Part shown: positions 1 to 64,000 of the stretch, piece by piece | How the letters are laid out: the number at the start of each line of letters is the position of its first letter | Numbering within the stretch: position 1 is the first letter of the stretch | IMG/VR virus record: IMGVR_UViG_3300007735_000802 | Length of the DNA: 64,000 nucleotides | Direction: 5' to 3' (one strand) | From: a virus | The notes under the pieces: model-generated | What the model saw: only the letters and a program-made list of their open reading frames with translations | Databases searched by the model: none | What the model was told of the DNA's origin: nothing | Made by a program: the position numbers and the translations under genes

Positions 1-353
1 AAGTAAAAATTTTTCGAAGGTGAGGCCTCCTTTGGATCTAGATCTACCCCCAAAAATATTCCATTAGATGGAATATTTTTAACAATAGTTGTTGTTGAAG
101 AAGAATCACCGTTTCTACAAACACCTATTTCTAAAAAATATCTAGGACTAGGCACACAAGCATTAATTGCTTCTTGCAATGCACTATGGTTTGATAAACT
201 AAATTCATCATTTGCTACTGGTCTTCTAAGCATTTCTTCGAATGGAGAACCATATCCCAAAGGATCACATATATCATCCTTTTCAGAATTGGTTCTTATA
301 TCTTTAACTAAGTCTTGTTTCCACTTTGTTGGTAAGTCTTGCCTCTGTAACAT
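1..353 (-). CDS. Putative class I SAM-dependent methyltransferase, runs off the window edge (not in ORF track)
   Basis: Manual translation from ATG 353 (GAGGA SD upstream): MLQRQDLPTKWKQDLVKD...PRYFLEIGVCRNGDSS...GIFLGVDLDP. The FLEIG and GVDLD segments resemble SAM-binding motifs I and II. Open to position 1. Confidence 0.6.
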   Translation of the reverse strand, partial: MLQRQDLPTKWKQDLVKDIRTNSEKDDICDPLGYGSPFEEMLRRPVANDEFSLSNHSALQEAINACVPSPRYFLEIGVCRNGDSSSTTTIVKNIPSNGIFLGVDLDPKEASPSKNFY

Positions 354-993
354 TTCCATCTTCCTCATATGAAATATCATAACCTAGAGTTATCAATCTT
401 TTTGTAATTTCAACTACGGCATCATGATCGCTGTGAGCATTAGATTCAAAGGATATAAATTCTGGCAACATTTCTGGTGAATCTGAATAATATTTCAACA
501 CACTATCTAAAATTTTACAATCATATCCTTCAGTATCAATTTTTAATTGTTTTACTTTTCCTATGTTATAGGTATCAATCAAATTTTTATATGTATAGCA
601 TGGTATTGTTTTTTTTGTAACAAGACCCATAGAAAGCAAATCTACCGTTTTTAAAGATTTTCTGTCTGCATGATGATGCCATGTCCAAGGACATGGAAAA
701 TATCCTGTATGAAAATCGTGTGGTTTTCCGACAGAATTACAACCCTTCATCCAAATTCCAAGATTAAATTTGTCAATAATTTCTTCTGTTACATAATAAA
801 CATCAAGACCATTACTGTCTTCATCAGCAACAACTGCTCCATTTATTTTAGTGACATTTTTTTTATTTGGAAGTTTATTTAAATATTCTAATATTGGTTC
901 AACGGACAATCCGTATTCAGTATCATCTGCTTTTTCAATTAAAGTATCAAAAAAAGCAGTTCCAATTTCAATAAAATCATAATCTTGTTTCAT
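304..993 (-). CDS. FkbM-family methyltransferase-like protein
   Basis: FIEIG, SVEP and LKIDTEGYDCKIL motifs typical of FkbM/Methyltransf_21 proteins. Confidence 0.7.
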   Translation of the reverse strand: MKQDYDFIEIGTAFFDTLIEKADDTEYGLSVEPILEYLNKLPNKKNVTKINGAVVADEDSNGLDVYYVTEEIIDKFNLGIWMKGCNSVGKPHDFHTGYFPCPWTWHHHADRKSLKTVDLLSMGLVTKKTIPCYTYKNLIDTYNIGKVKQLKIDTEGYDCKILDSVLKYYSDSPEMLPEFISFESNAHSDHDAVVEITKRLITLGYDISYEEDGNVTEARLTNKVETRLS

Positions 994-2183
994 TCGACTT
1001 TACCCCATGTTTGAATTGCTTTGTGATATTCTTCACCATATGCTTTGTCAATTGCCTGTCTCATTGCCTTAGCACCAGACAATGTCCCATTTGGATGTCC
1101 ATGCACCGCACCACCAGCATTTCCAAGATAATCATTTCCCACTAAGTTAGTGATCTTGTCAACAAGACCAGGATGCAATCCGCAACTCAATGCTGGGACT
1201 GTGTTTCCCTCTCTGAGAATTCTAATGCATTCCAAAGTTTCTGCCTCGTCGTGATTGCTATAACCACCAACCATTCCTGTTTGGATTGTGTCAACGCCCA
1301 TAAGTGTTGCCAACTGGCACATCACAGTCCAACTGATGCTAAAACGATGCTGTGCGTCTGTGACTACCTTTGCTCCGCTGCTCTGGTAGTGAATGTAGAT
1401 GGGCAGATCCAACTGACGAATGCTGTTGTATGCACCGTAACCACTCCAGACATTGATATGCACACCATTTCCCCCTAATGAGTGAACCTTGGTAACGCGA
1501 TCAACTAGAATATGAGGATCACAGTTAATTGTGTGACAGAATACAACTTTTTTGGATTGAGTCGCCATGTAATTTGAAATTAGTTCTACTCGCTTTTCTA
1601 GTGGGCAGAAATTAGGATTAGACATGATTTCATCTTCCTTGATAAAATCAACACCACCATCAACTAACTCCTTTACCATATCAAGAAGAGTGTCCGGACT
1701 AATTCCAATTTTTGGTTTAATTATAGCACCAAATAATGGTTTATTATACTGCCCAGTAAACTCACGCATTCCAGATATACCAAACTTTGGACCTTTAAAT
1801 TGAGATGTTACGCTTTGTGGCAATTCTAACTTTATTAAACGACAACTTTTTATTAAATCAATATCTACATGACCACCCATAACTTGACAAAGAAGGTGAC
1901 TTATTCCGTCAGTGTTCCAGTCTGTGTTAATTATAGGAAAAGCAATTTTTACTTCTCCATTTTTCTTTTTAAGAAGTTGTTTTTCACTCCCTAAAATTAA
2001 ACAAGAATGATTTTTAAAAAGATCTTCAGTTTCCCATCGATTTCTTACATTTGGATTTCCCACACTTTGTCCGATTGCTATATTCCAAGCAGCATCTCTT
2101 AAACTTTTATTAGATTTAATTTGATATGTAGCAATGAAATAATTGTTAAGATTCACATCGTTTTCAGTTACAAATAAGTTCAT
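990..2183 (-). CDS. RuBisCO-like protein (RLP, form IV-type, predicted non-carboxylating)
   Basis: FKGPKFGISGMR, IIKPKIG, GGVDFIKEDE (RuBisCO motif), NAGGAVHGHPNG...GAKAMRQA; several carboxylase residues are substituted. Confidence 0.9.
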   Translation of the reverse strand: MNLFVTENDVNLNNYFIATYQIKSNKSLRDAAWNIAIGQSVGNPNVRNRWETEDLFKNHSCLILGSEKQLLKKKNGEVKIAFPIINTDWNTDGISHLLCQVMGGHVDIDLIKSCRLIKLELPQSVTSQFKGPKFGISGMREFTGQYNKPLFGAIIKPKIGISPDTLLDMVKELVDGGVDFIKEDEIMSNPNFCPLEKRVELISNYMATQSKKVVFCHTINCDPHILVDRVTKVHSLGGNGVHINVWSGYGAYNSIRQLDLPIYIHYQSSGAKVVTDAQHRFSISWTVMCQLATLMGVDTIQTGMVGGYSNHDEAETLECIRILREGNTVPALSCGLHPGLVDKITNLVGNDYLGNAGGAVHGHPNGTLSGAKAMRQAIDKAYGEEYHKAIQTWGKVE

Positions 2184-2184
2184 A

Positions 2185-2514
2185 TTATTTCTCCAAAATT
2201 TCTATCTTATCTCCAGGAACAGAAGGAGTCTTTACTACAAGAACTCTACAATCTTCTAAAAAAATAGGATCTGATATTTCCATTTTGTTAAGAACAAAAA
2301 TATCTCCAGGATTAATCTCTGTGTTATGTATAGTCATTTTACCATCTAGAAGAACATTATATTCGTCCGTCTTAGCATGATAATGTTTTGGCCAGTATTC
2401 TCCTTTTTTGTGTGTCATTACTGCTACTTCAAAATTTTTTGTCTTTAAGACAGATGGTTCAAAGTCTCCAATAAACCATCCACCTTTCATCGTATTTAAT
2501 TTTATAATTTTCAT
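2185..2514 (-). CDS. Cupin-fold protein
   Basis: GWFIGDFEP, HYH...EYNVLLDGKM and PGDIF segments match the cupin metal-binding pattern. Confidence 0.75.
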   Translation of the reverse strand: MKIIKLNTMKGGWFIGDFEPSVLKTKNFEVAVMTHKKGEYWPKHYHAKTDEYNVLLDGKMTIHNTEINPGDIFVLNKMEISDPIFLEDCRVLVVKTPSVPGDKIEILEK

Positions 2515-3224
2515 AATTTTCTCAAATATTCTCTTAGATCATCAGGTGTTCCAACTGAATTATGCATTATATCTGGAATATGGAAAATGCCAACTCTTTT
2601 GTTGTGTTTAATCATATAATTATATGTTGGTCCAATATAATATTCTCCATTAATAGATTTGTCTTTTTCTTTGATCATTTCTTCTGCACTGTTGACAAAA
2701 TCGTTTCCATGTTTCCAATAATGTATACCATTCAAAGAGATATTGCTAATGATTTCTTTTTCTTTTACCTCTACGACTCTTCCATATCTGTCTAATCGGG
2801 CATAACTATTTTTTGGTGTATTTGCATAATAAGTAACAATTATTCCATCATGCACATTATTCTGAATTGATTTTATAAAAAATTCACTATCCCACCACAT
2901 TATCTGATCACAATTTGCTATAATTAATGGATCATTATTATTGATATACTTTTTCATCAATAGTGCGGTAGATGCTGGACCTTCTGTTAAATAATCTATT
3001 TCTAGTATAACAGAATTATCATTATGTTTTGCAAGCAAACTTTTTAAGTCTTCACTAAAATTACTTTTGCGAATAACGAATAGATAACGACCTTTGATTC
3101 CTAAAGAATCAATAGCATGAAGAATCATTTCTTTGTTTTCTATTTTGATAAGAGGTTTTGGATCTACAAATCCTTCGTCACTAAATCGTTTACCAAGACC
3201 AGCAAGAGGTATTAATATATTCAT
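2511..3224 (-). CDS. Sugar nucleotidyltransferase-like protein (GT2_BcE/BcbE-like)
   Basis: ILIPLAGLGKRF...PKPLI nucleotide-binding loop, TEGPA, IANCDQ, VKEK, NGEYYI, GTPDDL. Confidence 0.85.
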   Translation of the reverse strand: MNILIPLAGLGKRFSDEGFVDPKPLIKIENKEMILHAIDSLGIKGRYLFVIRKSNFSEDLKSLLAKHNDNSVILEIDYLTEGPASTALLMKKYINNNDPLIIANCDQIMWWDSEFFIKSIQNNVHDGIIVTYYANTPKNSYARLDRYGRVVEVKEKEIISNISLNGIHYWKHGNDFVNSAEEMIKEKDKSINGEYYIGPTYNYMIKHNKRVGIFHIPDIMHNSVGTPDDLREYLRKL

Positions 3225-4141
3225 AATATAACCTTATTGATTATCTGCTGAATTAAGTTATTTTCATACTCAAATTCAGGACTCCAATTGTACATAGTAT
3301 GTATAATTGGCAATCCAGTATCAAAAACAAAATTCATGTTGTGTCTTTCACGGTATTTGTTTATTGCAACTTCATCAAAATTATCAACAAATAATGAACG
3401 ATCTGTTATGATATTTTTCCAATTTGTTGTTTTTATTCCAAAAATATTATTACAAAAATAAGGATATTTACTATTATCTTTTATAATAGTTCTTTCTTTT
3501 GGAGACATTACTTCTTTAAAATTTTGAATTATATAATCATTGATTCTTTTTTGACAATCAAATCTAACTCTAACTGGATGAATACCTTTATAATAATGAT
3601 TAAAATTTTTTACTTTAGAATAAAATCTATCTGAATCCCACTCTGGCAAATCTTCGTTTAGAGATCTGTAATCAGCACCATGATCTGCTAGTTTGGTTTC
3701 ATTAAACATCAAATAAAGTTCTTTTTTTATTGAAATAGCGTGATTTTGCAAAAATAATTCAACTGTGGGAATTCCAGAGGAAATAGCACCAGTTGTAAGT
3801 AAATCATTTTCTTCTAACGATTCGATGTTGTGAAAAAACTTATCCCAAGAATCGGTAGTCATAAAACAATCTTCATCGTGTTTTACTGAATATTCGTGGT
3901 TTTGATTTAAAGCAAATACTACTTTCATTAAGTAGTTTAGCATATGACTGCGATCAAAATAATAAAATGATACTCTATCACCCAGATAAGATTCTATGGT
4001 ATTTTTACTAGAAGTATCGATACCATTAGATAAAACATAAAAATGAAAATTTTTATATCTACATTTAGATAATTCATGGGCATGTGCTAATATAAAATTT
4101 TCTCTGCGAGCACCAAGACAAAATATACCAATTTTTTTCAT
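3221..4141 (-). CDS. Putative GT-A fold glycosyltransferase
   Basis: VKHDEDCF DxD-like motif after a Rossmann-like N-terminus; lies in the glycan island; start moved to ATG 4141, after the upstream stop. Confidence 0.55.
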   Translation of the reverse strand: MKKIGIFCLGARRENFILAHAHELSKCRYKNFHFYVLSNGIDTSSKNTIESYLGDRVSFYYFDRSHMLNYLMKVVFALNQNHEYSVKHDEDCFMTTDSWDKFFHNIESLEENDLLTTGAISSGIPTVELFLQNHAISIKKELYLMFNETKLADHGADYRSLNEDLPEWDSDRFYSKVKNFNHYYKGIHPVRVRFDCQKRINDYIIQNFKEVMSPKERTIIKDNSKYPYFCNNIFGIKTTNWKNIITDRSLFVDNFDEVAINKYRERHNMNFVFDTGLPIIHTMYNWSPEFEYENNLIQQIINKVIL

Positions 4142-4146
4142 AATAA

Positions 4147-4827
4147 TTATTCCTGTATTTTCCAATTTTCGTATCCACTATCTTTGTCTGGATCAATGTC
4201 TGGGTGTGGATTCCAATCATAAACATCTTTGTCTTTTAAATATCTCACAACTGAATATGGATTAAGTTTATAATTCCATTTACCCTGACATCTAAGTCCC
4301 CATTCAACATCTTCTCCCTGACCCCAACACAAATTATTGTTCTGTGGATTTTCCAACATAAATTTTTTACTGCCACACCAATATGTGCCGTTGATATACA
4401 TTTCTCTTATTTTTGTTGGATCATTATACTTAACAAAGTGTAAAGGTCTGTGTTGTGTAAACCAATCCCTATGTCTTAATCCATTTTTCATTCTAACTGG
4501 ATTCATACAAACATCCCAATCGTATCCAAACTTGTCATATCCTATAACCCAGTTTTCGCAAAAAGCAACATAGTCATGACTCAAGCAAATATGTTCGTAT
4601 TTTGCATTTTGAACTATAAGATTTTTCTTAACGGTTACCCAACCAGGTCTTATGGTTTCTTCAAAAACTATATTTTTAATATTTTTATTTTCTAATTTCT
4701 TTATTGTTTTGATATATGGACCAATCAATATAATTTCAAATTTTTTAATATTTTTTTGATTTACTATTGATTTAATAATTTTTTCAATATAAAGATCATT
4801 AGAATAACATATTCCAAATGTCCACAT
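4147..4827 (-). CDS. Putative GT2-like glycosyltransferase
   Basis: TFGI, FEIILIG, KKNLIVQNAKYEHICLSHDY and WGQGEDVEW (GT2 ED motif). Confidence 0.7.
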   Translation of the reverse strand: MWTFGICYSNDLYIEKIIKSIVNQKNIKKFEIILIGPYIKTIKKLENKNIKNIVFEETIRPGWVTVKKNLIVQNAKYEHICLSHDYVAFCENWVIGYDKFGYDWDVCMNPVRMKNGLRHRDWFTQHRPLHFVKYNDPTKIREMYINGTYWCGSKKFMLENPQNNNLCWGQGEDVEWGLRCQGKWNYKLNPYSVVRYLKDKDVYDWNPHPDIDPDKDSGYENWKIQE

Positions 4828-4829
4828 AG

Positions 4830-5459
4830 TTAACCTTTATTTTCCCATCCACACATACCATTTTCATAATTAATTCCTGCTTTACTAATACCAACATAAA
4901 TTTTATGATTTTCTATTTCGTGAATAGATGATGTGCAATAATTGTCTAATTTACAAAAATTGTAATCATTACTGTTATTTCTATAGTAATCTATTAAATA
5001 TGCATGTTCAGTTTCTCTAATTGATGGATCAAGTTTTGCCTTTTCACACAAATTTTTCCAAGGTTGAATAAACTCCAATGATTTTTTAGTATTATTGAAA
5101 AACATAAAACATGCATGAGGAGTGCCAATATCATAATACCATTTTCCAATATCGTATTCTTTATTCCTCATAAAGAATCCAATGTCACATGTTAATTCTT
5201 TCAATTCATCTACTGGTTTTATGAAAGAACAATCTATGTCTATCCATATAACGGCATCATTTAATTCTTTTATCTTTTGTTCAATAAAAGTTGGTTTATG
5301 AAAATTTAATGTTTTATAATTTGGATTATCAATTTGAACATTGTCAATACTATATTCGTATCCAAGAGAATCTAACTGTTTTTTTAAATTTAAATAACAA
5401 TTTTCATAATATTTTGATTTTTCTGGATTACAATCATACCAAAAAGAAATAAATTTCAT
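4830..5459 (-). CDS. Putative nucleotide-diphospho-sugar transferase (GT-A)
   Basis: KPTFI...VIWIDID DxD motif; paralogous to 5456..6118. Confidence 0.65.
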   Translation of the reverse strand: MKFISFWYDCNPEKSKYYENCYLNLKKQLDSLGYEYSIDNVQIDNPNYKTLNFHKPTFIEQKIKELNDAVIWIDIDCSFIKPVDELKELTCDIGFFMRNKEYDIGKWYYDIGTPHACFMFFNNTKKSLEFIQPWKNLCEKAKLDPSIRETEHAYLIDYYRNNSNDYNFCKLDNYCTSSIHEIENHKIYVGISKAGINYENGMCGWENKG

Positions 5460-6118
5460 AAATTCCCCACTAGGTTATATTTAACTGCTTCTTCATTCAT
5501 TCCCATTTCACGCAAAGATTTTTCTTTAGAAACTCCATCCGCAATACCCATTGTTATCATTGGTTGCATTGTGTTTGGTATTGAAGTACCAGGCCATATT
5601 GCATAGTTTATTGGCAACATTCCTATTTTTAGTTTATGTACATACTCTGGTAAAACTTGAAACATGAGTATTTCATGATCAAAGACTTTACTTGTATTTG
5701 ATCTTAAATTTTCTTCACACTTTAAAATCCAATAATTTAAAAATTCAATCACTATGTCTTTGTATGTAAAATAAATCGGAGATGCTTTTGGAAGTGTGAC
5801 ATTGACATTTGGTGGTAGGCCCTGATACGCAAAAGCAATATCACAATTATTTTCTATTTCATCAAACACTTTCAATTCAGCATGAATTAATGAATCTACA
5901 TCCAACCAAACAAATGGTTTTTTCTTTTCAAGCAAAACATCTAATATAAACTTTGGTTTTGCCAAACAATTTAATCTGTACTCTCCTCTAGATGGAAGTT
6001 CTCTCACATCATGTGGAATATTATTTTCGTTGCAGTTGATACGCAACCTACGCGAATGATCGCTGTAGTAGGTTCTTCCATCAATGTCTGCATAAAATGA
6101 TACAATCTCAGTTTTCAT
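5456..6118 (-). CDS. Putative nucleotide-diphospho-sugar transferase (GT-A)
   Basis: KPKFIL...FVWLDVDS DxD motif, DHE, LPINY. Confidence 0.65.
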   Translation of the reverse strand: MKTEIVSFYADIDGRTYYSDHSRRLRINCNENNIPHDVRELPSRGEYRLNCLAKPKFILDVLLEKKKPFVWLDVDSLIHAELKVFDEIENNCDIAFAYQGLPPNVNVTLPKASPIYFTYKDIVIEFLNYWILKCEENLRSNTSKVFDHEILMFQVLPEYVHKLKIGMLPINYAIWPGTSIPNTMQPMITMGIADGVSKEKSLREMGMNEEAVKYNLVGNL

Positions 6119-6950
6119 TGATTAACTCAAACAATATATCGTCAGCATTCTTGAGTTCTTTAACACGATTAAAGTTATCTCTTACTGCTTCTAGTTTACT
6201 TTCATATAACTCTTTTGTCAACATTTTTGGATCAAAATCTGGAGTCAATTCTATAATTCCATCTTTATTGAAGATATCTCCAATATCAGGAGTTCCCCAG
6301 TATATTGGAATAGTTCCAGTTGCGAAACAGTCTGTCAACTTTTCTGTATAATATGTTTCATACTTATCATTCTCTATTGTGATTGAAAACATGTACGGAT
6401 TTAAAAGTTCTTCTTTGTTTGGCCATGGATTTCCTTGATCACCAACTCTATTTGATCCTGCTGCTCCACCAAATAAATCAATTTGATTTTTAAATTTTTC
6501 TGCAACTTGATGTCTTATATGATGTCCAAATGTAACTTTTTTCCCAGAAGCAATCATTGAAACTATCTTGGTTTTATCAAAAATCTGATGATTTTTAACC
6601 CAAGGCAAATTACTGCCAGCTGGACAATATTTGATATTAGGATGCTTTCCAACCCACTGTTTATCAGAAACAAAAACAATATCATAAGAATCTGATATAT
6701 TTTTTAAATTATCTTCCCAAACATTTATTGGAACATACCATGAATGAAAAATAGCACGGGATTCACAGATCCATGCTATTTTTCTTTCCCCTAATTTTTT
6801 CTGATACATCATCCCAGGGATTATATGTGAATCAACAAATACCTTTACTGGATGATCTTTTAAGACCCAATTAAAATTTTTTGGTTTATAATCCGAGCAC
6901 GAAGAATATTGATATAAAAATCCACCACCTATTAACTGCATTTCCTTCAT
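6108..6950 (-). CDS. GT10-family (fucosyltransferase-like) glycosyltransferase
   Basis: YMFSITIEN...YYTEKLTDCFATGTIPIYWG is the GT10 signature. Confidence 0.85.
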   Translation of the reverse strand: MKEMQLIGGGFLYQYSSCSDYKPKNFNWVLKDHPVKVFVDSHIIPGMMYQKKLGERKIAWICESRAIFHSWYVPINVWEDNLKNISDSYDIVFVSDKQWVGKHPNIKYCPAGSNLPWVKNHQIFDKTKIVSMIASGKKVTFGHHIRHQVAEKFKNQIDLFGGAAGSNRVGDQGNPWPNKEELLNPYMFSITIENDKYETYYTEKLTDCFATGTIPIYWGTPDIGDIFNKDGIIELTPDFDPKMLTKELYESKLEAVRDNFNRVKELKNADDILFELINEN

Positions 6951-6968
6951 AGTATAAAGTCTCCACCA

Positions 6969-6976
6969 TATGTATG
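6969..6976 (-). promoter_or_regulatory. Possible variant late promoter (CATACATA) directly upstream of the glycan island
   Basis: Variant of TATAAATA just before the GGAG SD; a similar GATACATA precedes gp19. Confidence 0.45.
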
Positions 6977-7375
6977 TTACTTTCCTATGTGGTATTTAGG
7001 AACCAGAGTCCATTCTTGTTTGTCTTTGAATGGAATTATCTTCAATCTTGCAAGAGATAATTGTGGTTCTTTATACTTGTTTGGATCTAACGGAGTGATC
7101 AAACCCCATTCTGTCAAAAGTTTAACTATTGTATTTCTTCGTCCAAGATCATCAGTTGACATATCAGATTCTAAACCATCAAGTACAAACATTTCTTTAA
7201 AATGCATGATGGCATATCTACCTCTCTTGTGTAGTATGTGACAAGACTGATATAACTTTTTTTCTGTTTTTGAAGAAACTCCGATTCTAGTCAGGGTTTC
7301 TTTAACTTTAAGAAAGTCTTCTTCTGAATTTAATTTTACTTCTACACCCAATCCCTCAAAAATATCTTCTGTCAT
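6977..7375 (-). CDS. regA: Translational repressor RegA
   Basis: FLKVKETLTRIGV, LYQSCHILHKRGRYAIMHFKE, WTLVPKYHIG. Confidence 0.97.
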   Translation of the reverse strand: MTEDIFEGLGVEVKLNSEEDFLKVKETLTRIGVSSKTEKKLYQSCHILHKRGRYAIMHFKEMFVLDGLESDMSTDDLGRRNTIVKLLTEWGLITPLDPNKYKEPQLSLARLKIIPFKDKQEWTLVPKYHIGK

Positions 7376-7400
7376 AATAAACTCCCATATTGACAGAAAA

Positions 7401-7408
7401 TATTTATA
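7401..7408 (-). promoter_or_regulatory. T4-type late promoter TATAAATA upstream of regA
   Basis: Exact consensus in the intergenic gap. Confidence 0.65.
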
Positions 7409-7411
7409 TTT

Positions 7412-7783
7412 TTACCTTTTTTGACCACCTTTTTGTACCAAATCGCGCAACTTATCCATGGGAAGTAAGTCAATTACCTCCTTTGCTCTTTGGTCAGAGT
7501 ACCCAAAAACCTCTTTTACTATTTCAAGATCTTTGTTTTCTTCTGGTTTTATCCATTTGGAAAACCTTTTCCTCTTGGAAATAGAATGCAAATAATAATC
7601 ATATTGCATCTTTTTATCCAAAAAAGCAACCTGATTCATTCTATTTGCATAAAAAATCGTATCTGGAAAATAAGAAAAGCACTTGTTTATTACAAAAGGA
7701 ACAAACTCTTTTTCCAATCTTGGATCTTTGGAAAGGAGGTTTTCCTTGGTTTGATTAATAGAGTTTAAAAATTCAGAGAGCAT
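7412..7783 (-). CDS. gp62: Clamp loader small subunit
   Basis: FLNSINQTK, PFVINKCFSYFPDT, QYDYY, KRKRFSKW; position between gp44 and regA. Confidence 0.93.
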   Translation of the reverse strand: MLSEFLNSINQTKENLLSKDPRLEKEFVPFVINKCFSYFPDTIFYANRMNQVAFLDKKMQYDYYLHSISKRKRFSKWIKPEENKDLEIVKEVFGYSDQRAKEVIDLLPMDKLRDLVQKGGQKR

Positions 7784-7784
7784 A

Positions 7785-8729
7785 TTATTTAAAGGCACAA
7801 GACATCATTAATTGGACCAGACATGCCACCAAGTTAATCTCTTGGTCTGCAACGAACGCAGAGCGGTACTGAGACTCTGCAATGATTAGAATCGCCTCCG
7901 GAATGCTCTGATTCTCAAGACTGTCTCCCAAGGCATCGTAGATTTTTCTGTAAATATCCTGTGGGGATGCTTCGGCGTTCAACGCTGCCCATCTACGAAC
8001 TGTGGCAAAGTCCTTGTTTCGAAGAGCGGTCATGAGATTCTTAATCTCAACTTCTGCTACATTTGACAAAATTCCAATGTCAATTGTCCCAGAAACTCCA
8101 TATCGCTGAAGTTCATTTAGAATTCTCCGCATATCCGGAAAATGCTTCATGATTAACTGTCCAAGTACCTTCTTGTCAAACTTGACCCGTTCCTGAGTTA
8201 GAATATAAGAGCATCGCTCCATCATCTTTGCAGCGATTGCTGGTTTTTCTCCAGGTGGAAGTATAAAATCAATGCAAGTGCAGCGGGAGTGAATTGGCTC
8301 AATGATACGGGATTTATAATTACAGGTAAGAATAAATCTACAATTGTTTGCAAACTCTTCAATAGCACCCCGAAGAGCGGGTTGAATGCTATTAGCATTG
8401 GAATAATCAAACTCATCTAGAATAACTACCTTTCTAACATCACCACTCAAAGATACCGTACTGGCAAATTGCCTAATCTTTGTGCGAAGAGTATCGATAT
8501 TTCCTTCTTCAGAGCAGTTAATTAATATCCAATCACACCCCATCTCGTTGCAGAGTGCTTTTGCTACAGTTGTCTTTCCAACACCAGCAGACCCCGAAAA
8601 GAGTAAATTTTGCGGTTCCCCTTTAGCAACCATGTCGCTGAAAGTTGACTTCAGCGACACGGGGAGAACACACTCTTCGATGGTCTGTGGACGATACTTT
8701 TCTACCCACAGAAAATTTTCAGGTTTCAT
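7785..8729 (-). CDS. gp44: Clamp loader AAA+ subunit
   Basis: LWVEKYRP, GSAGVGKTT (Walker A), ILDEFD (Walker B), SRC; true start is probably MKPENF at 8729. Confidence 0.97.
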   Translation of the reverse strand: MKPENFLWVEKYRPQTIEECVLPVSLKSTFSDMVAKGEPQNLLFSGSAGVGKTTVAKALCNEMGCDWILINCSEEGNIDTLRTKIRQFASTVSLSGDVRKVVILDEFDYSNANSIQPALRGAIEEFANNCRFILTCNYKSRIIEPIHSRCTCIDFILPPGEKPAIAAKMMERCSYILTQERVKFDKKVLGQLIMKHFPDMRRILNELQRYGVSGTIDIGILSNVAEVEIKNLMTALRNKDFATVRRWAALNAEASPQDIYRKIYDALGDSLENQSIPEAILIIAESQYRSAFVADQEINLVACLVQLMMSCAFK

Positions 8730-8730
8730 T

Positions 8731-9414
8731 TTATGATCCATACTTGGAGGTATTTGCTTCCATTGCAAACCAATACTTAAGAGACATAGACTTGTTAACA
8801 AATTCGCCAACAATATTTTTGGCAAAATTTATTGTATAGTCACCCGGAAGAATCTTGATATTTTCCATCTTGAAGTTGAAGATGAATTGTGATCCCTCAT
8901 AATTTTCATCAAGATCAATCTTGTATGAGTTTGAAGTTGGATCTGAAAGATCCGAAACCATGGCAAGAATTCCGTTTCCATTACTTGTAAATGAAAGATC
9001 AGGAAGTTGCATTACAGATGCTGCCTTCTGAAGTTCTCCAAAATTCTTTTCAGTTAGAGTTACACTCACATTTACCTCTGGCATGATAACATCTTTGGTT
9101 GGCACAGAGAGTAACCTTGGTTCTGAGTAATAATAGTTTACAACAGAATTGCTACCATTCTTGATCTTTACACTTTTTTCTCCGAATGTAAAGTTAGGTG
9201 TGTTAAACAGACTTACAACACCAAGAAATTTGTTTAAGTCCCAAATTCCAAATTCCACATCAAAAGTCTCTTCTACGGTGGCAATTGCCATTCCATTCTT
9301 GGAAGGTGTAATTGTTTTAATTACATTTCCAGGCTTTACCAGAAGATTTGAATTTAGAGTAGAAAAATTCTTAAGAATTGTAAGAGTATTTTTTGATAAA
9401 GTCACTTGGTTCAT
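8731..9414 (-). CDS. gp45: Sliding clamp
   Basis: LSKNTLTILKNFSTLNSNL, FGIWDLNKFL, FKMENIKILPGDY, YWFAME. Confidence 0.95.
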   Translation of the reverse strand: MNQVTLSKNTLTILKNFSTLNSNLLVKPGNVIKTITPSKNGMAIATVEETFDVEFGIWDLNKFLGVVSLFNTPNFTFGEKSVKIKNGSNSVVNYYYSEPRLLSVPTKDVIMPEVNVSVTLTEKNFGELQKAASVMQLPDLSFTSNGNGILAMVSDLSDPTSNSYKIDLDENYEGSQFIFNFKMENIKILPGDYTINFAKNIVGEFVNKSMSLKYWFAMEANTSKYGS

Positions 9415-9429
9415 AATATTACCTTTTTG

Positions 9430-9597
9430 TTATCTCATATAGTTGTCTTCAAAGTCATCATCCTCAAAACCACTTTCCCAATAATTTTTAAGTTGTTGCT
9501 TTGATCGGTTCTTTTCAGAACCTTTTTCTTTTTTAGAAACAGACTTTAATTGTTTTGGTGGTTTTGGTTGATCCCGCTTAAAATCATCTTTTTTCAT
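9430..9597 (-). CDS. Small hypothetical protein, basic N-half and acidic C-tail (55 aa, not in ORF track)
   Basis: MKKDDFKRDQPKPPKQ...YWESGFEDDDFEDNYMR; GAGGA SD; fills the gap before gp45. Confidence 0.7.
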   Translation of the reverse strand: MKKDDFKRDQPKPPKQLKSVSKKEKGSEKNRSKQQLKNYWESGFEDDDFEDNYMR

Positions 9598-9607
9598 ATC
9601 TTCCTCT

Positions 9608-9635
9608 ATTATACCATGTTTAAATTACAATTCAA
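9608..9635 (-). promoter_or_regulatory. Sigma70-like promoter for the gp45-44-62 block
   Basis: TTGAAT-16 nt-TATAAT with extended TG. Confidence 0.6.
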
Positions 9636-9942
9636 CCCAAAATCTATTACTATTTTCTCTAATGTAAGTATATAAAATACCAGTGGACGGAACATACCAT
9701 CTGTCTCCAACCTTTGCGTTTGCTGGAGGAGTTTCTGATATATAGAATCCTTCTTCTCCACCAATGGATGCCCAGTATGCTGATCCTTCAATTGTTCCAG
9801 GAACTTTATTAACATGAGCCTTTAATGTAACATATAGTTTTCCATCATAATCTACAGAGTCGCCAATTTTATAAACATACGAATTTCCATCAGGATCGTA
9901 TTGTTTATACTTGCCTCTAAAATTTAGATTATCTGTCTTCAT
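9625..9942 (-). CDS. Hypothetical protein with CBM5/12-like carbohydrate-binding motif
   Basis: YKIGDSVDYDGKLYV...PG...W pattern; C-terminal PPANAKVGDRWY segment of the kind seen in fibre proteins; late promoter 5 nt upstream. Confidence 0.55.
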   Translation of the reverse strand: MKTDNLNFRGKYKQYDPDGNSYVYKIGDSVDYDGKLYVTLKAHVNKVPGTIEGSAYWASIGGEEGFYISETPPANAKVGDRWYVPSTGILYTYIRENSNRFWVEL

Positions 9943-11673
9943 TTAAGTATTTATGAGTTTACTAAAATTATTTTTCTTTTCAAATATAACCAGTGAACCG
10001 AACTTATCGACCAACTGATCTGCCTTGTGACTGATAACATAAACATTTGCCTTATCGCTTATGACTCGTAAAAGTTTCATAAGTTCATCCATTCCTACGC
10101 CATCCAAAGAAGAGTCAAATACTTCATCAAGAATAAGAAGATTGCAGTTTATGCTGTTTTTCAGTCTTGCAATCTCTCTCCATGCCAAAAGTAGGGCAAG
10201 ATCAATTCGCATTTTCTCTCCTTCGCTAAAATTCATATAACTGAATTCATCTCGGTGTCTGGACTTAATCTGTTCGTTAAACTCCTCATCCAAATTGAAC
10301 TGTACGAAAAAATCCATCGCTGATAAAAACTTGTTGATATATTTGTTCATATATGGTAGGTAATACTTTATTATCTTAGTTTTAACCCCACCATCCTTTA
10401 GCAAGTCACTTGCAAGTTCATGATACATCAAGTCTTCTGAATTCGTAGATCTTTCTTCCTCTAGTATTTTTAGTCCACCTTCAAGTTGACTTAATTTTGT
10501 CTTTTCAATCTCCAGATCATCTACAATTACAGACTTATTCAAAGTAGATTTTATCTTTTCGATTTCCTTTTTATAAGTTTCAATTTCGCGAACAATTGCT
10601 CTACATTCAGATTGCTTTATTCGAGTTTGTTCGAGAGAAATCTCAAGAGTGTTTATTTCTTCTTCAATCTGATCGCGAAATTCTATACCCTGCTCTAATG
10701 AGTCATCTGTATTTGAAATTTCCAAATTACACTGAAGAATTTTATTTCTCTTCACAGATTCATTTATATCTTGAGAGCATGTTGGACATGTACAGTTTTC
10801 TTTAAAGAGATTTATTTTCTTTTCAGTTTCTTTTCTGATTGTTTTTAATTCTGAAATGTTAGATTCTATCTTTTTTATTCTTTCTTTCTTTGCCTTCAAA
10901 GAATCAAGTATAAATTGAATATCCTTTTCCTCCCACCCACCATTCATTCCCTTTGATGCCATATCCATCTCTATATCAAAAACCTTTGATTCCAACTCTT
11001 TTATTTTTGCTAATTTAACATCATTATCTTCTGTGTTTTTCTTTTCCAAAGTTACAATATAACTATTTTGAACACTTATTTTATTTTTCTCAATTTCTAG
11101 TCGAGTATTAATGTCTTTGATTGTTTCTTTAATTGAAAGAATCTTTCCTTTCAATACAACATTCATTGTACTGAAGATATTGATATCAAGAATATTTTCA
11201 ATTACATTTCTTCGATCTGCTGCTGATAATTGCATAAATGGAACAAAAGAAGAACTACCCAAGATCACCACCTGAGTAAATGTCTTATAGTTCATCTTTA
11301 GAATTTGCTGCTCTAGAAGTTCTTGATAATCCACAGACTTTGCATCTTGATCTATAAGAGTACCGTTTTTGTGAATTTCAAATATTCTAGGATTGATTCC
11401 TCTTCTTACCATGAACTTATCAGATCCCTTTGTAAACTCAATTTCAACCAAACATCCTTTTTCGTTAATCGAATTTACAAGTTGAGGAATATTAATCTTT
11501 CTGAATGGTTTTCCAAAAAGAGCAAAAGTAATAGAATCCAAAAAAGCAAATGACTTACCACTCCCATTGTTTCCACATATGAGAGTTGTATTGTTTTTAT
11601 TCAATGCAATTTCGGTTACTGTATTACCAAAAGATCCAAAGTTTTTGAATCTTACTTTTTCAAAAATTATCAT
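9943..11673 (-). CDS. gp46: Recombination endonuclease ATPase subunit (Rad50/SbcC-like)
   Basis: GNNGSGKS, CPTC zinc hook, FSEGEKMRIDL, LILDEVFDSSLD. Confidence 0.97.
   Translation of the reverse strand: MIIFEKVRFKNFGSFGNTVTEIALNKNNTTLICGNNGSGKSFAFLDSITFALFGKPFRKINIPQLVNSINEKGCLVEIEFTKGSDKFMVRRGINPRIFEIHKNGTLIDQDAKSVDYQELLEQQILKMNYKTFTQVVILGSSSFVPFMQLSAADRRNVIENILDINIFSTMNVVLKGKILSIKETIKDINTRLEIEKNKISVQNSYIVTLEKKNTEDNDVKLAKIKELESKVFDIEMDMASKGMNGGWEEKDIQFILDSLKAKKERIKKIESNISELKTIRKETEKKINLFKENCTCPTCSQDINESVKRNKILQCNLEISNTDDSLEQGIEFRDQIEEEINTLEISLEQTRIKQSECRAIVREIETYKKEIEKIKSTLNKSVIVDDLEIEKTKLSQLEGGLKILEEERSTNSEDLMYHELASDLLKDGGVKTKIIKYYLPYMNKYINKFLSAMDFFVQFNLDEEFNEQIKSRHRDEFSYMNFSEGEKMRIDLALLLAWREIARLKNSINCNLLILDEVFDSSLDGVGMDELMKLLRVISDKANVYVISHKADQLVDKFGSLVIFEKKNNFSKLINT
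9948..9955 (-). promoter_or_regulatory. Late promoter variant CATAAATA
   Basis: 7/8 match to TATAAATA, 5 nt before ATG 9942. Confidence 0.55.
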
Positions 11674-12728
11674 ATTTTAAGACTTTCCATGTAAACATCA
11701 CGAACAAGAGTTTTGAGTCTTACCTTATCAAAATCTCTTTGGATTGCATCAATTTCTCTTCCAATGATACTAATCGTATCTTCGCTTTCATCAAATTCAA
11801 CCGAAGTGGTTTTATCTGATATGTCTTCTATGATTGAAAGATCCTGTATACTCTTTTCCCAAAGAGCATCTATGAATTTATCAAATATGTTTTGTTTTGT
11901 TTTGGTTCTTACAGTTACACGAATATAACCATTTTTAAGATTTGTATCGCTCAAAAACTTTGCAATTTTCTTGACTTCTTCTGGACTAGAATCATCATAG
12001 TTAAATATATGAAATATGTTATTTTTATTTTCTATAAACTCAAAAGTGTCTGATACCGTGTCGTAGACATGAAATCCTTTTCTTGAATATGCATCAGAAA
12101 AGTTCATTTGATATTGAGTACCAAGATAATGAATATTTCCTTCAGATTGTTTGATATGAAAGTGTCCAGATAACACTTTATCAAATCTATTAAACATGGA
12201 TACATTGAATCCATTCTGATGCTTTACACCAGGAATGACCTGAAATCCTACAATTTCAAAGTGCCCACCAATAATTCTAGATTTGCATTTCTGTAGAAAA
12301 TTTACAATCTCTGCCTCATTCTCTTTTGTTACCCATGGGATGATTCCAAAATTAAAATCATCAAACATAATTTCTGTTGGATTTTCATATATTTTAATAT
12401 TTGAATATCGTTCAGTAAGTAACTCTTTCAATGAGTTTAGATTATTAGTATTTCTGTAATAGGTATCATGGTTACCTATAGTAATATGTAATTTTACATT
12501 TTCTGTTTCAAATGCATTTATAAATCTTTGTCTTACCAAAGACAGCGTATTGAAATTTACATATTTTCTACGATCAAAGAAGTCACCCAAGTGTACAACT
12601 TGATCTACTTTGTTTTCTTTTAAATACGGAAAGAATTGATTTTCAAAAAATTGTAAAGAATTTTCCAAAAAGATAGGTGAATCATTTCTACAACCAAAAT
12701 GAGTATCACTTATAAATGCAATTTTCAC
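11670..12728 (-). CDS. gp47: Recombination endonuclease subunit (Mre11/SbcD-like)
   Basis: SDTHFG, HLGDFFDRRK, GNHD and SGHFH phosphoesterase motifs. Confidence 0.96.
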   Translation of the reverse strand: MKIAFISDTHFGCRNDSPIFLENSLQFFENQFFPYLKENKVDQVVHLGDFFDRRKYVNFNTLSLVRQRFINAFETENVKLHITIGNHDTYYRNTNNLNSLKELLTERYSNIKIYENPTEIMFDDFNFGIIPWVTKENEAEIVNFLQKCKSRIIGGHFEIVGFQVIPGVKHQNGFNVSMFNRFDKVLSGHFHIKQSEGNIHYLGTQYQMNFSDAYSRKGFHVYDTVSDTFEFIENKNNIFHIFNYDDSSPEEVKKIAKFLSDTNLKNGYIRVTVRTKTKQNIFDKFIDALWEKSIQDLSIIEDISDKTTSVEFDESEDTISIIGREIDAIQRDFDKVRLKTLVRDVYMESLKI

Positions 12729-13306
12729 TTTTTCTTTCTTCTCTTTCTTTTGCTCTTTGCCTTTGGTTCCATTTTTTCTATATCTGTTTCTGACAAAGAA
12801 AAATGTTTTTGTAAAAAATCACTATAAGAAGGACTTTCAGATTCCCTTCTCATCCACTCCGTAAGTTTACCATCTATATCTTTCATCTGCAAGCACTTGT
12901 ATTTGATATATGCTTGTTTCTTTTCCTTTTCGATTCTTCTTAAAAATGCATAATATATTATTTGAGTAAAATATGAAAATGGGTTTGTAGACTTTTGTGG
13001 ATCAAAGTTATGAGCATATAAAATACAATTTTCCACACCATCACATATCATGTCTTCACGAAAAGGATAATTTATAAAGTTTGGACGATGGGATAAATGT
13101 TCTGCTATTTTTAGAAAACAAGTTCCAATATAATCTGTAATTGGTGGTCTTTTTTCACCACATTCCTCTGCATCTCTCACTATTTTTTTCCACTCTGTCA
13201 TAGCAGAGCAGAACTTTATATTATCGATATAATGTTTTAGAGATTTAACTTCGTCTTCTACTTCTTTTGTAATCTCTTCTTCATTATTTTTATTTTGTTT
13301 TTTCAT
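12725..13306 (-). CDS. gp55: Late transcription sigma factor
   Basis: HYIDN, CFLKIAEHLSHRPNFINY, NFDPQKSTNPFSYFTQIIYYAFLRRIEKEKKQ. Confidence 0.96.
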   Translation of the reverse strand: MKKQNKNNEEEITKEVEDEVKSLKHYIDNIKFCSAMTEWKKIVRDAEECGEKRPPITDYIGTCFLKIAEHLSHRPNFINYPFREDMICDGVENCILYAHNFDPQKSTNPFSYFTQIIYYAFLRRIEKEKKQAYIKYKCLQMKDIDGKLTEWMRRESESPSYSDFLQKHFSLSETDIEKMEPKAKSKRKRRKKK

Positions 13307-13327
13307 AATCATCCTTGGATGATGCCA

Positions 13328-13355
13328 AGTATAACATGGAAAATGAAGTTTTCAA
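13328..13355 (-). promoter_or_regulatory. Sigma70-like promoter for gp55-47-46
   Basis: TTGAAA-16 nt-TATACT with extended TG. Confidence 0.6.
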
Positions 13356-13394
13356 GCAATTTATGAAATCTTCCACAACAAACTTATAAAAGGC

Positions 13395-13424
13395 TTGACA
13401 GATTCTGGTAAGCATGTGTATAAT
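13395..13424 (+). promoter_or_regulatory. Consensus sigma70 promoter, antisense to the surrounding genes
   Basis: TTGACA-18 nt-TATAAT with TGTG before the -10 box; no plus-strand gene follows. Confidence 0.6.
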
Positions 13425-13467
13425 TTTTGTGTGGGAATGAAGAAGGAAACCTATCTATCGATAACTA

Positions 13468-14175
13468 TTAATTATAGTCTTTAGAGTTAGGATCTGGATT
13501 CCAATCACTGAACCTATTACCAAAGTTCTTATTATCCTTCTCATCACCAGTAAAGCGATTACGCTTCTTAACTTCATCTACCATATTCAATAAAATCTTT
13601 GGATCTAATATACCAGAGCTAACTAAATTCATAATGGATTCCGCAGGAATGTATAACTGCATCATTATCATATGACGATCCAGTTCTCTTTCATCTGTCA
13701 TGTCCGGTGGAAGATAGTCTGATTTTTTACTTTTTCTTTTCTTCTTGTTCTTTGGTGCTGAATAATTATTTTCAGGCATAGCGTTTTTGAAGAGTTCTTC
13801 CGTTGAAGTTAAAAAATCTTCTAACATTGAACTAAAAGAATTCATATCAATTTTTTCATCTTTTGATTCTTCAATAGTATCTAAAGTTTTTGAATTAAAT
13901 TCTCTATCACTTTCCATTTCATATAATTTTATAGTATCTGCATTTGGTTCAATTCTAAATGCTATATGATTTAAAGGTAATTCTATATCCTTTGAATCTG
14001 TGTTCATCAACCAATCATGAAGTGATGTTATGTCTATAATTCTTCCCAATTCATCTTGAGAAACCATAGTTTTAAAAACCATTGGTTTATGTATCTTAAT
14101 AAAGTTATCATTTTCTTCAAGAACCTGACATGCTATTTCTTCACCACTTCTGAGTTTAAGAACTTTTAAATTCAT
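13468..14175 (-). CDS. Conserved hypothetical protein downstream of uvsW (Sm-like N-terminal domain)
   Basis: KVLKLRSGEEIAC...IHKP N-terminus typical of the T4-like gene between uvsW and gp55. Confidence 0.6.
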   Translation of the reverse strand: MNLKVLKLRSGEEIACQVLEENDNFIKIHKPMVFKTMVSQDELGRIIDITSLHDWLMNTDSKDIELPLNHIAFRIEPNADTIKLYEMESDREFNSKTLDTIEESKDEKIDMNSFSSMLEDFLTSTEELFKNAMPENNYSAPKNKKKRKSKKSDYLPPDMTDERELDRHMIMMQLYIPAESIMNLVSSGILDPKILLNMVDEVKKRNRFTGDEKDNKNFGNRFSDWNPDPNSKDYN

Positions 14176-14176
14176 T

Positions 14177-15628
14177 CTATTCTCCTAACTTTATTTTGGT
14201 CTTCTTGAATGTGAACTGCTCATTAGTATATATGGTAGTTCGCTCATCTAGATGTCGAAGGGCGTGATTGCGATACTTTCCATACGAAAGATCGTCTCCC
14301 AAGTCATACACTGTGACTTTATCTTTTGTTTCTGACTTTCGAAGACCTCTTCCAATCGACTGCAACACTCGTATTACTGACTTAGAAGGAGAAGCAAATA
14401 TAATAGCATGTATATTTTTAATATTGATTCCTGTAGAACATGTTCCATACGATGCTACTAAAATACTATTATCGTTACTGTCTACTATTTTTCTGATTTC
14501 TTCTCGTTCTTCGATTTCCGTTTTGCCGCAGATAAGATAAGTTTTCTTTCTATTTTGTCCCTTAAATTTATCAAAGAGCGGTATTCCATGCTTTCCAACA
14601 AAATTGAAAAGAACAAGCACATTACCACGAATACTGTTAGCAAGATTGCATATGAAATCATTTCTTTTATTATTTAGCACAATCCATTCGATTTCGTCTG
14701 CATATTTTGCTCTCTTGATCTGCTGCACATCAGATTCGCCATATTTTAAAAGCAAACATTCTATATTTAATTGTGCTAGAACTTCTTTGTCTATGAGTTC
14801 TTTGGTTGATGTCACTTGGTGGACTGTACCAAATAATCCTTCCAACACTAATTTGTGAACCTGAGTTCCGTCGAGTGTTCCTGTAGTTCCAATACGATAT
14901 TCACATTTTTTGAGTTTAGTCATTATTTTAACTAAGGATTTTGCCTTAAATAAATGTGATTCATCTCCAATAATCGCATCAAACTGCTCAAAAAATGCTT
15001 CGTTTTGTGTATACAAACTTTGCCATGTCGAAATTACAACTTTGGCATTTGTTTGCTTTTCCTGACCACCGTAAATTAAATGTATGTGTTTTGATATTTG
15101 CTTTGAATTTGAGTAATCCTGAAAATCAGAATTTAATTGAGTAACCAATCCTGTTGTTGGTACAACAATTAAAATTTTCTTGTTTATTCTTTTCAAAAGT
15201 TCCAACACGATAAAATATATGATCAAACTCTTACCACTTCCTGTTGGAGATATCAGAAGTGTTCTACGATTTTGTATGGCGTGTTTCACTGCATCTATCT
15301 GGTAGTCGTGTGGTTCGATTCTCTTGCCTCCTGAGTAAACTGTAGGCAATTCTAGTGACTCTATGTCACTCTTCAATGTCTCTTCATATTCTAACTTATA
15401 TCCTCTATCTCTTGCAAAAGAGAGAACATATGGAAGAAGACCAGCATACAGTTTATTTGTTAGAATATTAAAAAGACGAATCTTTCCATCCCATTTTCTT
15501 TTACGAAATGCTGGATTATATTCAGAGTTTGGAACTCTAAATGTAAAAAAGGAAGACAACTCTTTCGCAATGCTTTTTTCGCATTCGATTTCAATATACA
15601 CTGAATCTACTTTTTTAATTTTGATCAT
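14177..15628 (-). CDS. uvsW: UvsW SF2 helicase
   Basis: SPTGSGKS, GDESH, GTTGT, LQSIGRGLR; ATGA overlap with the uvsY stop. Confidence 0.96.
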   Translation of the reverse strand: MIKIKKVDSVYIEIECEKSIAKELSSFFTFRVPNSEYNPAFRKRKWDGKIRLFNILTNKLYAGLLPYVLSFARDRGYKLEYEETLKSDIESLELPTVYSGGKRIEPHDYQIDAVKHAIQNRRTLLISPTGSGKSLIIYFIVLELLKRINKKILIVVPTTGLVTQLNSDFQDYSNSKQISKHIHLIYGGQEKQTNAKVVISTWQSLYTQNEAFFEQFDAIIGDESHLFKAKSLVKIMTKLKKCEYRIGTTGTLDGTQVHKLVLEGLFGTVHQVTSTKELIDKEVLAQLNIECLLLKYGESDVQQIKRAKYADEIEWIVLNNKRNDFICNLANSIRGNVLVLFNFVGKHGIPLFDKFKGQNRKKTYLICGKTEIEEREEIRKIVDSNDNSILVASYGTCSTGINIKNIHAIIFASPSKSVIRVLQSIGRGLRKSETKDKVTVYDLGDDLSYGKYRNHALRHLDERTTIYTNEQFTFKKTKIKLGE

Positions 15629-16059
15629 AGTCCTTGTGTGAACTTGATCCACTCAATCGATGAGCGAATATTCCAAATTTTATTTGAAATAATTTTCACT
15701 ACACTTTCAATATAATTCACTTTTTCTTTTTGTAAAAATAACTTGTTACCGAGAGTGATTACATCCATATCACTATCGATGAATCTATCCAAATCATTTT
15801 TTAGAATGTTTAGATCAAAAGGTTTCCATCCCTTTTGTTTTAATTCTTCTTCAGATAACTTTCCTGAATAATATAACCATTTGTCTCGTTTTAAGACTTT
15901 GAGTTTTGATTCTAAAGATTCTAGAATTAACTTTTCATCCATCAATATACACAAATATTTGTTATGTAATTGTGGTATTTTTGATGCTTCATCATCTAAA
16001 TGTGATGTATCGATTGCAGTATCTAGTTCTGCTTGTGCTTTTATTTGTTCAATGTTCAT
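15625..16059 (-). CDS. uvsY: Recombination mediator UvsY
   Basis: KIPQLHNKY, KWLYYSGK, WNIRSSIEWIKF; adjacent to uvsW. Confidence 0.92.
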   Translation of the reverse strand: MNIEQIKAQAELDTAIDTSHLDDEASKIPQLHNKYLCILMDEKLILESLESKLKVLKRDKWLYYSGKLSEEELKQKGWKPFDLNILKNDLDRFIDSDMDVITLGNKLFLQKEKVNYIESVVKIISNKIWNIRSSIEWIKFTQGL

Positions 16060-16079
16060 AATATAGATCTCAATAGTAT

Positions 16080-16664
16080 TTATGGTGAAGTTGTATACGA
16101 TTCTATCTCATAGTGAGTATACGAAAATGTTGCAGTTGCTATTATAGGATCTGTATCTGGTAATGAAGAATCAAAATCTATTGAACTTAAAAAAGTTGGA
16201 TATACATTCTTAAACTTAACTGAAAGTAAAGGTTCATATGAACTGTTCATTACGGTTATGTACGCGCTTGATATTTTTTGTTGTTCCTTCAATATTTCAG
16301 ACACACCTCTGTATGAATATCCAATGTCTGTAATCCAGTTATAGATTTCTAACCAGTTTTTCATATTTTCATCAACCGAGAATCCTATTGTTAAATCTTC
16401 ATATACAAATGAAGTTCCTGGTCTACGAATGCTGACACCTGTTGGATTTGATTGTGTTGATGTTCCAAATGAATATGATGGAATGTTCGCTCTCTGACAA
16501 AAATAAGTCATGGTTGGACATCTATTCAAAAAGAAACGAAACTTATTGTTTGTTAATTGATTGTGGGTAGATGGTTGAAAATTATTTTGTACGATGAAAT
16601 CACCAGATATATCTGAAAATCCGGTGACTCCTTTGTACATTATTTGACTATTATTGTTAGGCAT
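16080..16664 (-). CDS. gp3: Tail completion/tube terminator protein
   Basis: YFCQRANIP, YEDLTIGFSVDENMKNWLEIYNW, ATATFSY; synteny between gp23 and uvsY. Confidence 0.88.
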   Translation of the reverse strand: MPNNNSQIMYKGVTGFSDISGDFIVQNNFQPSTHNQLTNNKFRFFLNRCPTMTYFCQRANIPSYSFGTSTQSNPTGVSIRRPGTSFVYEDLTIGFSVDENMKNWLEIYNWITDIGYSYRGVSEILKEQQKISSAYITVMNSSYEPLLSVKFKNVYPTFLSSIDFDSSLPDTDPIIATATFSYTHYEIESYTTSP

Positions 16665-16669
16665 AAAAA

Positions 16670-16677
16670 TATTTATA
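16670..16677 (-). promoter_or_regulatory. Late promoter TATAAATA for gp3
   Basis: Exact consensus 5 nt before ATG 16664. Confidence 0.75.
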
Positions 16678-16712
16678 AAAGAAAAACCGGGAGTTTTCAC
16701 CCCCGGTCTTTC
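16677..16712 (-). terminator. Rho-independent terminator after gp23
   Basis: GACCGGGGGT-GAAA-ACTCCCGGTT hairpin followed by a T-rich tract. Confidence 0.85.
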
Positions 16713-16732
16713 GTTGATTTTATCTCAATCTA

Positions 16733-18211
16733 TCAGGCTGTGTTGCCGTGTAGATTCTTGACAGCAAAGAGACGGTAGTATGCATTTGTGCTTGCTTCTA
16801 GACCATCATCAGTGGATGCTGAGAATGTTGAATCTCTACCACCAGCGAATGGATTGGCGACTAGACCATAACGAGTCTTGAAACCAATCTTTGGCTGGAA
16901 GGTATCTTGTCCAACTGCTCTGACCATTTGTAGTGGAACATATGGGCAGTAGAAGAATCCTGCATCATATGGTGAGGTTCCCTTATAACCAACAGTGACG
17001 AAGTTGACATTGTTGGCAACGAATGGATCGATGTAAACCTTGAACTTATTGTTAAGGACACCAGCAAAGACATTACCAGTATCATCTACTTGCATGTCAA
17101 CATTGAGTGCTGGTGAGAGGTTAAGGAATCCACCCATTGCGAGAGCAGAAGCGACATCTGCGCTGCATACGATGAAGTTACCCTTTCCTCTACGAGTTTC
17201 CTTAGCGATTACATTGGCTTCGCGTTCAATTTGGAACATAAGTCCACGGAAGCGTTCTGCTGACCAACGACCGTCTGAATCTGCGATTAGATCGTATACA
17301 CCACCCTGTGAGGTATCTGTACCATAACCTGTAAGATCATTTTGACGGCAACCTGTCTTAGCAACATAATACATTGCGCGAAGAATTTCGCGATTGATTT
17401 CGTTCATGATTTCAACAGAAAGAATATTTGCCAATTCTGCTTCTGCATCTAGACCGTGAACTGCACGAAGATCTTGTGCCAATTCTGTTGTATATTCTGC
17501 CTTGAGAGCGCGTGATCTTGCTTGTACGGCAACTCTTTCGATGCTGAATGCCATTTCACGGAAATCTGGTCCATTTGTTGTACCAAGTTTTTCAGCAGTA
17601 TTTGTTAACATTCCGCGGAATGATGTAAATGGATCGACGCGAGTTATAAATGTTGCACCAGCACTAGCAAGAACACCACTCAATGATCCTAATGTTGATC
17701 CAGAAAGCAAGTTTGCATATGATAATGTACCACCAGCACCACCAAGAGCAAATGCACCCGATGCACCTGAGAACTTAGCCCATGGTTCATCAAAGAGTGC
17801 TTCTGTTCCTTGAGTATATCCAGTATCTGAAGCGTAGCGTGCTTTCATTGCAAAGATAAGACCTGTTGGTGCAGTCATTGGTTGAACGCCAGCGATATCA
17901 TAGGCGACAACATTAGGCATTGCACGACGAACGAGCGAGATAAGAACTGGATCATAACCAGCAAAGTTTCCTGCTGATCCAACTTGACCAGTGGTAAAAT
18001 TACCAGCCATTCCAAATGTACCAACAGTTGATTCAAAGAGGTTTCCTGCTCTTTCTTCTTGCATTGCCTTTACTTGGTTTTCAAGAAGAACTGCGGTGAC
18101 TCTTGCCTTGTGAGTATCACCAATTGATGGTAAATCTTGGTGATTTAATACGGGCGACCACTTTTCTACTAGATGGTCATATGGTGTTGTGTTTCCGAAA
18201 TCTAATGACAT
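16733..18211 (-). CDS. gp23: Major capsid protein
   Basis: KWSPVL, YDPVLISLVRRAMP, GVQPMTAPTGLIFAM, SRALKAEYTTELAQDL, FQPKIGFKTRYG. Confidence 0.99.
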   Translation of the reverse strand: MSLDFGNTTPYDHLVEKWSPVLNHQDLPSIGDTHKARVTAVLLENQVKAMQEERAGNLFESTVGTFGMAGNFTTGQVGSAGNFAGYDPVLISLVRRAMPNVVAYDIAGVQPMTAPTGLIFAMKARYASDTGYTQGTEALFDEPWAKFSGASGAFALGGAGGTLSYANLLSGSTLGSLSGVLASAGATFITRVDPFTSFRGMLTNTAEKLGTTNGPDFREMAFSIERVAVQARSRALKAEYTTELAQDLRAVHGLDAEAELANILSVEIMNEINREILRAMYYVAKTGCRQNDLTGYGTDTSQGGVYDLIADSDGRWSAERFRGLMFQIEREANVIAKETRRGKGNFIVCSADVASALAMGGFLNLSPALNVDMQVDDTGNVFAGVLNNKFKVYIDPFVANNVNFVTVGYKGTSPYDAGFFYCPYVPLQMVRAVGQDTFQPKIGFKTRYGLVANPFAGGRDSTFSASTDDGLEASTNAYYRLFAVKNLHGNTA

Positions 18212-18233
18212 TTTTCTCTCCTATGTTCTTTTA

Positions 18234-18241
18234 TATTTATT
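18234..18241 (-). promoter_or_regulatory. Late promoter variant AATAAATA for gp23
   Basis: 7/8 match upstream of the AGGAG SD. Confidence 0.55.
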
Positions 18242-18253
18242 AATTTTATTAAT

Positions 18254-19318
18254 TTAAATAAAATTGTCCTGACTTACGCCTTTGTTAATTAACGATGCTA
18301 AACGAGCAGATGATGGTGAATCAAATGCTTTTGATGGTTTTGGTTGGTTTTTGGTCATAAGAGAAAGAGTATTCATTACGCTTTCCATCATTGGACTTGA
18401 TGCTGTATTGACAGAACCATTTCCTTCTACTTCTTCAGTTAATGGAACTTGAGTTGTGCCAAAGTTTGCTGCAAATTTTGTTGAATTTGATGAACTATTG
18501 AAATATGACTCACGAAGCAATGCTACCTTTTGTGCATATTGTTCTGGTGATTCAAATTCAATACCTTCGCTTAATTTTGCAAGTTTTTCGACTTGAGTGT
18601 CTGTTAAACCTGATGCTTGTTGCATGAAAGCTTCTGCACAAAGATGAGCATTGATTTCATTCTTGAGATCAATATTTTCTTTGATTGCGCTGTTTAAACT
18701 TTCTTGTAGTTCTGAATTTGCTTCATAAATGTCGTCTAGAACATTATATTTTTCTTGTGGAACATCAATGAATGAGGACTCAAATAGATCCTTCAATCCA
18801 TTGATAAAGTTTTCCGCAATTTCAGTACGAAGACCTCTTTCTACAGCAACTTTATTTTGTTCCATCCATTCAGAAATTACATAGTTTAGATAACCATCAA
18901 TATGTTCGATGAGTCCTTCCTGTGACTGTTGTGTAGCTTCCAATACAACTTCTTTTGCTGCTTGGGATTGCTCTTCTATAATTTCTTTTGCTGCTTGAAT
19001 AATATGTGCTTCAAGAATTGAAACTTTTTCATTTATTGCTGCTTCAAAGATGGTTTTTGCCTTAAACTTAAAATCTTCGCTAAGGTTTTCTCCATCAAAA
19101 AGACTAGCAAGATAATCAACTCCCTCTTCCTGAAGTTGATCATCTTCTTGCTCTGGTTGCATTGCTGTTGGTTGTCCGCCCATTGGTCTTAATGATGCCT
19201 GATGTCTCATGGCAAATGTTGGATCTGCAATAGGTGGGTTAATAACTGCACCTTTACCAGTAGCATCTTGGTATAATTGAGGTGACGAGTATTCTGCATA
19301 TGGGTTATTTGCTTGCAT
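18254..19318 (-). CDS. gp22: Prohead core scaffolding protein
   Basis: LSEDFKFKAKTIFEAA, YLNYVISEWM, GLRTEIAENFINGLKDLF, LRESYF. Confidence 0.93.
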   Translation of the reverse strand: MQANNPYAEYSSPQLYQDATGKGAVINPPIADPTFAMRHQASLRPMGGQPTAMQPEQEDDQLQEEGVDYLASLFDGENLSEDFKFKAKTIFEAAINEKVSILEAHIIQAAKEIIEEQSQAAKEVVLEATQQSQEGLIEHIDGYLNYVISEWMEQNKVAVERGLRTEIAENFINGLKDLFESSFIDVPQEKYNVLDDIYEANSELQESLNSAIKENIDLKNEINAHLCAEAFMQQASGLTDTQVEKLAKLSEGIEFESPEQYAQKVALLRESYFNSSSNSTKFAANFGTTQVPLTEEVEGNGSVNTASSPMMESVMNTLSLMTKNQPKPSKAFDSPSSARLASLINKGVSQDNFI

Positions 19319-19370
19319 TAAATTTTCTCCATTTTCTCTAAAAAGTATTTAGAATATTTTAAAATTCAAC

Positions 19371-20072
19371 TTATACTATTGTCTCTAATCTTGATAAAAA
19401 TTTACCAACTACAGGACTTAAATTTTTATAATCTTGTGCTGCCTGTGATCTTCTCTGTTGTTTTTTCATTTGTCTGAATTTTGCTAAAACATCAGCAGCA
19501 TAGGCCGGGTTGATTTTTCTGTCCTGTCGTGTAGCTTTCACACGACCTAAAACTTCTTTGGTTCTTGCTCTCTGCATGATATCTGTAGCACCTTTGGCAA
19601 ATTGAGCAATATTTGGATTATCTTTAAATAATTGATTTTGTCTTGTCAACAATGCCTGTCTTTCATTCCATTGTTGTCTTTGCTCTATGTATCTTCTAAC
19701 CAATTGTTGATGTGCTTGCAGTTGTGCTTGTGATGGATTTCTTGGTAATGTTGGTGCAGTTGGTTGAACTTTTGGATATAAGTTCATTACTTTTTGATAA
19801 TATTGTGGAGAAATGCCAAGATTTGATGTAACATGATGTGTTAACATAATATCACGAATTCTTTGAGCATCCTGATATGATCTTTTTTGTGTTGCAGTTT
19901 TTATTTGCTCTATTGCTGCCTTACCTCTTTGAACTAATTCTTGTCCAAGTGCAGATAGTCTTGTTCCAAATCCTTGTCCAAATGCTTCGTGTATATTTTT
20001 AGCAAATATTGGAATTGCTTCTCTTAAAGCAACTCCAACTTCTTCGTATAAATGTGAATCTTGATTAATCAT
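19371..20072 (-). CDS. Hypothetical basic Q/R-rich protein inserted between gp21 and gp22
   Basis: 233-aa ORF coupled to gp21 by an ATGA overlap; family not recognised. Confidence 0.6.
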   Translation of the reverse strand: MINQDSHLYEEVGVALREAIPIFAKNIHEAFGQGFGTRLSALGQELVQRGKAAIEQIKTATQKRSYQDAQRIRDIMLTHHVTSNLGISPQYYQKVMNLYPKVQPTAPTLPRNPSQAQLQAHQQLVRRYIEQRQQWNERQALLTRQNQLFKDNPNIAQFAKGATDIMQRARTKEVLGRVKATRQDRKINPAYAADVLAKFRQMKKQQRRSQAAQDYKNLSPVVGKFLSRLETIV

Positions 20073-20713
20073 ATTCTTCTCAGGAAATCTGCAAATAATT
20101 TAATAGCATTTTCTTCAAGTTTTCTTTTTGAAGTTCTTTTTAATTGTTTATGATATTTTGCAATTTCTTTTTCAACCAAAAGACCATTATCCCAGATCCA
20201 TTCTTTTCCTTCTAAAATTCCATCAACAAATGCATTTGGAGCAGATGGATCTGCAACAATATCAATTGCTGCTAAGGTAAAATCTTCTTGTACGACATTT
20301 ACTCCATTTTGACTTTTAAGAGAACCCATACCTCTGGAGGAAACACCTAATTGAGCACCTTCATCTATAAGATTTTTTACAATCTTACCCATTGGAGTAT
20401 CCATTATTTTGGCTTTACCAATTATTTGTTTTCCATTTTCTTGTAAATTTGTGATCATATGAGATACACGATCCAAATTAACAGTTGGTCCAGATGGATG
20501 ATTTAGTTCTCCGAGTGCTCTCTTTTTATTCACATATTCTACAACATATCTTCTGGTTTCTTTTATAAGGGTTGATTCGTTGTATAATCTTTTATTTCGA
20601 TTAACAACTCCCGCTTCCATCATTATACCTTTAATGAAGTAGTTTTTCCCACCAGCCTCATTTGATTCAACGATGGTTTGTATATTTTCTGTTGTTTCTG
20701 TAATAAGTTTCAT
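20069..20713 (-). CDS. gp21: Prohead protease
   Basis: NRNKRLY, ALGELNHP, GVSSRGMGSL, DIVADPSAPNAFV. Confidence 0.97.
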   Translation of the reverse strand: MKLITETTENIQTIVESNEAGGKNYFIKGIMMEAGVVNRNKRLYNESTLIKETRRYVVEYVNKKRALGELNHPSGPTVNLDRVSHMITNLQENGKQIIGKAKIMDTPMGKIVKNLIDEGAQLGVSSRGMGSLKSQNGVNVVQEDFTLAAIDIVADPSAPNAFVDGILEGKEWIWDNGLLVEKEIAKYHKQLKRTSKRKLEENAIKLFADFLRRI

Positions 20714-20732
20714 GGTGGATCCTTCAAGTTAT

Positions 20733-21245
20733 TCAATATTCAACACCGGATTGTCTTATGTTTGGTGCTTGATTTCCTGCATCCAATTCGTCTTCATCTT
20801 CTTCATTCTCTATTTCACCTTCTGTATCTTCATGTTCTTCAGCATCCATGGTTGCATTTTCTTCCATCATGGAAAGATATTCGTTTGCAAGTTCGATAAT
20901 TTCGTTTTCGGAAAGTTCTTCTCCCAACTCTTCTTGAACTTCTTCGATGAGAGATAATAGTTCAGTTTCAAAGTTTTCCAAAATAGCGTCCATTTCTGGA
21001 TCTGTTGATTCTTTACGAAGAAGTTTAAAATCTTCTGCGTCAATTTTATCATTATTATTTTTATCGATGTGCTTCTTTTGCTTTGATGTAAGCTTTCCTT
21101 CATTAAATACAGTTGGAGCAAAATCTGTTAATTTTTCTTCAAGAGCATCACCTAGTTTAGAAAGTAAAGACTCGTTGATTAACTTATTTGCTGTGTGATA
21201 ATCTTCACTGATAATTGCTTTTAAAAGATCGTTGTTTCTTGACAT
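20733..21245 (-). CDS. Acidic prohead core protein (gp67/gp68 position) with an EF-hand-like loop
   Basis: Lies between portal and protease; very acidic; DKNNNDKIDAEDF. Confidence 0.6.
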   Translation of the reverse strand: MSRNNDLLKAIISEDYHTANKLINESLLSKLGDALEEKLTDFAPTVFNEGKLTSKQKKHIDKNNNDKIDAEDFKLLRKESTDPEMDAILENFETELLSLIEEVQEELGEELSENEIIELANEYLSMMEENATMDAEEHEDTEGEIENEEDEDELDAGNQAPNIRQSGVEY

Positions 21246-21262
21246 TTTTATTCTCCTAAAAA

Positions 21263-21270
21263 TATTTATA
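21263..21270 (-). promoter_or_regulatory. Late promoter TATAAATA
   Basis: Exact consensus upstream of the AGGAG SD of 21245. Confidence 0.75.
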
Positions 21271-21274
21271 ATAT

Positions 21275-22861
21275 TTATTGTTGCTGTTGTTGGTCGTCTG
21301 CTAAACCAAGTTGCTGCATCTGTAATTGCTGTTGAATTAATTTTTGTCTATCTTGTTCAATTTCTTCATCCATTTTTGCAATTTCAGCATCGGTTTGCTT
21401 CAAAATATTCTTTCTTACATACTTGGTTGAGAAATATAAACCATTGTATTGACCAATAGTATTCAACATGTTTATTCTTTCTGCCAATATTTCATTTTCC
21501 TTAAGATCATTAAAATATGCATCTTTTGAAAAGTTTATTACAATATCTTGATGAATATTAGACCAATCTTCTGGGGTCATAATACCCTTCAATAAGCATT
21601 GTTTCTTTAAAATATCAAGGAATAAAAATGCAAATTTTCTTTGTTGTCTTTCTATGAACTTATAGAATTTCACTTCATCTCTAGTAATTTCGCTGCTTCT
21701 TCCAAGATTAAACCCTGTCTGAACTTCCATTCGAGTAAGAGGAACATTCAATGCTCGGTATAATTTCTTAAGAAGATATTCGATATCTTCCAGTTGACCA
21801 AGATTTTGACCACCTGGAAGTGTAGTGATTTCTGTTCCCTTTCCACCTTCTCTTCGTGGTAACCAATAATCTTCTAGAACAGACATGAAGTTTCTTTGGT
21901 CTTGAATTTGTCCAGAGGCAGAATCGTAAGTTAATTTATTACGATATCGATTCATCAAATCTTTTATATATTGCTCTGCCTTTTGCTTTGGAAGATTTCC
22001 AACATCAACATAAAATACTCGTCTCTCTGGTGCTCTTGCAAGACGATAAACCACTAAGGCATCCTCACTCTGTCTGAGCATGTTTAGTGGTCTGATTGCC
22101 TTGTATAAATTACCAACAACCTTTCTGGTTGTCTGATCAATAAGACCAGAGTGACAATATGTGATTGAATCAACAGATATTTTTACACCCGGAGTATTTA
22201 CTGATGGTGTAATTGCACTTGCATTGTTAATTTCATAATCTGAATATATGTAAAATTCTTCAACAGATTTAACCAATGGAACTGTAGTGTTGTTGACTTT
22301 TTTGATTTGTTTCTGAACTCTTCTTACTTTTCTAATTTTAATTGGATCAATTGCTCTGAGTTCAAGAATTCCTTTTTCTGGATGTTCAGTATCAATTATA
22401 TTTTGAAAATATAGTCTTCCATCAACATACCATCTTCTGAATATATCATAACCTTTATTGTTATAATCTAATAATTTTACAACTTTATCAAATTCTTGTT
22501 GAACTTTAGATTTAATATTATCAGATAAATCTGTATTATCTAAGGATATTTTTACAGATGTTCCACTTGTGTCAAATGTTATCGCCTGTGTGACAATATC
22601 ATCAATTGCCATATCTACTTCTGGATAAAGTGCCATCGATCTATATTGTTTGATCAAAGCATTTTCATCTACGAAGTAACCATTAAAGTCATAAACAGAA
22701 GACATGAAGCCTCCTGTTTCGACAATTTGAGTTCCATCAAATGTATCTGGTGCAATAAATGAAGCGTTAGATGGACTGTCTCCGCTCAAACCTCCGAGCG
22801 AAACATCTAGCGTTTCATTGTTTTTATTAAAAGAAAAACCAAAAAGATCAAATAACTTCAT
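21275..22861 (-). CDS. gp20: Portal protein
   Basis: FRRWYVDGR, YRLARAPERRVFYVDVGNLPK, EDYWLPRREGGKGTEITTLPGGQNLG. Confidence 0.98.
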   Translation of the reverse strand: MKLFDLFGFSFNKNNETLDVSLGGLSGDSPSNASFIAPDTFDGTQIVETGGFMSSVYDFNGYFVDENALIKQYRSMALYPEVDMAIDDIVTQAITFDTSGTSVKISLDNTDLSDNIKSKVQQEFDKVVKLLDYNNKGYDIFRRWYVDGRLYFQNIIDTEHPEKGILELRAIDPIKIRKVRRVQKQIKKVNNTTVPLVKSVEEFYIYSDYEINNASAITPSVNTPGVKISVDSITYCHSGLIDQTTRKVVGNLYKAIRPLNMLRQSEDALVVYRLARAPERRVFYVDVGNLPKQKAEQYIKDLMNRYRNKLTYDSASGQIQDQRNFMSVLEDYWLPRREGGKGTEITTLPGGQNLGQLEDIEYLLKKLYRALNVPLTRMEVQTGFNLGRSSEITRDEVKFYKFIERQQRKFAFLFLDILKKQCLLKGIMTPEDWSNIHQDIVINFSKDAYFNDLKENEILAERINMLNTIGQYNGLYFSTKYVRKNILKQTDAEIAKMDEEIEQDRQKLIQQQLQMQQLGLADDQQQQQ

Positions 22862-22872
22862 TCATTTATTCC

Positions 22873-23424
22873 TTATCCATCATATGGTTCCCAATAATCA
22901 TAAGCAATCTGAACAGTAAATTCAGAGAATGAATCCTGAAGGTCATAGTTCAGTGTTATTGCGCCGATATCTACTGGAAAACAATTCTTTAATTTAATTG
23001 CCTTTGTAAAGTTTTCTGGTTGTTGTGTTTCTGTTGGTGTTGAAGATGTACCTGGAATTAAATCACTATAACGAATAACCCAGTCTGTAACTAGATTATA
23101 ATTAATTTGATTGGTATTTCTACCACCCATTGCTTCAATCCAACGCTCAAATCCAGATCTCAAATCCTTTGATGGAGTATTTGAATCATAAACGCTGATA
23201 GCCCAATCACCATATTGGCGTTCTCCAGCAAATTTCACTATTCTTCCTTGCCATGCAATTGGAATTGCTCCAATAGAAGAACCTGGTAAGTCCGCTGCCT
23301 TTACATAGATATAAATGTCACTTAAATTTGGAGATTCAACGCCATCAGGCCATTGACCTTCGACCAAAAATCTATTAGGTCTTACTCCAAAGAAATTATT
23401 TCTAAATTCGTTTAATGTTGCCAT
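22873..23424 (-). CDS. gp19: Tail tube protein
   Basis: RPNRFLV, AADLPGS, GRIVKFAGER, EFTVQIAYDYW. Confidence 0.93.
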   Translation of the reverse strand: MATLNEFRNNFFGVRPNRFLVEGQWPDGVESPNLSDIYIYVKAADLPGSSIGAIPIAWQGRIVKFAGERQYGDWAISVYDSNTPSKDLRSGFERWIEAMGGRNTNQINYNLVTDWVIRYSDLIPGTSSTPTETQQPENFTKAIKLKNCFPVDIGAITLNYDLQDSFSEFTVQIAYDYWEPYDG

Positions 23425-23447
23425 TTATAACCTCTTTTCTTTATGTA

Positions 23448-24665
23448 TCAAAGTTCCGAAGATAGATCTTTGTTGGTTAGAGTAATTGTTACATAATTAA
23501 TAGATGTTATTGGTTTGATTAATATATCGGCAACAAAGTAATTTGCTTCTACTACTTCTGGCGTATTATTTGATGTATCGCAGACTACTCTATATTCTGA
23601 AATACCTCTTTGTGCTACTATGCGATCTAAGAATCCTTCTGCTGCAATCTTGAATCGTGAGCGAGTTATTGCATCATTTTGTTCAAACAATATTGATCTT
23701 GCAACTGGTCCGAGCGATCTCTTGATATACATGAATAGTCTAGAAACATTAATTCTAGAAAGAGTTGATGTAGCTGGTTCTCCAGTTTTATCACCATATA
23801 GGTAAGTACCTTCGCCAGCAAATGTTACAACAGGATTAATTTTTGCATCATACAATGAGTCTTGTTCAGCAGTTGTGAGATTTTTGCTAAGACGAATTAC
23901 ATTTAGAATTCTTCCCTTCTTAGTTCCTGCTGGAGAGAACCAGGGATAGAAGTCTCTATCTGTACGAGCAATACATCCTGCCAAGTCTGCTGCAAGAGGA
24001 GTTGTTACTGTGTTTAGACCAGTTACATCAAAATGAACTTTTGATCCATATACTACAGCATAATTTTTATCGGTTGCTGTTGTAAAATTAGCTATATCGT
24101 TAGAAACAGATGTTGCTCCAATTGGAACATACATTATTCCAAGTGCTGGTTTTTCTGTACTTGCTTTTGTATCAACAATTGTTTGAAGTGGTGTAATATA
24201 TGATGAATTGCCAGAACCACCCTGGAAAATAACTTGAAAATCAATATCTGCAAATCCTGCGGGTGGTGTTGTTCCATTTGCAAATGCAACATAACAACCA
24301 CCACCATATTGTAAGAAGTTATTTACTGGATACCATTCATTTCTAAATGTTGCACCAGATACCCCAGTTCCTGTATATGTTCCATCTAAATATGATGCAG
24401 CACATGAACCTACACTATATCCCGTTTGTCCTTGTACAAATGTAACTCCTCCAGCATTTAGATAAACTAAATCTGTTAGTCTATTGTACCATTCTGATGA
24501 GTTCTGAACATAAAAATATCCCTGTGCTTGTTCTGCCGTATCACCCATTCTTTTAAGAGCAGTCGTAATATTGCAAACAGCACCAACTGTAGATGAAAAT
24601 TGTTCTGTTACGGGAACAACCAATGATTCATCTAAAATTCTAAATTGAACATTTGGTCTAGCCAT
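23448..24665 (-). CDS. gp18: Tail sheath protein (short, 405 aa)
   Basis: PWFSPAG, LYDAKINPV, GDKT, RINVSRLF, FEQNDAITR, DTSNNTPEV, IKPITSINY. Confidence 0.95.
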   Translation of the reverse strand: MARPNVQFRILDESLVVPVTEQFSSTVGAVCNITTALKRMGDTAEQAQGYFYVQNSSEWYNRLTDLVYLNAGGVTFVQGQTGYSVGSCAASYLDGTYTGTGVSGATFRNEWYPVNNFLQYGGGCYVAFANGTTPPAGFADIDFQVIFQGGSGNSSYITPLQTIVDTKASTEKPALGIMYVPIGATSVSNDIANFTTATDKNYAVVYGSKVHFDVTGLNTVTTPLAADLAGCIARTDRDFYPWFSPAGTKKGRILNVIRLSKNLTTAEQDSLYDAKINPVVTFAGEGTYLYGDKTGEPATSTLSRINVSRLFMYIKRSLGPVARSILFEQNDAITRSRFKIAAEGFLDRIVAQRGISEYRVVCDTSNNTPEVVEANYFVADILIKPITSINYVTITLTNKDLSSEL

Positions 24666-24689
24666 GCTTCTCTCCTTAAATAAATTTCC

Positions 24690-24697
24690 TATTTATA
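24690..24697 (-). promoter_or_regulatory. Late promoter TATAAATA for gp18
   Basis: Exact consensus upstream of the AAGGAG SD. Confidence 0.7.
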
Positions 24698-24750
24698 TGT
24701 AGTTAAAATGGAATTTTGTATAGATTGTGACCGTTTTGTTTTGATTTTTG

Positions 24751-26466
24751 TCAAAACCATGGCATTTTTAGATCTTTTTTGTCGATAATCAACCATCTGT
24801 CATCTTCTTCGCTCCATTTCGAATCCTCTAAAATATCATCAACATCAAGGGATCCATCCAAATAATATCCAAATGGCAACATATCATCTTCTATTTTTTC
24901 AATGTCTTGTTGATACATTGCTAATCGAACATCCATATCAGTTAGACTCTTAAAATATGGTTGCCTTGTACACCATGCAAATAAAACCAAACACATGACA
25001 AGATCATCATTATGACCATCTTCTGCTTCAAAACTTTGCTTTTTGGAAATAAATGTTGTAAACTCTGAGATCACATCAGCGTCTTCTACAATTAGTTTAT
25101 CTTCCTCAATCATATTTTTGAGGACTTGACAACCAACCTTTTTTGTAAGAACCGATGTTTTAACTCCTAATTGAACTTTTTTGACAGGTCCAAATCCCTC
25201 GGTCATGACCTGACCTTTTCTACCCATCATTGTCGTTTTCACTATATTTTCATATTCCAGATCTGTATGAAGTATATTTGCAACTTCTATTCCTATACTG
25301 TTCACTTCTACCAGTACATGGGCATTGTTGTATTTTCTAGCAACTGTTTTGAGAACAGAGGCAAACAATAAAGGAGAGACTGTGTTATTTCTGTATGTTG
25401 CAACTACTTTATAAGGAAACTCAGTAACATCCACTACTGCCATTGCTGTATAGTCTTTTCCCTGTCCTTCAGCAACATCGGCGGTTATAAAATATAAATG
25501 ATCTTGACTTTTTTCATTATCTGGATCTTTTCTAACAGGTTCCTGATAAATGTTCATTCCATCTTTTGTTCTGAGTATTGGTTTTGTATAAACCAATGTG
25601 TGTAACTTTGCAGATGATATTAAAGTATTTGAACTTCCCAAAAAGTCACACTCGAACTCCTGCTCGAATTGCTTTTCTGAAGTTTTAGAAATCATGTCTT
25701 GTTTCCACTTGTCATCACGCAAGGGTCCACCTGGATATTTTGGAACTTGACTCCAGTGAACTTCAAAAGGAACATATCCATTTTGTTTGTTGATTGCACC
25801 CTTCCAATAGTAATAGAACATGTTCAAACCATTGGGGGTTGATATGATAAACATTTTGGTAGACTGACCAGATGTAATTGTTGGATATACAGAGGTAAAG
25901 AACTCTTCCGCAATTTGCGTAGGAATGTGAGCAAATTCGTCTAGGAGAATGCAGTTGAAAGAACCACCACGAATAGCAGAAGAAGATGTTGCCGCTGCTA
26001 AAATTCTAGACCCATTCTCAAGAACAATGGATCCCTTGTTCCATTCAATAACACCTTGCTGTAACCACTTAGGCAAATATTCATATGCCATTTTAATTCT
26101 TCCTAAAATTTCAATGGCAGTGGATTGTTTGTTTGCAAGAATAGCAACATTCATATTTTGATTAAACAAAACATAATGTAGTAAATATGCACCTACGGTT
26201 GTGGTTTTACCAACCTGACGAGGAAGTTTACCTATAACAAATCGATTGCTGTGTAAATTTTGAATTAGTTCTTTTTGAAAATCATACATTTCAAAGGAAA
26301 CAAGACCCTTATCAACAGCAACAATTTTTACATATTTTTCAACAAAATAGATTGGATCATTTGCACATTTTACATATTCTTGAACTTGTTCTTGAGTAAA
26401 TTGTTGCTGTACACCTACTGGTTTTAGATTTGGGTTTCCAAGATATCCATCTTTTTTAGCTGTCAT
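24751..26466 (-). CDS. gp17: Terminase large subunit
   Basis: YLGNPNLK, PRQVGKTT, LLDEFAH, STPNG, ADVAEG, HNDDLVM. Confidence 0.98.
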   Translation of the reverse strand: MTAKKDGYLGNPNLKPVGVQQQFTQEQVQEYVKCANDPIYFVEKYVKIVAVDKGLVSFEMYDFQKELIQNLHSNRFVIGKLPRQVGKTTTVGAYLLHYVLFNQNMNVAILANKQSTAIEILGRIKMAYEYLPKWLQQGVIEWNKGSIVLENGSRILAAATSSSAIRGGSFNCILLDEFAHIPTQIAEEFFTSVYPTITSGQSTKMFIISTPNGLNMFYYYWKGAINKQNGYVPFEVHWSQVPKYPGGPLRDDKWKQDMISKTSEKQFEQEFECDFLGSSNTLISSAKLHTLVYTKPILRTKDGMNIYQEPVRKDPDNEKSQDHLYFITADVAEGQGKDYTAMAVVDVTEFPYKVVATYRNNTVSPLLFASVLKTVARKYNNAHVLVEVNSIGIEVANILHTDLEYENIVKTTMMGRKGQVMTEGFGPVKKVQLGVKTSVLTKKVGCQVLKNMIEEDKLIVEDADVISEFTTFISKKQSFEAEDGHNDDLVMCLVLFAWCTRQPYFKSLTDMDVRLAMYQQDIEKIEDDMLPFGYYLDGSLDVDDILEDSKWSEEDDRWLIIDKKDLKMPWF

Positions 26467-26926
26467 TTTCCACTTCTTCCGTAGGTATGGCTTTTAATTG
26501 ACTACGAGTTTGATTTATAATATTTTGAAGATCCCGAGTAGAACCAACAAATATAGAATTATTTGTTGTATTCTTTACTACTTTATTTGTTCCTAGAGCA
26601 TCTGCTGTTGTTTTATGCATTTCCATAAGATCAGAATTTATTTCACTTACTGTCTTAATAAGAATAGAAGCAACTTCATATGCTCTTGGCGAATCTCCCG
26701 CTTCTGCAACTTTCATGATGCCATCAATTGCTTCAAACCCAAGACCAATTAGATCTTTCATATTTTTTCTGGCAGAATCAAAATCTTGTCTGACTTGATC
26801 TTTTCTTTTTATTTTTGCTTTTTTTGCAAAATCATTAACTACTTCAATTTCTTTAATTTCAGACTTTGTTATTTCAATGTCTAATATTTCAGAAAGTTTT
26901 TCTTCGGATGTGTTTTTGTCATTCAT
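26456..26926 (-). CDS. gp16: Terminase small subunit
   Basis: SPRAYEV, TTNNSIFVGSTRDLQ. Confidence 0.92.
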   Translation of the reverse strand: MNDKNTSEEKLSEILDIEITKSEIKEIEVVNDFAKKAKIKRKDQVRQDFDSARKNMKDLIGLGFEAIDGIMKVAEAGDSPRAYEVASILIKTVSEINSDLMEMHKTTADALGTNKVVKNTTNNSIFVGSTRDLQNIINQTRSQLKAIPTEEVENDS

Positions 26927-26936
26927 TGTACACCTT

Positions 26937-27683
26937 TCATGGCCATGGACCTATTACTGGTGTTATAGAACCTGTTATATGATCACCAGTATAACCAATA
27001 TCTGTTACAAATATATCACCAGCAGTTGTGTCATCATATAGATTGACATCGGTTCTTTCTATTATTCCTCCCGTAGAACCACAAATTTCTGGATAGACAT
27101 ATGTCTTTGCTGTAAAGTCAAAACTACTAATCAATACTCTTCTTGAATCAAAAGATCCTTCGTAATCTTCATTCAGGGCAACTCCATTCAATACCACAGG
27201 AACATCTACTTCCTGGTATAGATCATTCATCTTGATTCTCATCATATATTCTGGAGCAAAGAATGGAACAACTTGTTCAATTATTTGCAACATATCATCC
27301 ATATGTCTTGTGTATGCATATAAAGAAAATCCAATATTGTATGGAACTTCAGAATAAGCAGATTTATAAACTCCGTTTACTACATCTGCTCTCTTTATAA
27401 GTCTATTAACTTTTCTTGTTGGATCGTATAGTAAAGTTGTAATTTCAAATCCGAGTTTTGGTAAGACTATCTGAACTCTGCTATCTTTTGTGAGACTGCT
27501 TTCTTGTGTAAGTTTCAGAATAAACTTTTCTTTACTTCCATATGCAAGTGGTACTCTGATTTTATCTTTTTCTGTATTGTCTGTGTTATATCTTGTCACA
27601 TAGACAGAATCAAATAAAGATCCAAACGCGAGAACTGTTTTTCGTATGGACTGATTGTAGAATGTTTTATTTACGCTAAACAT
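26937..27683 (-). CDS. gp15: Tail sheath stabiliser/terminator
   Basis: FYNQSIRKTVLAFGSLF, VPLAYGSKEKF, LQIIEQVVPFFAP. Confidence 0.93.
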   Translation of the reverse strand: MFSVNKTFYNQSIRKTVLAFGSLFDSVYVTRYNTDNTEKDKIRVPLAYGSKEKFILKLTQESSLTKDSRVQIVLPKLGFEITTLLYDPTRKVNRLIKRADVVNGVYKSAYSEVPYNIGFSLYAYTRHMDDMLQIIEQVVPFFAPEYMMRIKMNDLYQEVDVPVVLNGVALNEDYEGSFDSRRVLISSFDFTAKTYVYPEICGSTGGIIERTDVNLYDDTTAGDIFVTDIGYTGDHITGSITPVIGPWP

Positions 27684-28615
27684 TAATCACATTCCTCCGA
27701 GAATGGATCATCTTTATTAAATTCCAATATACCGTCTGCTGCCTGTGAATAAAGATCGTTTTCCATAATATTGACACCCGATATTGGATCTACAGATAGA
27801 TTTACATTTGTTGTGGTGATACCTAACAAATAGTATTCTGTTAGAGTTATTCCAGTTCCGTATGTCTTTATAGACTGAGTTCCTGTTGGACCAGCAACAA
27901 AGGTTCCGGTAAGTCCTTTAATATATGCATTTATTCCAGAATATTCAACTATTGTTGCTATACCAGTTGCATTTGCATATGTTGCACCAGCACCAGTAAC
28001 CCCACTTACTTGATATATTGTATCTCCTCTTCGTGGTCGTATTGAACCAGAGATTGGTAAAGAAGAAATTGTAAGTATTTCCATATTATATTGACGATCA
28101 TCTTGAACTTCATCAATTTCAGATACGCCAGTTTCAATGTCTTCGAATGAATATGTGAAGAGTTCACATGTTAATGTATATGTTGTTAGACTTCCAAATT
28201 GGAAGAATGGAATCTTGTCTTCTACATAATTTATTTCAAATAAACTTTTATTTAGTGGAAAAAATATTAAATCTCCTTCACGGGGAGTTAATATTGTTGA
28301 ATTCTTTGTTGTTATTTCCTGAGCAAAACGAGTCTTTGATAATTGAAATGTAACGCGATCTGTGATGCTAATGCCAAATTTATTGACAATATTCATCTGA
28401 TTGCCGAACGATGTTACATTTTGTATATACATTTCAATGCGATACGAATCTGAAAAACTTGATGTTGGATCTTCTCCAAAGATTAAATCTATATCCAATG
28501 CCTCTCTTGGAATATAAATCATATCTCTACCCATAGCACGAATCGTCTCTATGGTGAGATCATCTAAAAGTTTTTGTTCTCCTCTATAATCTCGGAAGAA
28601 TGGATTTACTGCCAT
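27683..28615 (-). CDS. gp14: Neck protein
   Basis: EQKLLDDLTIETI, YIPRE, FGED, PREGDLIFFP, PFFQFG, DPFSE. Confidence 0.93.
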   Translation of the reverse strand: MAVNPFFRDYRGEQKLLDDLTIETIRAMGRDMIYIPREALDIDLIFGEDPTSSFSDSYRIEMYIQNVTSFGNQMNIVNKFGISITDRVTFQLSKTRFAQEITTKNSTILTPREGDLIFFPLNKSLFEINYVEDKIPFFQFGSLTTYTLTCELFTYSFEDIETGVSEIDEVQDDRQYNMEILTISSLPISGSIRPRRGDTIYQVSGVTGAGATYANATGIATIVEYSGINAYIKGLTGTFVAGPTGTQSIKTYGTGITLTEYYLLGITTTNVNLSVDPISGVNIMENDLYSQAADGILEFNKDDPFSEECD

Positions 28616-28618
28616 ATG

Positions 28619-29437
28619 TTATCCTATCATGAAATCGACTGGTAATTCATATGCCGATTCGAATTCTCGTTCTATTAATGCAATTTCTTGAAGTGCTTCT
28701 TGATATATTTGAGCACCCCTGAGTGTTATGCCACCGGGAAGTTGAACACCGTCAAACTTTGCCATGTTTGCTCCCCATTGTCTCTTGATAAGTGCGGTAA
28801 CATATTTTTTAAGCATACGATCATCGTATATTTTTGTCCATGTATCAGGATCAAGCATGGCATATGCTTCTATAATTAGATAATATCCAGCAGTTACTTC
28901 TGAATTTTGTTCATTTAATGCATCAATATAAATTCTATTTGTTACTTTACTAAATCTTATTGATTTTTCTGGACTGAATATTTGTTCAATCAAACTAATG
29001 TAAGACATAGTCGATTGATATCCTGCCATTGGATTTGCTTGAGATCCATTCAATCCTCTGTTAATTCCAAAGTAGTCAGTAAGTGCCAACTGATATCTAA
29101 CATCAAACATATTAACACCTGTCATCAGCCCAAACCTGAAGACACGAACCACTGAAACTATATCTGTTCCTGATGGACTGTCATTTACATCTCCGCTTGG
29201 TGGCAATATATCTTCAAGTTCAATATATCCTCTAGAAATATCTGCTTGAGTGACCTGATATTTAAAAAATGTTTTCTGAACACCATCAAAATGTCTGGTA
29301 GCAAAGTATTGAAGTGCTTCATCTAGACGATCTTCGCATTGCTGACGATCTACATTGATTTCAAGTATGGGAGCACCAAGTGCTCTTAGACAATGATCTA
29401 TTAATGTATCTCTTGAGGTAGGTGGTTCTGATCCCAT
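28619..29437 (-). CDS. gp13: Neck protein
   Basis: CLRALGAPILEINV, HFDG, LKKYVTALIKRQWGANMAKFDGVQLPGG. Confidence 0.95.
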   Translation of the reverse strand: MGSEPPTSRDTLIDHCLRALGAPILEINVDRQQCEDRLDEALQYFATRHFDGVQKTFFKYQVTQADISRGYIELEDILPPSGDVNDSPSGTDIVSVVRVFRFGLMTGVNMFDVRYQLALTDYFGINRGLNGSQANPMAGYQSTMSYISLIEQIFSPEKSIRFSKVTNRIYIDALNEQNSEVTAGYYLIIEAYAMLDPDTWTKIYDDRMLKKYVTALIKRQWGANMAKFDGVQLPGGITLRGAQIYQEALQEIALIEREFESAYELPVDFMIG

Positions 29438-29439
29438 TT

Positions 29440-29476
29440 AAAAATCTCCATCTTTATTTATAAGATGGAGATTTTT
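29440..29476. promoter_or_regulatory. Perfect 15-bp inverted repeat with a late promoter in its loop (terminator and/or SD-sequestering hairpin)
   Basis: AAAAATCTCCATCTT-TATTTAT-AAGATGGAGATTTTT; TATAAATA on the minus strand at 29455..29462. Confidence 0.8.
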
Positions 29477-29479
29477 TTA

Positions 29480-30070
29480 TTATTTGGGATTTGTTGATTC
29501 TTCTGGTTTTGGACCTGGAGGTTCGTGTGAAGATACTTGAATCTTCTCAATTTCTTTATATGGTAGTTGTTCGATATACCATCTTCTTGTCACGGGATTT
29601 TGTGCTTCGTCTGGTTTTGACTTTTGATAATTTGAAAATCCTGGCATTTGCAACGGACATGAAAGTCTCGGATAGTCTAGTTTACTATACTCGTCACCTT
29701 CTGCCAGCAACCATGTTCCTTTTCTATCTCCACACCCACATCCACCACAAAAGAATTTTCCTGGTGTTTCACTTCGTTTTAAATGTTCACATGGAGGGAG
29801 AATTCCACCCTGCGCCTTGTTTCCAAAACAACTCACAACTCTGAGTTGTTTCATTGGAATTGTTACTTTTTCGTTATTAAATCCTCTTGAAGCAATAGCG
29901 GTTGCAAAACTTTGCATCATGGTTAATTTTTCTTTAACCACATTTGTCTTTTGTATTTCTTCTGATCTAAATTCCACAGGTTGCTCTGTTGGTTGTGATA
30001 TTGCCTGTGCTGGTTCCGCTTTTGGTTGTTCAGGATTTACATTATTTTTATTTTTACAATTGCAACCCAT
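29480..30070 (-). CDS. Hypothetical Cys-motif protein (putative metal-binding)
   Basis: MGCNCK N-terminus; C...PCEHL...FCGGCGCGD...CP. Confidence 0.7.
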   Translation of the reverse strand: MGCNCKNKNNVNPEQPKAEPAQAISQPTEQPVEFRSEEIQKTNVVKEKLTMMQSFATAIASRGFNNEKVTIPMKQLRVVSCFGNKAQGGILPPCEHLKRSETPGKFFCGGCGCGDRKGTWLLAEGDEYSKLDYPRLSCPLQMPGFSNYQKSKPDEAQNPVTRRWYIEQLPYKEIEKIQVSSHEPPGPKPEESTNPK

Positions 30071-30080
30071 AATATACCTT

Positions 30081-31565
30081 TCATGTTAAAACAATTTTTC
30101 TAAAGAATAAAATATTCTGAGAAGTCTTGCTATTTACCAAATAAGTTTTGAAATTAGTTTCATAAGAATCACTTATTCCTATAGAATACAAGAACTTACT
30201 ATTATATAGATCAGATACAGATGTGACTGAGTTTATATAATTTGAATTAAAGAAAGAAGAAGATAATAAATTACCCTTTTCGGTAATTCCATTTCTGTAC
30301 AAATATGCAGCATAGAAATACAATTCATATATGGAAGGAATATAGTAATCTATAAATCCTTTTCTTGCATTATATTTAATTGTATTTGTAAGTGCATTAT
30401 TAATTCCTGGGAATGATGTATTTCCATAAGTGTTATAATATCCATCCCACAAAGAAGTTCTATACACCACTTGCTCTTCATCATATTTAAAGAATGGTAA
30501 ATATGTAAGAGTCTCGTCTACTATCAACGCCCATTGCTTATCAGTTCCACCAACAGAATTACCAGTTACTGTTCCTAAAGATGGACTTCCAAAACTAAGA
30601 TTTCCATATACTTGACTGCTCTTGCCATTCAGATATGGTGGTTTAAATATACCAATATATATTCCACCCTGAAATTTATCTCCAGCAGTTAATCCCTTTG
30701 AATTAAACTCAGACAATGTCATTGATTGTCGTGTAAATATTCCGTTTACCTTTACTGGATCTTCTGGTTGATATGAATTTACACAAAATGCATTTGTTTC
30801 ATCTGCACTCTCTACCCAATATCCATTACACATAGATTCATGAGTCAATGTGCATTCATATTCGTTGTCACTATTTAAAGTATAACAAGAACCAATTGTA
30901 TTTGCAGAATAGTTTGTTGTTGAAGTTATTAATTGTGTTTGAATATCTAATGTTGTACAATCTGTTGATCCACATCGGTCTGAATTAAATACAGACGGAT
31001 ATGCATCAGTAGTCAATCTTTCACAATCAATCGCAGTGCATACATTTGTGCATACAATGTCTGTAGGCCATCCAGTTACTGGATCAAAATCTAAATGACA
31101 ACAACCTTTTGGTTTTCTAACATCTGTATTTGGAGCGTTAACACATCTATATCTCCAATCATTTGTATCATTTGGGTTTGTATTCACTAATGTGTCTGGA
31201 CATGAACCAGCAGTCCATTTGCCACCTCGTCTTGCACATTCACACCTAGTGATATTGCTTTGTGTACCAGAATCTAAATATGGTTGTGTTCCCCCAGATA
31301 GTGGTAAATCTGGAATTGAATCTAAATCTCCTGGTGTCACTCTAGAACAAGAGCAGCAACAACCAAGTTGTAAGTCGGCATTTGGACATTCTACATTATC
31401 AATTGATCCCGTTATACCAGCGACGAAATGACCATTTTCTGTAAAGCATTCAATAAATGACTTTATTGTTTTTGTGTTGTCTATTCCACAACACACTCCA
31501 TAACTGTTTAGTTTTGGTGCATAGTTAATTGCTGGTTTGATGCGTGATCTGAATTGTATTGACAT
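30081..31565 (-). CDS. Cys-rich putative fibre/receptor-binding protein with DUF1566/Lcl-like C-terminal domain
   Basis: GxCC repeats; AGDKFQGGIYIG and DYYIPSIYEL motifs shared with neighbouring paralogues. Confidence 0.6.
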   Translation of the reverse strand: MSIQFRSRIKPAINYAPKLNSYGVCCGIDNTKTIKSFIECFTENGHFVAGITGSIDNVECPNADLQLGCCCSCSRVTPGDLDSIPDLPLSGGTQPYLDSGTQSNITRCECARRGGKWTAGSCPDTLVNTNPNDTNDWRYRCVNAPNTDVRKPKGCCHLDFDPVTGWPTDIVCTNVCTAIDCERLTTDAYPSVFNSDRCGSTDCTTLDIQTQLITSTTNYSANTIGSCYTLNSDNEYECTLTHESMCNGYWVESADETNAFCVNSYQPEDPVKVNGIFTRQSMTLSEFNSKGLTAGDKFQGGIYIGIFKPPYLNGKSSQVYGNLSFGSPSLGTVTGNSVGGTDKQWALIVDETLTYLPFFKYDEEQVVYRTSLWDGYYNTYGNTSFPGINNALTNTIKYNARKGFIDYYIPSIYELYFYAAYLYRNGITEKGNLLSSSFFNSNYINSVTSVSDLYNSKFLYSIGISDSYETNFKTYLVNSKTSQNILFFRKIVLT

Positions 31566-31574
31566 ATGTTTCTC

Positions 31575-34500
31575 TTAACACGCTTCATAATCAGAACAAT
31601 CGGAACCACATAAAATAGGAACACACAACTCTTCATTATTTATAGTTATTTTTACATTTTTAATTGTTGTGTTTGTTGAATATCTGAATGTTAACGATGG
31701 AATACATGAAACTGATTCGTTTATAATTAAATTATCACAATTCACAATTCTTTCAAGATCACATGGTGGACTAAATGTACCTGGAGGACCAACTTGACCA
31801 ATTTGAGGACCATTATTGCATTCTTCAACACATTGTTGTGGTTCACAAGTTCCTGTTGCACAACAATCACATCCACCAGGATAACATTCATCTGGAGATC
31901 TACAAGGACCAGCAGCACAATCACATATAGTTGATGGAGCTACTTTATATCCAAATAACAAATGTGCTCTGTGATCAACATACTGCAATACTGGACAAGA
32001 TAATGGACCACCACCACTACAGCACAAATCAGCCCAATGCCAACCATATTGCCATGGTCCACCAAGTAATTGATCCGAACTTCCATTAGGCCACATGTTT
32101 AAATAAGACCATTCATTATTTACTATTGCTTGTGTTTTTGGTAAAAATGTAGAATATGTTACTCTTACTTTTCCATCAAGCGATGGATCATAACATTCAA
32201 CACCAAGAAGTTCTTTGTCTGGTCCAAGACCACAATCTAAAAACTTCTCATAAAGAATTTCTCCGAGTGTACCTTTTAATTCTGTTGGAGTTATTAATCC
32301 ATTAGCTACTTTACTTCTCCAACCATTTTGAGTTCCAAAATAAATACTGTCTTGAGCTTCTGATACGCTTGCTCTGTTTTTGTCTGCGGTGTCAAATGAT
32401 TGATTTTCAGCAAATTTTATAAAACCGCCATAAACTATTCCACCATTCAAATATGTTAATCCCGCTTCATAATATAAAGGATCGTGAATAATTCTTGTTT
32501 GTGTAGTTCCTAAATTGCATGGTCTATTATCTGTTGGATATTGCGTATCTGAACTTTTCTTGAAAAACATTTGTCTTCCTGCTGGTTGATAATTTTGCAA
32601 GTAAACAATTGTCGAGTTGCTTTCTGGTATTGCAGCTCCTCCTTGATTTATTTTTCTAAGATTATGAAATCCTCGAAAATCAAATGTGTCAAAATATGTT
32701 TGTGGTTCAGTAGTTATTATCTGTACAGGTCTTGTTTTTGTACAAAAAAGACAATCTGTTGAATCAAATACATAATCTGCTGCAATAAAATTATCGCTGT
32801 CTACTGGATAGTTTGCAAAAAATCTTGCCTTATCCCACCATGCACCTCCAGATGCTTCACATTGTTCTCTATTTCTTGCTGCTGGATCGCAAATGCCATC
32901 AGTGCTATTTGGTGATTTTTTACAACAAATACCGGTATGATATTCTATAGTTCCGCATGGTTGCGCCGAACATGTTATATCTTTTCTAAATGTTTGATTT
33001 GTTCCAGAACAATTTTGTCTTGTTACATTATCAGCGCATGTGAAATTACCTGAAGTAGTTTCAGTACAACAAGATCCAGTTTCTACTTCAACAGTATCAC
33101 CACATGTACATGCACAACTTATTTCACCACATTGCTTATTTGGTCCCATAAAATATGTTTTGATTTGACCAGCAATTGTTCTATTCAAGCATCCAGTAAA
33201 AGTGTCAGAAACACATGTAGATGTTCCTGCTGCTATATCACATACACAACATGCACCAACGACATTTGTTTGATCGCAGCAGTTTACATCTGCACATGTT
33301 CCTCCAGTTACAGAAAGACCACCAAGAATTAATTCACATTGAACTCTGGTATATCTTCCTAAACAAACTCCATCTTTACAGCAAACTGTTTGTTGTGAAT
33401 CGCAAGGATCATAACAAAATCTTCCTTGTGCTTTTAATTCTTCTTCCGACAAATCTCCGGGTGGATTGTTTGTTCCTGTTGAATTATTATAATCCGAACA
33501 TGTAATTCCGGTCCAATATTGACCGCCGTATGCTTCACACAATGATATCGAAAGTCCCTCTACACATGCACCACCAACGCAGCAAACTCCTCCAAGACCA
33601 CATGTTTTGTCACATGCCAATCCTGGATTGAATGATCCAAATAATTTATCACACTCTGATTTTGTAGAATAATCTCTGCATTCTTTTGTTCCATCGGGAT
33701 TAGTAAAGCAGCAAGATCCATACAAATATCCAGGAATGCATTGTCTATAGACATTTGTAACATTATGACCACGATGAGCAACTGTTGCTAACCATGTTTG
33801 ACCAGCGTCATAACTCAATAATCCTATGATGTTTCTACCACACGATAGGTAGTTTTCACTTGGTTCAAAATAAACATTATCTGGAAATTTCCAAACATTA
33901 TCAGAATCAATAAAGAGAGTGACGGATGCAATTTCACCCTCAATAAATGTTCCTGTTAATCCTTGTATACCAATTGGTGTTTTGATATCAAAAGCACCAG
34001 CAACATCACAATCTAAAAATATACCAAGAGTAGTTCCAGTGGTAAAATTCGGTTCTCCATATAGCCCAGAATATTGATCTTGTTTTACAGGACCAACAGT
34101 TTTAATTCTTGCTGCTGAATTGAGATGAATGGAAGTGTCTGAACTTGCACCTGCATTTCCATCGGTAAACAAAAATTGAAATGCTCCAGAATATCCTGTT
34201 CCTTGTTGAATATTTAAATCGCCACCATATACAGTTGTTGTATTTCCAAGGTAAAGAATATTGCCATTTTGCATAGAAGCGGCATTATAATTTCCTGGAA
34301 CATCATTTCCCCAATATATGCTGTCTATTGAAATGTATTCATTGTTTGGTCCTGTATATGATGCTCTGAGAGAACCATATGCAGATATACCTCTAAAATT
34401 AAATGTACCACCAGAAACATTCTTGAATAATGTTCTACCTCTTGATGCATAAGTACCAAGACCAATGCTTTCTCCAAGAACAAGACCTACAGATTTATCA

Positions 34501-34742
34501 TTTACTGTCGCTCCTCGAAACGACCCAATAATTTCAGCAGTAGATCCATCAGAAAAATTTAATAGAATAGAATTAGCAAATGCAGAATAACTTGTATAAT
34601 ATTTTCCAGATGGACCCGTAGGACCAGTAGTTCCAGTAGAACCAGTTGGACCTATTCCACCGCTTGGACCTAACGGTCCAGCTGGACCTGTGATTCCATA
34701 CGCTCTTGTGCTGCTTATTGAACTGCTACTCATGGATTGCAA
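31575..34742 (-). CDS. Cys-rich putative tail fibre with N-terminal collagen-like G-x-y repeats
   Basis: GITGPAGPLGPSGGIGPTGSTG...; several GxCC repeats; located between baseplate and neck genes. Confidence 0.65.
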   Translation of the reverse strand: MQSMSSSSISSTRAYGITGPAGPLGPSGGIGPTGSTGTTGPTGPSGKYYTSYSAFANSILLNFSDGSTAEIIGSFRGATVNDKSVGLVLGESIGLGTYASRGRTLFKNVSGGTFNFRGISAYGSLRASYTGPNNEYISIDSIYWGNDVPGNYNAASMQNGNILYLGNTTTVYGGDLNIQQGTGYSGAFQFLFTDGNAGASSDTSIHLNSAARIKTVGPVKQDQYSGLYGEPNFTTGTTLGIFLDCDVAGAFDIKTPIGIQGLTGTFIEGEIASVTLFIDSDNVWKFPDNVYFEPSENYLSCGRNIIGLLSYDAGQTWLATVAHRGHNVTNVYRQCIPGYLYGSCCFTNPDGTKECRDYSTKSECDKLFGSFNPGLACDKTCGLGGVCCVGGACVEGLSISLCEAYGGQYWTGITCSDYNNSTGTNNPPGDLSEEELKAQGRFCYDPCDSQQTVCCKDGVCLGRYTRVQCELILGGLSVTGGTCADVNCCDQTNVVGACCVCDIAAGTSTCVSDTFTGCLNRTIAGQIKTYFMGPNKQCGEISCACTCGDTVEVETGSCCTETTSGNFTCADNVTRQNCSGTNQTFRKDITCSAQPCGTIEYHTGICCKKSPNSTDGICDPAARNREQCEASGGAWWDKARFFANYPVDSDNFIAADYVFDSTDCLFCTKTRPVQIITTEPQTYFDTFDFRGFHNLRKINQGGAAIPESNSTIVYLQNYQPAGRQMFFKKSSDTQYPTDNRPCNLGTTQTRIIHDPLYYEAGLTYLNGGIVYGGFIKFAENQSFDTADKNRASVSEAQDSIYFGTQNGWRSKVANGLITPTELKGTLGEILYEKFLDCGLGPDKELLGVECYDPSLDGKVRVTYSTFLPKTQAIVNNEWSYLNMWPNGSSDQLLGGPWQYGWHWADLCCSGGGPLSCPVLQYVDHRAHLLFGYKVAPSTICDCAAGPCRSPDECYPGGCDCCATGTCEPQQCVEECNNGPQIGQVGPPGTFSPPCDLERIVNCDNLIINESVSCIPSLTFRYSTNTTIKNVKITINNEELCVPILCGSDCSDYEAC

Positions 34743-37700
34743 TTGCCTCCAAGAACATCAAGACACGAATTACAATTATTGCTAAATGTTATACCACTTG
34801 TAGGTATACCATATTGATTTGAAGAACTTGCTGCGGTGAAAAAATATTGCGTACATGTCACAACTATAGGAATTCTTCTCACTGGTCGTAAAGCGGCACT
34901 CTTGCTGTTTCTATTTCTACATTTCATCATGCCCAACTCGTTTTGATTTTGACCTTCTGTTAAATCAAATACTTGAGTTAACATTTTTTGTCCATTTGCA
35001 ATTTTCATTGTATATCTATACGCTTCATCTGCATTTAATCCAAATGAATTGTTGCTTGTTATTCTATTTGATGCAAGATATGGTTCTATTTGAGAATCAA
35101 TTGGTTCTAGTCGATATGAATCTTTATTTAATGGATCAAACGCATCCCATTCTTTGAGTCTGGTCACACTTGTAGAACTCCAATATTCATTTTCTCCAAT
35201 TATTTGATCACCATTTACTGCAAGGGATGCATTTAATTCCTCAAGATTGTAGTACATGTAATTTAATTCAACAATGCTTGGAACATACCAATCGTTGTGA
35301 CCATATAATCCAGATTCATTAATTTGAGAAATTTGTCTCATTGCTGAATCTTGTGGATTTTTTCTAGACCACATTTCAGCAAACGCTTGATTGTGTATAA
35401 TTGGATTTGTGTTTATATCATTTTTATTATAGATAGAGCTCCACGCTGGACCATTTCCAAACGAAAATTCAGTATAGCAGTTGCTAAATTGTGGATTACT
35501 AAGATTAAACCATGGATTTTGTATTCCTTTAAATGCACTGGAATCATGCATTCTTGTATTTACAAGACCATCTACTGTAAATGTTGGAACACTTCTTCTT
35601 GAAATTTCAGAAGGAGATCCGTCACTATTTGCAAGATTTCCTCCTTGCATCATACCCCAACTTATTTTTCTAGATCCACCATATTCAACATCTTCAGGAC
35701 CAACAATCAATGCCCACATGACATGAATTGCTGTTGGTCCATAAATTATTGGAGCAAGTACCGAATAATCAGAGTTGTTTAAATCTCCAATATTTTCATT
35801 TGCCAATCCAGAATTTTTCAAACTATATGAATATGCTCCGCGATTTGGTGTATAACTGTTAGAACCTTCAAATAAAATTTCATTAGGCCATGTAATTCCA
35901 TTTAAACTATATGCTTGTTGAACATATGGAATACCGGACTTTACCAAGCAATTTGTATTTAAAGATTTTACTGGTAGTGTTTCAGGGAAAGTTCTTGCAA
36001 AGTAAAGTATATTACCAGCATTATCAGCACCTGATACACCTTTGCAAGTCTTGCAGCGATATGTTGGTGGGACATTTGCTAAATTTCCTCTTGGATTTAT
36101 TAGACATTCTAATGGTTCTCCAATTGCCAAATTTGGATTTGAATATGAAGAGCATGGATTTGGCATACCAATAAATCCAGCAAAATAACCACCACCAATT
36201 TTATCTCCAATATTTAAACAAGAATATATTTGATCATTGAATGGTTTACATGCATTTGCTTGCGGACCATTAAAGAATTCCGCTGAGTATGAAGAACCAC
36301 AACAAGTTACCTCAGCACAAACTGTTCCAGCACCTTGAAATACTTTTCCTGGACCCATACAGTCTTTTGGTAATTTTCCATTTTGACATCCTGTATCTGT
36401 ACAACATGCTCCCTTAAGACGAGGATCTGCACAGCAATTTGGATCACTTATTTCTGATTCACAAGTAGAACCGGAAACAAAGAATGAATTAAATATAGAT
36501 GCACAATCTTGTTGTGATAAATTAAAACACCTACCAGATACACAACACTTTCCTAATTGTGCTGTACCTGTGTTGCATATATTAGATGGACAATTAAATA
36601 TTGTTCCATCGACCCAAACATTTCCACAAGATCTTCCAAGATTAAAATTTCCCTTTACTTGATTGCAACGCTCTTGTGTGGTATTAATGCATGTTGAACG
36701 ATTTATCGTATAGTCATAAACACAACAAGCACCTTCGGTATAACAATCACTTCCACTTTCTCGTTCACTGCAACCAGTTTGTGAAAATACTCCTGATATT
36801 GCTGCACAATAATCAGATGAAACATAATCTAAACAAATTTTATCAGAAGTTGCAGTGTTTTTACAATAACAACAAGAACCAATATTTGGTCGTCTTAAAA
36901 GTTGTGGTTTATATGTGTTTGTGTATGATATACCTGTGCTTCCTATGAAAACTATTTGTTCCATAGTTGCGCCACTTGTTGCACCAAATACTATTTTTTG
37001 ACCAAGAGAAATATATGAACTTGTTAGTGAATCAAATGCTGGTCTAAATCCATTGGTTCCTGGTATTGCTATAAAATCAGGAGATATAGTATTAATCAAT
37101 ATTGAAGTTAAAAATGTTCCACCAGTTCTTCCACCATAATTATTCAATGAAACAGGACTTGGATTAAATATTGGATTTGCACCAGCAGAAACATTCCAGT
37201 TTCTTGTTTGTGTTAAAGATTCACGAAAGAAAGGTTGATCTATTATAAGTTGTCTTTCTTCTGCTACCCATTCTGTGTTTGGTGCTGCTGCTGCTTTAAG
37301 TGGAGTTGTTCCAAATCCTGCATTGTTGTTAATGTACAATAGTTCACCAGTATTACCTAGAGGAATATTAACATCAGCAACTGTAGCACCAAAAATGTAT
37401 ATAAAGTTATTGTCTGAACTTATTCCAAGATCTCCATCCGATGGTTCTCTAAATGGATTTGGTATTGATCCTGTTATTCTAAAACTTTTAAACTGTGCAG
37501 TTTCACCAGCAGCATATGAAGTTATTGGTGCTGAATTTAAATCACCAGGAATAAATCTAGTAGAAACAGAAGTTGGGGAATATGTTCCAAGTTGTGCTAT
37601 GCTATAGAATTCTGTTCCATTTGCAGAACCAGCAGACCCTTGAAGATTATCAAATGTAAATGCAAAAGTTCCACTATAGAAATAAATTGATGTAGAATTT

Positions 37701-37870
37701 CCAGTAACACCCGAAATTCCTGCACCTGTTGTTCCTGTAGGACCAATAGGACCAGTTGGACCTTCTGGTCCAGTATCTCCAGTTGGACCTTTTGGTCCAC
37801 ATGCTCCTGGATTTGCACCAGGTATTGAACCAACTATAATTCTCTTAATAGATGAAGATCCGTATATCAT
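34730..37870 (-). CDS. Cys-rich putative tail fibre, collagen-like N-terminus, DUF1566/Lcl-like C-terminus
   Basis: GPKGPTGDTGPEGPTG; GACC repeats; IGDKIGGG, DWYVPSIVEL, YWSST, LRPVRR. Confidence 0.7.
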   Translation of the reverse strand: MIYGSSSIKRIIVGSIPGANPGACGPKGPTGDTGPEGPTGPIGPTGTTGAGISGVTGNSTSIYFYSGTFAFTFDNLQGSAGSANGTEFYSIAQLGTYSPTSVSTRFIPGDLNSAPITSYAAGETAQFKSFRITGSIPNPFREPSDGDLGISSDNNFIYIFGATVADVNIPLGNTGELLYINNNAGFGTTPLKAAAAPNTEWVAEERQLIIDQPFFRESLTQTRNWNVSAGANPIFNPSPVSLNNYGGRTGGTFLTSILINTISPDFIAIPGTNGFRPAFDSLTSSYISLGQKIVFGATSGATMEQIVFIGSTGISYTNTYKPQLLRRPNIGSCCYCKNTATSDKICLDYVSSDYCAAISGVFSQTGCSERESGSDCYTEGACCVYDYTINRSTCINTTQERCNQVKGNFNLGRSCGNVWVDGTIFNCPSNICNTGTAQLGKCCVSGRCFNLSQQDCASIFNSFFVSGSTCESEISDPNCCADPRLKGACCTDTGCQNGKLPKDCMGPGKVFQGAGTVCAEVTCCGSSYSAEFFNGPQANACKPFNDQIYSCLNIGDKIGGGYFAGFIGMPNPCSSYSNPNLAIGEPLECLINPRGNLANVPPTYRCKTCKGVSGADNAGNILYFARTFPETLPVKSLNTNCLVKSGIPYVQQAYSLNGITWPNEILFEGSNSYTPNRGAYSYSLKNSGLANENIGDLNNSDYSVLAPIIYGPTAIHVMWALIVGPEDVEYGGSRKISWGMMQGGNLANSDGSPSEISRRSVPTFTVDGLVNTRMHDSSAFKGIQNPWFNLSNPQFSNCYTEFSFGNGPAWSSIYNKNDINTNPIIHNQAFAEMWSRKNPQDSAMRQISQINESGLYGHNDWYVPSIVELNYMYYNLEELNASLAVNGDQIIGENEYWSSTSVTRLKEWDAFDPLNKDSYRLEPIDSQIEPYLASNRITSNNSFGLNADEAYRYTMKIANGQKMLTQVFDLTEGQNQNELGMMKCRNRNSKSAALRPVRRIPIVVTCTQYFFTAASSSNQYGIPTSGITFSNNCNSCLDVLGGNCNP

Positions 37871-40800
37871 TATGGTCCTGGTTTATTCCTATATAGGTAT
37901 TGAATAATTCTTTCTGTACTATTAAATGCAATTGGAGTATATGTCAAATCATTTGCTTGTTGTGTTCCTTTTACTATTGCAGCTATTGAGAGTCTGGGAA
38001 CATGCCAGAAAGCATTTCTTTGTGCGGTATCATCATTATTATCGTAATAATTTTGATCACATCGTATTAATCTTACTGGTCGCAATTCATAAAAATCATT
38101 ATAGTTATCTGCTTTTTTAACTTTAAAGTTTGTATCTGTTGGTGATGTGGTAGAATCAAATTTTATCGCCCATGCTTTTGTAAATTTATTTGTGACATAT
38201 AATGGATTTGATGATCCTGTTGTTCCTGTGAATGTAGGATCATTTTGTGGTATTGGAGTTGTATTATTTGCTTGCAAAAATTGTTTTGTAATACCTTCAT
38301 CAAAAGAAGCAGTAGAAGACCAAACCCAACTATTTGCCAGTATTCTTGGATCTCCAATACGAACGCCATTTGCATTTGCTATTTTTTGTTGTAGATTATT
38401 TGTGCTTGATCTACATGCATTTGCTATAAATGCAAGTTCGTCGATGCTCGGCACATACCATCTAGAAATTTGTGGAAATCCAGATTCTTTCATCGATACT
38501 ACTTGTGGTTGTTGAGAAGATGACAACCAAGGATATGATGACGGTCCAATAAGAGAATTGTTGTTATAAGTAGTACCACCAACAACTTTAGTTGGAGAAT
38601 CTGAAGGATAATAAAATAAATTATGAACAGAAAGCCCTTCTACTATAGTAGTTCCACTTCCTGAATTATATACTGGATTAAAACTTGCAGTTGGTCCAAA
38701 CACTCGCTTATATACTCCATTGACTAATGGAGGATTAACTGTTGATGTATAATAAGTAGTTAAATTAGATCCCGCCATTCTGATTGTATTATACAATCCC
38801 CAATTTAATGAGTAAAATCCAGAAGATCTTGCAAATATTGAGGGACTACCGCTAGTTGCTCTTCTAAACGGCGAATCTTTACAATTTGTGTCACAGTAAG
38901 TGCCGGCTCCCGTATCCACTTCGCATACAGGATTAAATGTTGTAAGATTTCCCCACATTGTAATACCAGGAAAATTAACACCATATAGTCCATCGCAGAA
39001 TAAATTTGAAGATGTAATTCCACATGTATTATTTTCAATTCCAACAGCAGGAACTATTTGTCCTGTTAATAAATCATCAGAATATATTGGACCAAATGAT
39101 GTTCCTCCATGGTTCCATCTGTAATTAATTACCCAGTTTGTATCAAGAGCTACATCTCCTCCATTATTTGGAATAGTTATATCATAAGTATTCGAATAAC
39201 TAACAGTTCCCTGAATATTAGTTCCTGTGTTGTCAATCCATTCTGTGGAAATTTGATCGAAATTAGTTATACCGTGTACATATGTATGATTAATAAATGA
39301 TCCATATGGTCCTGCACCAATACTAACAATTTTTTCTTGTCTAAACATTACTGGATACTTGGAAACAATAAGCAACCATTGATCTTGATCTTTATTAAAA
39401 TTTGATCCATCTTGTATTTTATTTCCTAAAGTAAATCCATATCCTTGTGGATTGAATTGAGATTTATATAAAGAACAAGATCTTTCTGTTCCTGTATTTA
39501 ATGATTTAAATTGTTGTATACTAACTGGATCCTCAAAACCAAATGGATTTCCGCCATGTCCAGTATATCCGAAGCATGTAGAACCATTTGGATTAAATAA
39601 TCCAACTACAATCCCTCCTGCAAACTCATCTCCAATGTAAACATCTCGATAACCAATAAATGCACCATTTGCATTATATTTTTTAATTCTAAATGGTTTA
39701 GGACTTGCTCCAGAATTTTCTGTTATTTCGCATGTAGTTTGTGGTTCTGGTTGTGCCACGCATGTAAAATCAGGAAAATCAACAGATGCATTTGCACATA
39801 AGTGACCACATCCATAAAAAAGACCATTACAACTTGATTGATTATTTACATTACTACAATTTCCATTGTTGCAGCATCCCGCAGTTCCGTCTAGACATAC
39901 TCTAAAATTTGTTGGAGATCCATTATCATTGTAAGTATAATTACATACTCTTCCAAGGCCTTGCCAGAAATTAGTACATGCATTTTTTCTGGTTTGTGTA
40001 CAATCTCCTGCTGCTGTTCCATCGCAACATGCACCAAGATCTTCGAAGTAATTTTGACAATCGATTGCATCTACATTTTTAACACAAGCACTAATTGGTG
40101 TCCACGAAACCCATGGGTTGCTTGGATTTGTCAGTCTTGCTGTCTGCTGACAAAGACACTGAGTTATTGGTGTTGGATTTTTTATTATTGTATTATTTGC
40201 ATTTTTATAGCAACAGACTCCAACCGGAGCAGATGTTGAAGACCCCGTGCATCCAGAATATCCTGCAGTTTGTCCTTGGAAAAACTGTGCAATTCCCTGA
40301 TTAACAAATGGTTGACATTCTTCTTGTGTTATTACTCTTGATTGATCAAAAGAACATCCAAAGCAACAAAGTCCAGTTACTGGGGGTGGGGGAGGTGGTG
40401 GTCCTTCTGGATCACCTATTGATCTAGAACCAATACAGTCATAATAAGAAGCATTCCATTCGACAGCAGATGTTCCTGAATTAATTATTCCATAATTTGC
40501 ATACCATGTATAATCAAGAGAAACCATATTGATTACATCAACATTATTTGTAAAGCATGGAGGATATAACAAAGGCCATGCAATATTATATGTTAAGTTT
40601 TCAAATGTTGCACCCTGTGTTAAATCGTCACTCGAAGCAAATAAAGTTAATGGAGCACCCGATCCTCCTGTTACACCGGGTGGAATAATAATTGTCAATG
40701 ACTTTGCAACATCTGCTCTTGGAGGATTTCTTACTCTTACTATTTGTGCAAGAATGCTCTTTTGTGGAGTAATCTGATCATTATATCGATTAAGAATAAA

Positions 40801-41514
40801 AGTATTTGCCTTTTCCCAATCTATGTCCCAGTAGAAAAATTCTTTAGAGGTGATAGAACCAGATGGTGTGATATAATCTTTTCTAGTTGGTCTTACTATT
40901 TGTACTCTTTCACCATAATTGACTGCTTGTAGATTTACAGTTTGATTTGTAATATCATAATTTGTTCCAGTTAATCCATAGAAACGATTTCCTCCCAGAT
41001 GATATACTAGTTGATGTTCAGATCCACCAGATAATCCAAGATATGGCAATCCTGCAAGATTGTAAACAATATTAACTGTTTCTTTATCAGCAGTGCTTCC
41101 GGTATTGCTATAACGAATAACACTTAAATTTTGATTTTGTGATGCTGTTGTAAAGCCTCTAAATTGTGGTTTATATACAACATCACCGCCAGTTGCATCA
41201 ATTGTATCAAATGTCAATCCATAAAATACTGAAAGTTCTCCAGCAGATTCTGCCGATGCAAATATACTATAATTACCAGCAGCACCTTGTATACTGGTTC
41301 CAACTCCAATAGTTCCATCGCTAAAATTAGTTTGGATGAATGCTCCTCCAAACGCAAGTGTCATTCCAGTTATATTAGCACCAGTTGAACCTTTTGGACC
41401 GGTGGATCCTGCGGGTCCAGTATTTCCGTCTGGACCAGTTGAACCTGTTGGTCCTGTTGGACCACTGAATCCAATTATGCTTGTTTGTAAATAAGGACTG
41501 CTTCCGTAAATCAT
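37870..41514 (-). CDS. Cys-rich putative tail fibre, collagen-like N-terminus, DUF1566/Lcl-like C-terminus
   Basis: GPTGPTGSTGPDGNTG; poly-Pro linker; GxCC repeats; IGDEFAGG, WYVPSIDEL, WVWSST, LRPVRL. Confidence 0.7.
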   Translation of the reverse strand: MIYGSSPYLQTSIIGFSGPTGPTGSTGPDGNTGPAGSTGPKGSTGANITGMTLAFGGAFIQTNFSDGTIGVGTSIQGAAGNYSIFASAESAGELSVFYGLTFDTIDATGGDVVYKPQFRGFTTASQNQNLSVIRYSNTGSTADKETVNIVYNLAGLPYLGLSGGSEHQLVYHLGGNRFYGLTGTNYDITNQTVNLQAVNYGERVQIVRPTRKDYITPSGSITSKEFFYWDIDWEKANTFILNRYNDQITPQKSILAQIVRVRNPPRADVAKSLTIIIPPGVTGGSGAPLTLFASSDDLTQGATFENLTYNIAWPLLYPPCFTNNVDVINMVSLDYTWYANYGIINSGTSAVEWNASYYDCIGSRSIGDPEGPPPPPPPVTGLCCFGCSFDQSRVITQEECQPFVNQGIAQFFQGQTAGYSGCTGSSTSAPVGVCCYKNANNTIIKNPTPITQCLCQQTARLTNPSNPWVSWTPISACVKNVDAIDCQNYFEDLGACCDGTAAGDCTQTRKNACTNFWQGLGRVCNYTYNDNGSPTNFRVCLDGTAGCCNNGNCSNVNNQSSCNGLFYGCGHLCANASVDFPDFTCVAQPEPQTTCEITENSGASPKPFRIKKYNANGAFIGYRDVYIGDEFAGGIVVGLFNPNGSTCFGYTGHGGNPFGFEDPVSIQQFKSLNTGTERSCSLYKSQFNPQGYGFTLGNKIQDGSNFNKDQDQWLLIVSKYPVMFRQEKIVSIGAGPYGSFINHTYVHGITNFDQISTEWIDNTGTNIQGTVSYSNTYDITIPNNGGDVALDTNWVINYRWNHGGTSFGPIYSDDLLTGQIVPAVGIENNTCGITSSNLFCDGLYGVNFPGITMWGNLTTFNPVCEVDTGAGTYCDTNCKDSPFRRATSGSPSIFARSSGFYSLNWGLYNTIRMAGSNLTTYYTSTVNPPLVNGVYKRVFGPTASFNPVYNSGSGTTIVEGLSVHNLFYYPSDSPTKVVGGTTYNNNSLIGPSSYPWLSSSQQPQVVSMKESGFPQISRWYVPSIDELAFIANACRSSTNNLQQKIANANGVRIGDPRILANSWVWSSTASFDEGITKQFLQANNTTPIPQNDPTFTGTTGSSNPLYVTNKFTKAWAIKFDSTTSPTDTNFKVKKADNYNDFYELRPVRLIRCDQNYYDNNDDTAQRNAFWHVPRLSIAAIVKGTQQANDLTYTPIAFNSTERIIQYLYRNKPGP

Positions 41515-41527
41515 ATATTATCCAATA

Positions 41528-42649
41528 TTAACTAAAGTAACTTTCAACTGAGGATATTCTTGTTTCGTAATTTGCAAGTTTAGATGCAACATCATATGTT
41601 GTTCCAGAACCAACAACTATTGAGTCTGATATTAATCTTTCTGTTGTAACTTGTGAAGGAACTGTTACTGTAATTCCTAATGGTTTTACTTTAATTCCTA
41701 CTTTTATATTTTGCGATCCGTTTGATGGAGAAACAACCAAAGGTTGTGGTAGATTTATAATAGGAGTTAATACAGAATATACTTCTGGTGGAGTTGTATT
41801 ACTTATTGTATATTGATATGTTGTTCCATTGTTTGTTACTTTTAATCTCTTGTTAGAACTTGCGAGAGAAGATCCCGCTGATTTTCTAACATAAATTATA
41901 TTTGTTCCTATATCTGCAACTGTACCACTGTATGAAGATGTTTGTTGTGTTGTAGATCCGTTTCGAATTACATTTGTCACTGTTTCTGTTACTGTGATTT
42001 TTTCAACATATCCATAATTTGTAGAAAATGCGGAGTAGAATTCTGGATAATCAGATACTGGTAATTCGTGTTGAATCGATGCATCAACATATGAAGGTTC
42101 AAATGTTGAACTTCCCAATAAGAATTGTATATTTCCAACGGATTCACCACTGTCTGTAAACGCTTCTATATCACCGCCTACTTTGTATCCAATATAGTTT
42201 ACAACAACTCCAGTGTATGATCCATGTGGTGCAACTTGATATACTGGTTTTACTATATGTGCTGGATTTGATGGTGCTAAGTTTTGCAAATAACCTGCTG
42301 TTAGTCCACTTAAGAAATATATGTCATTTCCACCAGATCCTCCACCTGAACCAGCATCTAAAAGTTTATTAGATTCAATATTAATTGAACCGTATATTAC
42401 AACATTAAATGATTGTGGAGTGGATTCATATGATTCAATTACACCAAAAACTTCTGAATTTGGTGGAGTATCTGCTTTCGCAGCAGTATATCCGGTGTAT
42501 CCGGCAGCACTCAGAGAATAACGAATCACCTGACCAGTAGTTAATCCAGAAACATAAGGAATATTTACAAGTAATCTAGATCCACCTTGATTTACACTCA
42601 AGGTGCTGAATGATGCTCTTATGTTTGAACTGTTACTACAACTAGGCAT
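41528..42649 (-). CDS. Putative virion structural protein
   Basis: Shares a domain (AKA...EV.G...YFLS...KPV) with 42661..44988; short C-terminal coiled coil. Confidence 0.6.
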   Translation of the reverse strand: MPSCSNSSNIRASFSTLSVNQGGSRLLVNIPYVSGLTTGQVIRYSLSAAGYTGYTAAKADTPPNSEVFGVIESYESTPQSFNVVIYGSINIESNKLLDAGSGGGSGGNDIYFLSGLTAGYLQNLAPSNPAHIVKPVYQVAPHGSYTGVVVNYIGYKVGGDIEAFTDSGESVGNIQFLLGSSTFEPSYVDASIQHELPVSDYPEFYSAFSTNYGYVEKITVTETVTNVIRNGSTTQQTSSYSGTVADIGTNIIYVRKSAGSSLASSNKRLKVTNNGTTYQYTISNTTPPEVYSVLTPIINLPQPLVVSPSNGSQNIKVGIKVKPLGITVTVPSQVTTERLISDSIVVGSGTTYDVASKLANYETRISSVESYFS

Positions 42650-42660
42650 GTATTACTCCG

Positions 42661-44988
42661 TTATATTGGATAACTTGCGTCTGCAATTATGTGTGTGTTG
42701 ATTGAATCGTAATCTACAAATCCAGAAATAATGTTTATCTTTACTGAACTTTCGTCCTGTGCGGTAGTTACTGTAGTCGTACCTTTAAGTGTTTGTCGAG
42801 ATATATTATTATATCCCTTAGTACCTGTGGTATTTCGAATGTCAGCTCTTGCACTATAATTATACGCTTCATTACTCAATCCAGAATATGGAGAATATAG
42901 AGTTACGCTAGGTGTAGTTCTCATGGTTGTTGGGAACTTAAATACACTGTATGGAACACCAGGAAGAATATTAAATGAATATGTGTTAAGTGATGGATCT
43001 CCAGAATTTATCATTGTTGCAGATCCGATTGTTTGTGAACTTGTATATGTTGAATAATAATACTTTTGAGCAAGTTTTTGTTGTTCTTCTTTAGATAAGA
43101 ATGAATGTTTTGGAGTAGTGTATGTTCCATCATATACAACCAACGAAGCAAGACTTACATACAGACCAGTTCCTACTGCTACTCCACCACTATAACCAGC
43201 ATTTACTAGTGGCATTAAATCCAATCCAATTTCAACATAATCGTTAGCATATGATCCTGCTGAAAGACCGGGAACATCATAATTTAATGTGTGTTTAGTC
43301 CATGATGTTTGGAGGTTGATGGTTCCTATTGTATCTTTTGAAACCAATCCTGAATTTCCATATCTTGCAAAATAAACATCCGCAGAATAATTTGACTGTG
43401 AGCATTTTGCATAGAAACTTACAGTGGTTGATGATCCATTGAAAGTTTCAATTTCATCTATCACATGACCAACTGTACATGTTGCACCACTAGGATCGGA
43501 TCCTGTTGGATTTGCTATGCATTTAAAATTGACATAATATTCTGGATTTCCTTCAACATAAGTGTCAGTAACATTGAATGATTGTCTTTCAATATATTGT
43601 GAACTGCCCGATGGCATTCCTTCAAGTCTGCGAATCCAGTTGTCTGCAAAATATACACTTCCAGTAGATGTATATTGAGTCTTTCCTGTATTTCTTTGCC
43701 ATACTGCATAATTTCCATTGAATGTATAATTCTTAAGATTAGTCAAACTTTCAGGTTCTGCTGTTGATGTAAATGAAACACTTGATGGATATCCAGCAAG
43801 GGGTCTTGGATTTACATACCAATATGTTGGAGAAGAATCAAACACATATCCTAATTGGTATGTTTGTTTACATCCTCCTCCCTGTCCTATAGTTAAAATA
43901 TTTAACTGTGTAATTCCTGTTGCTGTTGCAGCGGATGATGTGCTAAATGTCGAACCATTGATGCCCCATGGTCCTTGCTTTGTTGCAGCAGAAGATATTG
44001 AATATGGTAATATAGTGCTTGTTCCTTGAGTTAATATCTGGTAAATTAAGTTGCCACCAGATGTTGTTATGGACTCCACCATACCAATTATAAAATCTTC
44101 TTCATTTGCAACACCGCTATATGTCTGAGATTCACATGCCCATTTTTGTGTTCCACTGACAAACCAACCATTAATTGCTGTTCTGCCAGTTGAAGTTAAG
44201 TGATTATTAAATTCTGCTGAAGTAGAAAATGAGTGTGGTGCATATGATAAGAACATACCACCAGTGAATCCAACAGTTCTTGGATCAGTTGGAGATGTTG
44301 GAAGAGAAATATACAATCTATGCGAACCAGATTCTCCTCCACCAGACAATGAAGAATTTAAATAATTTCCTCTATATTGAATCACTAATCCTGCTGTTGC
44401 TCCAAGTCCAATCAAAACTGGTTTTGAAACTTGTCCAAGGGTTGTTGGTTCCGTGGTAGTAATATTACCACCAGTGCTAGGACTCAAGAAATAAACACAT
44501 CCCGGAGAAAGTGTTGATCCTGCTACCGTTTGAAAATTTCCAGTAATATAACCGTTTGTTGTAACGACAGAATATGTTGAAGTCAATGATGATAAAAATC
44601 CAACTACTTCTGCGGAATCTGGATTATTTGCTTTTGCTGTTGTATATCCACCAGACGACAACAAATATACAGGCATTCCAAAAGTAAATCCAGATGAACC
44701 AGAAGTAATTCCTGTTATTTTAAATGAATTGTTGGGAAAGATGGTATCACTTGAAAAATTTACAGTTCCTAAAAAATTAACATTGTTTGAAACTGTACCA
44801 CCAACATAAAGTTGAACAAGTCCACTTGTTGAATTGTATGATACCCCCACTCCCCCATTGACTGTAAAAGTTACTCCAGAAACAGTTGCTTGATTTAATT
44901 TAGCAATTATTTCTGAATTTTCTTTTATGAACCAATCATAAAATGTAGAAGATCCAGTTAACTGTGAGATTGTATCATTAAATGCCAT
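42661..44988 (-). CDS. Putative tail fibre/baseplate-associated structural protein
   Basis: TFYDW N-terminus; NGNYAVWQR...ADNW...AQKYY C-terminal domain of the type found in phage fibres; S/T/G-rich. Confidence 0.65.
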   Translation of the reverse strand: MAFNDTISQLTGSSTFYDWFIKENSEIIAKLNQATVSGVTFTVNGGVGVSYNSTSGLVQLYVGGTVSNNVNFLGTVNFSSDTIFPNNSFKITGITSGSSGFTFGMPVYLLSSGGYTTAKANNPDSAEVVGFLSSLTSTYSVVTTNGYITGNFQTVAGSTLSPGCVYFLSPSTGGNITTTEPTTLGQVSKPVLIGLGATAGLVIQYRGNYLNSSLSGGGESGSHRLYISLPTSPTDPRTVGFTGGMFLSYAPHSFSTSAEFNNHLTSTGRTAINGWFVSGTQKWACESQTYSGVANEEDFIIGMVESITTSGGNLIYQILTQGTSTILPYSISSAATKQGPWGINGSTFSTSSAATATGITQLNILTIGQGGGCKQTYQLGYVFDSSPTYWYVNPRPLAGYPSSVSFTSTAEPESLTNLKNYTFNGNYAVWQRNTGKTQYTSTGSVYFADNWIRRLEGMPSGSSQYIERQSFNVTDTYVEGNPEYYVNFKCIANPTGSDPSGATCTVGHVIDEIETFNGSSTTVSFYAKCSQSNYSADVYFARYGNSGLVSKDTIGTINLQTSWTKHTLNYDVPGLSAGSYANDYVEIGLDLMPLVNAGYSGGVAVGTGLYVSLASLVVYDGTYTTPKHSFLSKEEQQKLAQKYYYSTYTSSQTIGSATMINSGDPSLNTYSFNILPGVPYSVFKFPTTMRTTPSVTLYSPYSGLSNEAYNYSARADIRNTTGTKGYNNISRQTLKGTTTVTTAQDESSVKINIISGFVDYDSINTHIIADASYPI

Positions 44989-45002
44989 TGCTTTACCTTA
45001 TG

Positions 45003-45797
45003 TTATGGATAATAAATTTTTAGTTCTGTATAATGTAGGAATGATATTACTGGAGGATCTTCTGATACTTCTGATAATGTAACCTTAGCAAATGCAGAAA
45101 ATGTAGAAGATTCGTCTATATCACCAAGAGTTACATTTGATATGCTTAGTTTTAATCTGGCAGCACCACATGTATTATATGTGGATGTTGTTCCTTGTGA
45201 GTTGTCTCTCAATTCAGAACATTCTGTATCATCACCTGTTCCGCAACAAGAAATTTCTTCCTTTGCAACGGTAAATCCAATATATTCTGGTGTTGTAGTA
45301 TTCGCTGTGGTTGTTTCCAGAGTTTCTGTAAACTCAGTATCATTGTAAATCCAGAAAATTAATCCACTTTCTGGATCGTGCCACGAATACCAACCCGGAG
45401 AAACTGTAATGTTAATTATTGCTTTGTCTCTTCCATTATCATTTCTTTGCCTTGCATCGGTTATTTCTACTTGATCTGGATGAAATGGTATCATTCCAGT
45501 ATGAACTACATTTGTATTTCCACCAACAGATTCTTGTGTTGCATATGGAGGATTTGGTGCTCCTGCTCCACCAGTAGATAAATACCAATTTGCTGGAGCA
45601 ATTGAACTTAAAGTTTGATTTATAAAAAATAACTCAATCATTTCATTCAATTCGGATGCCTGCAATGCATATCCTGGATTAAATGCAATCATGTAGTAGT
45701 TTCTGACAGGACTTGTTAAGAAATTATCAGTTGCCCTACTGTAGTATGGGGATTTTTTTAATGGTAAAGGTGACTTTATTTGATTGGCAAATTCCAT
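45003..45797 (-). CDS. Baseplate-associated protein (resembles the N-terminal domain of DUF4815-type proteins)
   Basis: SPYY...YYMIAFNPGYALQASELNE motif; directly after gp8. Confidence 0.55.
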   Translation of the reverse strand: MEFANQIKSPLPLKKSPYYSRATDNFLTSPVRNYYMIAFNPGYALQASELNEMIELFFINQTLSSIAPANWYLSTGGAGAPNPPYATQESVGGNTNVVHTGMIPFHPDQVEITDARQRNDNGRDKAIINITVSPGWYSWHDPESGLIFWIYNDTEFTETLETTTANTTTPEYIGFTVAKEEISCCGTGDDTECSELRDNSQGTTSTYNTCGAARLKLSISNVTLGDIDESSTFSAFAKVTLSEVSEDPPVISFLHYTELKIYYP

Positions 45798-45800
45798 ACT

Positions 45801-47552
45801 TTACATTCCTTTTACCATATTTATACGAATAATTACAGAATCTACATCAGAAATAGTAATCTCATCTGAGAGTTTTGTAGTTGATAAATTTTTACCAGAA
45901 TATTGTGTAAAACTTGGTTTAGATACGATGCTTTTTATTTGTGATGTTTTTACATTTCCAGTTAAACTCTTATTTAATAAATAATCTGTTTCATCATAAA
46001 TTACATTTTTTAGTTCTGTATTTTGTGTGGTGCTTGAAAGTGCAACAACACCACCTACCTTTATTTCTCTTGCAGTTTTGCTTGTTGTTGTATTTCCAAA
46101 AGGCACATCATAAGTTATGTTATAAAGTTCATCTGTTTCTGGTAATTGTGCTGAACTTCCCGCTGAAACTGCAACCTTTACCGTAGTTCTAAAAATATAG
46201 TCTAATTTTTTATTTAAATTTGATCCAGTTGTAATGTTTGGTGATCCACTAATTCCTGTTGGATTTTGAATTAAACCAAAGAAATTAATTGCATTTGGTA
46301 ATTGTATTCCAGCAGTAGTAAAAGAAGAAGTATCTACTTTAGTATCAATCATAACATGTTGAGCATCCAATACCGTGACTGGATCAAATGCCAATCCATC
46401 GATGGTATCTAGATTTACTTCAATCTTTGATGCAAATAGATCAGTATCTAAATTGCCCGTAACATATCCAGAATTAATGGAAACTGAAATATCTTTGTAT
46501 CCAGATCCACTAGACAGTAATTCAATTCCATTAATGATGTATTGGTCATCCTGTAATATTGTCTTGAGACGAATACTTGCACCTGATCCAGAATTGCTTG
46601 TTATTGTAAGTTCTGGATTTTCTACCAATGCCACTAATTGTTTTCTGCTAAAAGAACTCAAGTCTATGAAAACACTGACAACTGATCCCTCTTCTAAATT
46701 ATCATTTGTGTTTACATCATAAAGGTAATAATATGGTGAGGCACTTGATAATTTATTTTGAGAAATCAAAGAACCAATTTCATCATACTTGTCAACTATA
46801 TCGATATTTGATTCTACTGTTTCATTGTCTGAATAAAATACACCAACAAAAGAGTCATTATTTTTTGACAGATAAAAACAATCGCTACATTTTATGTCAT
46901 ATGCTACTGTGAAAAGTTCTCCTTTTTCAAATTCTATTGTTCCATCATCACCGTCTGTGCTGATGGCATTTTTTGAATAAAGAGCACACTTTCCTACTTC
47001 TGTTGTTGCAGAATCATCACAAAATGTTCTTGTTTGTTGTAGTTGAACTTGCAAGTCATCGCTGTCAAATGTATCAAATGATACTACTGGAATCCATTTT
47101 GATGTTATAAATCTTTCAATTGTTGGAGTTATCTTATACAAAGGTTTCCAGGAATAACCGTCAGAGTATCGAACAATTCCAGTAGTATGAGTTGGTCTTA
47201 CTCTAGAAACAAAACTTCCAAACAAATCAGATCTATTATCTGAGTTATCTGATATGCAAAGGTATACATATCCATTTTGATTATTGTATGCATAAAAATT
47301 TTCAGTATTTTGTCTTATTGCGGACCATGGTTTGTATGGAATCATCGGTGTCCATTTTATGTTTGGAACCACAGGACTTAAACTATTTTGACCAACTCGA
47401 ACAGAAAAATCAGACTGTCTCCAAACATCTATGGTACTTTGATTTGAATTTGATGTTGTGTTGGCAGAGTCGGATCCAGCAAAAACAAATAACTGATTTT
47501 TTGTTCCAGCATCCTTTATGAATGTTTTGACATTGTTACTTTTTATACTCAT
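45801..47552 (-). CDS. gp8: Baseplate wedge subunit
   Basis: FYAYN...VYLCISDN...PTHT...DGYSWKPLYKI...WIPV; YSGK near the C-terminus. Confidence 0.8.
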   Translation of the reverse strand: MSIKSNNVKTFIKDAGTKNQLFVFAGSDSANTTSNSNQSTIDVWRQSDFSVRVGQNSLSPVVPNIKWTPMIPYKPWSAIRQNTENFYAYNNQNGYVYLCISDNSDNRSDLFGSFVSRVRPTHTTGIVRYSDGYSWKPLYKITPTIERFITSKWIPVVSFDTFDSDDLQVQLQQTRTFCDDSATTEVGKCALYSKNAISTDGDDGTIEFEKGELFTVAYDIKCSDCFYLSKNNDSFVGVFYSDNETVESNIDIVDKYDEIGSLISQNKLSSASPYYYLYDVNTNDNLEEGSVVSVFIDLSSFSRKQLVALVENPELTITSNSGSGASIRLKTILQDDQYIINGIELLSSGSGYKDISVSINSGYVTGNLDTDLFASKIEVNLDTIDGLAFDPVTVLDAQHVMIDTKVDTSSFTTAGIQLPNAINFFGLIQNPTGISGSPNITTGSNLNKKLDYIFRTTVKVAVSAGSSAQLPETDELYNITYDVPFGNTTTSKTAREIKVGGVVALSSTTQNTELKNVIYDETDYLLNKSLTGNVKTSQIKSIVSKPSFTQYSGKNLSTTKLSDEITISDVDSVIIRINMVKGM

Positions 47553-47564
47553 ATGATATCTCTA

Positions 47565-48728
47565 TTATGGACCAAGGGATGGGCATGAAGGAATTCCTGC
47601 ATTTGGAGAACCAAGACCCGGTGGATAACACAACTCTAGCATTGTTTCAATATTTATATTAAAAATATCAAAGGTATCATATTGAGAAGTCCAATTTGGA
47701 AATAGATGCGTTGGACCAGAGAATCCTGTATATCCATTGCAACTTGTTGTTTTTGGAAGGCCACACAATGTTATTCCTTCAGTTGCAGCATATGCAGTCC
47801 ATCCTGCTGCAATATGGATATTATTAGAATATGTTCTATAATCTGTAGATAATTTATATGGAGAATATTGGCGCAAAAGACCATATTCGCATATTACAGA
47901 TGTATTTTCATCATATGTTGGACCTTGATAATCACTAAGTCTTCTCTCAAACACTATTCGAAGTCCTGATGGATGAACCATATTCAGATATGCTTCTTTA
48001 TAGTCGTATGATGCTAGACCTACACTTAATAAATAAGACCAATCCTGAATCCAGTTTCCATCCTGCATTCTGGAACCATTGAGATAACTTCCACTCAGAG
48101 TTGCAAGATCATCATAAGTTCCTGTTGCTCCAGGAAATGTAAAATCAGCACTGTAAAATCTTCCACCGTTCAGTCTTAATATATTTTTCTTTGGAACATC
48201 AATATGAATATCATCTTCATCTACGCCATACAAAGTCTGGAAGAAGTATCGAATTCCTTCCTCTGTTGATTTTTTCTGATAAAATGTTCTTCTTACTTGA
48301 TTTAAGAATTTTCTAAGATTACTTTCCTTGACAATACCACCATAACGCTCTAGACTTTCTATAGGAAATCCAGAAGCATAAGATAGAGCAAGTTTTTCCA
48401 GAGAATCAGAATCACAATTATCAATATCAATGTTATCCGTAAATTTTTCACTTAATTTGTATTGTGCTCCAGATGTGCTGTCGCAGTATAACCAATCGTA
48501 GTATGCTTGAACCAAATCATAGATGGTTGTGCCATCTATATTACTTGATATCTTTTCTGCTTTCTCTTGTCTAATCCACAAAGGTATCTGACTTGTTATG
48601 TCATATATTCTGCCACACGAATCTTGAAATTCTACTTGCAATAGTTCAAATGTTATACCAGGAACTACGCTCGCTGCTATAGTTGCATTAATAGTTGCTG
48701 TTTGTGGATTGAGTGTAGTTGATAACAT
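47565..48728 (-). CDS. gp7: Baseplate wedge subunit (compact gp7-like)
   Basis: QIPLWI, AYYDWL, FYQKKSTEEGIRYFFQTLY, QDWSY, VHPSG; between gp6 and gp8. Confidence 0.7.
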   Translation of the reverse strand: MLSTTLNPQTATINATIAASVVPGITFELLQVEFQDSCGRIYDITSQIPLWIRQEKAEKISSNIDGTTIYDLVQAYYDWLYCDSTSGAQYKLSEKFTDNIDIDNCDSDSLEKLALSYASGFPIESLERYGGIVKESNLRKFLNQVRRTFYQKKSTEEGIRYFFQTLYGVDEDDIHIDVPKKNILRLNGGRFYSADFTFPGATGTYDDLATLSGSYLNGSRMQDGNWIQDWSYLLSVGLASYDYKEAYLNMVHPSGLRIVFERRLSDYQGPTYDENTSVICEYGLLRQYSPYKLSTDYRTYSNNIHIAAGWTAYAATEGITLCGLPKTTSCNGYTGFSGPTHLFPNWTSQYDTFDIFNINIETMLELCYPPGLGSPNAGIPSCPSLGP

Positions 48729-50452
48729 TAGATTAGCGTTACATTTCTGTAGTTAAATGATATTAGATTATTTAATCCCATCGCAAAGTTCTTTTTACGA
48801 AGTTGTACATTTAAAGTCGCATTTGTCTTTATCACACCATTTTTGATATAGATTACTCCACTATTTGCAATAAAGTAACCGTGATCTCCTGCAATTTTAG
48901 TTTCGTAATCTCCATTTGTAGATTTTGTCCATAATTCTAGATTTACTTTGTTTCCTCTAGAACTATTGCTTGTTAGATACATTACGAGTGCGACATTCGA
49001 GTCTGCAACAGGAGAAAGATCGGATGTAAAATCATTTGTTATATCAATTCTTGTAAAGAGAGGAACATATAGTTCATTTTGTAAATTAAACGCATAATCC
49101 GATCCTGCTTGCATGTCTTTTTGGACAAACAAGAAGAAATCATCAGGACTTATGATTAATGAATTGTTTATTGTAGCATCTGCTTGTAAATCTGCAATAA
49201 AATCTGAAGAACTGAAAGATACATTGTATTGATTTTGTTTTGCGTATGATTGATTAAAAATTGTCTTAACTGTGTTTAATATTGTATTTCTATTTGCAGA
49301 TCCATTTATTCTGAAAGAAAAATCAACATAAACATTGATCGAATTTGCCTGAACATATTCGGGATAAACAGTAATTACACTTTTATCTCTCAAGAAATTT
49401 ATGAATTCTAAAATATTTTCAGCGGAGGGAGAAACATTTGATGTTACAAAAACTCTACCATATCTTGGAGGAGAAAGATCCTGACCACCAAAAACACTAA
49501 ATTCGCTTTCAGAATTAAAAAATCCAGCTTCTAATAACAATGCCTTATAGTCATTGACTGTAACTGCTCTTTCTTGTGAAGCAAACCACTTTGGTGCAAG
49601 ATATCGTACCGTGTTGAGATTTGGTCCATCAAGTCCACCACTTGACTGCTCTACGAGAGTCACTGTGCCTGTAGTTGCTGTAAAGGTAGATAAGAAGTTT
49701 GCAGATGTTCCGGTTGCAGTTACATATCTTACAGTCAAAATGTCTACGGTTTCGTCTATTTCTTTTCCTAGAGAATTTGCTGGTCCAAATTGAATCTTAA
49801 ATCCATTGTTTGTTCTTTCTATGAAATATATTCTTTGATTTATATCTGAAACATATCCTATATTGTCAACTCTTGTCCAAACATACTGTATATTATCTTC
49901 TACACTGGTTATCTTAATAGAATCTAAATCAAAATTTTGATCAGCAATTACTATATTTTGTGTGTCAAAGTCAAAATTTGGTATTGCATCAAATGAAACA
50001 TAACTTTGTGCTTCGTATATGTAAAATTCTTCAGATACACCATTCAAAACATTTGCATCTTCTAGATTATAAAAAGTAAATGCAATTCCATTTTCATTTG
50101 TTGTTCTAAATGATGTTCCTGCCGTTATTTTTGTAGAAGCACCCAAACCACTTACTATAATTTTTGCCCTTGCTGATTTATTTGATGGAACTGTATATCC
50201 TAGAGGTTTAGTCAGAGATATTACAGAATCTTCTTTTTGTGCGCTATCTAAAAATGCCTCAGCATTGATCATATTTGCATAATATGCATAATAAAATGTA
50301 TTATATGCAAGCAAATCGATAATGGATTGCATCGCACTACCTTCAAAATTATATCCACTGAAAGTTGATTGATTTTTCAAAAAGTCTGTAAGACTTGTTT
50401 TGATATCAAAAAATTCAAGATTTCCAAGTGTTGTTGGTGTATTTGCTGCCAT
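48728..50452 (-). CDS. gp6: Baseplate wedge subunit
   Basis: YNFEGS...IDLLAYNT, EAFLDSA, LGYTVPS, QERAVTVNDY, GGQDLSPPRYGRVF. Confidence 0.93.
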   Translation of the reverse strand: MAANTPTTLGNLEFFDIKTSLTDFLKNQSTFSGYNFEGSAMQSIIDLLAYNTFYYAYYANMINAEAFLDSAQKEDSVISLTKPLGYTVPSNKSARAKIIVSGLGASTKITAGTSFRTTNENGIAFTFYNLEDANVLNGVSEEFYIYEAQSYVSFDAIPNFDFDTQNIVIADQNFDLDSIKITSVEDNIQYVWTRVDNIGYVSDINQRIYFIERTNNGFKIQFGPANSLGKEIDETVDILTVRYVTATGTSANFLSTFTATTGTVTLVEQSSGGLDGPNLNTVRYLAPKWFASQERAVTVNDYKALLLEAGFFNSESEFSVFGGQDLSPPRYGRVFVTSNVSPSAENILEFINFLRDKSVITVYPEYVQANSINVYVDFSFRINGSANRNTILNTVKTIFNQSYAKQNQYNVSFSSSDFIADLQADATINNSLIISPDDFFLFVQKDMQAGSDYAFNLQNELYVPLFTRIDITNDFTSDLSPVADSNVALVMYLTSNSSRGNKVNLELWTKSTNGDYETKIAGDHGYFIANSGVIYIKNGVIKTNATLNVQLRKKNFAMGLNNLISFNYRNVTLI

Positions 50453-50844
50453 TATCTATCCCTTGTGATTGGTATTGTTATTGTGTCTTTTATTCCAAAA
50501 TCTGGTATAGAGAAATCAACCACAACATTTATAGAATAATTCTCAGCATCGTTTACAACTCTAATATCATTAATTGAAACTCTATTTTCGTATGTGCCAA
50601 TGTTTACAGCAATTCTGCTTTGTAATGCAACAACCATTTCCATTGTGTAATTTTCAAACAAAGAACTTGTGATATTGCATCCAAATCGATTATCAAAAAA
50701 TCTTTCTCCAGCGTTTGTCAAAATTATATTTTTCAAAGATTGCCTTATTGCACTTAAATCTTTAATCTTATTTAAGTCGTTCGTAAAGGCATTTCTGCTT
50801 ATGAAAAACGGAATGTCTGTATATGTTTGCCTAGTTTGTAGCAT
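50452..50844 (-). CDS. gp25: Baseplate wedge subunit (sheath initiator)
   Basis: AIRQSLKNIILTNAGERFFDNRFG...LFEN...YENRV. Confidence 0.93.
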   Translation of the reverse strand: MLQTRQTYTDIPFFISRNAFTNDLNKIKDLSAIRQSLKNIILTNAGERFFDNRFGCNITSSLFENYTMEMVVALQSRIAVNIGTYENRVSINDIRVVNDAENYSINVVVDFSIPDFGIKDTITIPITRDR

Positions 50845-50850
50845 TATTAT

Positions 50851-50858
50851 TATTTATT
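50851..50858 (-). promoter_or_regulatory. Late promoter variant AATAAATA for gp25
   Basis: 7/8 match 6 nt before the ATG; no SD. Confidence 0.5.
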
Positions 50859-53800
50859 ATTCTTTTTGTGGTAATTTTCCAAAAATTGCTTTTGGATCTT
50901 GAGGTTGATCATTTAAATATGGAATTTCATTTCTTGCAAGAGTTACAACAAACACATGATTCAATTGTCCTATGAAATTGTGTTCTATTTCAGAAACAAA
51001 CCATTTTCCTGACAATCCCTTGTATTCTCGGTATGTTAGTTCTGGCAGATCGTTTGGAATGATCAATTCTACGATAGAACCTATGTTAATTTTTTCATTT
51101 GGAGCAATGGTTATCTTAATTTTTTGTGCTTCCAACAAAGTTGTCTGAGAAAGTCTTGCCAGTGGCAATTCTGGAGGAGCTCCCCAGAAAGTTGCATACA
51201 TTCTATTAATCATTAAATACTCATGAAATTTCTTTCCCTGTTCTGGGCAGTTACAACTACACGAAGATGTGGGATTAGAAAACTCACATCCAAGATAATC
51301 TGGACCTAAAACTTCTTCTATTAATGCACATTCGCTTATCTTATTATACAACTCATGCAATTCTAAATATGATGGTTCTGGTTCAGATGGCATCAGATAT
51401 CTTGCTGGACAATTACAATATGGATCATTTGGTAAAGTACATCCAGAAGATGTAATTAATCCATTTTGAATAGCATTTGGATTTGCACATTTTAATCCAA
51501 TTTCACTGCACGATCTTAATGTATCTCTAGAATAAACTGTAAATTGTATTGAGAAGTTGCGATCAAAGAAATCATACTCAGCATCAACTGGTGGAGTCAC
51601 AAGTCCATATTCAGTTTCACCGCTTAAATCATATTTCCACAAATCCTCAACAACTAGATTTGGTCTATAAAGATTGTAACTACCAGCAAGATAATGCATC
51701 AGCGATTCTCTAAAATAACCAGTAAAGGTAGCATTTGTCACATCAACAAATTCTGCTGTTTCTTCATTATCCACAAATATTGACATATTTGGTGCTTGTG
51801 TTGAAATCAAATCTTTTGTCTGTTGTGAATTATTTAATCCTAACCAATCTTGGAATTCACTGCCATACCATGTTCTCCAGTAATTTGAAGAAATTGTAAA
51901 GATAGCCTTTCCTCCAAACATATCTCTTGCTTTTGTGTTTGGAGACTTCATAATATTTGCAAATCTTATTGGAATAAATAGATTTCTTGGTACAAAGAAA
52001 GACCACCAAGATCTATGTGGTTTCAATTTTCTATAACTGTTTGGTAAAATAAACGAACCAAGAACAGAAGATCTATAAAGAGGATCAAATTGTTTTCCTG
52101 AACTTACACCATAGTGATATAATGATTCCATCCAGTCCTGAGAATCATTTTCGAAATAATATCCACCACCCATGTGGTAATCCATATCATAACCACCACC
52201 ATGAAGATCATTTTGCATTGGATCAAATGTGTAATATGGGAATTCTGTTTCAAATACTGCTTCAGGCCATAAGTCCATTCCATTATAATCGGTTGACAAA
52301 TATTCAGAATTATTTAAGACAGAACCAGTATCATGATTCCACCACTTATAATAATTGCCCTTATCAACTCCCTGTAATTTTCTATTTGTTGGAATTTCAT
52401 CCTTTATCTTCTTAACTGCAACATCAAATCCAAATGGGTCCATACCAATTACTGCTGCATTATATTTAACTCCCTGTCTACCCATTGGACCAACAGTTAG
52501 ATTTACAAGATATGGCAAGAAATATTCAGATCCCGCATCACGAACAAATCCATTTGGGAAATCATCTGATCTATCCAGTCCTATTGGTTTTTCAAAATCA
52601 ACTCGAACATATGATGTTATTTCTTCTTTCTTAATATCTGGTGGTTTTTTATCCTTTGTATCGTAAAAATTGTATGTATTTTTAAAATCACTTACTGTGC
52701 CACTCAAAATTTGTAGATCTGATTGTGCAAAACCATAATAATAGAAATCTTGATACTTTAATGTAGTTTTGTTTGTAATCAGATTTGCATCATAAACACC
52801 AATATGAATTGATGATTCTTGTAGATTTTCAAAAGCAACATATTTTGGACCAGTTACATTAAACGATGTTTGATCAACAAATGATGATTGAGCATCTGTA
52901 TCATCCGAATCAGATACAGCAAACCAAATATGTGGTTTTCTAGAACTGATATATGATTGTTCTGTTGATCCATATTTTTTATATCTTTGATTGTAATATG
53001 GATGGAAAGTAGATCCAGTATTTCCTCCATAATATATCTGATATTTCCAATCAGAATATGATGCTCCAGTTATACCAGAAGATTTAGATAAGAGTTCATA
53101 TCTACTGTTTCTAATTTCTTTTCTTGTTATCTTTTTAATATTTTGTAAAGAAAGTGGAGATTGAACTGTAGATCTCTCTTGATTCTTAAATACATTCTCT
53201 CCTGGTTTTTTCGAAAAGAAAAATGCATTTCTATTATACCAGTTTGTATATGAAAGTTCCCATTCGTTTGAGTAAGTTTCAACAATTGCACTTTTTAGAT
53301 CTTGTAATAACTTCAATTCAATTTTTAAAATTTGAACTTCTGCTATGGATGTTCTTCTCAATGCTTCTATGGCAGAAGAACTCAAGCATGTTGTGTTATA
53401 ACAATATCCAACTGACAGACATGCTTTTGTATTTTGTAAAATTTCTTGACTTGTTATTGCAGGAAATAAATCTTTATCTGTTCCATAATCATAGAATGAC
53501 CAATCAGACAAAGTAGTTGGACTCAATGTTCTCCACAAATAAGGAGCAGCATATCTGTATATTGGAGATAATTGTGGATTTTGTGCAGGGATATCTTGAT
53601 TTGAATATTTAATATATCCTCTTATTATTGGATCGCGCGAACAATCTTTGAGTGCTATTGGATTTATTATTCGAATGTCTTCTTCTGTTGGACCAACTCC
53701 AGGTCCAGTTGGACCAGTTGGACCAGTTGGACCGCGAGGTCCGGGTGGACCGGGTGGACCTGGAGGGCCTTGTGGACCTTGTCCACCACCTCCACCACCG

Positions 53801-56505
53801 CCAGTATCACTACAATTTTGTCTACAGAATCCATCACTGCACAGTTCATAAGCAGAACCACATTCACAACCTTCACATCCATTTGGTTTTACAGTTCCAT
53901 TAATTGCATCACATTCTGCCTGAGACATACAACCACAACCAGAATTTGTTGTACAACATGCAACTTGGGTTGAGTTACATCCATTTTGACCCAACACTAC
54001 AGTGCAATTTGGAGATGTTCCCTGTAAAAGAACACAAGGAGCTCCTTGTGGTAAAGAGGAAAAAGCAGCTTCACATGTCAACTCTTCAAAATTAGAATTG
54101 CAATCTTTTGGATTTCCTTGACATGCTATTCTAGCATCTTCTATTCTTTCCAGATAAGTATCAACGGGATCAATCGGAACACAGATTGGTCCAGAATATG
54201 ACAATGTACCATTCAGACATTTTCTACATGCAAATACAGATCCCTGACAAGTATCATTTGCTCCACCCTGAGAACCACATGGAGTATCACCACCAACAAC
54301 AGATCTGAATGTTATTTCTTGACCATTTACACCGGATAAAGGGGGTGTACTGAAAACAACTTGTGCTACACCATAGTTTGGTGGTATTGAATTATATGGG
54401 ACATGACCAAATTCATATTCTCCGATAGGCCACTCTGGTATTTGTTCTCCAGGAACTTCATCGCCAATATATTTAAATCCATCAGTGAGTAATTCTATCG
54501 GTCTATATTTTTCGGACTTCTTTGGAATTAATGAAGAATAAAATACAAAATCTGCTTTTTGTTTATAAATTGCAGCATTTACATTAATGAATTGCTCTAA
54601 CTTTGAAATTCTATCCGTGATCTCGGTAATAGCAATATCATATAGTTTTGTTGCTCTTTCTATTACATATTTTTTATATGCAGCAGGAGCATTTGGACCT
54701 ACCAAATTATAGAATTGACCAATTGTTTCATTGTATGGTTCTTTTGTTAAATCGTATGATTGTGTAAGACCTCTTTCAAATAGTGTGCTTCCAGAATCAT
54801 AGTTTAATAAATCAGTAAAAGATCCTGCTGCTACAATTCTATATTCATCATCCTTATCCCCATATATTCCAGTTGCTCCAAACAATGCATTATATGTGTA
54901 ACCGTTTATTGAACCTGGATTTTGTAAGAGATTGATATCATATGTTGAACCAAGAGCACCATCTTGGTGACAACATATCGTGCATCTATACACTTCCCAT
55001 TGTCTTTTTATAGATTTTAATCTCGCATATTCTGTGCGATTATCAATTAATTTTTCTCTTATACCAAAATGGATTTTTTTAAATGTTTCAAAATCCCAAC
55101 CAACCATATCAAATTGTGGTTGATATGCAACTGAATCCCACTGTTGTGTATCTTGTAAATATTTGTTCCATTCTTGACTAAATGGAGAATTTAAAAAGTT
55201 TTTATTAAAAAATCCAAAAACATTATCATCATAATATGTACTTGGTAAAATTTTACCATTAGCTATATCAAATGCAGAGTTTGATTTATTATATTTTGTA
55301 ATATTCTCTGGTTTATTATTTAACCCTAAAGGAACTTTATCATAATAATATTCAACAGCAGTATTATCTTTTAACTGATTCAACAAAATACTATTATTTG
55401 TTGTAAAATCTACATACGCTAGATCGCTATATTGATATGATGTATCATATGACTTAGATCCTGGTCCATAATAAACAGGATTGTGTATATAATAATGTGA
55501 AAATATAGCACCAGAATCTAGTAATTTTTGAAAGTTATATTGTTGAATTACTTGTAATGATAAAATTCTATTTGGATTTGTTGTATCTACTGTGATTATA
55601 AATCCATCTACTGGGTCTTTCAACGCGCCTAGCGAATCTCCAGTTACACCATTGTTTTCGTGTAACATTTTGGTTACGGATCTAAAGTTCCATCCATTTC
55701 TATCGATCCATATAAAATAATCAGCAAGTTTTAAATTTTTATCATATGCATAATTGCTAAGATAACGAAGTAATTGATTAAATTTAAAAGTAGACTTAGA
55801 TTTTAACCAAGGATATGCTGAATAATTTTTCTTTAACCAAACACCAATATCAGAACTGTCTATATGATATACTTTTTCTGTAACTTCAGATTCCGTAACA
55901 ACTTTATTTAATATTCTGTTGATTACTCCACTTTTTTCTAATTCTTGATCCGGATTTTTACTAACAGATAAAACATCAATCATTGCTATATCAATATCAC
56001 TGCTATATTGATTATTAATTCCTCCGGAATTTATAAATTCTAATTTCCACGCGGTGGGTCTTTCATCTGCTTCATTTGTTTCCATCAATGAAGCTTCATC
56101 GTTTATTTGTTTAGCATTGTATATGTAAAATTTAAAAGTGACTAGGTCTTCTGATTTTCCTATTTTGAATTGAACTTCTAAGTATTCATTTCCTTGAAAT
56201 AAAAATTCATCTACCCAATTTCTTGTATCGTATACGATCATAGATCCAAAAATAAATCCATCGTACATAGATTCTTTGAACACCAAAGAAGAAAATGGTG
56301 ATTTAACAGTTACTGTTGGATCCCATGGAAGTAATAAAAATGAGTTTTCTTTATCTCCACGATTATCAATTCTGAATAATTCAATTTTTTCTATCTTAGA
56401 TTCTATATTAAGAATTTTTCCAGATGGTTCAGAACCTGGTGCTTGATTCTCTGCTTGAGCACTTATTGTGGAAAGTAATGTCTTAAATTCTATTTCTTTA
56501 CTCAT
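50857..56505 (-). CDS. Giant baseplate hub-like protein (gp27-like termini, large central insertion)
   Basis: N-terminal ESMYDGFIFGSMIVYD...FQGNEYLEVQF and YFIWIDRNGWNFRSV; C-terminal IGSIVEL...LSGKWFVSEIEHNF...LARN; follows gp53. Confidence 0.7.
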   Translation of the reverse strand: MSKEIEFKTLLSTISAQAENQAPGSEPSGKILNIESKIEKIELFRIDNRGDKENSFLLLPWDPTVTVKSPFSSLVFKESMYDGFIFGSMIVYDTRNWVDEFLFQGNEYLEVQFKIGKSEDLVTFKFYIYNAKQINDEASLMETNEADERPTAWKLEFINSGGINNQYSSDIDIAMIDVLSVSKNPDQELEKSGVINRILNKVVTESEVTEKVYHIDSSDIGVWLKKNYSAYPWLKSKSTFKFNQLLRYLSNYAYDKNLKLADYFIWIDRNGWNFRSVTKMLHENNGVTGDSLGALKDPVDGFIITVDTTNPNRILSLQVIQQYNFQKLLDSGAIFSHYYIHNPVYYGPGSKSYDTSYQYSDLAYVDFTTNNSILLNQLKDNTAVEYYYDKVPLGLNNKPENITKYNKSNSAFDIANGKILPSTYYDDNVFGFFNKNFLNSPFSQEWNKYLQDTQQWDSVAYQPQFDMVGWDFETFKKIHFGIREKLIDNRTEYARLKSIKRQWEVYRCTICCHQDGALGSTYDINLLQNPGSINGYTYNALFGATGIYGDKDDEYRIVAAGSFTDLLNYDSGSTLFERGLTQSYDLTKEPYNETIGQFYNLVGPNAPAAYKKYVIERATKLYDIAITEITDRISKLEQFINVNAAIYKQKADFVFYSSLIPKKSEKYRPIELLTDGFKYIGDEVPGEQIPEWPIGEYEFGHVPYNSIPPNYGVAQVVFSTPPLSGVNGQEITFRSVVGGDTPCGSQGGANDTCQGSVFACRKCLNGTLSYSGPICVPIDPVDTYLERIEDARIACQGNPKDCNSNFEELTCEAAFSSLPQGAPCVLLQGTSPNCTVVLGQNGCNSTQVACCTTNSGCGCMSQAECDAINGTVKPNGCEGCECGSAYELCSDGFCRQNCSDTGGGGGGGQGPQGPPGPPGPPGPRGPTGPTGPTGPGVGPTEEDIRIINPIALKDCSRDPIIRGYIKYSNQDIPAQNPQLSPIYRYAAPYLWRTLSPTTLSDWSFYDYGTDKDLFPAITSQEILQNTKACLSVGYCYNTTCLSSSAIEALRRTSIAEVQILKIELKLLQDLKSAIVETYSNEWELSYTNWYNRNAFFFSKKPGENVFKNQERSTVQSPLSLQNIKKITRKEIRNSRYELLSKSSGITGASYSDWKYQIYYGGNTGSTFHPYYNQRYKKYGSTEQSYISSRKPHIWFAVSDSDDTDAQSSFVDQTSFNVTGPKYVAFENLQESSIHIGVYDANLITNKTTLKYQDFYYYGFAQSDLQILSGTVSDFKNTYNFYDTKDKKPPDIKKEEITSYVRVDFEKPIGLDRSDDFPNGFVRDAGSEYFLPYLVNLTVGPMGRQGVKYNAAVIGMDPFGFDVAVKKIKDEIPTNRKLQGVDKGNYYKWWNHDTGSVLNNSEYLSTDYNGMDLWPEAVFETEFPYYTFDPMQNDLHGGGYDMDYHMGGGYYFENDSQDWMESLYHYGVSSGKQFDPLYRSSVLGSFILPNSYRKLKPHRSWWSFFVPRNLFIPIRFANIMKSPNTKARDMFGGKAIFTISSNYWRTWYGSEFQDWLGLNNSQQTKDLISTQAPNMSIFVDNEETAEFVDVTNATFTGYFRESLMHYLAGSYNLYRPNLVVEDLWKYDLSGETEYGLVTPPVDAEYDFFDRNFSIQFTVYSRDTLRSCSEIGLKCANPNAIQNGLITSSGCTLPNDPYCNCPARYLMPSEPEPSYLELHELYNKISECALIEEVLGPDYLGCEFSNPTSSCSCNCPEQGKKFHEYLMINRMYATFWGAPPELPLARLSQTTLLEAQKIKITIAPNEKINIGSIVELIIPNDLPELTYREYKGLSGKWFVSEIEHNFIGQLNHVFVVTLARNEIPYLNDQPQDPKAIFGKLPQKE
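53698..53802. repeat. Locally GC-rich low-complexity repeat encoding poly-Gly plus collagen-like (GPx)n
   Basis: Tandem 9-mers GGACCAGTT and CCGGGTGGA; translation GGGGGGGQGPQGPPGPPGPPGPRGPTGPTGPTGPG. Confidence 0.85.
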
Positions 56506-56506
56506 T

Positions 56507-57475
56507 TTATATTACCACTCGGAATGTTTTTCCGACTTCTTCTGATGCTAAAGCATTTTTTACAGTCGCTACGACTGATGACAAATATTCAGATCTCAAT
56601 ACTTTTATTTTTTGTTTAGATATGTATTCTTCAAATTGTGTTTCATCAACAGTCTTTTTGCTATACCCATAATTAACACCACTTAAATTAGAATATTTGT
56701 AAATCAAAGTGTTTGCAAAATTTTCAAGAGTAGTGGTATCTGAACTATCGGTATATATTGTAGATGTGCTTACATTTGGAGCAGTTGCGCCATTGACTAC
56801 ATTTTTAAATGGATTGATTATTAATTTTGAATCAGTTGATGAATCTGGTTCTGTATAAAAATAATCAACGCTAGTTTCATATTTTTCTGTAAATAGAATA
56901 GGTGTATAGTCTGTTGTTTCTGGTTCTAAATCTGTGTTAGAAAATTCTATAGTGCTTACTGCTCCTGTTTCTGGATTATATCTTGCAAATAGAATATTAT
57001 CTCCAGACACAAATGTTCCAACACCATCTGCACCTCTTATTTTTCTCAAATTAAGATCAAAGTCTTTGATGACTCTATAATGTGAGGTACTAACAGTTGT
57101 TGCACTATTTCCAGAGGTAGCAGTAACCTTTACGAGAATATCTCCTCGTCTTATGTCTGGAAGAGTTGCAATATAAAAAGCATCTCCTCCATAATTTTCT
57201 TGTTTTGATTGTGTATATTTTTCTTGTGTCAAAAACCATTCAGAATTTCGATCAGCAATTGCATTAACCATGAGAACTATCCATGAGTATGCTGTCGAAC
57301 CGTACATTTTCAAGGAAACACTTTCTGGTGTTTCTCCATCTTGAATATAATAATCATAGAAAGCATTAGAACTTGAATTTTGAACATCAAATGATATATG
57401 TTTAAAAATATCAGATACCGTTACAGTTCTTTTACCTATCTTATATGTAATTTGATCGTAATTTTTAAATAACAT
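56507..57475 (-). CDS. gp53: Baseplate wedge protein (LysM-like)
   Basis: YYIQDGETPESVSLKMYGS...WIVLMVN...EW; C-terminal KIKVLRSEY. Confidence 0.9.
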   Translation of the reverse strand: MLFKNYDQITYKIGKRTVTVSDIFKHISFDVQNSSSNAFYDYYIQDGETPESVSLKMYGSTAYSWIVLMVNAIADRNSEWFLTQEKYTQSKQENYGGDAFYIATLPDIRRGDILVKVTATSGNSATTVSTSHYRVIKDFDLNLRKIRGADGVGTFVSGDNILFARYNPETGAVSTIEFSNTDLEPETTDYTPILFTEKYETSVDYFYTEPDSSTDSKLIINPFKNVVNGATAPNVSTSTIYTDSSDTTTLENFANTLIYKYSNLSGVNYGYSKKTVDETQFEEYISKQKIKVLRSEYLSSVVATVKNALASEEVGKTFRVVI

Positions 57476-57484
57476 ATATTAACC

Positions 57485-58456
57485 TTAAGTTGTTATTTTT
57501 GGAATTATATTTCCAAAAGTAAGTATTGCCCCTGATCTGTTTGTGATATCTGTTCCGACTTCTCTTCCTGGTTTTGTAACTCTAAAGGCTGGTTCGAGTT
57601 CTATGAATTTTAGACCTATAGAATACACTGATGGTTTGATCAAACCATCTTTTGATATTGCAGTCAAAAATGGCACATCAAGTGATGTTCTTTTTACCTT
57701 TACCGCTGCCAATACAGATAATTGTGGTTGACCAGACCAACTCGTATCAAATCTAAGAGAATCAATCGGTCCAACTCCAAATATCCAAAGAGGAGGATGA
57801 TAAAACTTGCTAGTGCTCAAACTTCCCAATGATCTCATTGTGGGAAGCGCAAGTGATTCAAATGACATTGCAATATCACTCGCACTCTTAGAATCTTCCA
57901 AAGTTAAACATGGCAAAACAAGAGTAACATTAAAACTTCTATGAGGACCAGATGGATAATATACCACATCGTTGATGTCTGGGAGAGTTAGATTTTGACC
58001 ATATCCAAAACTTGCAACTCCTGCTTCTGCTAAAGATATAGCATCTCCTATTTTATTTACAGCTTCTCCTATGGTATCTGCTGTGTATTCAATTTCAGGA
58101 CTGATTGATTTTAAAACAGAAAATAAACTCTGAACAACTGCTGGTAATGATGTAATTGCGGATGTGGGTTGACTGCTATAGTTTATGGAAGTATCAGTTT
58201 CAAATCTAACTGGACTTGGCACTATTATTTGTGTCTTTAAATTTGAAAGTGTTGGAAACGATAAATCTCCATTTGACCTAACATTCGCTGCCACGCGATT
58301 TATGGCACTATTTGCATACTCATAGCAATAAAATTTCATCCAAAGTGGAATAGAAGCTCTTACATCCTCTTTATTTGGGAATATAAGAGTTCCGGTTCTT
58401 TCCAATATGGATGCAATATTTGCTTGATTGCCAACTGTATTTGGTGCTTGTGCCAT
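57485..58456 (-). CDS. gp48: Baseplate tail tube cap/initiator
   Basis: RSFNVTLVLP, P..W, LKFIELE motifs; upstream of gp53. Confidence 0.7.
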   Translation of the reverse strand: MAQAPNTVGNQANIASILERTGTLIFPNKEDVRASIPLWMKFYCYEYANSAINRVAANVRSNGDLSFPTLSNLKTQIIVPSPVRFETDTSINYSSQPTSAITSLPAVVQSLFSVLKSISPEIEYTADTIGEAVNKIGDAISLAEAGVASFGYGQNLTLPDINDVVYYPSGPHRSFNVTLVLPCLTLEDSKSASDIAMSFESLALPTMRSLGSLSTSKFYHPPLWIFGVGPIDSLRFDTSWSGQPQLSVLAAVKVKRTSLDVPFLTAISKDGLIKPSVYSIGLKFIELEPAFRVTKPGREVGTDITNRSGAILTFGNIIPKITT

Positions 58457-58479
58457 TATTTTCCCTAAATATTTTTATA

Positions 58480-58926
58480 ATGCCCTATAAAACCAAATTT
58501 ATTCCCAAAAACACTACAAAATATATAGGTGACATAAATAAAATAATTTGTCGTTCCTTGTGGGAAAGAAAGTTTTGTAAGTTTTTAGATGAAAATAAAA
58601 ATGTGTTAAGATGGTCGTTTGAGACATTAAAAATACCATATGTCTCCCCCGTAGATAATATGCCTCATTTGTATCTTCCTGACTTTATAATCGAAAAGAA
58701 AAATAAAGAAGGAATAGTAGAGACTTTAGTGGTTGAAATCAAACCATACAAACAGACAAAAGAACCAGTTGCTGGAAAAAGAAAAAGTAAAAGATCTTTA
58801 ATTAATGAAAATATTACTTTTGCTATAAATAAAAGTAAGTGGGAAGCAGCAAAATCATTCTGCGATAAGCATTCTTGGAAGTTTGTAATCTTAACAGAAA
58901 AAGAGTTATTCAATGGCAAGAAATAG
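58480..58926 (+). CDS. gp4: Head completion nuclease (TnsA-like)
   Basis: PKNTTKYIGD, RSLWERKFC, YLPDF, VEIKP, NKSKWEAA, FVILTEKEL; start MPYK at 58480. Confidence 0.93.
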   Translation: MPYKTKFIPKNTTKYIGDINKIICRSLWERKFCKFLDENKNVLRWSFETLKIPYVSPVDNMPHLYLPDFIIEKKNKEGIVETLVVEIKPYKQTKEPVAGKRKSKRSLINENITFAINKSKWEAAKSFCDKHSWKFVILTEKELFNGKK

Positions 58927-59572
58927 CATAGTAGATACCATAACATCCTTCAGAGAGAATGTAATCTCACGGGGTGGACCTCAAATAGCAGCAATGTACG
59001 AGGTCACACTTAACAGTGGCAGCGATCCTCTAGTTTGCTATCCATTGACCGTTGTAATTCCTGGTCGTGCCTTTCAGTTTTACGAACACGACATATGGGG
59101 TCCATCAAGAAAGATTCCTGTAAAAAGAACATATACTCAATGTAGTATGACATTTATTGTGTATCAAGATTGGTTGGAAAGAACATATATTGAAGGATGG
59201 ATGAATAATCTATTGGCATCAAAATTTATAACTGGAAATGTAAATACTGTAGATTCTCTTGGTGAAAATGATCTATCGGCATCAACACAAGAACAACAAC
59301 ACATAGGTGTAAGTTTAATTAACTCTTTATCGAATAACTCAGTATCGCGCGATGCTGTTTTTAGAGAATATGGAGATTATATTAATTATGTAAATGCTAC
59401 TGGAACAATAAACATCCGAGCATTAAACGCAAGCGACAAAAGCACAAACAAAGAAATAGTTTTATTTGAAGCATATCCAGCATCAATAACTCCAATGGCA
59501 ATGGCAGCCGATGGATCTGGTTATGCCACTTTTAATGTAGGATTTCAATATAATAACTATGCATATATTTGA
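58913..59572 (+). CDS. gp54: Tail tube-like baseplate protein (gp54-like)
   Basis: IPGR, MTFIV...YIEGW, LFEAYP, FNVGFQY tube-fold pattern; synteny with gp26. Confidence 0.65.
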   Translation: MARNSIVDTITSFRENVISRGGPQIAAMYEVTLNSGSDPLVCYPLTVVIPGRAFQFYEHDIWGPSRKIPVKRTYTQCSMTFIVYQDWLERTYIEGWMNNLLASKFITGNVNTVDSLGENDLSASTQEQQHIGVSLINSLSNNSVSRDAVFREYGDYINYVNATGTINIRALNASDKSTNKEIVLFEAYPASITPMAMAADGSGYATFNVGFQYNNYAYI

Positions 59573-59580
59573 GGAACATT

Positions 59581-60279
59581 ATGAATTCATTATTTAATTT
59601 TATGAAAGATTCTTTGCCAAGGTATACAGTAAAACAACCTTCGACAAAGAAAACAATATCGTTTAGACCATTTACGGTAAAAGAAGAAAAAATGCTGTTA
59701 ATAGGAAATCAGACTGGTTCAAATGCTGATTTTCTTACAACAATAGGAAAGTTGATTGAAAATTGTTTTGATTATGCAGGAGATGTCAAACAACTACCGA
59801 TGTTTGATATTGAATATTTCTTCTTAAAACTAAGAGCAAAATCAGTGGCAGAAATAACCACACCAACAATAGTTTGTCCGGAGACGCAAGAAAAAATAAA
59901 ATTAGAGATTAATTTGGATGAACTTGAACCGACATATAATCAAGAACATAAAACAGAAATAAAATTAGCAAATAATATTTTAGTTAAAATGAAGTATCCA
60001 ACGCTTGCTGATTTTATTGAAACGGAAAACTTTGATTATTATGATCTTATTATAAATTGTATCAAAGAAATACAAACACCAAATGATATTATTGATTGTT
60101 CTTTGGTATCAAAAAATACAGTTCAAGAATTCATAGACTTACTAACAAAGGAACAATTCTTAAAACTGACAGATTTTATCAAAACGATGCCACGAATAGA
60201 GTTCAAGGCAAAATATAAAACATCAGATGGTAAAGAAAGAGAAATTGCAATTAAAGGAATCAAAGATTTTTTTCTATAA
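59581..60279 (+). CDS. gp26: Baseplate hub assembly chaperone
   Basis: LPRY, FRPFTVKEEK, FDIEYFFLKLRAKSV, MKYP, GIKDFF C-terminus; GAGGA SD before ATG 59581. Confidence 0.93.
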   Translation: MNSLFNFMKDSLPRYTVKQPSTKKTISFRPFTVKEEKMLLIGNQTGSNADFLTTIGKLIENCFDYAGDVKQLPMFDIEYFFLKLRAKSVAEITTPTIVCPETQEKIKLEINLDELEPTYNQEHKTEIKLANNILVKMKYPTLADFIETENFDYYDLIINCIKEIQTPNDIIDCSLVSKNTVQEFIDLLTKEQFLKLTDFIKTMPRIEFKAKYKTSDGKEREIAIKGIKDFFL

Positions 60280-60473
60280 GCCTCAGTCACATAAGTCTAA
60301 ACAGTGTTTTTAAAATAAATTTTAATCTCTCACACATTCAAGATAAAAGTTTATTTGATATAGAAAACATGATACCTTGGGAAAGAGACTTATATGTGGA
60401 ACAACTGAGGCAGTATATAGAGGAACAGAATCTAAAGACACTACAAGCAAAGGCAGATAAGAGATATGGATGA
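60267..60473 (+). CDS. gp51: Baseplate hub assembly catalyst in the -1 frame relative to gp26, lacking a canonical start for its N-half (not in ORF track)
   Basis: FFSISLSHISLNSVFKINFNLSHIQDKSLFDIENMIPWERDLYVEQLRQYIEEQN carries the gp51 pattern NF.L...S...IENM.PWER..Y. Confidence 0.85.
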   Translation, partial: FFSISLSHISLNSVFKINFNLSHIQDKSLFDIENMIPWERDLYVEQLRQYIEEQNLKTLQAKADKRYG

Positions 60474-61437
60474 AACAACAGATAAAAGAAAAATAGCAAA
60501 TCTTGAATTGAAAGATTATGTAAGTCTGAATGTTTTGCCAACAACATCTGAATCTTCAAATTATGTTGAACTTCCAAAAGAAGAAAGTTCAAACTATGTT
60601 GAAACTGGTGGAAATTCGAATAACATCAATGTCAATATTAACATTGATGGGAATCAAAGTCCTCAGTTGAATCAAGTGAATGAGACAAAAACCATAGTAA
60701 ACAATGTATTACAAACAACTACAAATCCAGCAGATATAAAAAAAAACTCACCTCAAGACTCTCAAATGTCTGGAGAAAAGGTATTAGGAGATAGAGAATA
60801 TCTACAAACGGTGTACAGAAAATATGATGATGAGGGATATTCCATTATTCCTGAAATGGTGAGTCAATCTGCAACTATAGAATCTCTGGGTTCTAACGAA
60901 TTCAACAATACCGAAGTTTCTAAATTTCAATATTCTGATATAAGAAAAGAAAATAAATCATTTATTAAAAATTTAAATATTGTCAGAAATATAACAAATA
61001 CGGTATTGGCGGATTTAAACAGAGTTACATACTCTCCACAAAATGCAATTAAAATGTCAATTGCAAATGTTACAAATGTAACACAACAATATTCTTCTGC
61101 AAGATCTCTTGAAGTTTCAAATGAAAGATCTAACATTGATGGTAATGAAAAAAATATAAGAGAAGCAGCAAGAAAACGAGAGATGGAAATTAAAAGAATA
61201 GATGAAGTGTTACTTCAATTGAAGAAAAATAAAGATACAAATGATGGAGAAGATGGTGAAACTGAGTACGAAATGAAAGAAGGATCAACATTTTTACCAG
61301 ATATGTTTAGTTCTGCAAATCAGTCATTCATACAAAAAAATAAATTATCAAGTCTCAACGACAGTGGAGACAGTACGATAGGAATATTTGTCAATAAAAT
61401 GAACAATCCTCCAAACTGGAGGACTGTTCTAGGATAA
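60466..61437 (+). CDS. Hypothetical N/S/E-rich protein in the tape-measure (gp29) position
   Basis: 323-aa ORF overlapping the gp51 end; positional inference only. Confidence 0.5.
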   Translation: MDETTDKRKIANLELKDYVSLNVLPTTSESSNYVELPKEESSNYVETGGNSNNINVNINIDGNQSPQLNQVNETKTIVNNVLQTTTNPADIKKNSPQDSQMSGEKVLGDREYLQTVYRKYDDEGYSIIPEMVSQSATIESLGSNEFNNTEVSKFQYSDIRKENKSFIKNLNIVRNITNTVLADLNRVTYSPQNAIKMSIANVTNVTQQYSSARSLEVSNERSNIDGNEKNIREAARKREMEIKRIDEVLLQLKKNKDTNDGEDGETEYEMKEGSTFLPDMFSSANQSFIQKNKLSSLNDSGDSTIGIFVNKMNNPPNWRTVLG

Positions 61438-61452
61438 GAGAGAATTTTGATA

Positions 61453-62346
61453 TTAGTCTTCTGCTAGTTTCTGAAAATAACTCAGAGCATCTGACTCTTC
61501 GTCAACATCATCTTCTACGGGTTTCTTTGACTTCAAAGATGGTTTCTTTTCCGTCAACTCATCAGCAACATCCTCTGCTGTCTTCTGAGAAGATGGAGCA
61601 GTTCCACGAACATCTCCACCAAGAACCTCATACATACGAGACTTGAGTTCTTCGTATGTTTTAAAGTTTGATGCATCTACAAGAGGAAGAAGTGCATGTT
61701 GAGATTTCCAAATCTTTTCCAACTTAGCATCGTCATCTGAAAGAACAGATTGAGAATCAAACTCGGACTTATCATAATTGGTAAAACCACCAACCTTACG
61801 AATCTTGATTCTGAAGTTTGCACCCTTCCAGAAATCAAATGGATTGATTGGTTCCTCATCATTGAATTCAGGCTTCATTGCTTCCTGAATCTTCTCAAAG
61901 ATCTTGGTTCCAAACTTATAAAGAAAAACCTTTCCCTCATTCTGTGGATTTGCTGGATCTGAAACCACATAAATGTTTGCAATATAAGTCAACTTACGCT
62001 TGCGAATTCTTGCAAGATCCTTATCTGATTCAAGACCAGAATTCCAGAGTTGATTATTTAATTCGCCAACAGGATCCTTTTGACCAATTGTTGTCAGAGA
62101 GTTTTCAATATACCATCCACCTGGTCCTTGAAATGCATGGTTATACATCTTTACCCAAGGAACATCCTCTCCGTCTACTGGTGGAAGAAAACGAATAATT
62201 GCAAATCCGTTTCCAGACTTATCTTGCTCTGGTCGCCAAAAGCGATCATCCTTATAATCCTTTGCCTTGGTCTGATCTTCCATCTTCTTAATAAGATCTT
62301 CAATACCAGACTTTGACTTCTTCTTCAAATCTCCAAATGAACCCAT
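61453..62346 (-). CDS. gp32: Single-stranded DNA-binding protein
   Basis: DDRFW, GNGFAIIRFLP, HAFQGPGGWYIENSLTT, INPFDFWKGANF, NYDKSEF, LSYFQKLAED. Confidence 0.98.
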   Translation of the reverse strand: MGSFGDLKKKSKSGIEDLIKKMEDQTKAKDYKDDRFWRPEQDKSGNGFAIIRFLPPVDGEDVPWVKMYNHAFQGPGGWYIENSLTTIGQKDPVGELNNQLWNSGLESDKDLARIRKRKLTYIANIYVVSDPANPQNEGKVFLYKFGTKIFEKIQEAMKPEFNDEEPINPFDFWKGANFRIKIRKVGGFTNYDKSEFDSQSVLSDDDAKLEKIWKSQHALLPLVDASNFKTYEELKSRMYEVLGGDVRGTAPSSQKTAEDVADELTEKKPSLKSKKPVEDDVDEESDALSYFQKLAED

Positions 62347-62360
62347 AACTCCTACTTTCC

Positions 62361-62405
62361 CCGAAGATCTCCTTCGGTCTTATTACTCAGTGGGAACTCC
62401 CCACT
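62361..62405 (-). promoter_or_regulatory. Two hairpins in the gp32 leader
   Basis: AGTGGG-GAGTT-CCCACT and CCGAAG-GAGAT-CTTCGG upstream of the SD AGGAGTT. Confidence 0.7.
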
Positions 62406-62410
62406 TCTGT

Positions 62411-62438
62411 ATTTTACTATGAAATGCCTCCGTGTCAA
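62411..62438 (-). promoter_or_regulatory. Sigma70-like promoter for gp32
   Basis: TTGACA-16 nt-TAAAAT. Confidence 0.65.
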
Positions 62439-62662
62439 CCGAAAGGCAATTTATTCTTAATTTTAGGTAAAAAATTTAAATCTCTTGCTTCTTGTTCTAT
62501 TTTTTCTAAAAGAGGTTGAGACAGCAACTTTGGAGCCATGGAAAAATCATAAGAATATTCTTCAAAATAATGAATAACCGCATCCATGTATGTGCTGTTC
62601 TTTGATTTTACATAATTTTCCACTCTTTTGGAAAATTCTTCTTTTGTGATGTTAAATATCAT
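62435..62662 (-). CDS. gp33: Late promoter transcription co-activator
   Basis: FSKRVE...YMDAVIHY...LLEKIEQEARDLNFLPK...KLP. Confidence 0.88.
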   Translation of the reverse strand: MIFNITKEEFSKRVENYVKSKNSTYMDAVIHYFEEYSYDFSMAPKLLSQPLLEKIEQEARDLNFLPKIKNKLPFG

Positions 62663-62670
62663 ATGGTGTA

Positions 62671-62698
62671 ATTATACACTGATTAAAATTGATGTCAA
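62671..62698 (-). promoter_or_regulatory. Sigma70-like promoter for gp33
   Basis: TTGACA-16 nt-TATAAT with extended TG. Confidence 0.75.
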
Positions 62699-62731
62699 TC
62701 ACTAGTATATATAAAAGTAAAGGAAATAAAT

Positions 62732-63973
62732 ATGCCATATACTGCTGACAATATTGAAATTACGATCTCTAGTGGTACAGCTGTGATCGCAACAGATTAT
62801 GGAACTAGCGGATCTGTAGGATTCAGTGCAGCACACGCTCAAATTTCAAAGATGTCTTGGGGAGATGAGAACTACACTTATAGAGTAAGTGAAGCATACC
62901 CAACACCAGTTAAGATTTATGGAATAACAGGAACTACAGTTCCTGTCTCTGGAACTATTGCAGGAACTGGAGAATTCTTAGTCAAAACAAATCCAACATC
63001 TTCTGTTATTGTAAAGGGTTCTACTTTTACATCAGATGCTGCTGTTTCAATATCTGGAAGAATTCAAGGAATAACATCAGGAACATCAGTAGGTGTTACT
63101 GGTTATGTTAATATTTTAAACAATGTCGCAGTATTTGGCATCAGCGGAGCAACAGCAATTGCAGTAACTGGTGGAAGAAGACTTGCAAGTTCTACTGACA
63201 GTGTAACTGTTGTTGGAAATGTTGGAATCAGTGGTGGATTGCAAATACTTGCAGCGACAGATTCTATTGCAGTATATGGTCCAAATGGTTCAACATATGT
63301 TGAGACAAATCTAAACATTAATGGAACTCCTCTTGGTATTTCTGGTGACGCACTAAAGGTAGCAGTAACAAACAGCGGATTTACATTTAGTGTTACTGTG
63401 TCTGCAACAACTGGTGTAACAAATACACAAGGACCATTGCAAGTTCAGGGTTATACAGGAACTGGATATCCACTTACGATCAAAGGAAGTCTAGCAGGAG
63501 GAGCAGTAGAAATTGGTGCTCTCACTGCTATTCCAGTAGAAGTAACTGGTCCTGTAGAGATTGATGATGCAGCATTGATTGATGAAATGGATACATTAAA
63601 TTCAAGCATCAATACTGTTGCATCAAATACAAGATATACACTAGATGTGTTGAATTTAATAAATTCATCAGGATCTGGTGCAAAGGTAAACATCAATACA
63701 ATTACAAAACCTTCAAGAATTATTGCTGGTCAAAAGGTTTTAAGCACAACACCAGCATTGATATCTACAGATACACTTCGCGTCGGTGTTACATTAAAAT
63801 CATTGGGAACAAACACAGCAGACATCTATATCGGAAACACACTTACAGTTTCAGATACATCTGGTTATGTTTTAAGTCCGGGAGAAAGTATTTACATAGA
63901 AGTTGCGAGCATGGGATCGATCTATGCTAGATCAGCAGCAGGAACACCTACAATATCATACATTGGTAGTTAA
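62732..63973 (+). CDS. Putative virion structural protein, G/T/S/V-rich
   Basis: AAGGA SD; dense G-x-T/S motifs; C-terminal NTADIYIG...GYVLSPGES beta-sandwich-like domain. Confidence 0.6.
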   Translation: MPYTADNIEITISSGTAVIATDYGTSGSVGFSAAHAQISKMSWGDENYTYRVSEAYPTPVKIYGITGTTVPVSGTIAGTGEFLVKTNPTSSVIVKGSTFTSDAAVSISGRIQGITSGTSVGVTGYVNILNNVAVFGISGATAIAVTGGRRLASSTDSVTVVGNVGISGGLQILAATDSIAVYGPNGSTYVETNLNINGTPLGISGDALKVAVTNSGFTFSVTVSATTGVTNTQGPLQVQGYTGTGYPLTIKGSLAGGAVEIGALTAIPVEVTGPVEIDDAALIDEMDTLNSSINTVASNTRYTLDVLNLINSSGSGAKVNINTITKPSRIIAGQKVLSTTPALISTDTLRVGVTLKSLGTNTADIYIGNTLTVSDTSGYVLSPGESIYIEVASMGSIYARSAAGTPTISYIGS

Positions 63974-64000
63974 TGGGAAATAGACAAAACACAACATCGG

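Follow-up and report, generated by a model that had tools for sequence, protein, structure and literature searches.

The locus at positions 1–7408 of the window, as we call the whole 64,000-nucleotide stretch of viral DNA analysed here (IMG/VR record IMGVR_UViG_3300007735_000802), is probably the portion nearest regA of a hypervariable island for glycan biosynthesis in an uncultured T4-like phage, in which a donor-synthesis cassette is accompanied by transferases that are swapped among relatives; we give this reading a probability of about 0.6. Ten minus-strand open reading frames follow regA in tandem (Table 1), with spacings (overlap or gap) of -19 to +26 nt and the single exception of the FkbM and second-methyltransferase pair, which overlap by about 50–77 nt. 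The tight gene run described in the initial annotation is thus borne out, and all ten gene identities proposed there were upheld by HMM, profile, motif, Atlas-feature and fold searches, supporting a glycan-type biosynthesis operon. The transferase genes are GC-poor (25–31%), and no transmembrane helix is present in any of the island proteins. The island is at the same time the last section of the replication operon gp45-44-62-regA; for comparison, gene 43 lies directly after regA in T4. Because the island is truncated by the window start at position 1, positions 1–7408 represent part of it only, and the earlier description of the pathway as 'self-contained' is without support, since the island extends past the window edge; in L007, a locus syntenic with ours, the next genes encode a GDPD-like protein, two SDR enzymes, an aminotransferase and a GT2-TPR protein. 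No mutase, kinase, HAD enzyme or GDPD-like gene was found in the window, and the pathway as visible is therefore incomplete.

Table 1. Features of the regA-proximal island, in order from the upstream promoter motif to the window edge.
Feature	Position	Strand	Basis and remarks
TATAAATA late-promoter-type motif	7401-7408	-	In 36-nt gp62-regA spacer, 25 nt upstream of regA ATG
regA translational repressor	6977-7375	-	phrog_242 E 2e-51; last backbone gene ahead of island
GT10 (fucosyltransferase-like), 280 aa	6108-6950	-	PF00852 E 4.5e-9, 36.7 bits (cut-off 23.9)
w09, small soluble GT-A DxD transferase, PF03407/GT34-like, 220 aa	5456-6118	-	Atlas features, WLDVD motif
w08, small GT-A DxD transferase paralogous to w09, 209 aa	4830-5459	-	WIDID motif, Atlas score 0.98 (same PF03407/PF05637 clusters)
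w07, GT2-like GT-A glycosyltransferase, 226 aa	4147-4827	-	AlphaFold pLDDT 92, Foldseek
w06, GT-A glycosyltransferase, 306 aa from ATG at 4141	3221-4141	-	pLDDT 92, Foldseek probability 1.0
Sugar-phosphate nucleotidyltransferase (NT), RmlA fold, 4evw-like, 237 aa	2511-3224	-	phrog_3980 E 3.7e-61
Small metal cupin, 109 aa	2185-2514	-	phrog_24762 E 1.5e-28; HxH...E motif
RuBisCO-like protein (RLP), 397 aa	990-2183	-	PF00016 E 1e-37, 130.5 bits (cut-off 30.1)
FkbM-family SAM methyltransferase, 229 aa	304-993	-	PF05050 24.6 bits (cut-off 22.7)
w01, second class-I methyltransferase, N-terminal 126 aa, truncated by window edge	1-380	-	L007 homologue

A comparison of this window with 80 related viral and 10 related cellular loci, 91 in all, supports a core for donor synthesis combined with changeable transfer steps, since the core is conserved, its order varies, the transferases are exchanged freely among related loci, and cellular copies lie in glycan loci. 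NT is found near RLP in 86 of the 91, and 97 of 99 RLP copies have an NT within 3 kb; the cupin is near RLP in 59 loci, and a GDPD-like mini-phosphodiesterase accompanies RLP in up to 68. The order may be NT-cupin-RLP, RLP-NT-cupin or RLP-cupin-NT. Conservation of this neighbourhood had been put forward as a check on the annotation, and the NT-cupin-RLP core does co-occur far beyond chance, in relatives as well as in the glycan loci of cellular genomes, with the NT-RLP pairing kept in nine of the ten cellular cases. The cellular RLP copies (Pelagibacter, Verrucomicrobiae, Patescibacteria/Beckwithbacteria and Bacteroidota) lie among surface-glycan genes; the Pelagibacter locus, for example, contains an HAD-NT fusion, a GT9, a 2-hydroxyacid dehydrogenase, NT, RLP and a CMP-sugar-type cytidylyltransferase. 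In G001, the nearest record, the flanks are 91% identical to ours; regA is 96%, GT10 82% and w09 98.6% identical, and w07 has a homologue at 54%. The inner genes of G001 differ, comprising a GT7, GT2s, TylF, HAD, a C-methyltransferase and NT plus cupin; RLP is absent, and is thus dispensable to some NT-cupin modules. RLP islands mostly lie amid replication and transcription genes, and in other phages their neighbours are primase, helicase or gp55, not structural genes.

Glycosyltransferase-rich hypervariable islands have been described in marine T4-like phages, namely pelagimyophages (PMC7029224) and the cyanomyovirus S-SCSM2R (PMC12801897). Like the island described here, these belong to phages of aquatic bacteria and combine glycosyltransferase clusters (GT2, GT10, GT11, GT25 and others) with NDP-sugar enzymes; unlike them, ours is attached to regA with a late-type promoter motif. 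RLP is mentioned in neither report ('rubisco' occurs 0 times in PMC7029224).

The RLP belongs to the RuBisCO superfamily, and to form IV in the broad sense, as it has a PF00016 domain together with the carbamyl-lysine and Mg ligands K201, D203 and E204. Alignment to 2cwx shows that K175, K177, K201, D203, E204, S379, G381, G403 and G404 are kept, with a KEDE motif aligning with the KDDE of 2cwx, and that E60, T65, W66, N123, T173, H294 (Q), R295 (S), H327 (Q) and K334 (Y) are lost; the replacement residues are invariant among 12 relatives. On this pattern the protein is predicted to retain the Mg/carbamate site and one phosphate site, the second-phosphate and carboxylation residues being gone, and it is, as judged from its residues, a RuBisCO relative unable to fix CO2. 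A bona fide RuBisCO of forms I–III can be rejected, as the carboxylase active site is incomplete and the TIGR03326 score is 195 bits against a cut-off of 497. Scores against the NCBIfam equivalogs for MtnW or OiaX are also under their cut-offs (172 against 409, 139 against 514 and 153 against 700 bits), and RLP matches no characterised RLP family, falling far under every NCBIfam equivalog cut-off. It nonetheless has in common with the MtnW DK-MTP-1-P enolase, the R. rubrum MTRu-1-P isomerase and the OiaX 3-oxo-isoapionate-4-P decarboxylase the fold, the carbamyl-Lys/Mg2+ site, K175 and one phosphate site, and enolisation of a keto-sugar phosphate is likely to be the shared chemistry. The characterised enzymes are catabolic or act in salvage, whereas the context here, with NT and glycosyltransferases, is biosynthetic.

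Relatives of the RLP at 54–92% identity are present on IMG/VR contigs, and a homologue in a Beckwithbacteria MAG (L092) is 49% identical. Jaffe, Castelle, Dupont and Banfield (2019; PMC6389311) described, in phages (Myoviridae) and in Beckwithbacteria, proteins related to RuBisCO that are termed 'form IV-like', and assigned them no function; these proteins resemble ours in being divergent, on myovirus contigs and without the carboxylase residues. Gene neighbourhood is not mentioned in the sections of that paper on which we draw, and the NT-cupin-RLP(-methyltransferase/GDPD-like) cassette with its glycan-island setting comes from the present analysis. Phage RLPs have been known since 2019 (PMC6389311). 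We regard the island as a good biochemical lead rather than a new discovery.

The NT has the features of an RmlA/GalU-fold sugar-1-phosphate nucleotidyltransferase: it matches PDB 4evw over its full length (residues 3–236, E 9e-12), and its N-terminal loop LAGLGKRF at residues 7–14 fits G-x-G-x-R. It matches rmlA_long at E 4e-14, under that model's cut-off, and mannose-1-P guanylyltransferases weakly; because the Pfam and NCBIfam scores all lie under their cut-offs, neither its subfamily nor its substrate can be named. The cupin, of the generic cupin_2 type, has conserved H44, H46 and E51 and lacks a fourth histidine. It matches PDB 3d82 (E 2e-4) and, in profile searches, YxaG (5e-6) and the 113-aa 'mannose-6-phosphate isomerase' 7zvm, the last weakly (1.3e-4), and PF01050, the PMI cupin family, is absent from its Pfam matches. 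The pairing of NT and cupin resembles the type II PMI-GMP enzymes AlgA, XanB and ManC, which have an NT domain and a cupin domain; this is an architectural analogy only. In those proteins both domains occur together, whereas here they are separate genes and an RLP is added.

The FkbM homologue of L007 (73% identity) occupies the matching position, and the full-length L007 homologue of w01 (224 aa, 56% identity) matches PF13578, Methyltransf_24, at E 1.4e-6. Members of the Methyltransf_24 family directly follow RLP in 30 loci, and a methyltransferase of either this or the FkbM family adjoins RLP in about 60. Because the methyltransferase travels with RLP, the step earlier proposed as 'methyl capping' could in fact act on the donor sugar.

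Five putative glycosyltransferases lie between regA and the cassette. The first is a member of GT10, scoring above the PF00852 gathering threshold and containing the C-terminal EN..YxTEK motif (IENDKYETYYTEK). For the other four, a GT-A fold or a DxD-type motif was found in each. The paralogues w08 and w09 are 26% identical over 91 aa (E 3e-5) and both have W(I/L)D(I/V)D at about residue 72; the Atlas feature score of 0.98 places w09 too in the PF03407/PF05637 GT-A clusters, and its relatives number 643 among 1.84 billion representatives, the GT-A assignment of both proteins coming solely from the Atlas features (0.98) and the WxDxD motif. The predicted fold of w07 matches K4CP, WrtF, ppGalNAc-T and TarS at a Foldseek probability of 1.0 and TM 0.61–0.70. 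In w06, for which a TTG start at 4165 is also possible, D89-E90-D91 is invariant, and the VIA matches to COLGALT1, GnT-I, SpsA and RmlT are all tied (Z 13.5–12).

The product of NT, cupin and RLP together is, we propose, probably an activated sugar of an unusual kind. RLP would enolise a keto-sugar monophosphate and hence isomerise or epimerise it, as its kept carbamyl-lysine/Mg2+ and phosphate sites suggest; the small cupin could carry out a further metal-dependent isomerisation, and NT would convert the resulting sugar phosphate to an NDP-sugar, its pairing with the cupin being analogous to a split form of the PMI-GMP enzymes. Methylation of the sugar or of the finished glycan may fall to the two SAM methyltransferases encoded next to the trio, and the five soluble transferases, a GT10 and four GT-A enzymes, would assemble an oligosaccharide in the cytoplasm. 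In this scheme the gene identities, folds, conservation, adjacency, active-site pattern and placement of the promoter motif are direct observations, from which substrate, product, expression timing and acceptor are predicted.

The motif TATAAATA upstream of regA is a credible late promoter, as was claimed initially; its sequence, its spacing and its use before the structural genes of this phage all fit. It fits the pattern of T4-type late promoters, which have TATAAATA at -10, no -35 element, a position near a gene start and use before late genes. The ATAAATA core is depleted in the window (21 copies, with 36.4 ± 5.6 expected), and eight of the 13 copies on the coding strand precede a start codon by 18–26 nt; most of these start codons belong to structural genes, gp23 among them. 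Similar motifs, CATAAATA or CTAAATA, precede regA in L006, L008, L010/L011 and L066. The variant CATACATA had also been pointed out at 6969; that sequence is present at about 6969–6976, and we reject it as a late promoter since it is mismatched to the late motif this phage uses. No terminator-like sites or further promoter motifs were seen inside the island. We infer from the motif that the island is expressed late, and it would be co-transcribed with regA; because it is the tail of the gp45-44-62-regA operon, earlier expression by read-through from upstream is possible.

Virus-encoded glycosylation of virions is seen in the chlorovirus PBCV-1 and in Mimivirus, which have fibril glycans, and mycobacteriophage capsids and tails reportedly carry O-glycans. 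Such viruses and our island are alike in encoding soluble glycosyltransferases, methyltransferases and their own donor synthesis, an analogy only. The acceptors that we favour, tentatively and at less than even odds, are Thr-rich collagen-like virion fibre proteins, for which BclA of B. anthracis is a model; the case is circumstantial, drawing on the late motif and on collagen-like G-X-Thr segments, which could serve as acceptors as in virion-glycosylation systems. Four large structural proteins encoded in the window contain such segments, and the L007 island ends with a collagen protein that bears them; a collagen gene is near RLP in just four of the 80 viral loci.

Host envelope glycans are the next candidate as acceptor, a possible but doubtful one. 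The cassette and transferases would then modify lipid-linked LPS or capsule intermediates, blocking superinfection or the adsorption of progeny to debris, a host-surface role that we consider rather unlikely for the island. The cellular copies of the cassette do lie in loci for envelope glycans alongside GT9, WavE-like and CMP-sugar enzymes, O-unit assembly at the cytoplasmic face typically uses soluble glycosyltransferases, and the transferase islands of pelagimyophages have been read as modifying the host O-chain (PMC7029224), the authors of PMC7029224 and PMC12801897 speculating on host O-chain or DNA as the target. However, neither the visible island nor L007 includes an initiating phosphoglycosyltransferase, flippase, polymerase or ligase, and the sole recognised upstream promoter motif is of the late type; late expression would come at a bad time for a lytic phage to exclude superinfection.

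It is improbable that RLP and cupin are auxiliary metabolic genes for sulfur or pentose salvage, either as MtnW enolase with a cupin dioxygenase or as an R. rubrum-type RLP with a cupin methylsulfurylase, and are adjacent to glycan genes by chance. RLP-plus-cupin pairs are said to occur in the MTA-isoprenoid shunt and in methionine salvage, and MtnW models score the RLP at E 1e-50; against this, the 172 bits noted above lie far under the MtnW cut-off, the tightest partner of RLP is NT, which has no role in salvage pathways, other salvage genes are absent near RLP in the loci examined, and the RLP and cupin genes are translationally coupled within the transferase operon.

T4 glucosylates hmC and RB69 arabinosylates it, and T4-like phages are known more generally to glycosylate their DNA. 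That the transferases here act on modified phage DNA bases using a phage-made NDP-sugar is the least probable of the readings, in spite of the position of the island at the end of a replication operon and the DNA role suggested for cyanophage glycosyltransferases (PMC12801897): no gene of the ThyA/gp42 (thymidylate-synthase/dCMP-hydroxymethylase) family was found in the records of four related RLP phages, of which one is 100% complete, fold searches with w06 and w07 returned no transferase like the T4 alpha- or beta-glucosyltransferase, five transferases plus methyltransferases far exceed the needs of known DNA systems, and the cassette is also present in cellular surface-glycan loci.

The window derives from an uncultured T4-like myovirus, the major capsid protein of which shares about 55% identity with its cyanomyovirus, pelagimyophage and Methylophilales phage counterparts. 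Nearly all of its genes lie on the minus strand, in the order gp23, uvsW, gp55, gp47, gp46, gp45, gp44, gp62 and regA, followed by a glycan-type island that extends from 6950 to the window edge, where it is truncated; in the T4 record gene 43 lies directly after regA. Ten ORFs with minimal spacing follow regA, and the initial annotation of these as abutting genes, with all ten family assignments, is borne out by Pfam, profile, fold and homologue evidence. The transferase genes have a GC content of 25–31% and are thus AT-richer than the backbone genes, and none of the island proteins contains a hydrophobic stretch of sufficient length to form a membrane helix. Sequence and profile searches with the cupin recover only generic cupin_2 neighbours (YxaG, 7zvm, KdgF and 3d82), with no specific match to the RmlC, FdtA or PMI families. 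For w06, the transferase preceding the nucleotidyltransferase (NT), profile searches of PDB sequences give insignificant matches only (B3GNT2, E 0.2), and its GT-A assignment comes from a fold search; the collagen galactosyltransferase COLGALT1 ranks top there, yet within 1 Z unit of GnT-I, SpsA and RmlT, and because it is tied with unrelated GT-A enzymes we do not count this rank as a pointer to a collagen target.

Features of the island and other genes discussed in the text (window coordinates)
Feature	Coordinates	Strand	Assignment and evidence
GT10	6108-6950	-	GT10 glycosyltransferase; above Pfam cut-off, family motif present
w09, w08	5456-6118, 4830-5459	-	small DxD proteins, PF03407/PF05637 GT-A-like; paralogy weak
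w07	4147-4827	-	predicted GT2-like GT-A fold; pLDDT 92, TM up to 0.70
w06	3221-4141	-	GT-A fold; D-E-D invariant
NT	2511-3224	-	nucleotidyltransferase; pyrophosphorylase 4evw matched over full length
Cupin	2185-2514	-	metal cupin; HxH...E site
RLP	990-2183	-	RuBisCO-like protein; PF00016, E 1e-37
FkbM	304-993	-	SAM methyltransferase; over Pfam cut-off
w01	3-380 (cut by window edge)	-	second methyltransferase; full-length homologue in syntenic locus is Methyltransf_24
Large genes with collagen-like segments	31575-41514 and 50857-56505	-	
235-aa ORF	13468-14175	-	

Alignment of the RuBisCO-like protein (RLP) with the Pyrococcus enzyme 2cwx shows that K175 (K156 in the phage protein), K177, K201 (K182 in the phage protein), D203, E204, S379, G381, G403 and G404 are kept, while E60, T65, W66, N123, T173, H294, R295, H327 and K334 are replaced, by residues that are themselves invariant across the clade. 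Judged from this alignment, the protein cannot be a carboxylase. It also scores far under the cut-offs for the characterised RLPs MtnW (a DK-MTP-1-P enolase) and OiaX (a 3-oxo-isoapionate-4-P decarboxylase). By analogy with established RLP chemistry, its metal site and single phosphate site would fit enolisation of a keto-sugar monophosphate.

Relatives of the RLP number more than 3000 among metagenomic proteins and occur at 180 IMG/VR loci, although a tblastn search of 50,697 deposited phage genomes, a set that may have lacked records close to the window's own genome, gave no match. ORF clustering across 91 loci (80 viral, 10 cellular and the window) places an NT with the RLP in 86 and a cupin in 59; FkbM-family and Methyltransf_24 proteins accompany it in 31 and 30 respectively. 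Adjacency within the cassette of NT, cupin and RLP is kept while gene order varies, and the same is seen in Pelagibacter, Verrucomicrobiae, Patescibacteria/Beckwithbacteria, Planctomycetes and Bacteroidota. Abundant aquatic phages, SAR11 and CPR bacteria all have glycan loci in which an NT adjoins an RLP of this clade. Co-occurrence in relatives thus supports the donor-synthesis core of RLP, cupin and NT that had been proposed; the glycosyltransferases expected in the same neighbourhood are not conserved alongside it. A cluster containing a GDPD-like family of 140–160 aa is found at up to 68 of the 91 loci, an upper bound since single-linkage clustering merged unrelated longer ORFs; this family has no Pfam match, and its motif HRG...E.D...HD is the sole basis of its recognition. 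One RLP sub-lineage lacks the cupin and has the order GDPD-like, NT, RLP, c8_242, FkbM, where c8 is a 242-aa family with no Pfam match that comes after the cassette in two Bacteroidota genomes as well; both the GDPD-like and c8 families are absent throughout the window. Proteins of the radical-SAM/SPASM type are found repeatedly at distances of no more than a few kb from these cupin-less cassettes (at 14933-15976 in locus L038, 923-1816 in L060, and in relatives). In the complete chromosome of a Pelagibacter strain (locus L086, 755-9969) an NT-RLP pair, with an RLP 59% identical to the phage protein, is accompanied by a HAD-NT fusion, a GT9, a 2-hydroxyacid dehydrogenase and a CMP-sugar-type cytidylyltransferase. 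Its presence in a free-living SAR11 genome may be a trace of phage-host gene exchange, or a hint to the host; SAR11 and Verrucomicrobia are candidate hosts suggested solely by the cellular homologues.

A bolder reading is that the RLP would be biosynthetic and that, with the cupin, the NT and a methyltransferase, it would make an undescribed nucleotide-activated sugar, rearranged and possibly branched or methylated, with which the phage would decorate the Thr-rich collagen-like fibres of its own virion at a late stage of infection; we put the probability of this whole reading at roughly one in five. To our knowledge, RuBisCO-like proteins act in salvage and catabolic pathways only, and a biosynthetic RLP would, if true, give the RuBisCO fold an anabolic role for the first time. 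A 2019 paper (PMC6389311) described phage 'form IV-like' RLPs but gave them no function, and transferase islands of aquatic T4-like phages were already known (PMC7029224, PMC12801897). Full-text literature searches recovered no paper linking a phage RLP to a nucleotidyltransferase, and the pairing of the two in glycan loci makes a new nucleotide-sugar pathway a directly testable hypothesis.

A late promoter, TATAAATA, had been placed at 7401 and a variant, CATACATA, at 6969; the first is present and is credible by its placement 25 nt upstream of the regA ATG, and the second we reject because the late motif of this phage is (N)ATAAATA. The TATAAATA octamer occurs in the window at chance level (9 copies, 9.0 expected) with non-random placement, while the core ATAAATA is significantly rarer than expected (21 copies versus 36.4 +/- 5.6, all 100 shuffles giving at least 21). 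Eight of the 13 coding-strand copies of this core are found 18–26 nt upstream of start codons, for the most part those of structural genes such as gp23, and this depletion with survival near gene starts suggests selection against spurious late promoters. Either CATAAATA or CTAAATA precedes regA in related loci. Given the motif's placement, with ATAAATA absent from the island and nothing resembling a terminator on the minus strand from 7400 to 1, regA and the island can be read as a single late-promoted transcript. The island may also be reached by read-through from the upstream gp45-44-62 genes, and for this reason we can only infer its late expression. The 46-regA-43 stretch of the T4 record, which carries no regulatory features, does not contain TATAAATA, and a late promoter ahead of regA is therefore without precedent in T4. 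A scan for sigma-70-type promoters (83 matches versus 67 +/- 7 in shuffles) is uninformative in such AT-rich DNA.

As to the acceptor, we tentatively suggest, at odds well below even, that the glycan would decorate Thr-rich collagen-like virion fibres, a reading for which we count the late-type motif before regA. Collagen-like G-P-T / G-S-T segments are present in three tandem genes (1055, 1046 and 1214 aa) and in one encoding 1882 aa. Each of the three tandem proteins opens with a collagen-like run of about 11 triplets in which G-P-T and G-S-T are frequent, and this N-terminal region is all that they share (42% identity over ~80 aa); in the 1882-aa protein a GPP/GPT segment spans residues 904–936. 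All four are probably fibre proteins whose distal parts have been exchanged, and their Thr-rich segments recall, by analogy only, BclA-type O-glycosylation. In the collagen protein of the syntenic locus L007, Thr occupies 48% of Y positions. We also considered whether collagen genes generally adjoin the RLP and rejected this, since they do so at just 4 of the 80 viral loci. The neighbours of the island in other phages are primase, helicase or gp55 genes; both observations count against a virion acceptor. Modification of the host surface is the next alternative, and one we consider only slightly less likely: the Pelagibacter cassette sits among HAD-NT fusion, GT9 and cytidylyltransferase genes, and the literature reads pelagimyophage transferase islands in this way (PMC7029224). 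Glycosylation of phage DNA is very improbable, as no ThyA/gp42-family gene occurs in any of four records of related phages, including a complete one, and the transferases are too many. The target, once found, would explain the purpose of the transferase islands common in marine and freshwater T4-like phages.

Comparison with L007 and with the nearest related record, G001 (a 35-kb fragment), points to an island of mosaic composition. The genes gp62, regA, GT10 and w09 are common to G001 and the window at 91% DNA identity, but the island adjoining regA in G001 (6056-19726) is longer and has other contents. There w09 is followed by a GT7 (beta-4-galactosyltransferase-like), GT2s, a DUF707 protein, a TylF O-methyltransferase, a HAD protein, an FkbM protein, NT and cupin (42% and 38% identical to their window counterparts), more GT2s and an NDP-hexose C-methyltransferase-like protein; the RLP is absent. 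All ten window island genes are present in L007, where they continue into a GDPD-like gene, two SDR enzymes (GDP-mannose dehydratase-like), a DegT aminotransferase, a GT2-TPR protein and the collagen-repeat protein. The coordinates 1-7408 given for the island in the initial annotation therefore cover only part of it. We interpret it as a putative swap-prone, late-promoted glycan module.

Elsewhere in the window, a 235-aa ORF between gp55 and uvsW has weak PHROG matches to phrog_527 and phrog_471 'methylamine utilization' (E ~1e-8).

What the first reader, a model, noticed from the sequence alone, without database searches (positions are those of the whole stretch)
990..2183. Phage RuBisCO-like protein with a rewired active site
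Seen, aligned by eye to RuBisCO large-subunit numbering: K175/K177 (IKPK), the carbamylation/Mg motif K201-x-D203-E204 (FIKEDE), S379/G381 (LSCG) and G403/G404 are kept. E60 (AIGQS), H294/R295 (IHYQS), H327 (IQTG) and K334 (VGGY) appear to be replaced. Known: these losses are incompatible with RuBP carboxylation, and characterised RLPs are enolases, isomerases or (trans/de)carboxylases in methionine salvage and sugar-acid catabolism. Inference: no such pathway genes are nearby, so this could be an anabolic RLP acting on a ketose phosphate for glycan synthesis. It should not be called a carbon-fixation AMG. RLP-like genes on phage contigs may have been noted before, so novelty needs a search.
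Basis: partly seen in the sequence, partly recalled or inferred. Interest (0 to 1): 0.8.

Follow-up and report, generated by a model that had tools for sequence, protein, structure and literature searches.

The report
Phage RuBisCO-like enzyme in sugar-activation cassette
A T4-like phage carries a RuBisCO relative that cannot fix CO2 and that travels with, and elsewhere is fused to, a sugar-activating nucleotidyltransferase and a small cupin inside a glycan gene island, which points to an untested sugar-building job for the RuBisCO fold.

Summary
Window 990-2183 (minus strand) is an intact 397-aa RuBisCO large-subunit homologue (Pfam 9.7e-38; AF2 pLDDT 95; TM 0.90 to archaeal form III). A 133-sequence alignment anchored on a form I enzyme confirms every residue call. 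K175, K177, K201, D203, E204, S379, G381 and G403/404 are kept. E60, T65, W66, N123, H294 (Q), R295 (S), H327 (Q) and K334 (Y) are replaced. It is not a carboxylase and is not a member of the MtnW or OiaX families.

It belongs to a separate clade (SH-aLRT 99) whose Q294+Y334 signature is found nowhere else in my sample. This matches the phage/Beckwithbacteria 'form IV-like' group that Jaffe et al. (2019) reported without a function, so a phage RLP is not new in itself.

The context is what looks new. Across 81 loci the gene sits with a sugar-1-phosphate nucleotidyltransferase (77), a mini GDPD-like phosphodiesterase (68), a metal cupin (55) and methyltransferases. Single polypeptides RLP-NT and RLP-NT-cupin exist, the latter on a giant-virus-like contig.

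The most likely role is an enolising isomerase/epimerase that makes an unusual nucleotide-activated sugar for a glycan. The substrate is unknown. This scan has already found the same cassette on other DNA several times.

The parts
990..2183 (-). RuBisCO-like protein (397 aa, P0001). The Mg2+/carbamate enolisation set K156/K158/K182/D184/E185 is kept, with Q267 at H294 and Y308 at K334.
2185..2514 (-). Small single-domain cupin (109 aa) with cupin motif 1, G-x5-H-x-H-x4-E-x6-G, so probably metal-binding. One base separates its stop from the RLP start.
   Evidence: Weak Pfam Cupin_7/Cupin_2 hits. Family alignment A3 and the profile against PDB give only generic cupins: YxaG 2e-5, small 'M6P isomerase' 7zvm 8e-4, KdgF. 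Present in 55 of 81 loci. Fused to RLP-NT in P0279/P0280. Junction sequence.
2511..3224 (-). Sugar-1-phosphate nucleotidyltransferase (237 aa) with a GxGxR...PKP N-terminal motif. Its stop overlaps the cupin start (ATGA).
   Evidence: NCBIfam rmlA_long 4e-14. The family profile hits PDB 4evw 'NDP-sugar pyrophosphorylase' at 2e-33, then GDP-mannose, HddC, RmlA and GlmU enzymes. Present in 77 of 81 loci. Fused to the RLP in P0123, P0279 and P0280.
304..993 (-). FkbM-family SAM methyltransferase (229 aa), overlapping the RLP stop by 4 bases.
   Evidence: Pfam Methyltransf_21 3e-5 and NCBIfam fkbM_fam. A methyltransferase of some family follows the RLP in most loci.
3..380 (-). Second methyltransferase-like gene (cluster 'MT24', CmcI/Methyltransf_24-like), cut by the window start.
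   Evidence: Clusters with L040:11188-11826, which matches Methyltransf_24 and RMNT_CmcI. Found in 38 of 81 loci.
3221..6950 (-). Five abutting island genes upstream of the cassette: 6108-6950 (GT10 fucosyltransferase-like), 5456-6118 and 4830-5459 (paralogues), 4147-4827 and 3221-4165 (no family hit). They are presumed glycosyltransferase-type genes.
   Evidence: Pfam Glyco_transf_10 4.5e-9 for 6108-6950; the other four have no hit in Pfam, NCBIfam or PHROGs. Paralogy and sharing with close relatives such as L002.
6977..7375 (-). regA-like translational repressor. It marks the upstream edge of the island, after gp45-gp44-gp62.
   Evidence: PHROGs.
7401..7408 (-). TATAAATA, a T4-type late-promoter-like motif upstream of regA and the island.
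   Evidence: The count in the window is not above chance (9 against 8.96), but 8 of 9 matches are on the coding strand, so the site is only suggestive.

Best explanation
The gene encodes a catalytically competent RuBisCO-like protein. It keeps the superfamily's first half-reaction: a Mg2+ ion held by carbamylated K182 (K201), D184 and E185, with K156/K158 alongside, stabilises an enediolate made by abstracting a proton next to a carbonyl. It has lost everything needed to add CO2 or to hydrate and cleave the adduct (H294->Q, K334->Y, and the partner-subunit residues E60, T65, W66 and N123). It most likely acts as an isomerase or epimerase on a phosphorylated, or possibly nucleotide-linked, keto-sugar. 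It works in one pathway with the translationally coupled nucleotidyltransferase and cupin, and in relatives with a mini GDPD-like phosphodiesterase. The nucleotide-activated sugar product is then methylated and transferred by the island's methyltransferases and glycosyltransferases onto a glycan of unknown target (virion or host surface). Shown here: the fold, the residue pattern, the separate clade, the conserved synteny and the gene fusions. Inferred: catalytic activity, reaction type, substrate, order of steps and glycan target. One concrete version, which I put at about 0.15, runs as follows. The RLP and cupin convert a common ketose 1-phosphate into a rare aldose 1-phosphate, the reverse sense of the MtnA/R15P-isomerase reaction, and the RmlA-like transferase then activates it.
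For: Fold and catalytic set: Pfam 9.7e-38; AF2 pLDDT 95.3 and pTM 0.92; TM 0.90 to form III 2d69. K175, K177, K201, D203 and E204 are invariant in 37-38 of 38 clade members, as are Q294 and Y334, which argues for selection on an active site.
Not a known RLP type: every NCBIfam equivalog is far below its cut-off (type III 195/497, MtnW 172/409 and 139/514, OiaX 153/700). The IQ-TREE clade of 36 rows has SH-aLRT 99 and is separate from the MtnW-type, OiaX/acid-sugar and form I-type clades.
Pathway partners: in 81 loci the NT occurs in 77, the GDPD-like gene in 68, the cupin in 55, and methyltransferases in most. They lie on the same strand and usually abut or overlap. The same set sits inside GT2/methyltransferase clusters of Patescibacteria MAGs, and as an RLP-NT-cupin trio on a Verrucomicrobiae chromosome. 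More distant members (P0128, P0133, P0137) have the same neighbours.
Fusions: P0123 is RLP-NT (667 aa). P0279 and P0280 are RLP-NT-cupin (813 and 817 aa). All three are distinct clusters.
The NT profile matches only anomeric sugar-1-phosphate transferases.
The earliest-branching clade member, P0141, carries the same signature and lies in a sugar-phosphate operon with an FGGY kinase, a split transketolase and a cPGI-type cupin. This is consistent with a phosphosugar substrate.
Against: There is no biochemical data for any member of the clade. Synteny and fusion show a shared pathway but not the reaction. The RuBisCO-family P1 phosphate site (S379, G381, G403/404) is kept, but the distal phosphate site differs between subclades, so substrates may differ too. 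The cupin is missing from a third of the loci, where an unknown 242-aa protein 'c7' follows the RLP instead. The GDPD-like gene is not inside this window, and its role does not follow from ordinary NDP-sugar chemistry. An SDR dehydratase or epimerase is present in only 32 of 81 loci. P0141's context is catabolic, not anabolic. The glycan product and its target are unknown.
Confidence: 0.55

Rival explanations
1. The RLP and cupin form a SAM by-product salvage pair like the MTA-isoprenoid shunt. There, the RLP isomerises 5-methylthioribulose-1-P (or a 5-deoxy analogue) and the cupin removes the thiol or otherwise processes the product. In the phage this would detoxify by-products of the island's SAM and radical-SAM enzymes.
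For: An RLP beside a small cupin is the layout of the R. rubrum/R. palustris shunt (PMC5893883). The islands are rich in SAM methyltransferases, and some relatives carry radical-SAM genes.
Against: No MtnP, MtnK, MtnA or other salvage gene was found among the annotated neighbours. The clade is separated from the MtnW-containing clade by branches with SH-aLRT 99. The most constant partner, and the one fused to the RLP, is a sugar-1-P nucleotidyltransferase, which has no role in that shunt. The cupin matches only generic cupins. No R. rubrum-type reference sequence was available, so exclusion from the DeepYkrW group is indirect.
Confidence: 0.07
2. It is a decarboxylase or transcarboxylase/hydrolase on a phosphorylated keto-acid sugar, like the apiose-pathway RLPs, used here to build or trim a branched-chain sugar.
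For: OiaX is among the better NCBIfam matches (1.3e-44). P0141's operon contains a glycosidase with a faint match to aceric-acid hydrolase (7e-8, far below cut-off) and a split transketolase of the kind used in non-oxidative apiose catabolism (that link is from my own knowledge of Carter et al. 2018; the paper was not readable here).
Against: OiaX keeps H294, R295 and K334, which this clade has replaced. The score is 153 bits against a cut-off of 700. The OiaX/acid-sugar clade is separate. No four-carbon acid-sugar kinase gene is in the cassette.
Confidence: 0.1
3. The role is catabolic or central-metabolic. The phage uses the RLP to redirect a host sugar phosphate into the pentose-phosphate or transketolase network during infection, as in the P0141 operon, and the glycan neighbours are coincidental.
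For: The earliest-branching clade member lies in a kinase-transketolase-aldolase operon with a transporter and glycosidases. T4-like marine phages are known to carry carbon-metabolism AMGs (own knowledge; cited in PMC6389311).
Against: Apart from P0141, every member whose neighbourhood I read that has informative neighbours lies beside an NT and inside glycosyltransferase/methyltransferase islands, and fusions to the NT and cupin exist. No kinase, transketolase or aldolase was seen in the annotated part of the window's island, although four of its genes have no family hit.
Confidence: 0.1
4. It is a non-catalytic scaffold or ligand-binding protein, or an enzyme with chemistry unrelated to enolisation.
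For: The physiological reactions of some RLPs, such as the C. tepidum type, have never been defined (own knowledge). All partner-subunit active-site residues are replaced.
Against: The Lys-Asp-Glu metal/carbamate set, K175/K177 and the P1 phosphate loop are strictly conserved across sequences down to about 38% identity. That pattern is hard to explain without catalysis.
Confidence: 0.06
5. It is a bona fide CO2-fixing RuBisCO, that is, a carbon-fixation AMG.
For: Automatic annotations call close homologues 'ribulose-bisphosphate carboxylase large chain'. The best structural matches are form III enzymes.
Against: H294, K334, E60, N123, R295 and H327 are all replaced. The type III, form I and form II models score far below their cut-offs. 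No phosphoribulokinase, R15P isomerase or small subunit lies nearby.
Confidence: 0.01

Closest known systems
'Form IV-like' RuBisCO-related proteins of phages (Myoviridae) and Beckwithbacteria (Jaffe, Castelle, Dupont & Banfield 2019, Mol Biol Evol; PMC6389311)
   Same: They are phage-borne, on myovirus-type contigs from varied environments. They diverge strongly from other RLPs, lack several canonical residues and group with Beckwithbacteria sequences. In my tree the window's protein shares a 99-supported clade with a Beckwithbacteria MAG protein (L086) and with IMG/VR proteins.
   Different: That paper left the function open and discussed the proteins in terms of carbon metabolism and gene transfer. 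In the text I read it does not describe the nucleotidyltransferase/cupin/GDPD-like cassette, the fusions or the Q294/Y334 signature. I did not have their sequences, so identity of the two clades is inferred from their description.
MtnW/YkrW 2,3-diketo-5-methylthiopentyl-1-phosphate enolase (form IV-YkrW; PDB 2oej, 2zvi, 4nas)
   Same: Same fold. The K175, K201, D203, E204 and P1 phosphate-site residues are kept, the substrate is a monophosphate, and the chemistry is enolisation without carboxylation. About 28% identity.
   Different: MtnW-type enzymes have Lys at the N123 position and keep H294 (Bacillus reference), whereas this protein has G104 and Q267. The scores are below the equivalog cut-offs, the clade is separate, and no methionine-salvage genes are nearby.
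R. rubrum/R. palustris RLP1 5-methylthioribulose-1-P isomerase with its cupin methylsulfurylase (form IV-DeepYkrW; PMC5893883)
   Same: An RLP encoded next to a small cupin, with the RLP acting as an isomerase through an enediolate.
   Different: In the phage cassette the constant and fused partner is a sugar-1-P nucleotidyltransferase, and no MTA-salvage genes are present. No reference sequence could be fetched, so the phylogenetic distance was not measured directly.
OiaX 3-oxo-isoapionate-4-phosphate decarboxylase and related acid-sugar RLPs (Carter et al. 2018)
   Same: An RLP acting on a monophosphorylated unusual sugar derivative. The KxDE set is kept and N123 is Gly in both.
   Different: OiaX keeps H294, R295 and K334. 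It is catabolic and sits next to four-carbon acid-sugar kinases. The score is 153 against a cut-off of 700, and the clade is separate.
Archaeal form III RuBisCO (P. horikoshii 2cwx/2d69, T. kodakarensis 3a12)
   Same: It is the best sequence match (1e-39) and the best structural match (TM 0.90), and it is of similar compact length.
   Different: Form III enzymes are true carboxylases with the full catalytic set and work with AMP phosphorylase and R15P isomerase. This protein lacks H294, K334, E60, N123, R295 and H327.

Membership tests
RuBisCO large-subunit superfamily (PF00016/PF02788) | Significant match to the catalytic-domain model, and an N-terminal alpha/beta domain followed by a TIM-barrel fold | tested here: met
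   PF00016 at 130.5 bits against a cut-off of 30.1. The N-domain match is weak (17.5 against 20.7). The AF2 model has pLDDT 95.3, and Foldseek gives TM 0.90 to 2d69.
Bona fide RuBisCO (forms I-III) | Carbamylation/Mg set K201-D203-E204 plus K175 | tested here: met
   K182, D184, E185 and K156.
Bona fide RuBisCO (forms I-III) | Carboxylation, hydration and cleavage residues H294, K334, E60 and N123, and distal phosphate-site residues R295 and H327 | tested here: not met
   Q267, Y308, G38, G104, S268 and Q301.
Bona fide RuBisCO (forms I-III) | Score above the curated NCBIfam cut-offs for type III, form I and form II | tested here: not met
   195.3/497.45, 187.3/438 and 115.1/489.
MtnW DK-MTP-1-P enolase (IV-YkrW) | Score above the cut-offs of NF007095 and TIGR03332 | tested here: not met
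   172.1/409 and 139/513.6.
MtnW DK-MTP-1-P enolase (IV-YkrW) | Lys at the N123 position (the catalytic base in the G. kaustophilus enzyme; own knowledge of Imker et al. 2007), and placement in the MtnW clade | tested here: not met
   G104 here against K in the Bacillus reference. The two fall in different clades, each supported at 99.
MtnW DK-MTP-1-P enolase (IV-YkrW) | Methionine-salvage gene neighbourhood (mtnA/K/X/B/D) | tested here: not met
   The neighbours are an NT, a cupin, methyltransferases, GT-like genes and regA.
MTRu-1-P 1,3-isomerase RLP (IV-DeepYkrW) | Phylogenetic placement with the R. rubrum/R. palustris RLP1 sequences | not testable with these tools
   No reference sequence could be fetched. 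The clade holding the MtnW-type reference and its deeper branches is separate from the phage-type clade.
MTRu-1-P 1,3-isomerase RLP (IV-DeepYkrW) | Adjacent cupin together with MTA phosphorylase and MTR-1-P isomerase genes | tested here: inconclusive
   A cupin is adjacent, but no MTA-salvage genes are present, and the cupin matches only generic cupins.
OiaX / apiose-pathway RLPs | Score above the NF042437 cut-off, retention of H294/R295/K334, and an acid-sugar kinase neighbour | tested here: not met
   152.7/700. Q, S and Y stand at the three positions. The clade is separate and the island has no such kinase.
Phage/Beckwithbacteria 'form IV-like' clade (Jaffe et al. 2019) | Carried on myovirus-type phage DNA, highly divergent from other RLPs, and grouping with Beckwithbacteria proteins | tested here: met
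   The window has T4-like portal, sheath, terminase, gp23 and gp44-46 genes. A 36-row clade (SH-aLRT 99) includes the Beckwithbacteria MAG protein L086 and IMG/VR proteins. The paper's own sequences were not compared.

The most novel reading that the evidence does not exclude
This RuBisCO-superfamily clade (signature K175/K177/KxDE, Q294, Y334) is the committed enzyme of an undescribed, mobile nucleotide-sugar pathway. Together with a metal cupin and an RmlA-like transferase it is sometimes fused into one polypeptide. It would turn a common keto-sugar phosphate into a rare activated sugar that phages, giant viruses, CPR bacteria and other cells use to decorate surfaces. That would be the first anabolic, glycan-building role for the RuBisCO fold.
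Probability: 0.45. Interest if true: 0.8.

Novelty: new variant of a known kind. Interest (0 to 1): 0.6.

Why it matters
The RLP reactions I could trace are salvage or catabolic: enolase, isomerase, decarboxylase/transcarboxylase and oxygenase (list and references in PMC10176493). A clade that is locked to, and sometimes fused with, a sugar-activating enzyme inside glycan islands would give the RuBisCO fold a biosynthetic role. It would also point to an unknown activated sugar. The clade is large: more than 3,000 metagenomic homologues, 180 IMG/VR loci, several bacterial phyla and giant-virus-like contigs. It is routinely mis-annotated as 'ribulose-bisphosphate carboxylase large chain', which can inflate counts of viral carbon-fixation AMGs. 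The cassette is small (three or four genes), so the question can be tested directly by expressing the genes and screening substrates.

Tried and rejected
- Cultured-phage search: tblastn of the RLP against 50,697 GenBank phage records gave no match. Records near the window's own genome may be hidden.
- Whole genome: none is held. The nearest virus record, G001, is a 35-kb fragment without the gene. I therefore could not show that the GDPD-like gene lies just outside the window; I infer this only from the closest relative, L002.
- Complex prediction of RLP with NT: 'no answer' (score 0.00). This is not evidence either way.
- Structure of the GDPD-like protein: the job was interrupted twice and the machine then stopped answering. 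Its assignment rests on a profile hit to GDPD 7e0v (3e-4) over the HRG..EN..ExD..HD motifs and on one weak Pfam hit.
- Cupin against the cPGI-type cupin of the P0141 operon: hhalign was not significant (probability 0.5%). The two RLP-cupin pairings cannot be called homologous.
- The 242-aa 'c7' protein that follows the RLP where the cupin is missing: no PDB or Pfam match.
- Carter et al. 2018 could not be read.
- The apparent GDPD-RLP fusion P0153 lies on a contig where the RLP is split into two genes. I do not count it as a fusion.
- Reference sequences for R. rubrum RLP, C. tepidum RLP and form II could not be obtained. The tree is labelled only by form I (C. necator), OiaX (A. tumefaciens), a haloarchaeal acid-sugar-type RLP and a Bacillus MtnW-type protein. 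The last is identified only by its clustering and its Lys at N123, and its record carries no annotation.
Full report
**What is there.**
Window 990-2183 holds one intact ORF on the minus strand, 397 aa, kept as P0001. It matches the RuBisCO large-chain catalytic domain (PF00016) at E = 9.7e-38, 130.5 bits against a cut-off of 30.1. It matches the N-terminal domain weakly. Its best sequence matches among solved structures are P. horikoshii form III RuBisCO (2cwx, 1e-39) and MtnW-type enolases (4nas, 2oej, about 1e-36). An AlphaFold2 model built from a 52-sequence alignment is very confident (mean pLDDT 95.3, pTM 0.92). It superposes on form III RuBisCO with TM 0.90. The feature is real and far beyond chance.

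**The replicon.**
The window is a T4-like myovirus. It carries portal, tail sheath, large terminase, gp23-type major head protein, scaffold, UvsW-like helicase and gp46/gp47 genes, and also gp45, gp44, gp62 and regA. GC content is about 33%. gp23 is only about 55% identical to cyanomyoviruses, pelagimyophages and Methylophilales phages, so the host is unknown. Downstream of gp45-gp44-gp62-regA, a run of abutting minus-strand genes forms an island:
- a GT10-like gene;
- four genes with no family hit, two of them paralogues;
- a nucleotidyltransferase (2511-3224);
- a cupin (2185-2514);
- the RLP;
- an FkbM methyltransferase (304-993);
- a second methyltransferase-like gene, cut by the window edge.

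The NT stop overlaps the cupin start. One base separates the cupin stop from the RLP start. The RLP stop overlaps the methyltransferase start.

**Residue check.**
I aligned 133 sequences. These were the query, 20 close homologues, 108 full-length representatives of 50%-identity clusters, and four references: C. necator form I CbbL, A. tumefaciens OiaX, a haloarchaeal RLP beside an acid-sugar kinase, and a Bacillus MtnW-type protein. Spinach-numbered positions were located through the form I motifs.
- Kept: K175 (K156), K177 (K158), K201 (K182), D203 (D184), E204 (E185), S379 (S333), G381 (G335), G403/G404 (G357/G358).
- Replaced: E60->G38, T65->N43, W66->P44, N123->G104, H294->Q267, R295->S268, H298->A271, H327->Q301, K334->Y308.

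The HMMER alignment to 2cwx gives the same register.

Across the 38 sequences at 38% identity or more, G60, K175, K177, KxDE, Q294, Y334, S379 and C380 are essentially invariant. The Q294+Y334 pair is found only in this clade within the sample. Position 295 is K/R in 16 of 38 and H327 is kept in 15 of 38. Loss of the distal phosphate-site residues is thus a feature of the window's subclade, not of the whole clade.

**Classification.**
All curated NCBIfam models score far below their cut-offs: type III 195/497, form I 187/438, MtnW 172/409 and 139/514, OiaX 153/700, form II 115/489.

A FastTree of the 133 sequences and an IQ-TREE tree (LG+C20 PMSF, 77 rows) agree. The query lies in a well-supported clade (36 rows, SH-aLRT 99). 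That clade is separate from the clades holding the MtnW-type reference, the OiaX and haloarchaeal references, and the form I reference.

Inside the clade, IMG/VR phage proteins are interleaved with proteins from MAGs of several groups: Patescibacteria, Beckwithbacteria, Planctomycetales, Sphingobacteriales, Balneola and a Pelagibacteraceae single-cell assembly. A complete Verrucomicrobiae chromosome also carries one.

This matches the 'form IV-like' group of about 80 phage sequences plus Beckwithbacteria that Jaffe et al. reported, with the function left open (PMC6389311). GOS-only RuBisCO-like branches were noted as early as 2007 (PMC1821046). A phage RLP is therefore not a new observation.

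**How common it is.**
The word-indexed search returned 3,052 homologues, and its 120 best clusters are all at least 71% identical. 180 IMG/VR stretches encode a relative. Many are annotated by their sources as 'ribulose-bisphosphate carboxylase large chain'. No GenBank phage record matched.

**Neighbourhood.**
I called ORFs in 80 IMG/VR loci plus the window, clustered them, and rescanned with family HMMs. The counts out of 81 loci are:

| Gene family | Loci (of 81) |
|---|---|
| Nucleotidyltransferase | 77 |
| ~145-aa GDPD-like protein | 68 |
| Cupin | 55 |
| Methyltransf_24-like MT | 38 |
| FkbM MT | 38 |
| Unknown 242-aa protein 'c7' | 19 |
| SDR epimerase/dehydratase | 32 |

- The usual order is NT-cupin-RLP-methyltransferase on one strand. 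One subclade has GDPD-like-NT-RLP-c7 with no cupin.
- The ~145-aa protein carries the HRG..EN..ExD..GHD motifs of glycerophosphodiester phosphodiesterases. Its profile hits GDPD 7e0v at 3e-4.
- This GDPD-like gene is not inside the window. In the closest relative, L002, it lies three genes beyond the RLP, past where the window ends.
- The flanking glycosyltransferases differ from locus to locus.
- In two Patescibacteria MAGs the set GDPD-like, cupin, RLP, with a divergently transcribed NT, is embedded among GT2 and methyltransferase genes.
- On the Verrucomicrobiae chromosome the trio RLP-NT-cupin stands without obvious glycan genes.
- More distant members (P0128, P0133, P0137; 40-45% identity) again sit with NT genes. 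Small cupin-sized and GDPD-sized genes, glycosyltransferases and radical-SAM genes are also present.

**Fusions.**
P0123 (667 aa) is RLP-NT. P0279 (813 aa) and P0280 (817 aa) are RLP-NT-cupin in one polypeptide. P0279 occurs on two contigs. One of them carries a poxvirus-type VLTF3 gene and a P9_TM gene, so it looks like a giant virus. P0281 fuses the RLP to a protein family that follows the RLP in some phage loci, on a contig with ankyrin and AAA genes. An apparent GDPD-RLP fusion (P0153) lies on a contig where the RLP is split, so I discount it. These fusions are the strongest evidence that the RLP, the NT and the cupin act in one pathway.

**The partners.**
The NT family profile matches an uncharacterised 'NDP-sugar pyrophosphorylase' structure (4evw, 2e-33). 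After that it matches only anomeric sugar-1-phosphate transferases: GDP-mannose pyrophosphorylases, HddC, RmlA and GlmU. The cupin has the canonical metal-binding motif 1. It matches only generic cupins: quercetinase YxaG, small Cupin_2 proteins, one annotated as mannose-6-phosphate isomerase, and KdgF. Both the cupin and the GDPD-like protein belong to mostly viral, unnamed clusters in the ESM Atlas.

**A lead on substrate class.**
The earliest-branching clade member is P0141, from an Actinomycetota MAG. It has the same K177/Q294/Y334 signature. It sits in a sugar-utilisation operon with these genes:
- a GntR regulator;
- an FGGY kinase (xylulokinase/gluconokinase-like);
- a split transketolase;
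- a cPGI-type cupin;
- a class II ketose-bisphosphate aldolase;
- an aldo-keto reductase;
- glycosidases and an ABC sugar transporter.

This context suggests that the ancestral substrate is a keto-sugar phosphate. Its cupin is not detectably homologous to the phage cupin.

**Mechanism.**
- Shown: the enolisation apparatus of the superfamily and the proximal phosphate loop are strictly conserved. This apparatus is the carbamylatable Lys, the two acidic Mg ligands, and K175/K177. The residues that polarise CO2, hydrate the ketone and bind the distal phosphate are replaced.
- Established for the superfamily (PMC10176493, and the papers it cites): RLPs share the proton-abstraction/enediolate step and then diverge into enolase, isomerase, decarboxylase and oxygenase reactions.
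- Inferred: this protein forms a Mg-stabilised enediolate on a phosphorylated keto-sugar and reprotonates it to give an isomer or epimer. The invariant loop-6 Tyr is a candidate acid/base. The cupin performs a further metal-dependent isomerisation. The NT activates the resulting sugar 1-phosphate. Methyltransferases and glycosyltransferases finish and transfer it.
- Because the NT looks like an anomeric sugar-1-P enzyme and no mutase or anomeric kinase belongs to the cassette, one attractive version is ketose 1-phosphate to rare aldose 1-phosphate to NDP-sugar. The role of the GDPD-like protein is unexplained.

I put the general model at about 0.55 and that specific version at about 0.15.

**Rivals.**
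- An MTA-isoprenoid-shunt-like RLP-cupin pair (PMC5893883) is the most serious named alternative, because of the shared RLP-cupin layout. However, no salvage genes are present, the clade is separate from the MtnW-containing clade, and the fused partner is an NT (about 0.07).
- An OiaX-like decarboxylase is disfavoured by the loss of H294, R295 and K334 (about 0.10).
- A purely catabolic role, as in the P0141 operon, does not fit the island or the fusions (about 0.10).
- A non-catalytic role is disfavoured by active-site conservation (about 0.06).
- True carboxylation is excluded for practical purposes (about 0.01).

**Novelty and score.**
The gene itself is a new member of a published but uncharacterised phage RLP clade. 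The cassette, the fusions and the residue signature appear to be undescribed: a full-text search for RuBisCO-like protein together with nucleotidyltransferase found nothing relevant. I class it as a new variant of a known kind.

This scan has already reported the same cassette on other DNA several times. My results agree with those notes. They add the catabolic early-branching relative and the clade-wide residue table.

Interest is 0.6. A biosynthetic role for the RuBisCO fold would surprise specialists and is directly testable. Against that, the function is still inferred and the existence of the clade is already in the literature.

Noticed in passing
L104:6001-8442 (P0279), L105, and P0280: Single polypeptides that join RLP, nucleotidyltransferase and cupin (813 and 817 aa). 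The L104 contig also carries a poxvirus-type VLTF3 late transcription factor gene and a P9_TM gene, so the cassette seems to have reached giant viruses (Nucleocytoviricota).
   Followed up: partly
L098:1046-9287 (P0141, Actinomycetota MAG): The earliest-branching member of the clade lies in a sugar-catabolic operon with a GntR regulator, an FGGY kinase, a split transketolase, a cPGI-type cupin, a class II ketose-bisphosphate aldolase, an aldo-keto reductase, glycosidases and an ABC transporter. This may be an uncharacterised RLP-dependent sugar pathway in its own right.
   Followed up: partly
P0180 (583 aa): A TIR domain (PF13676, 3e-13) is fused to the N-terminus of a full RuBisCO-like protein that is about 30% identical to the query. 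The architecture looks defence-like and odd.
   Followed up: no
P0159, P0165, P0282: An IF-2B/ribose-1,5-bisphosphate-isomerase-type domain is fused to a full RuBisCO large subunit (700-740 aa). These look like single-chain versions of two steps of the archaeal AMP pathway and are unrelated to the phage clade.
   Followed up: no
L056:8285-9013 and relatives (cluster 'c7'); also L088:9983-10825 and L089:7116-7874: A conserved 242-aa protein with no Pfam or PDB match directly follows the RLP in the 19 loci that lack the cupin. It also follows the cassette in Sphingobacteriales and Balneola MAGs.
   Followed up: partly
window 7401-7408, 16670-16677, 21263-21270, 24690-24697, 29455-29462, 31637-31644, 45818-45825, 47651-47658 (all minus strand): Eight of the nine TATAAATA matches are on the coding strand, and several lie just upstream of structural genes, as T4 late promoters do. 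The total count is no higher than chance (9 against 8.96).
   Followed up: partly
window 4830-5459 and 5456-6118: Two adjacent paralogous genes (209 and 220 aa) with no hit in Pfam, NCBIfam or PHROGs. The close relative L002 has them in the same island.
   Followed up: no
L087 (Verrucomicrobiae chromosome OY970364.1, about 967.6-984.8 kb): An RLP-NT-cupin trio stands without glycosyltransferases. It is followed by a fatty-acid-desaturase-family gene and lies about 7 kb from a DDE transposase gene.
   Followed up: partly
window 31575-56505: A run of very large minus-strand ORFs (1055, 1046, 1214, 775, 583, 574 and 1882 aa), presumably baseplate, tail-fibre and other structural genes. Most were not examined; two smaller ORFs inside the run, which I tested, gave no hit or only a weak PHROG hit.
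   Followed up: no
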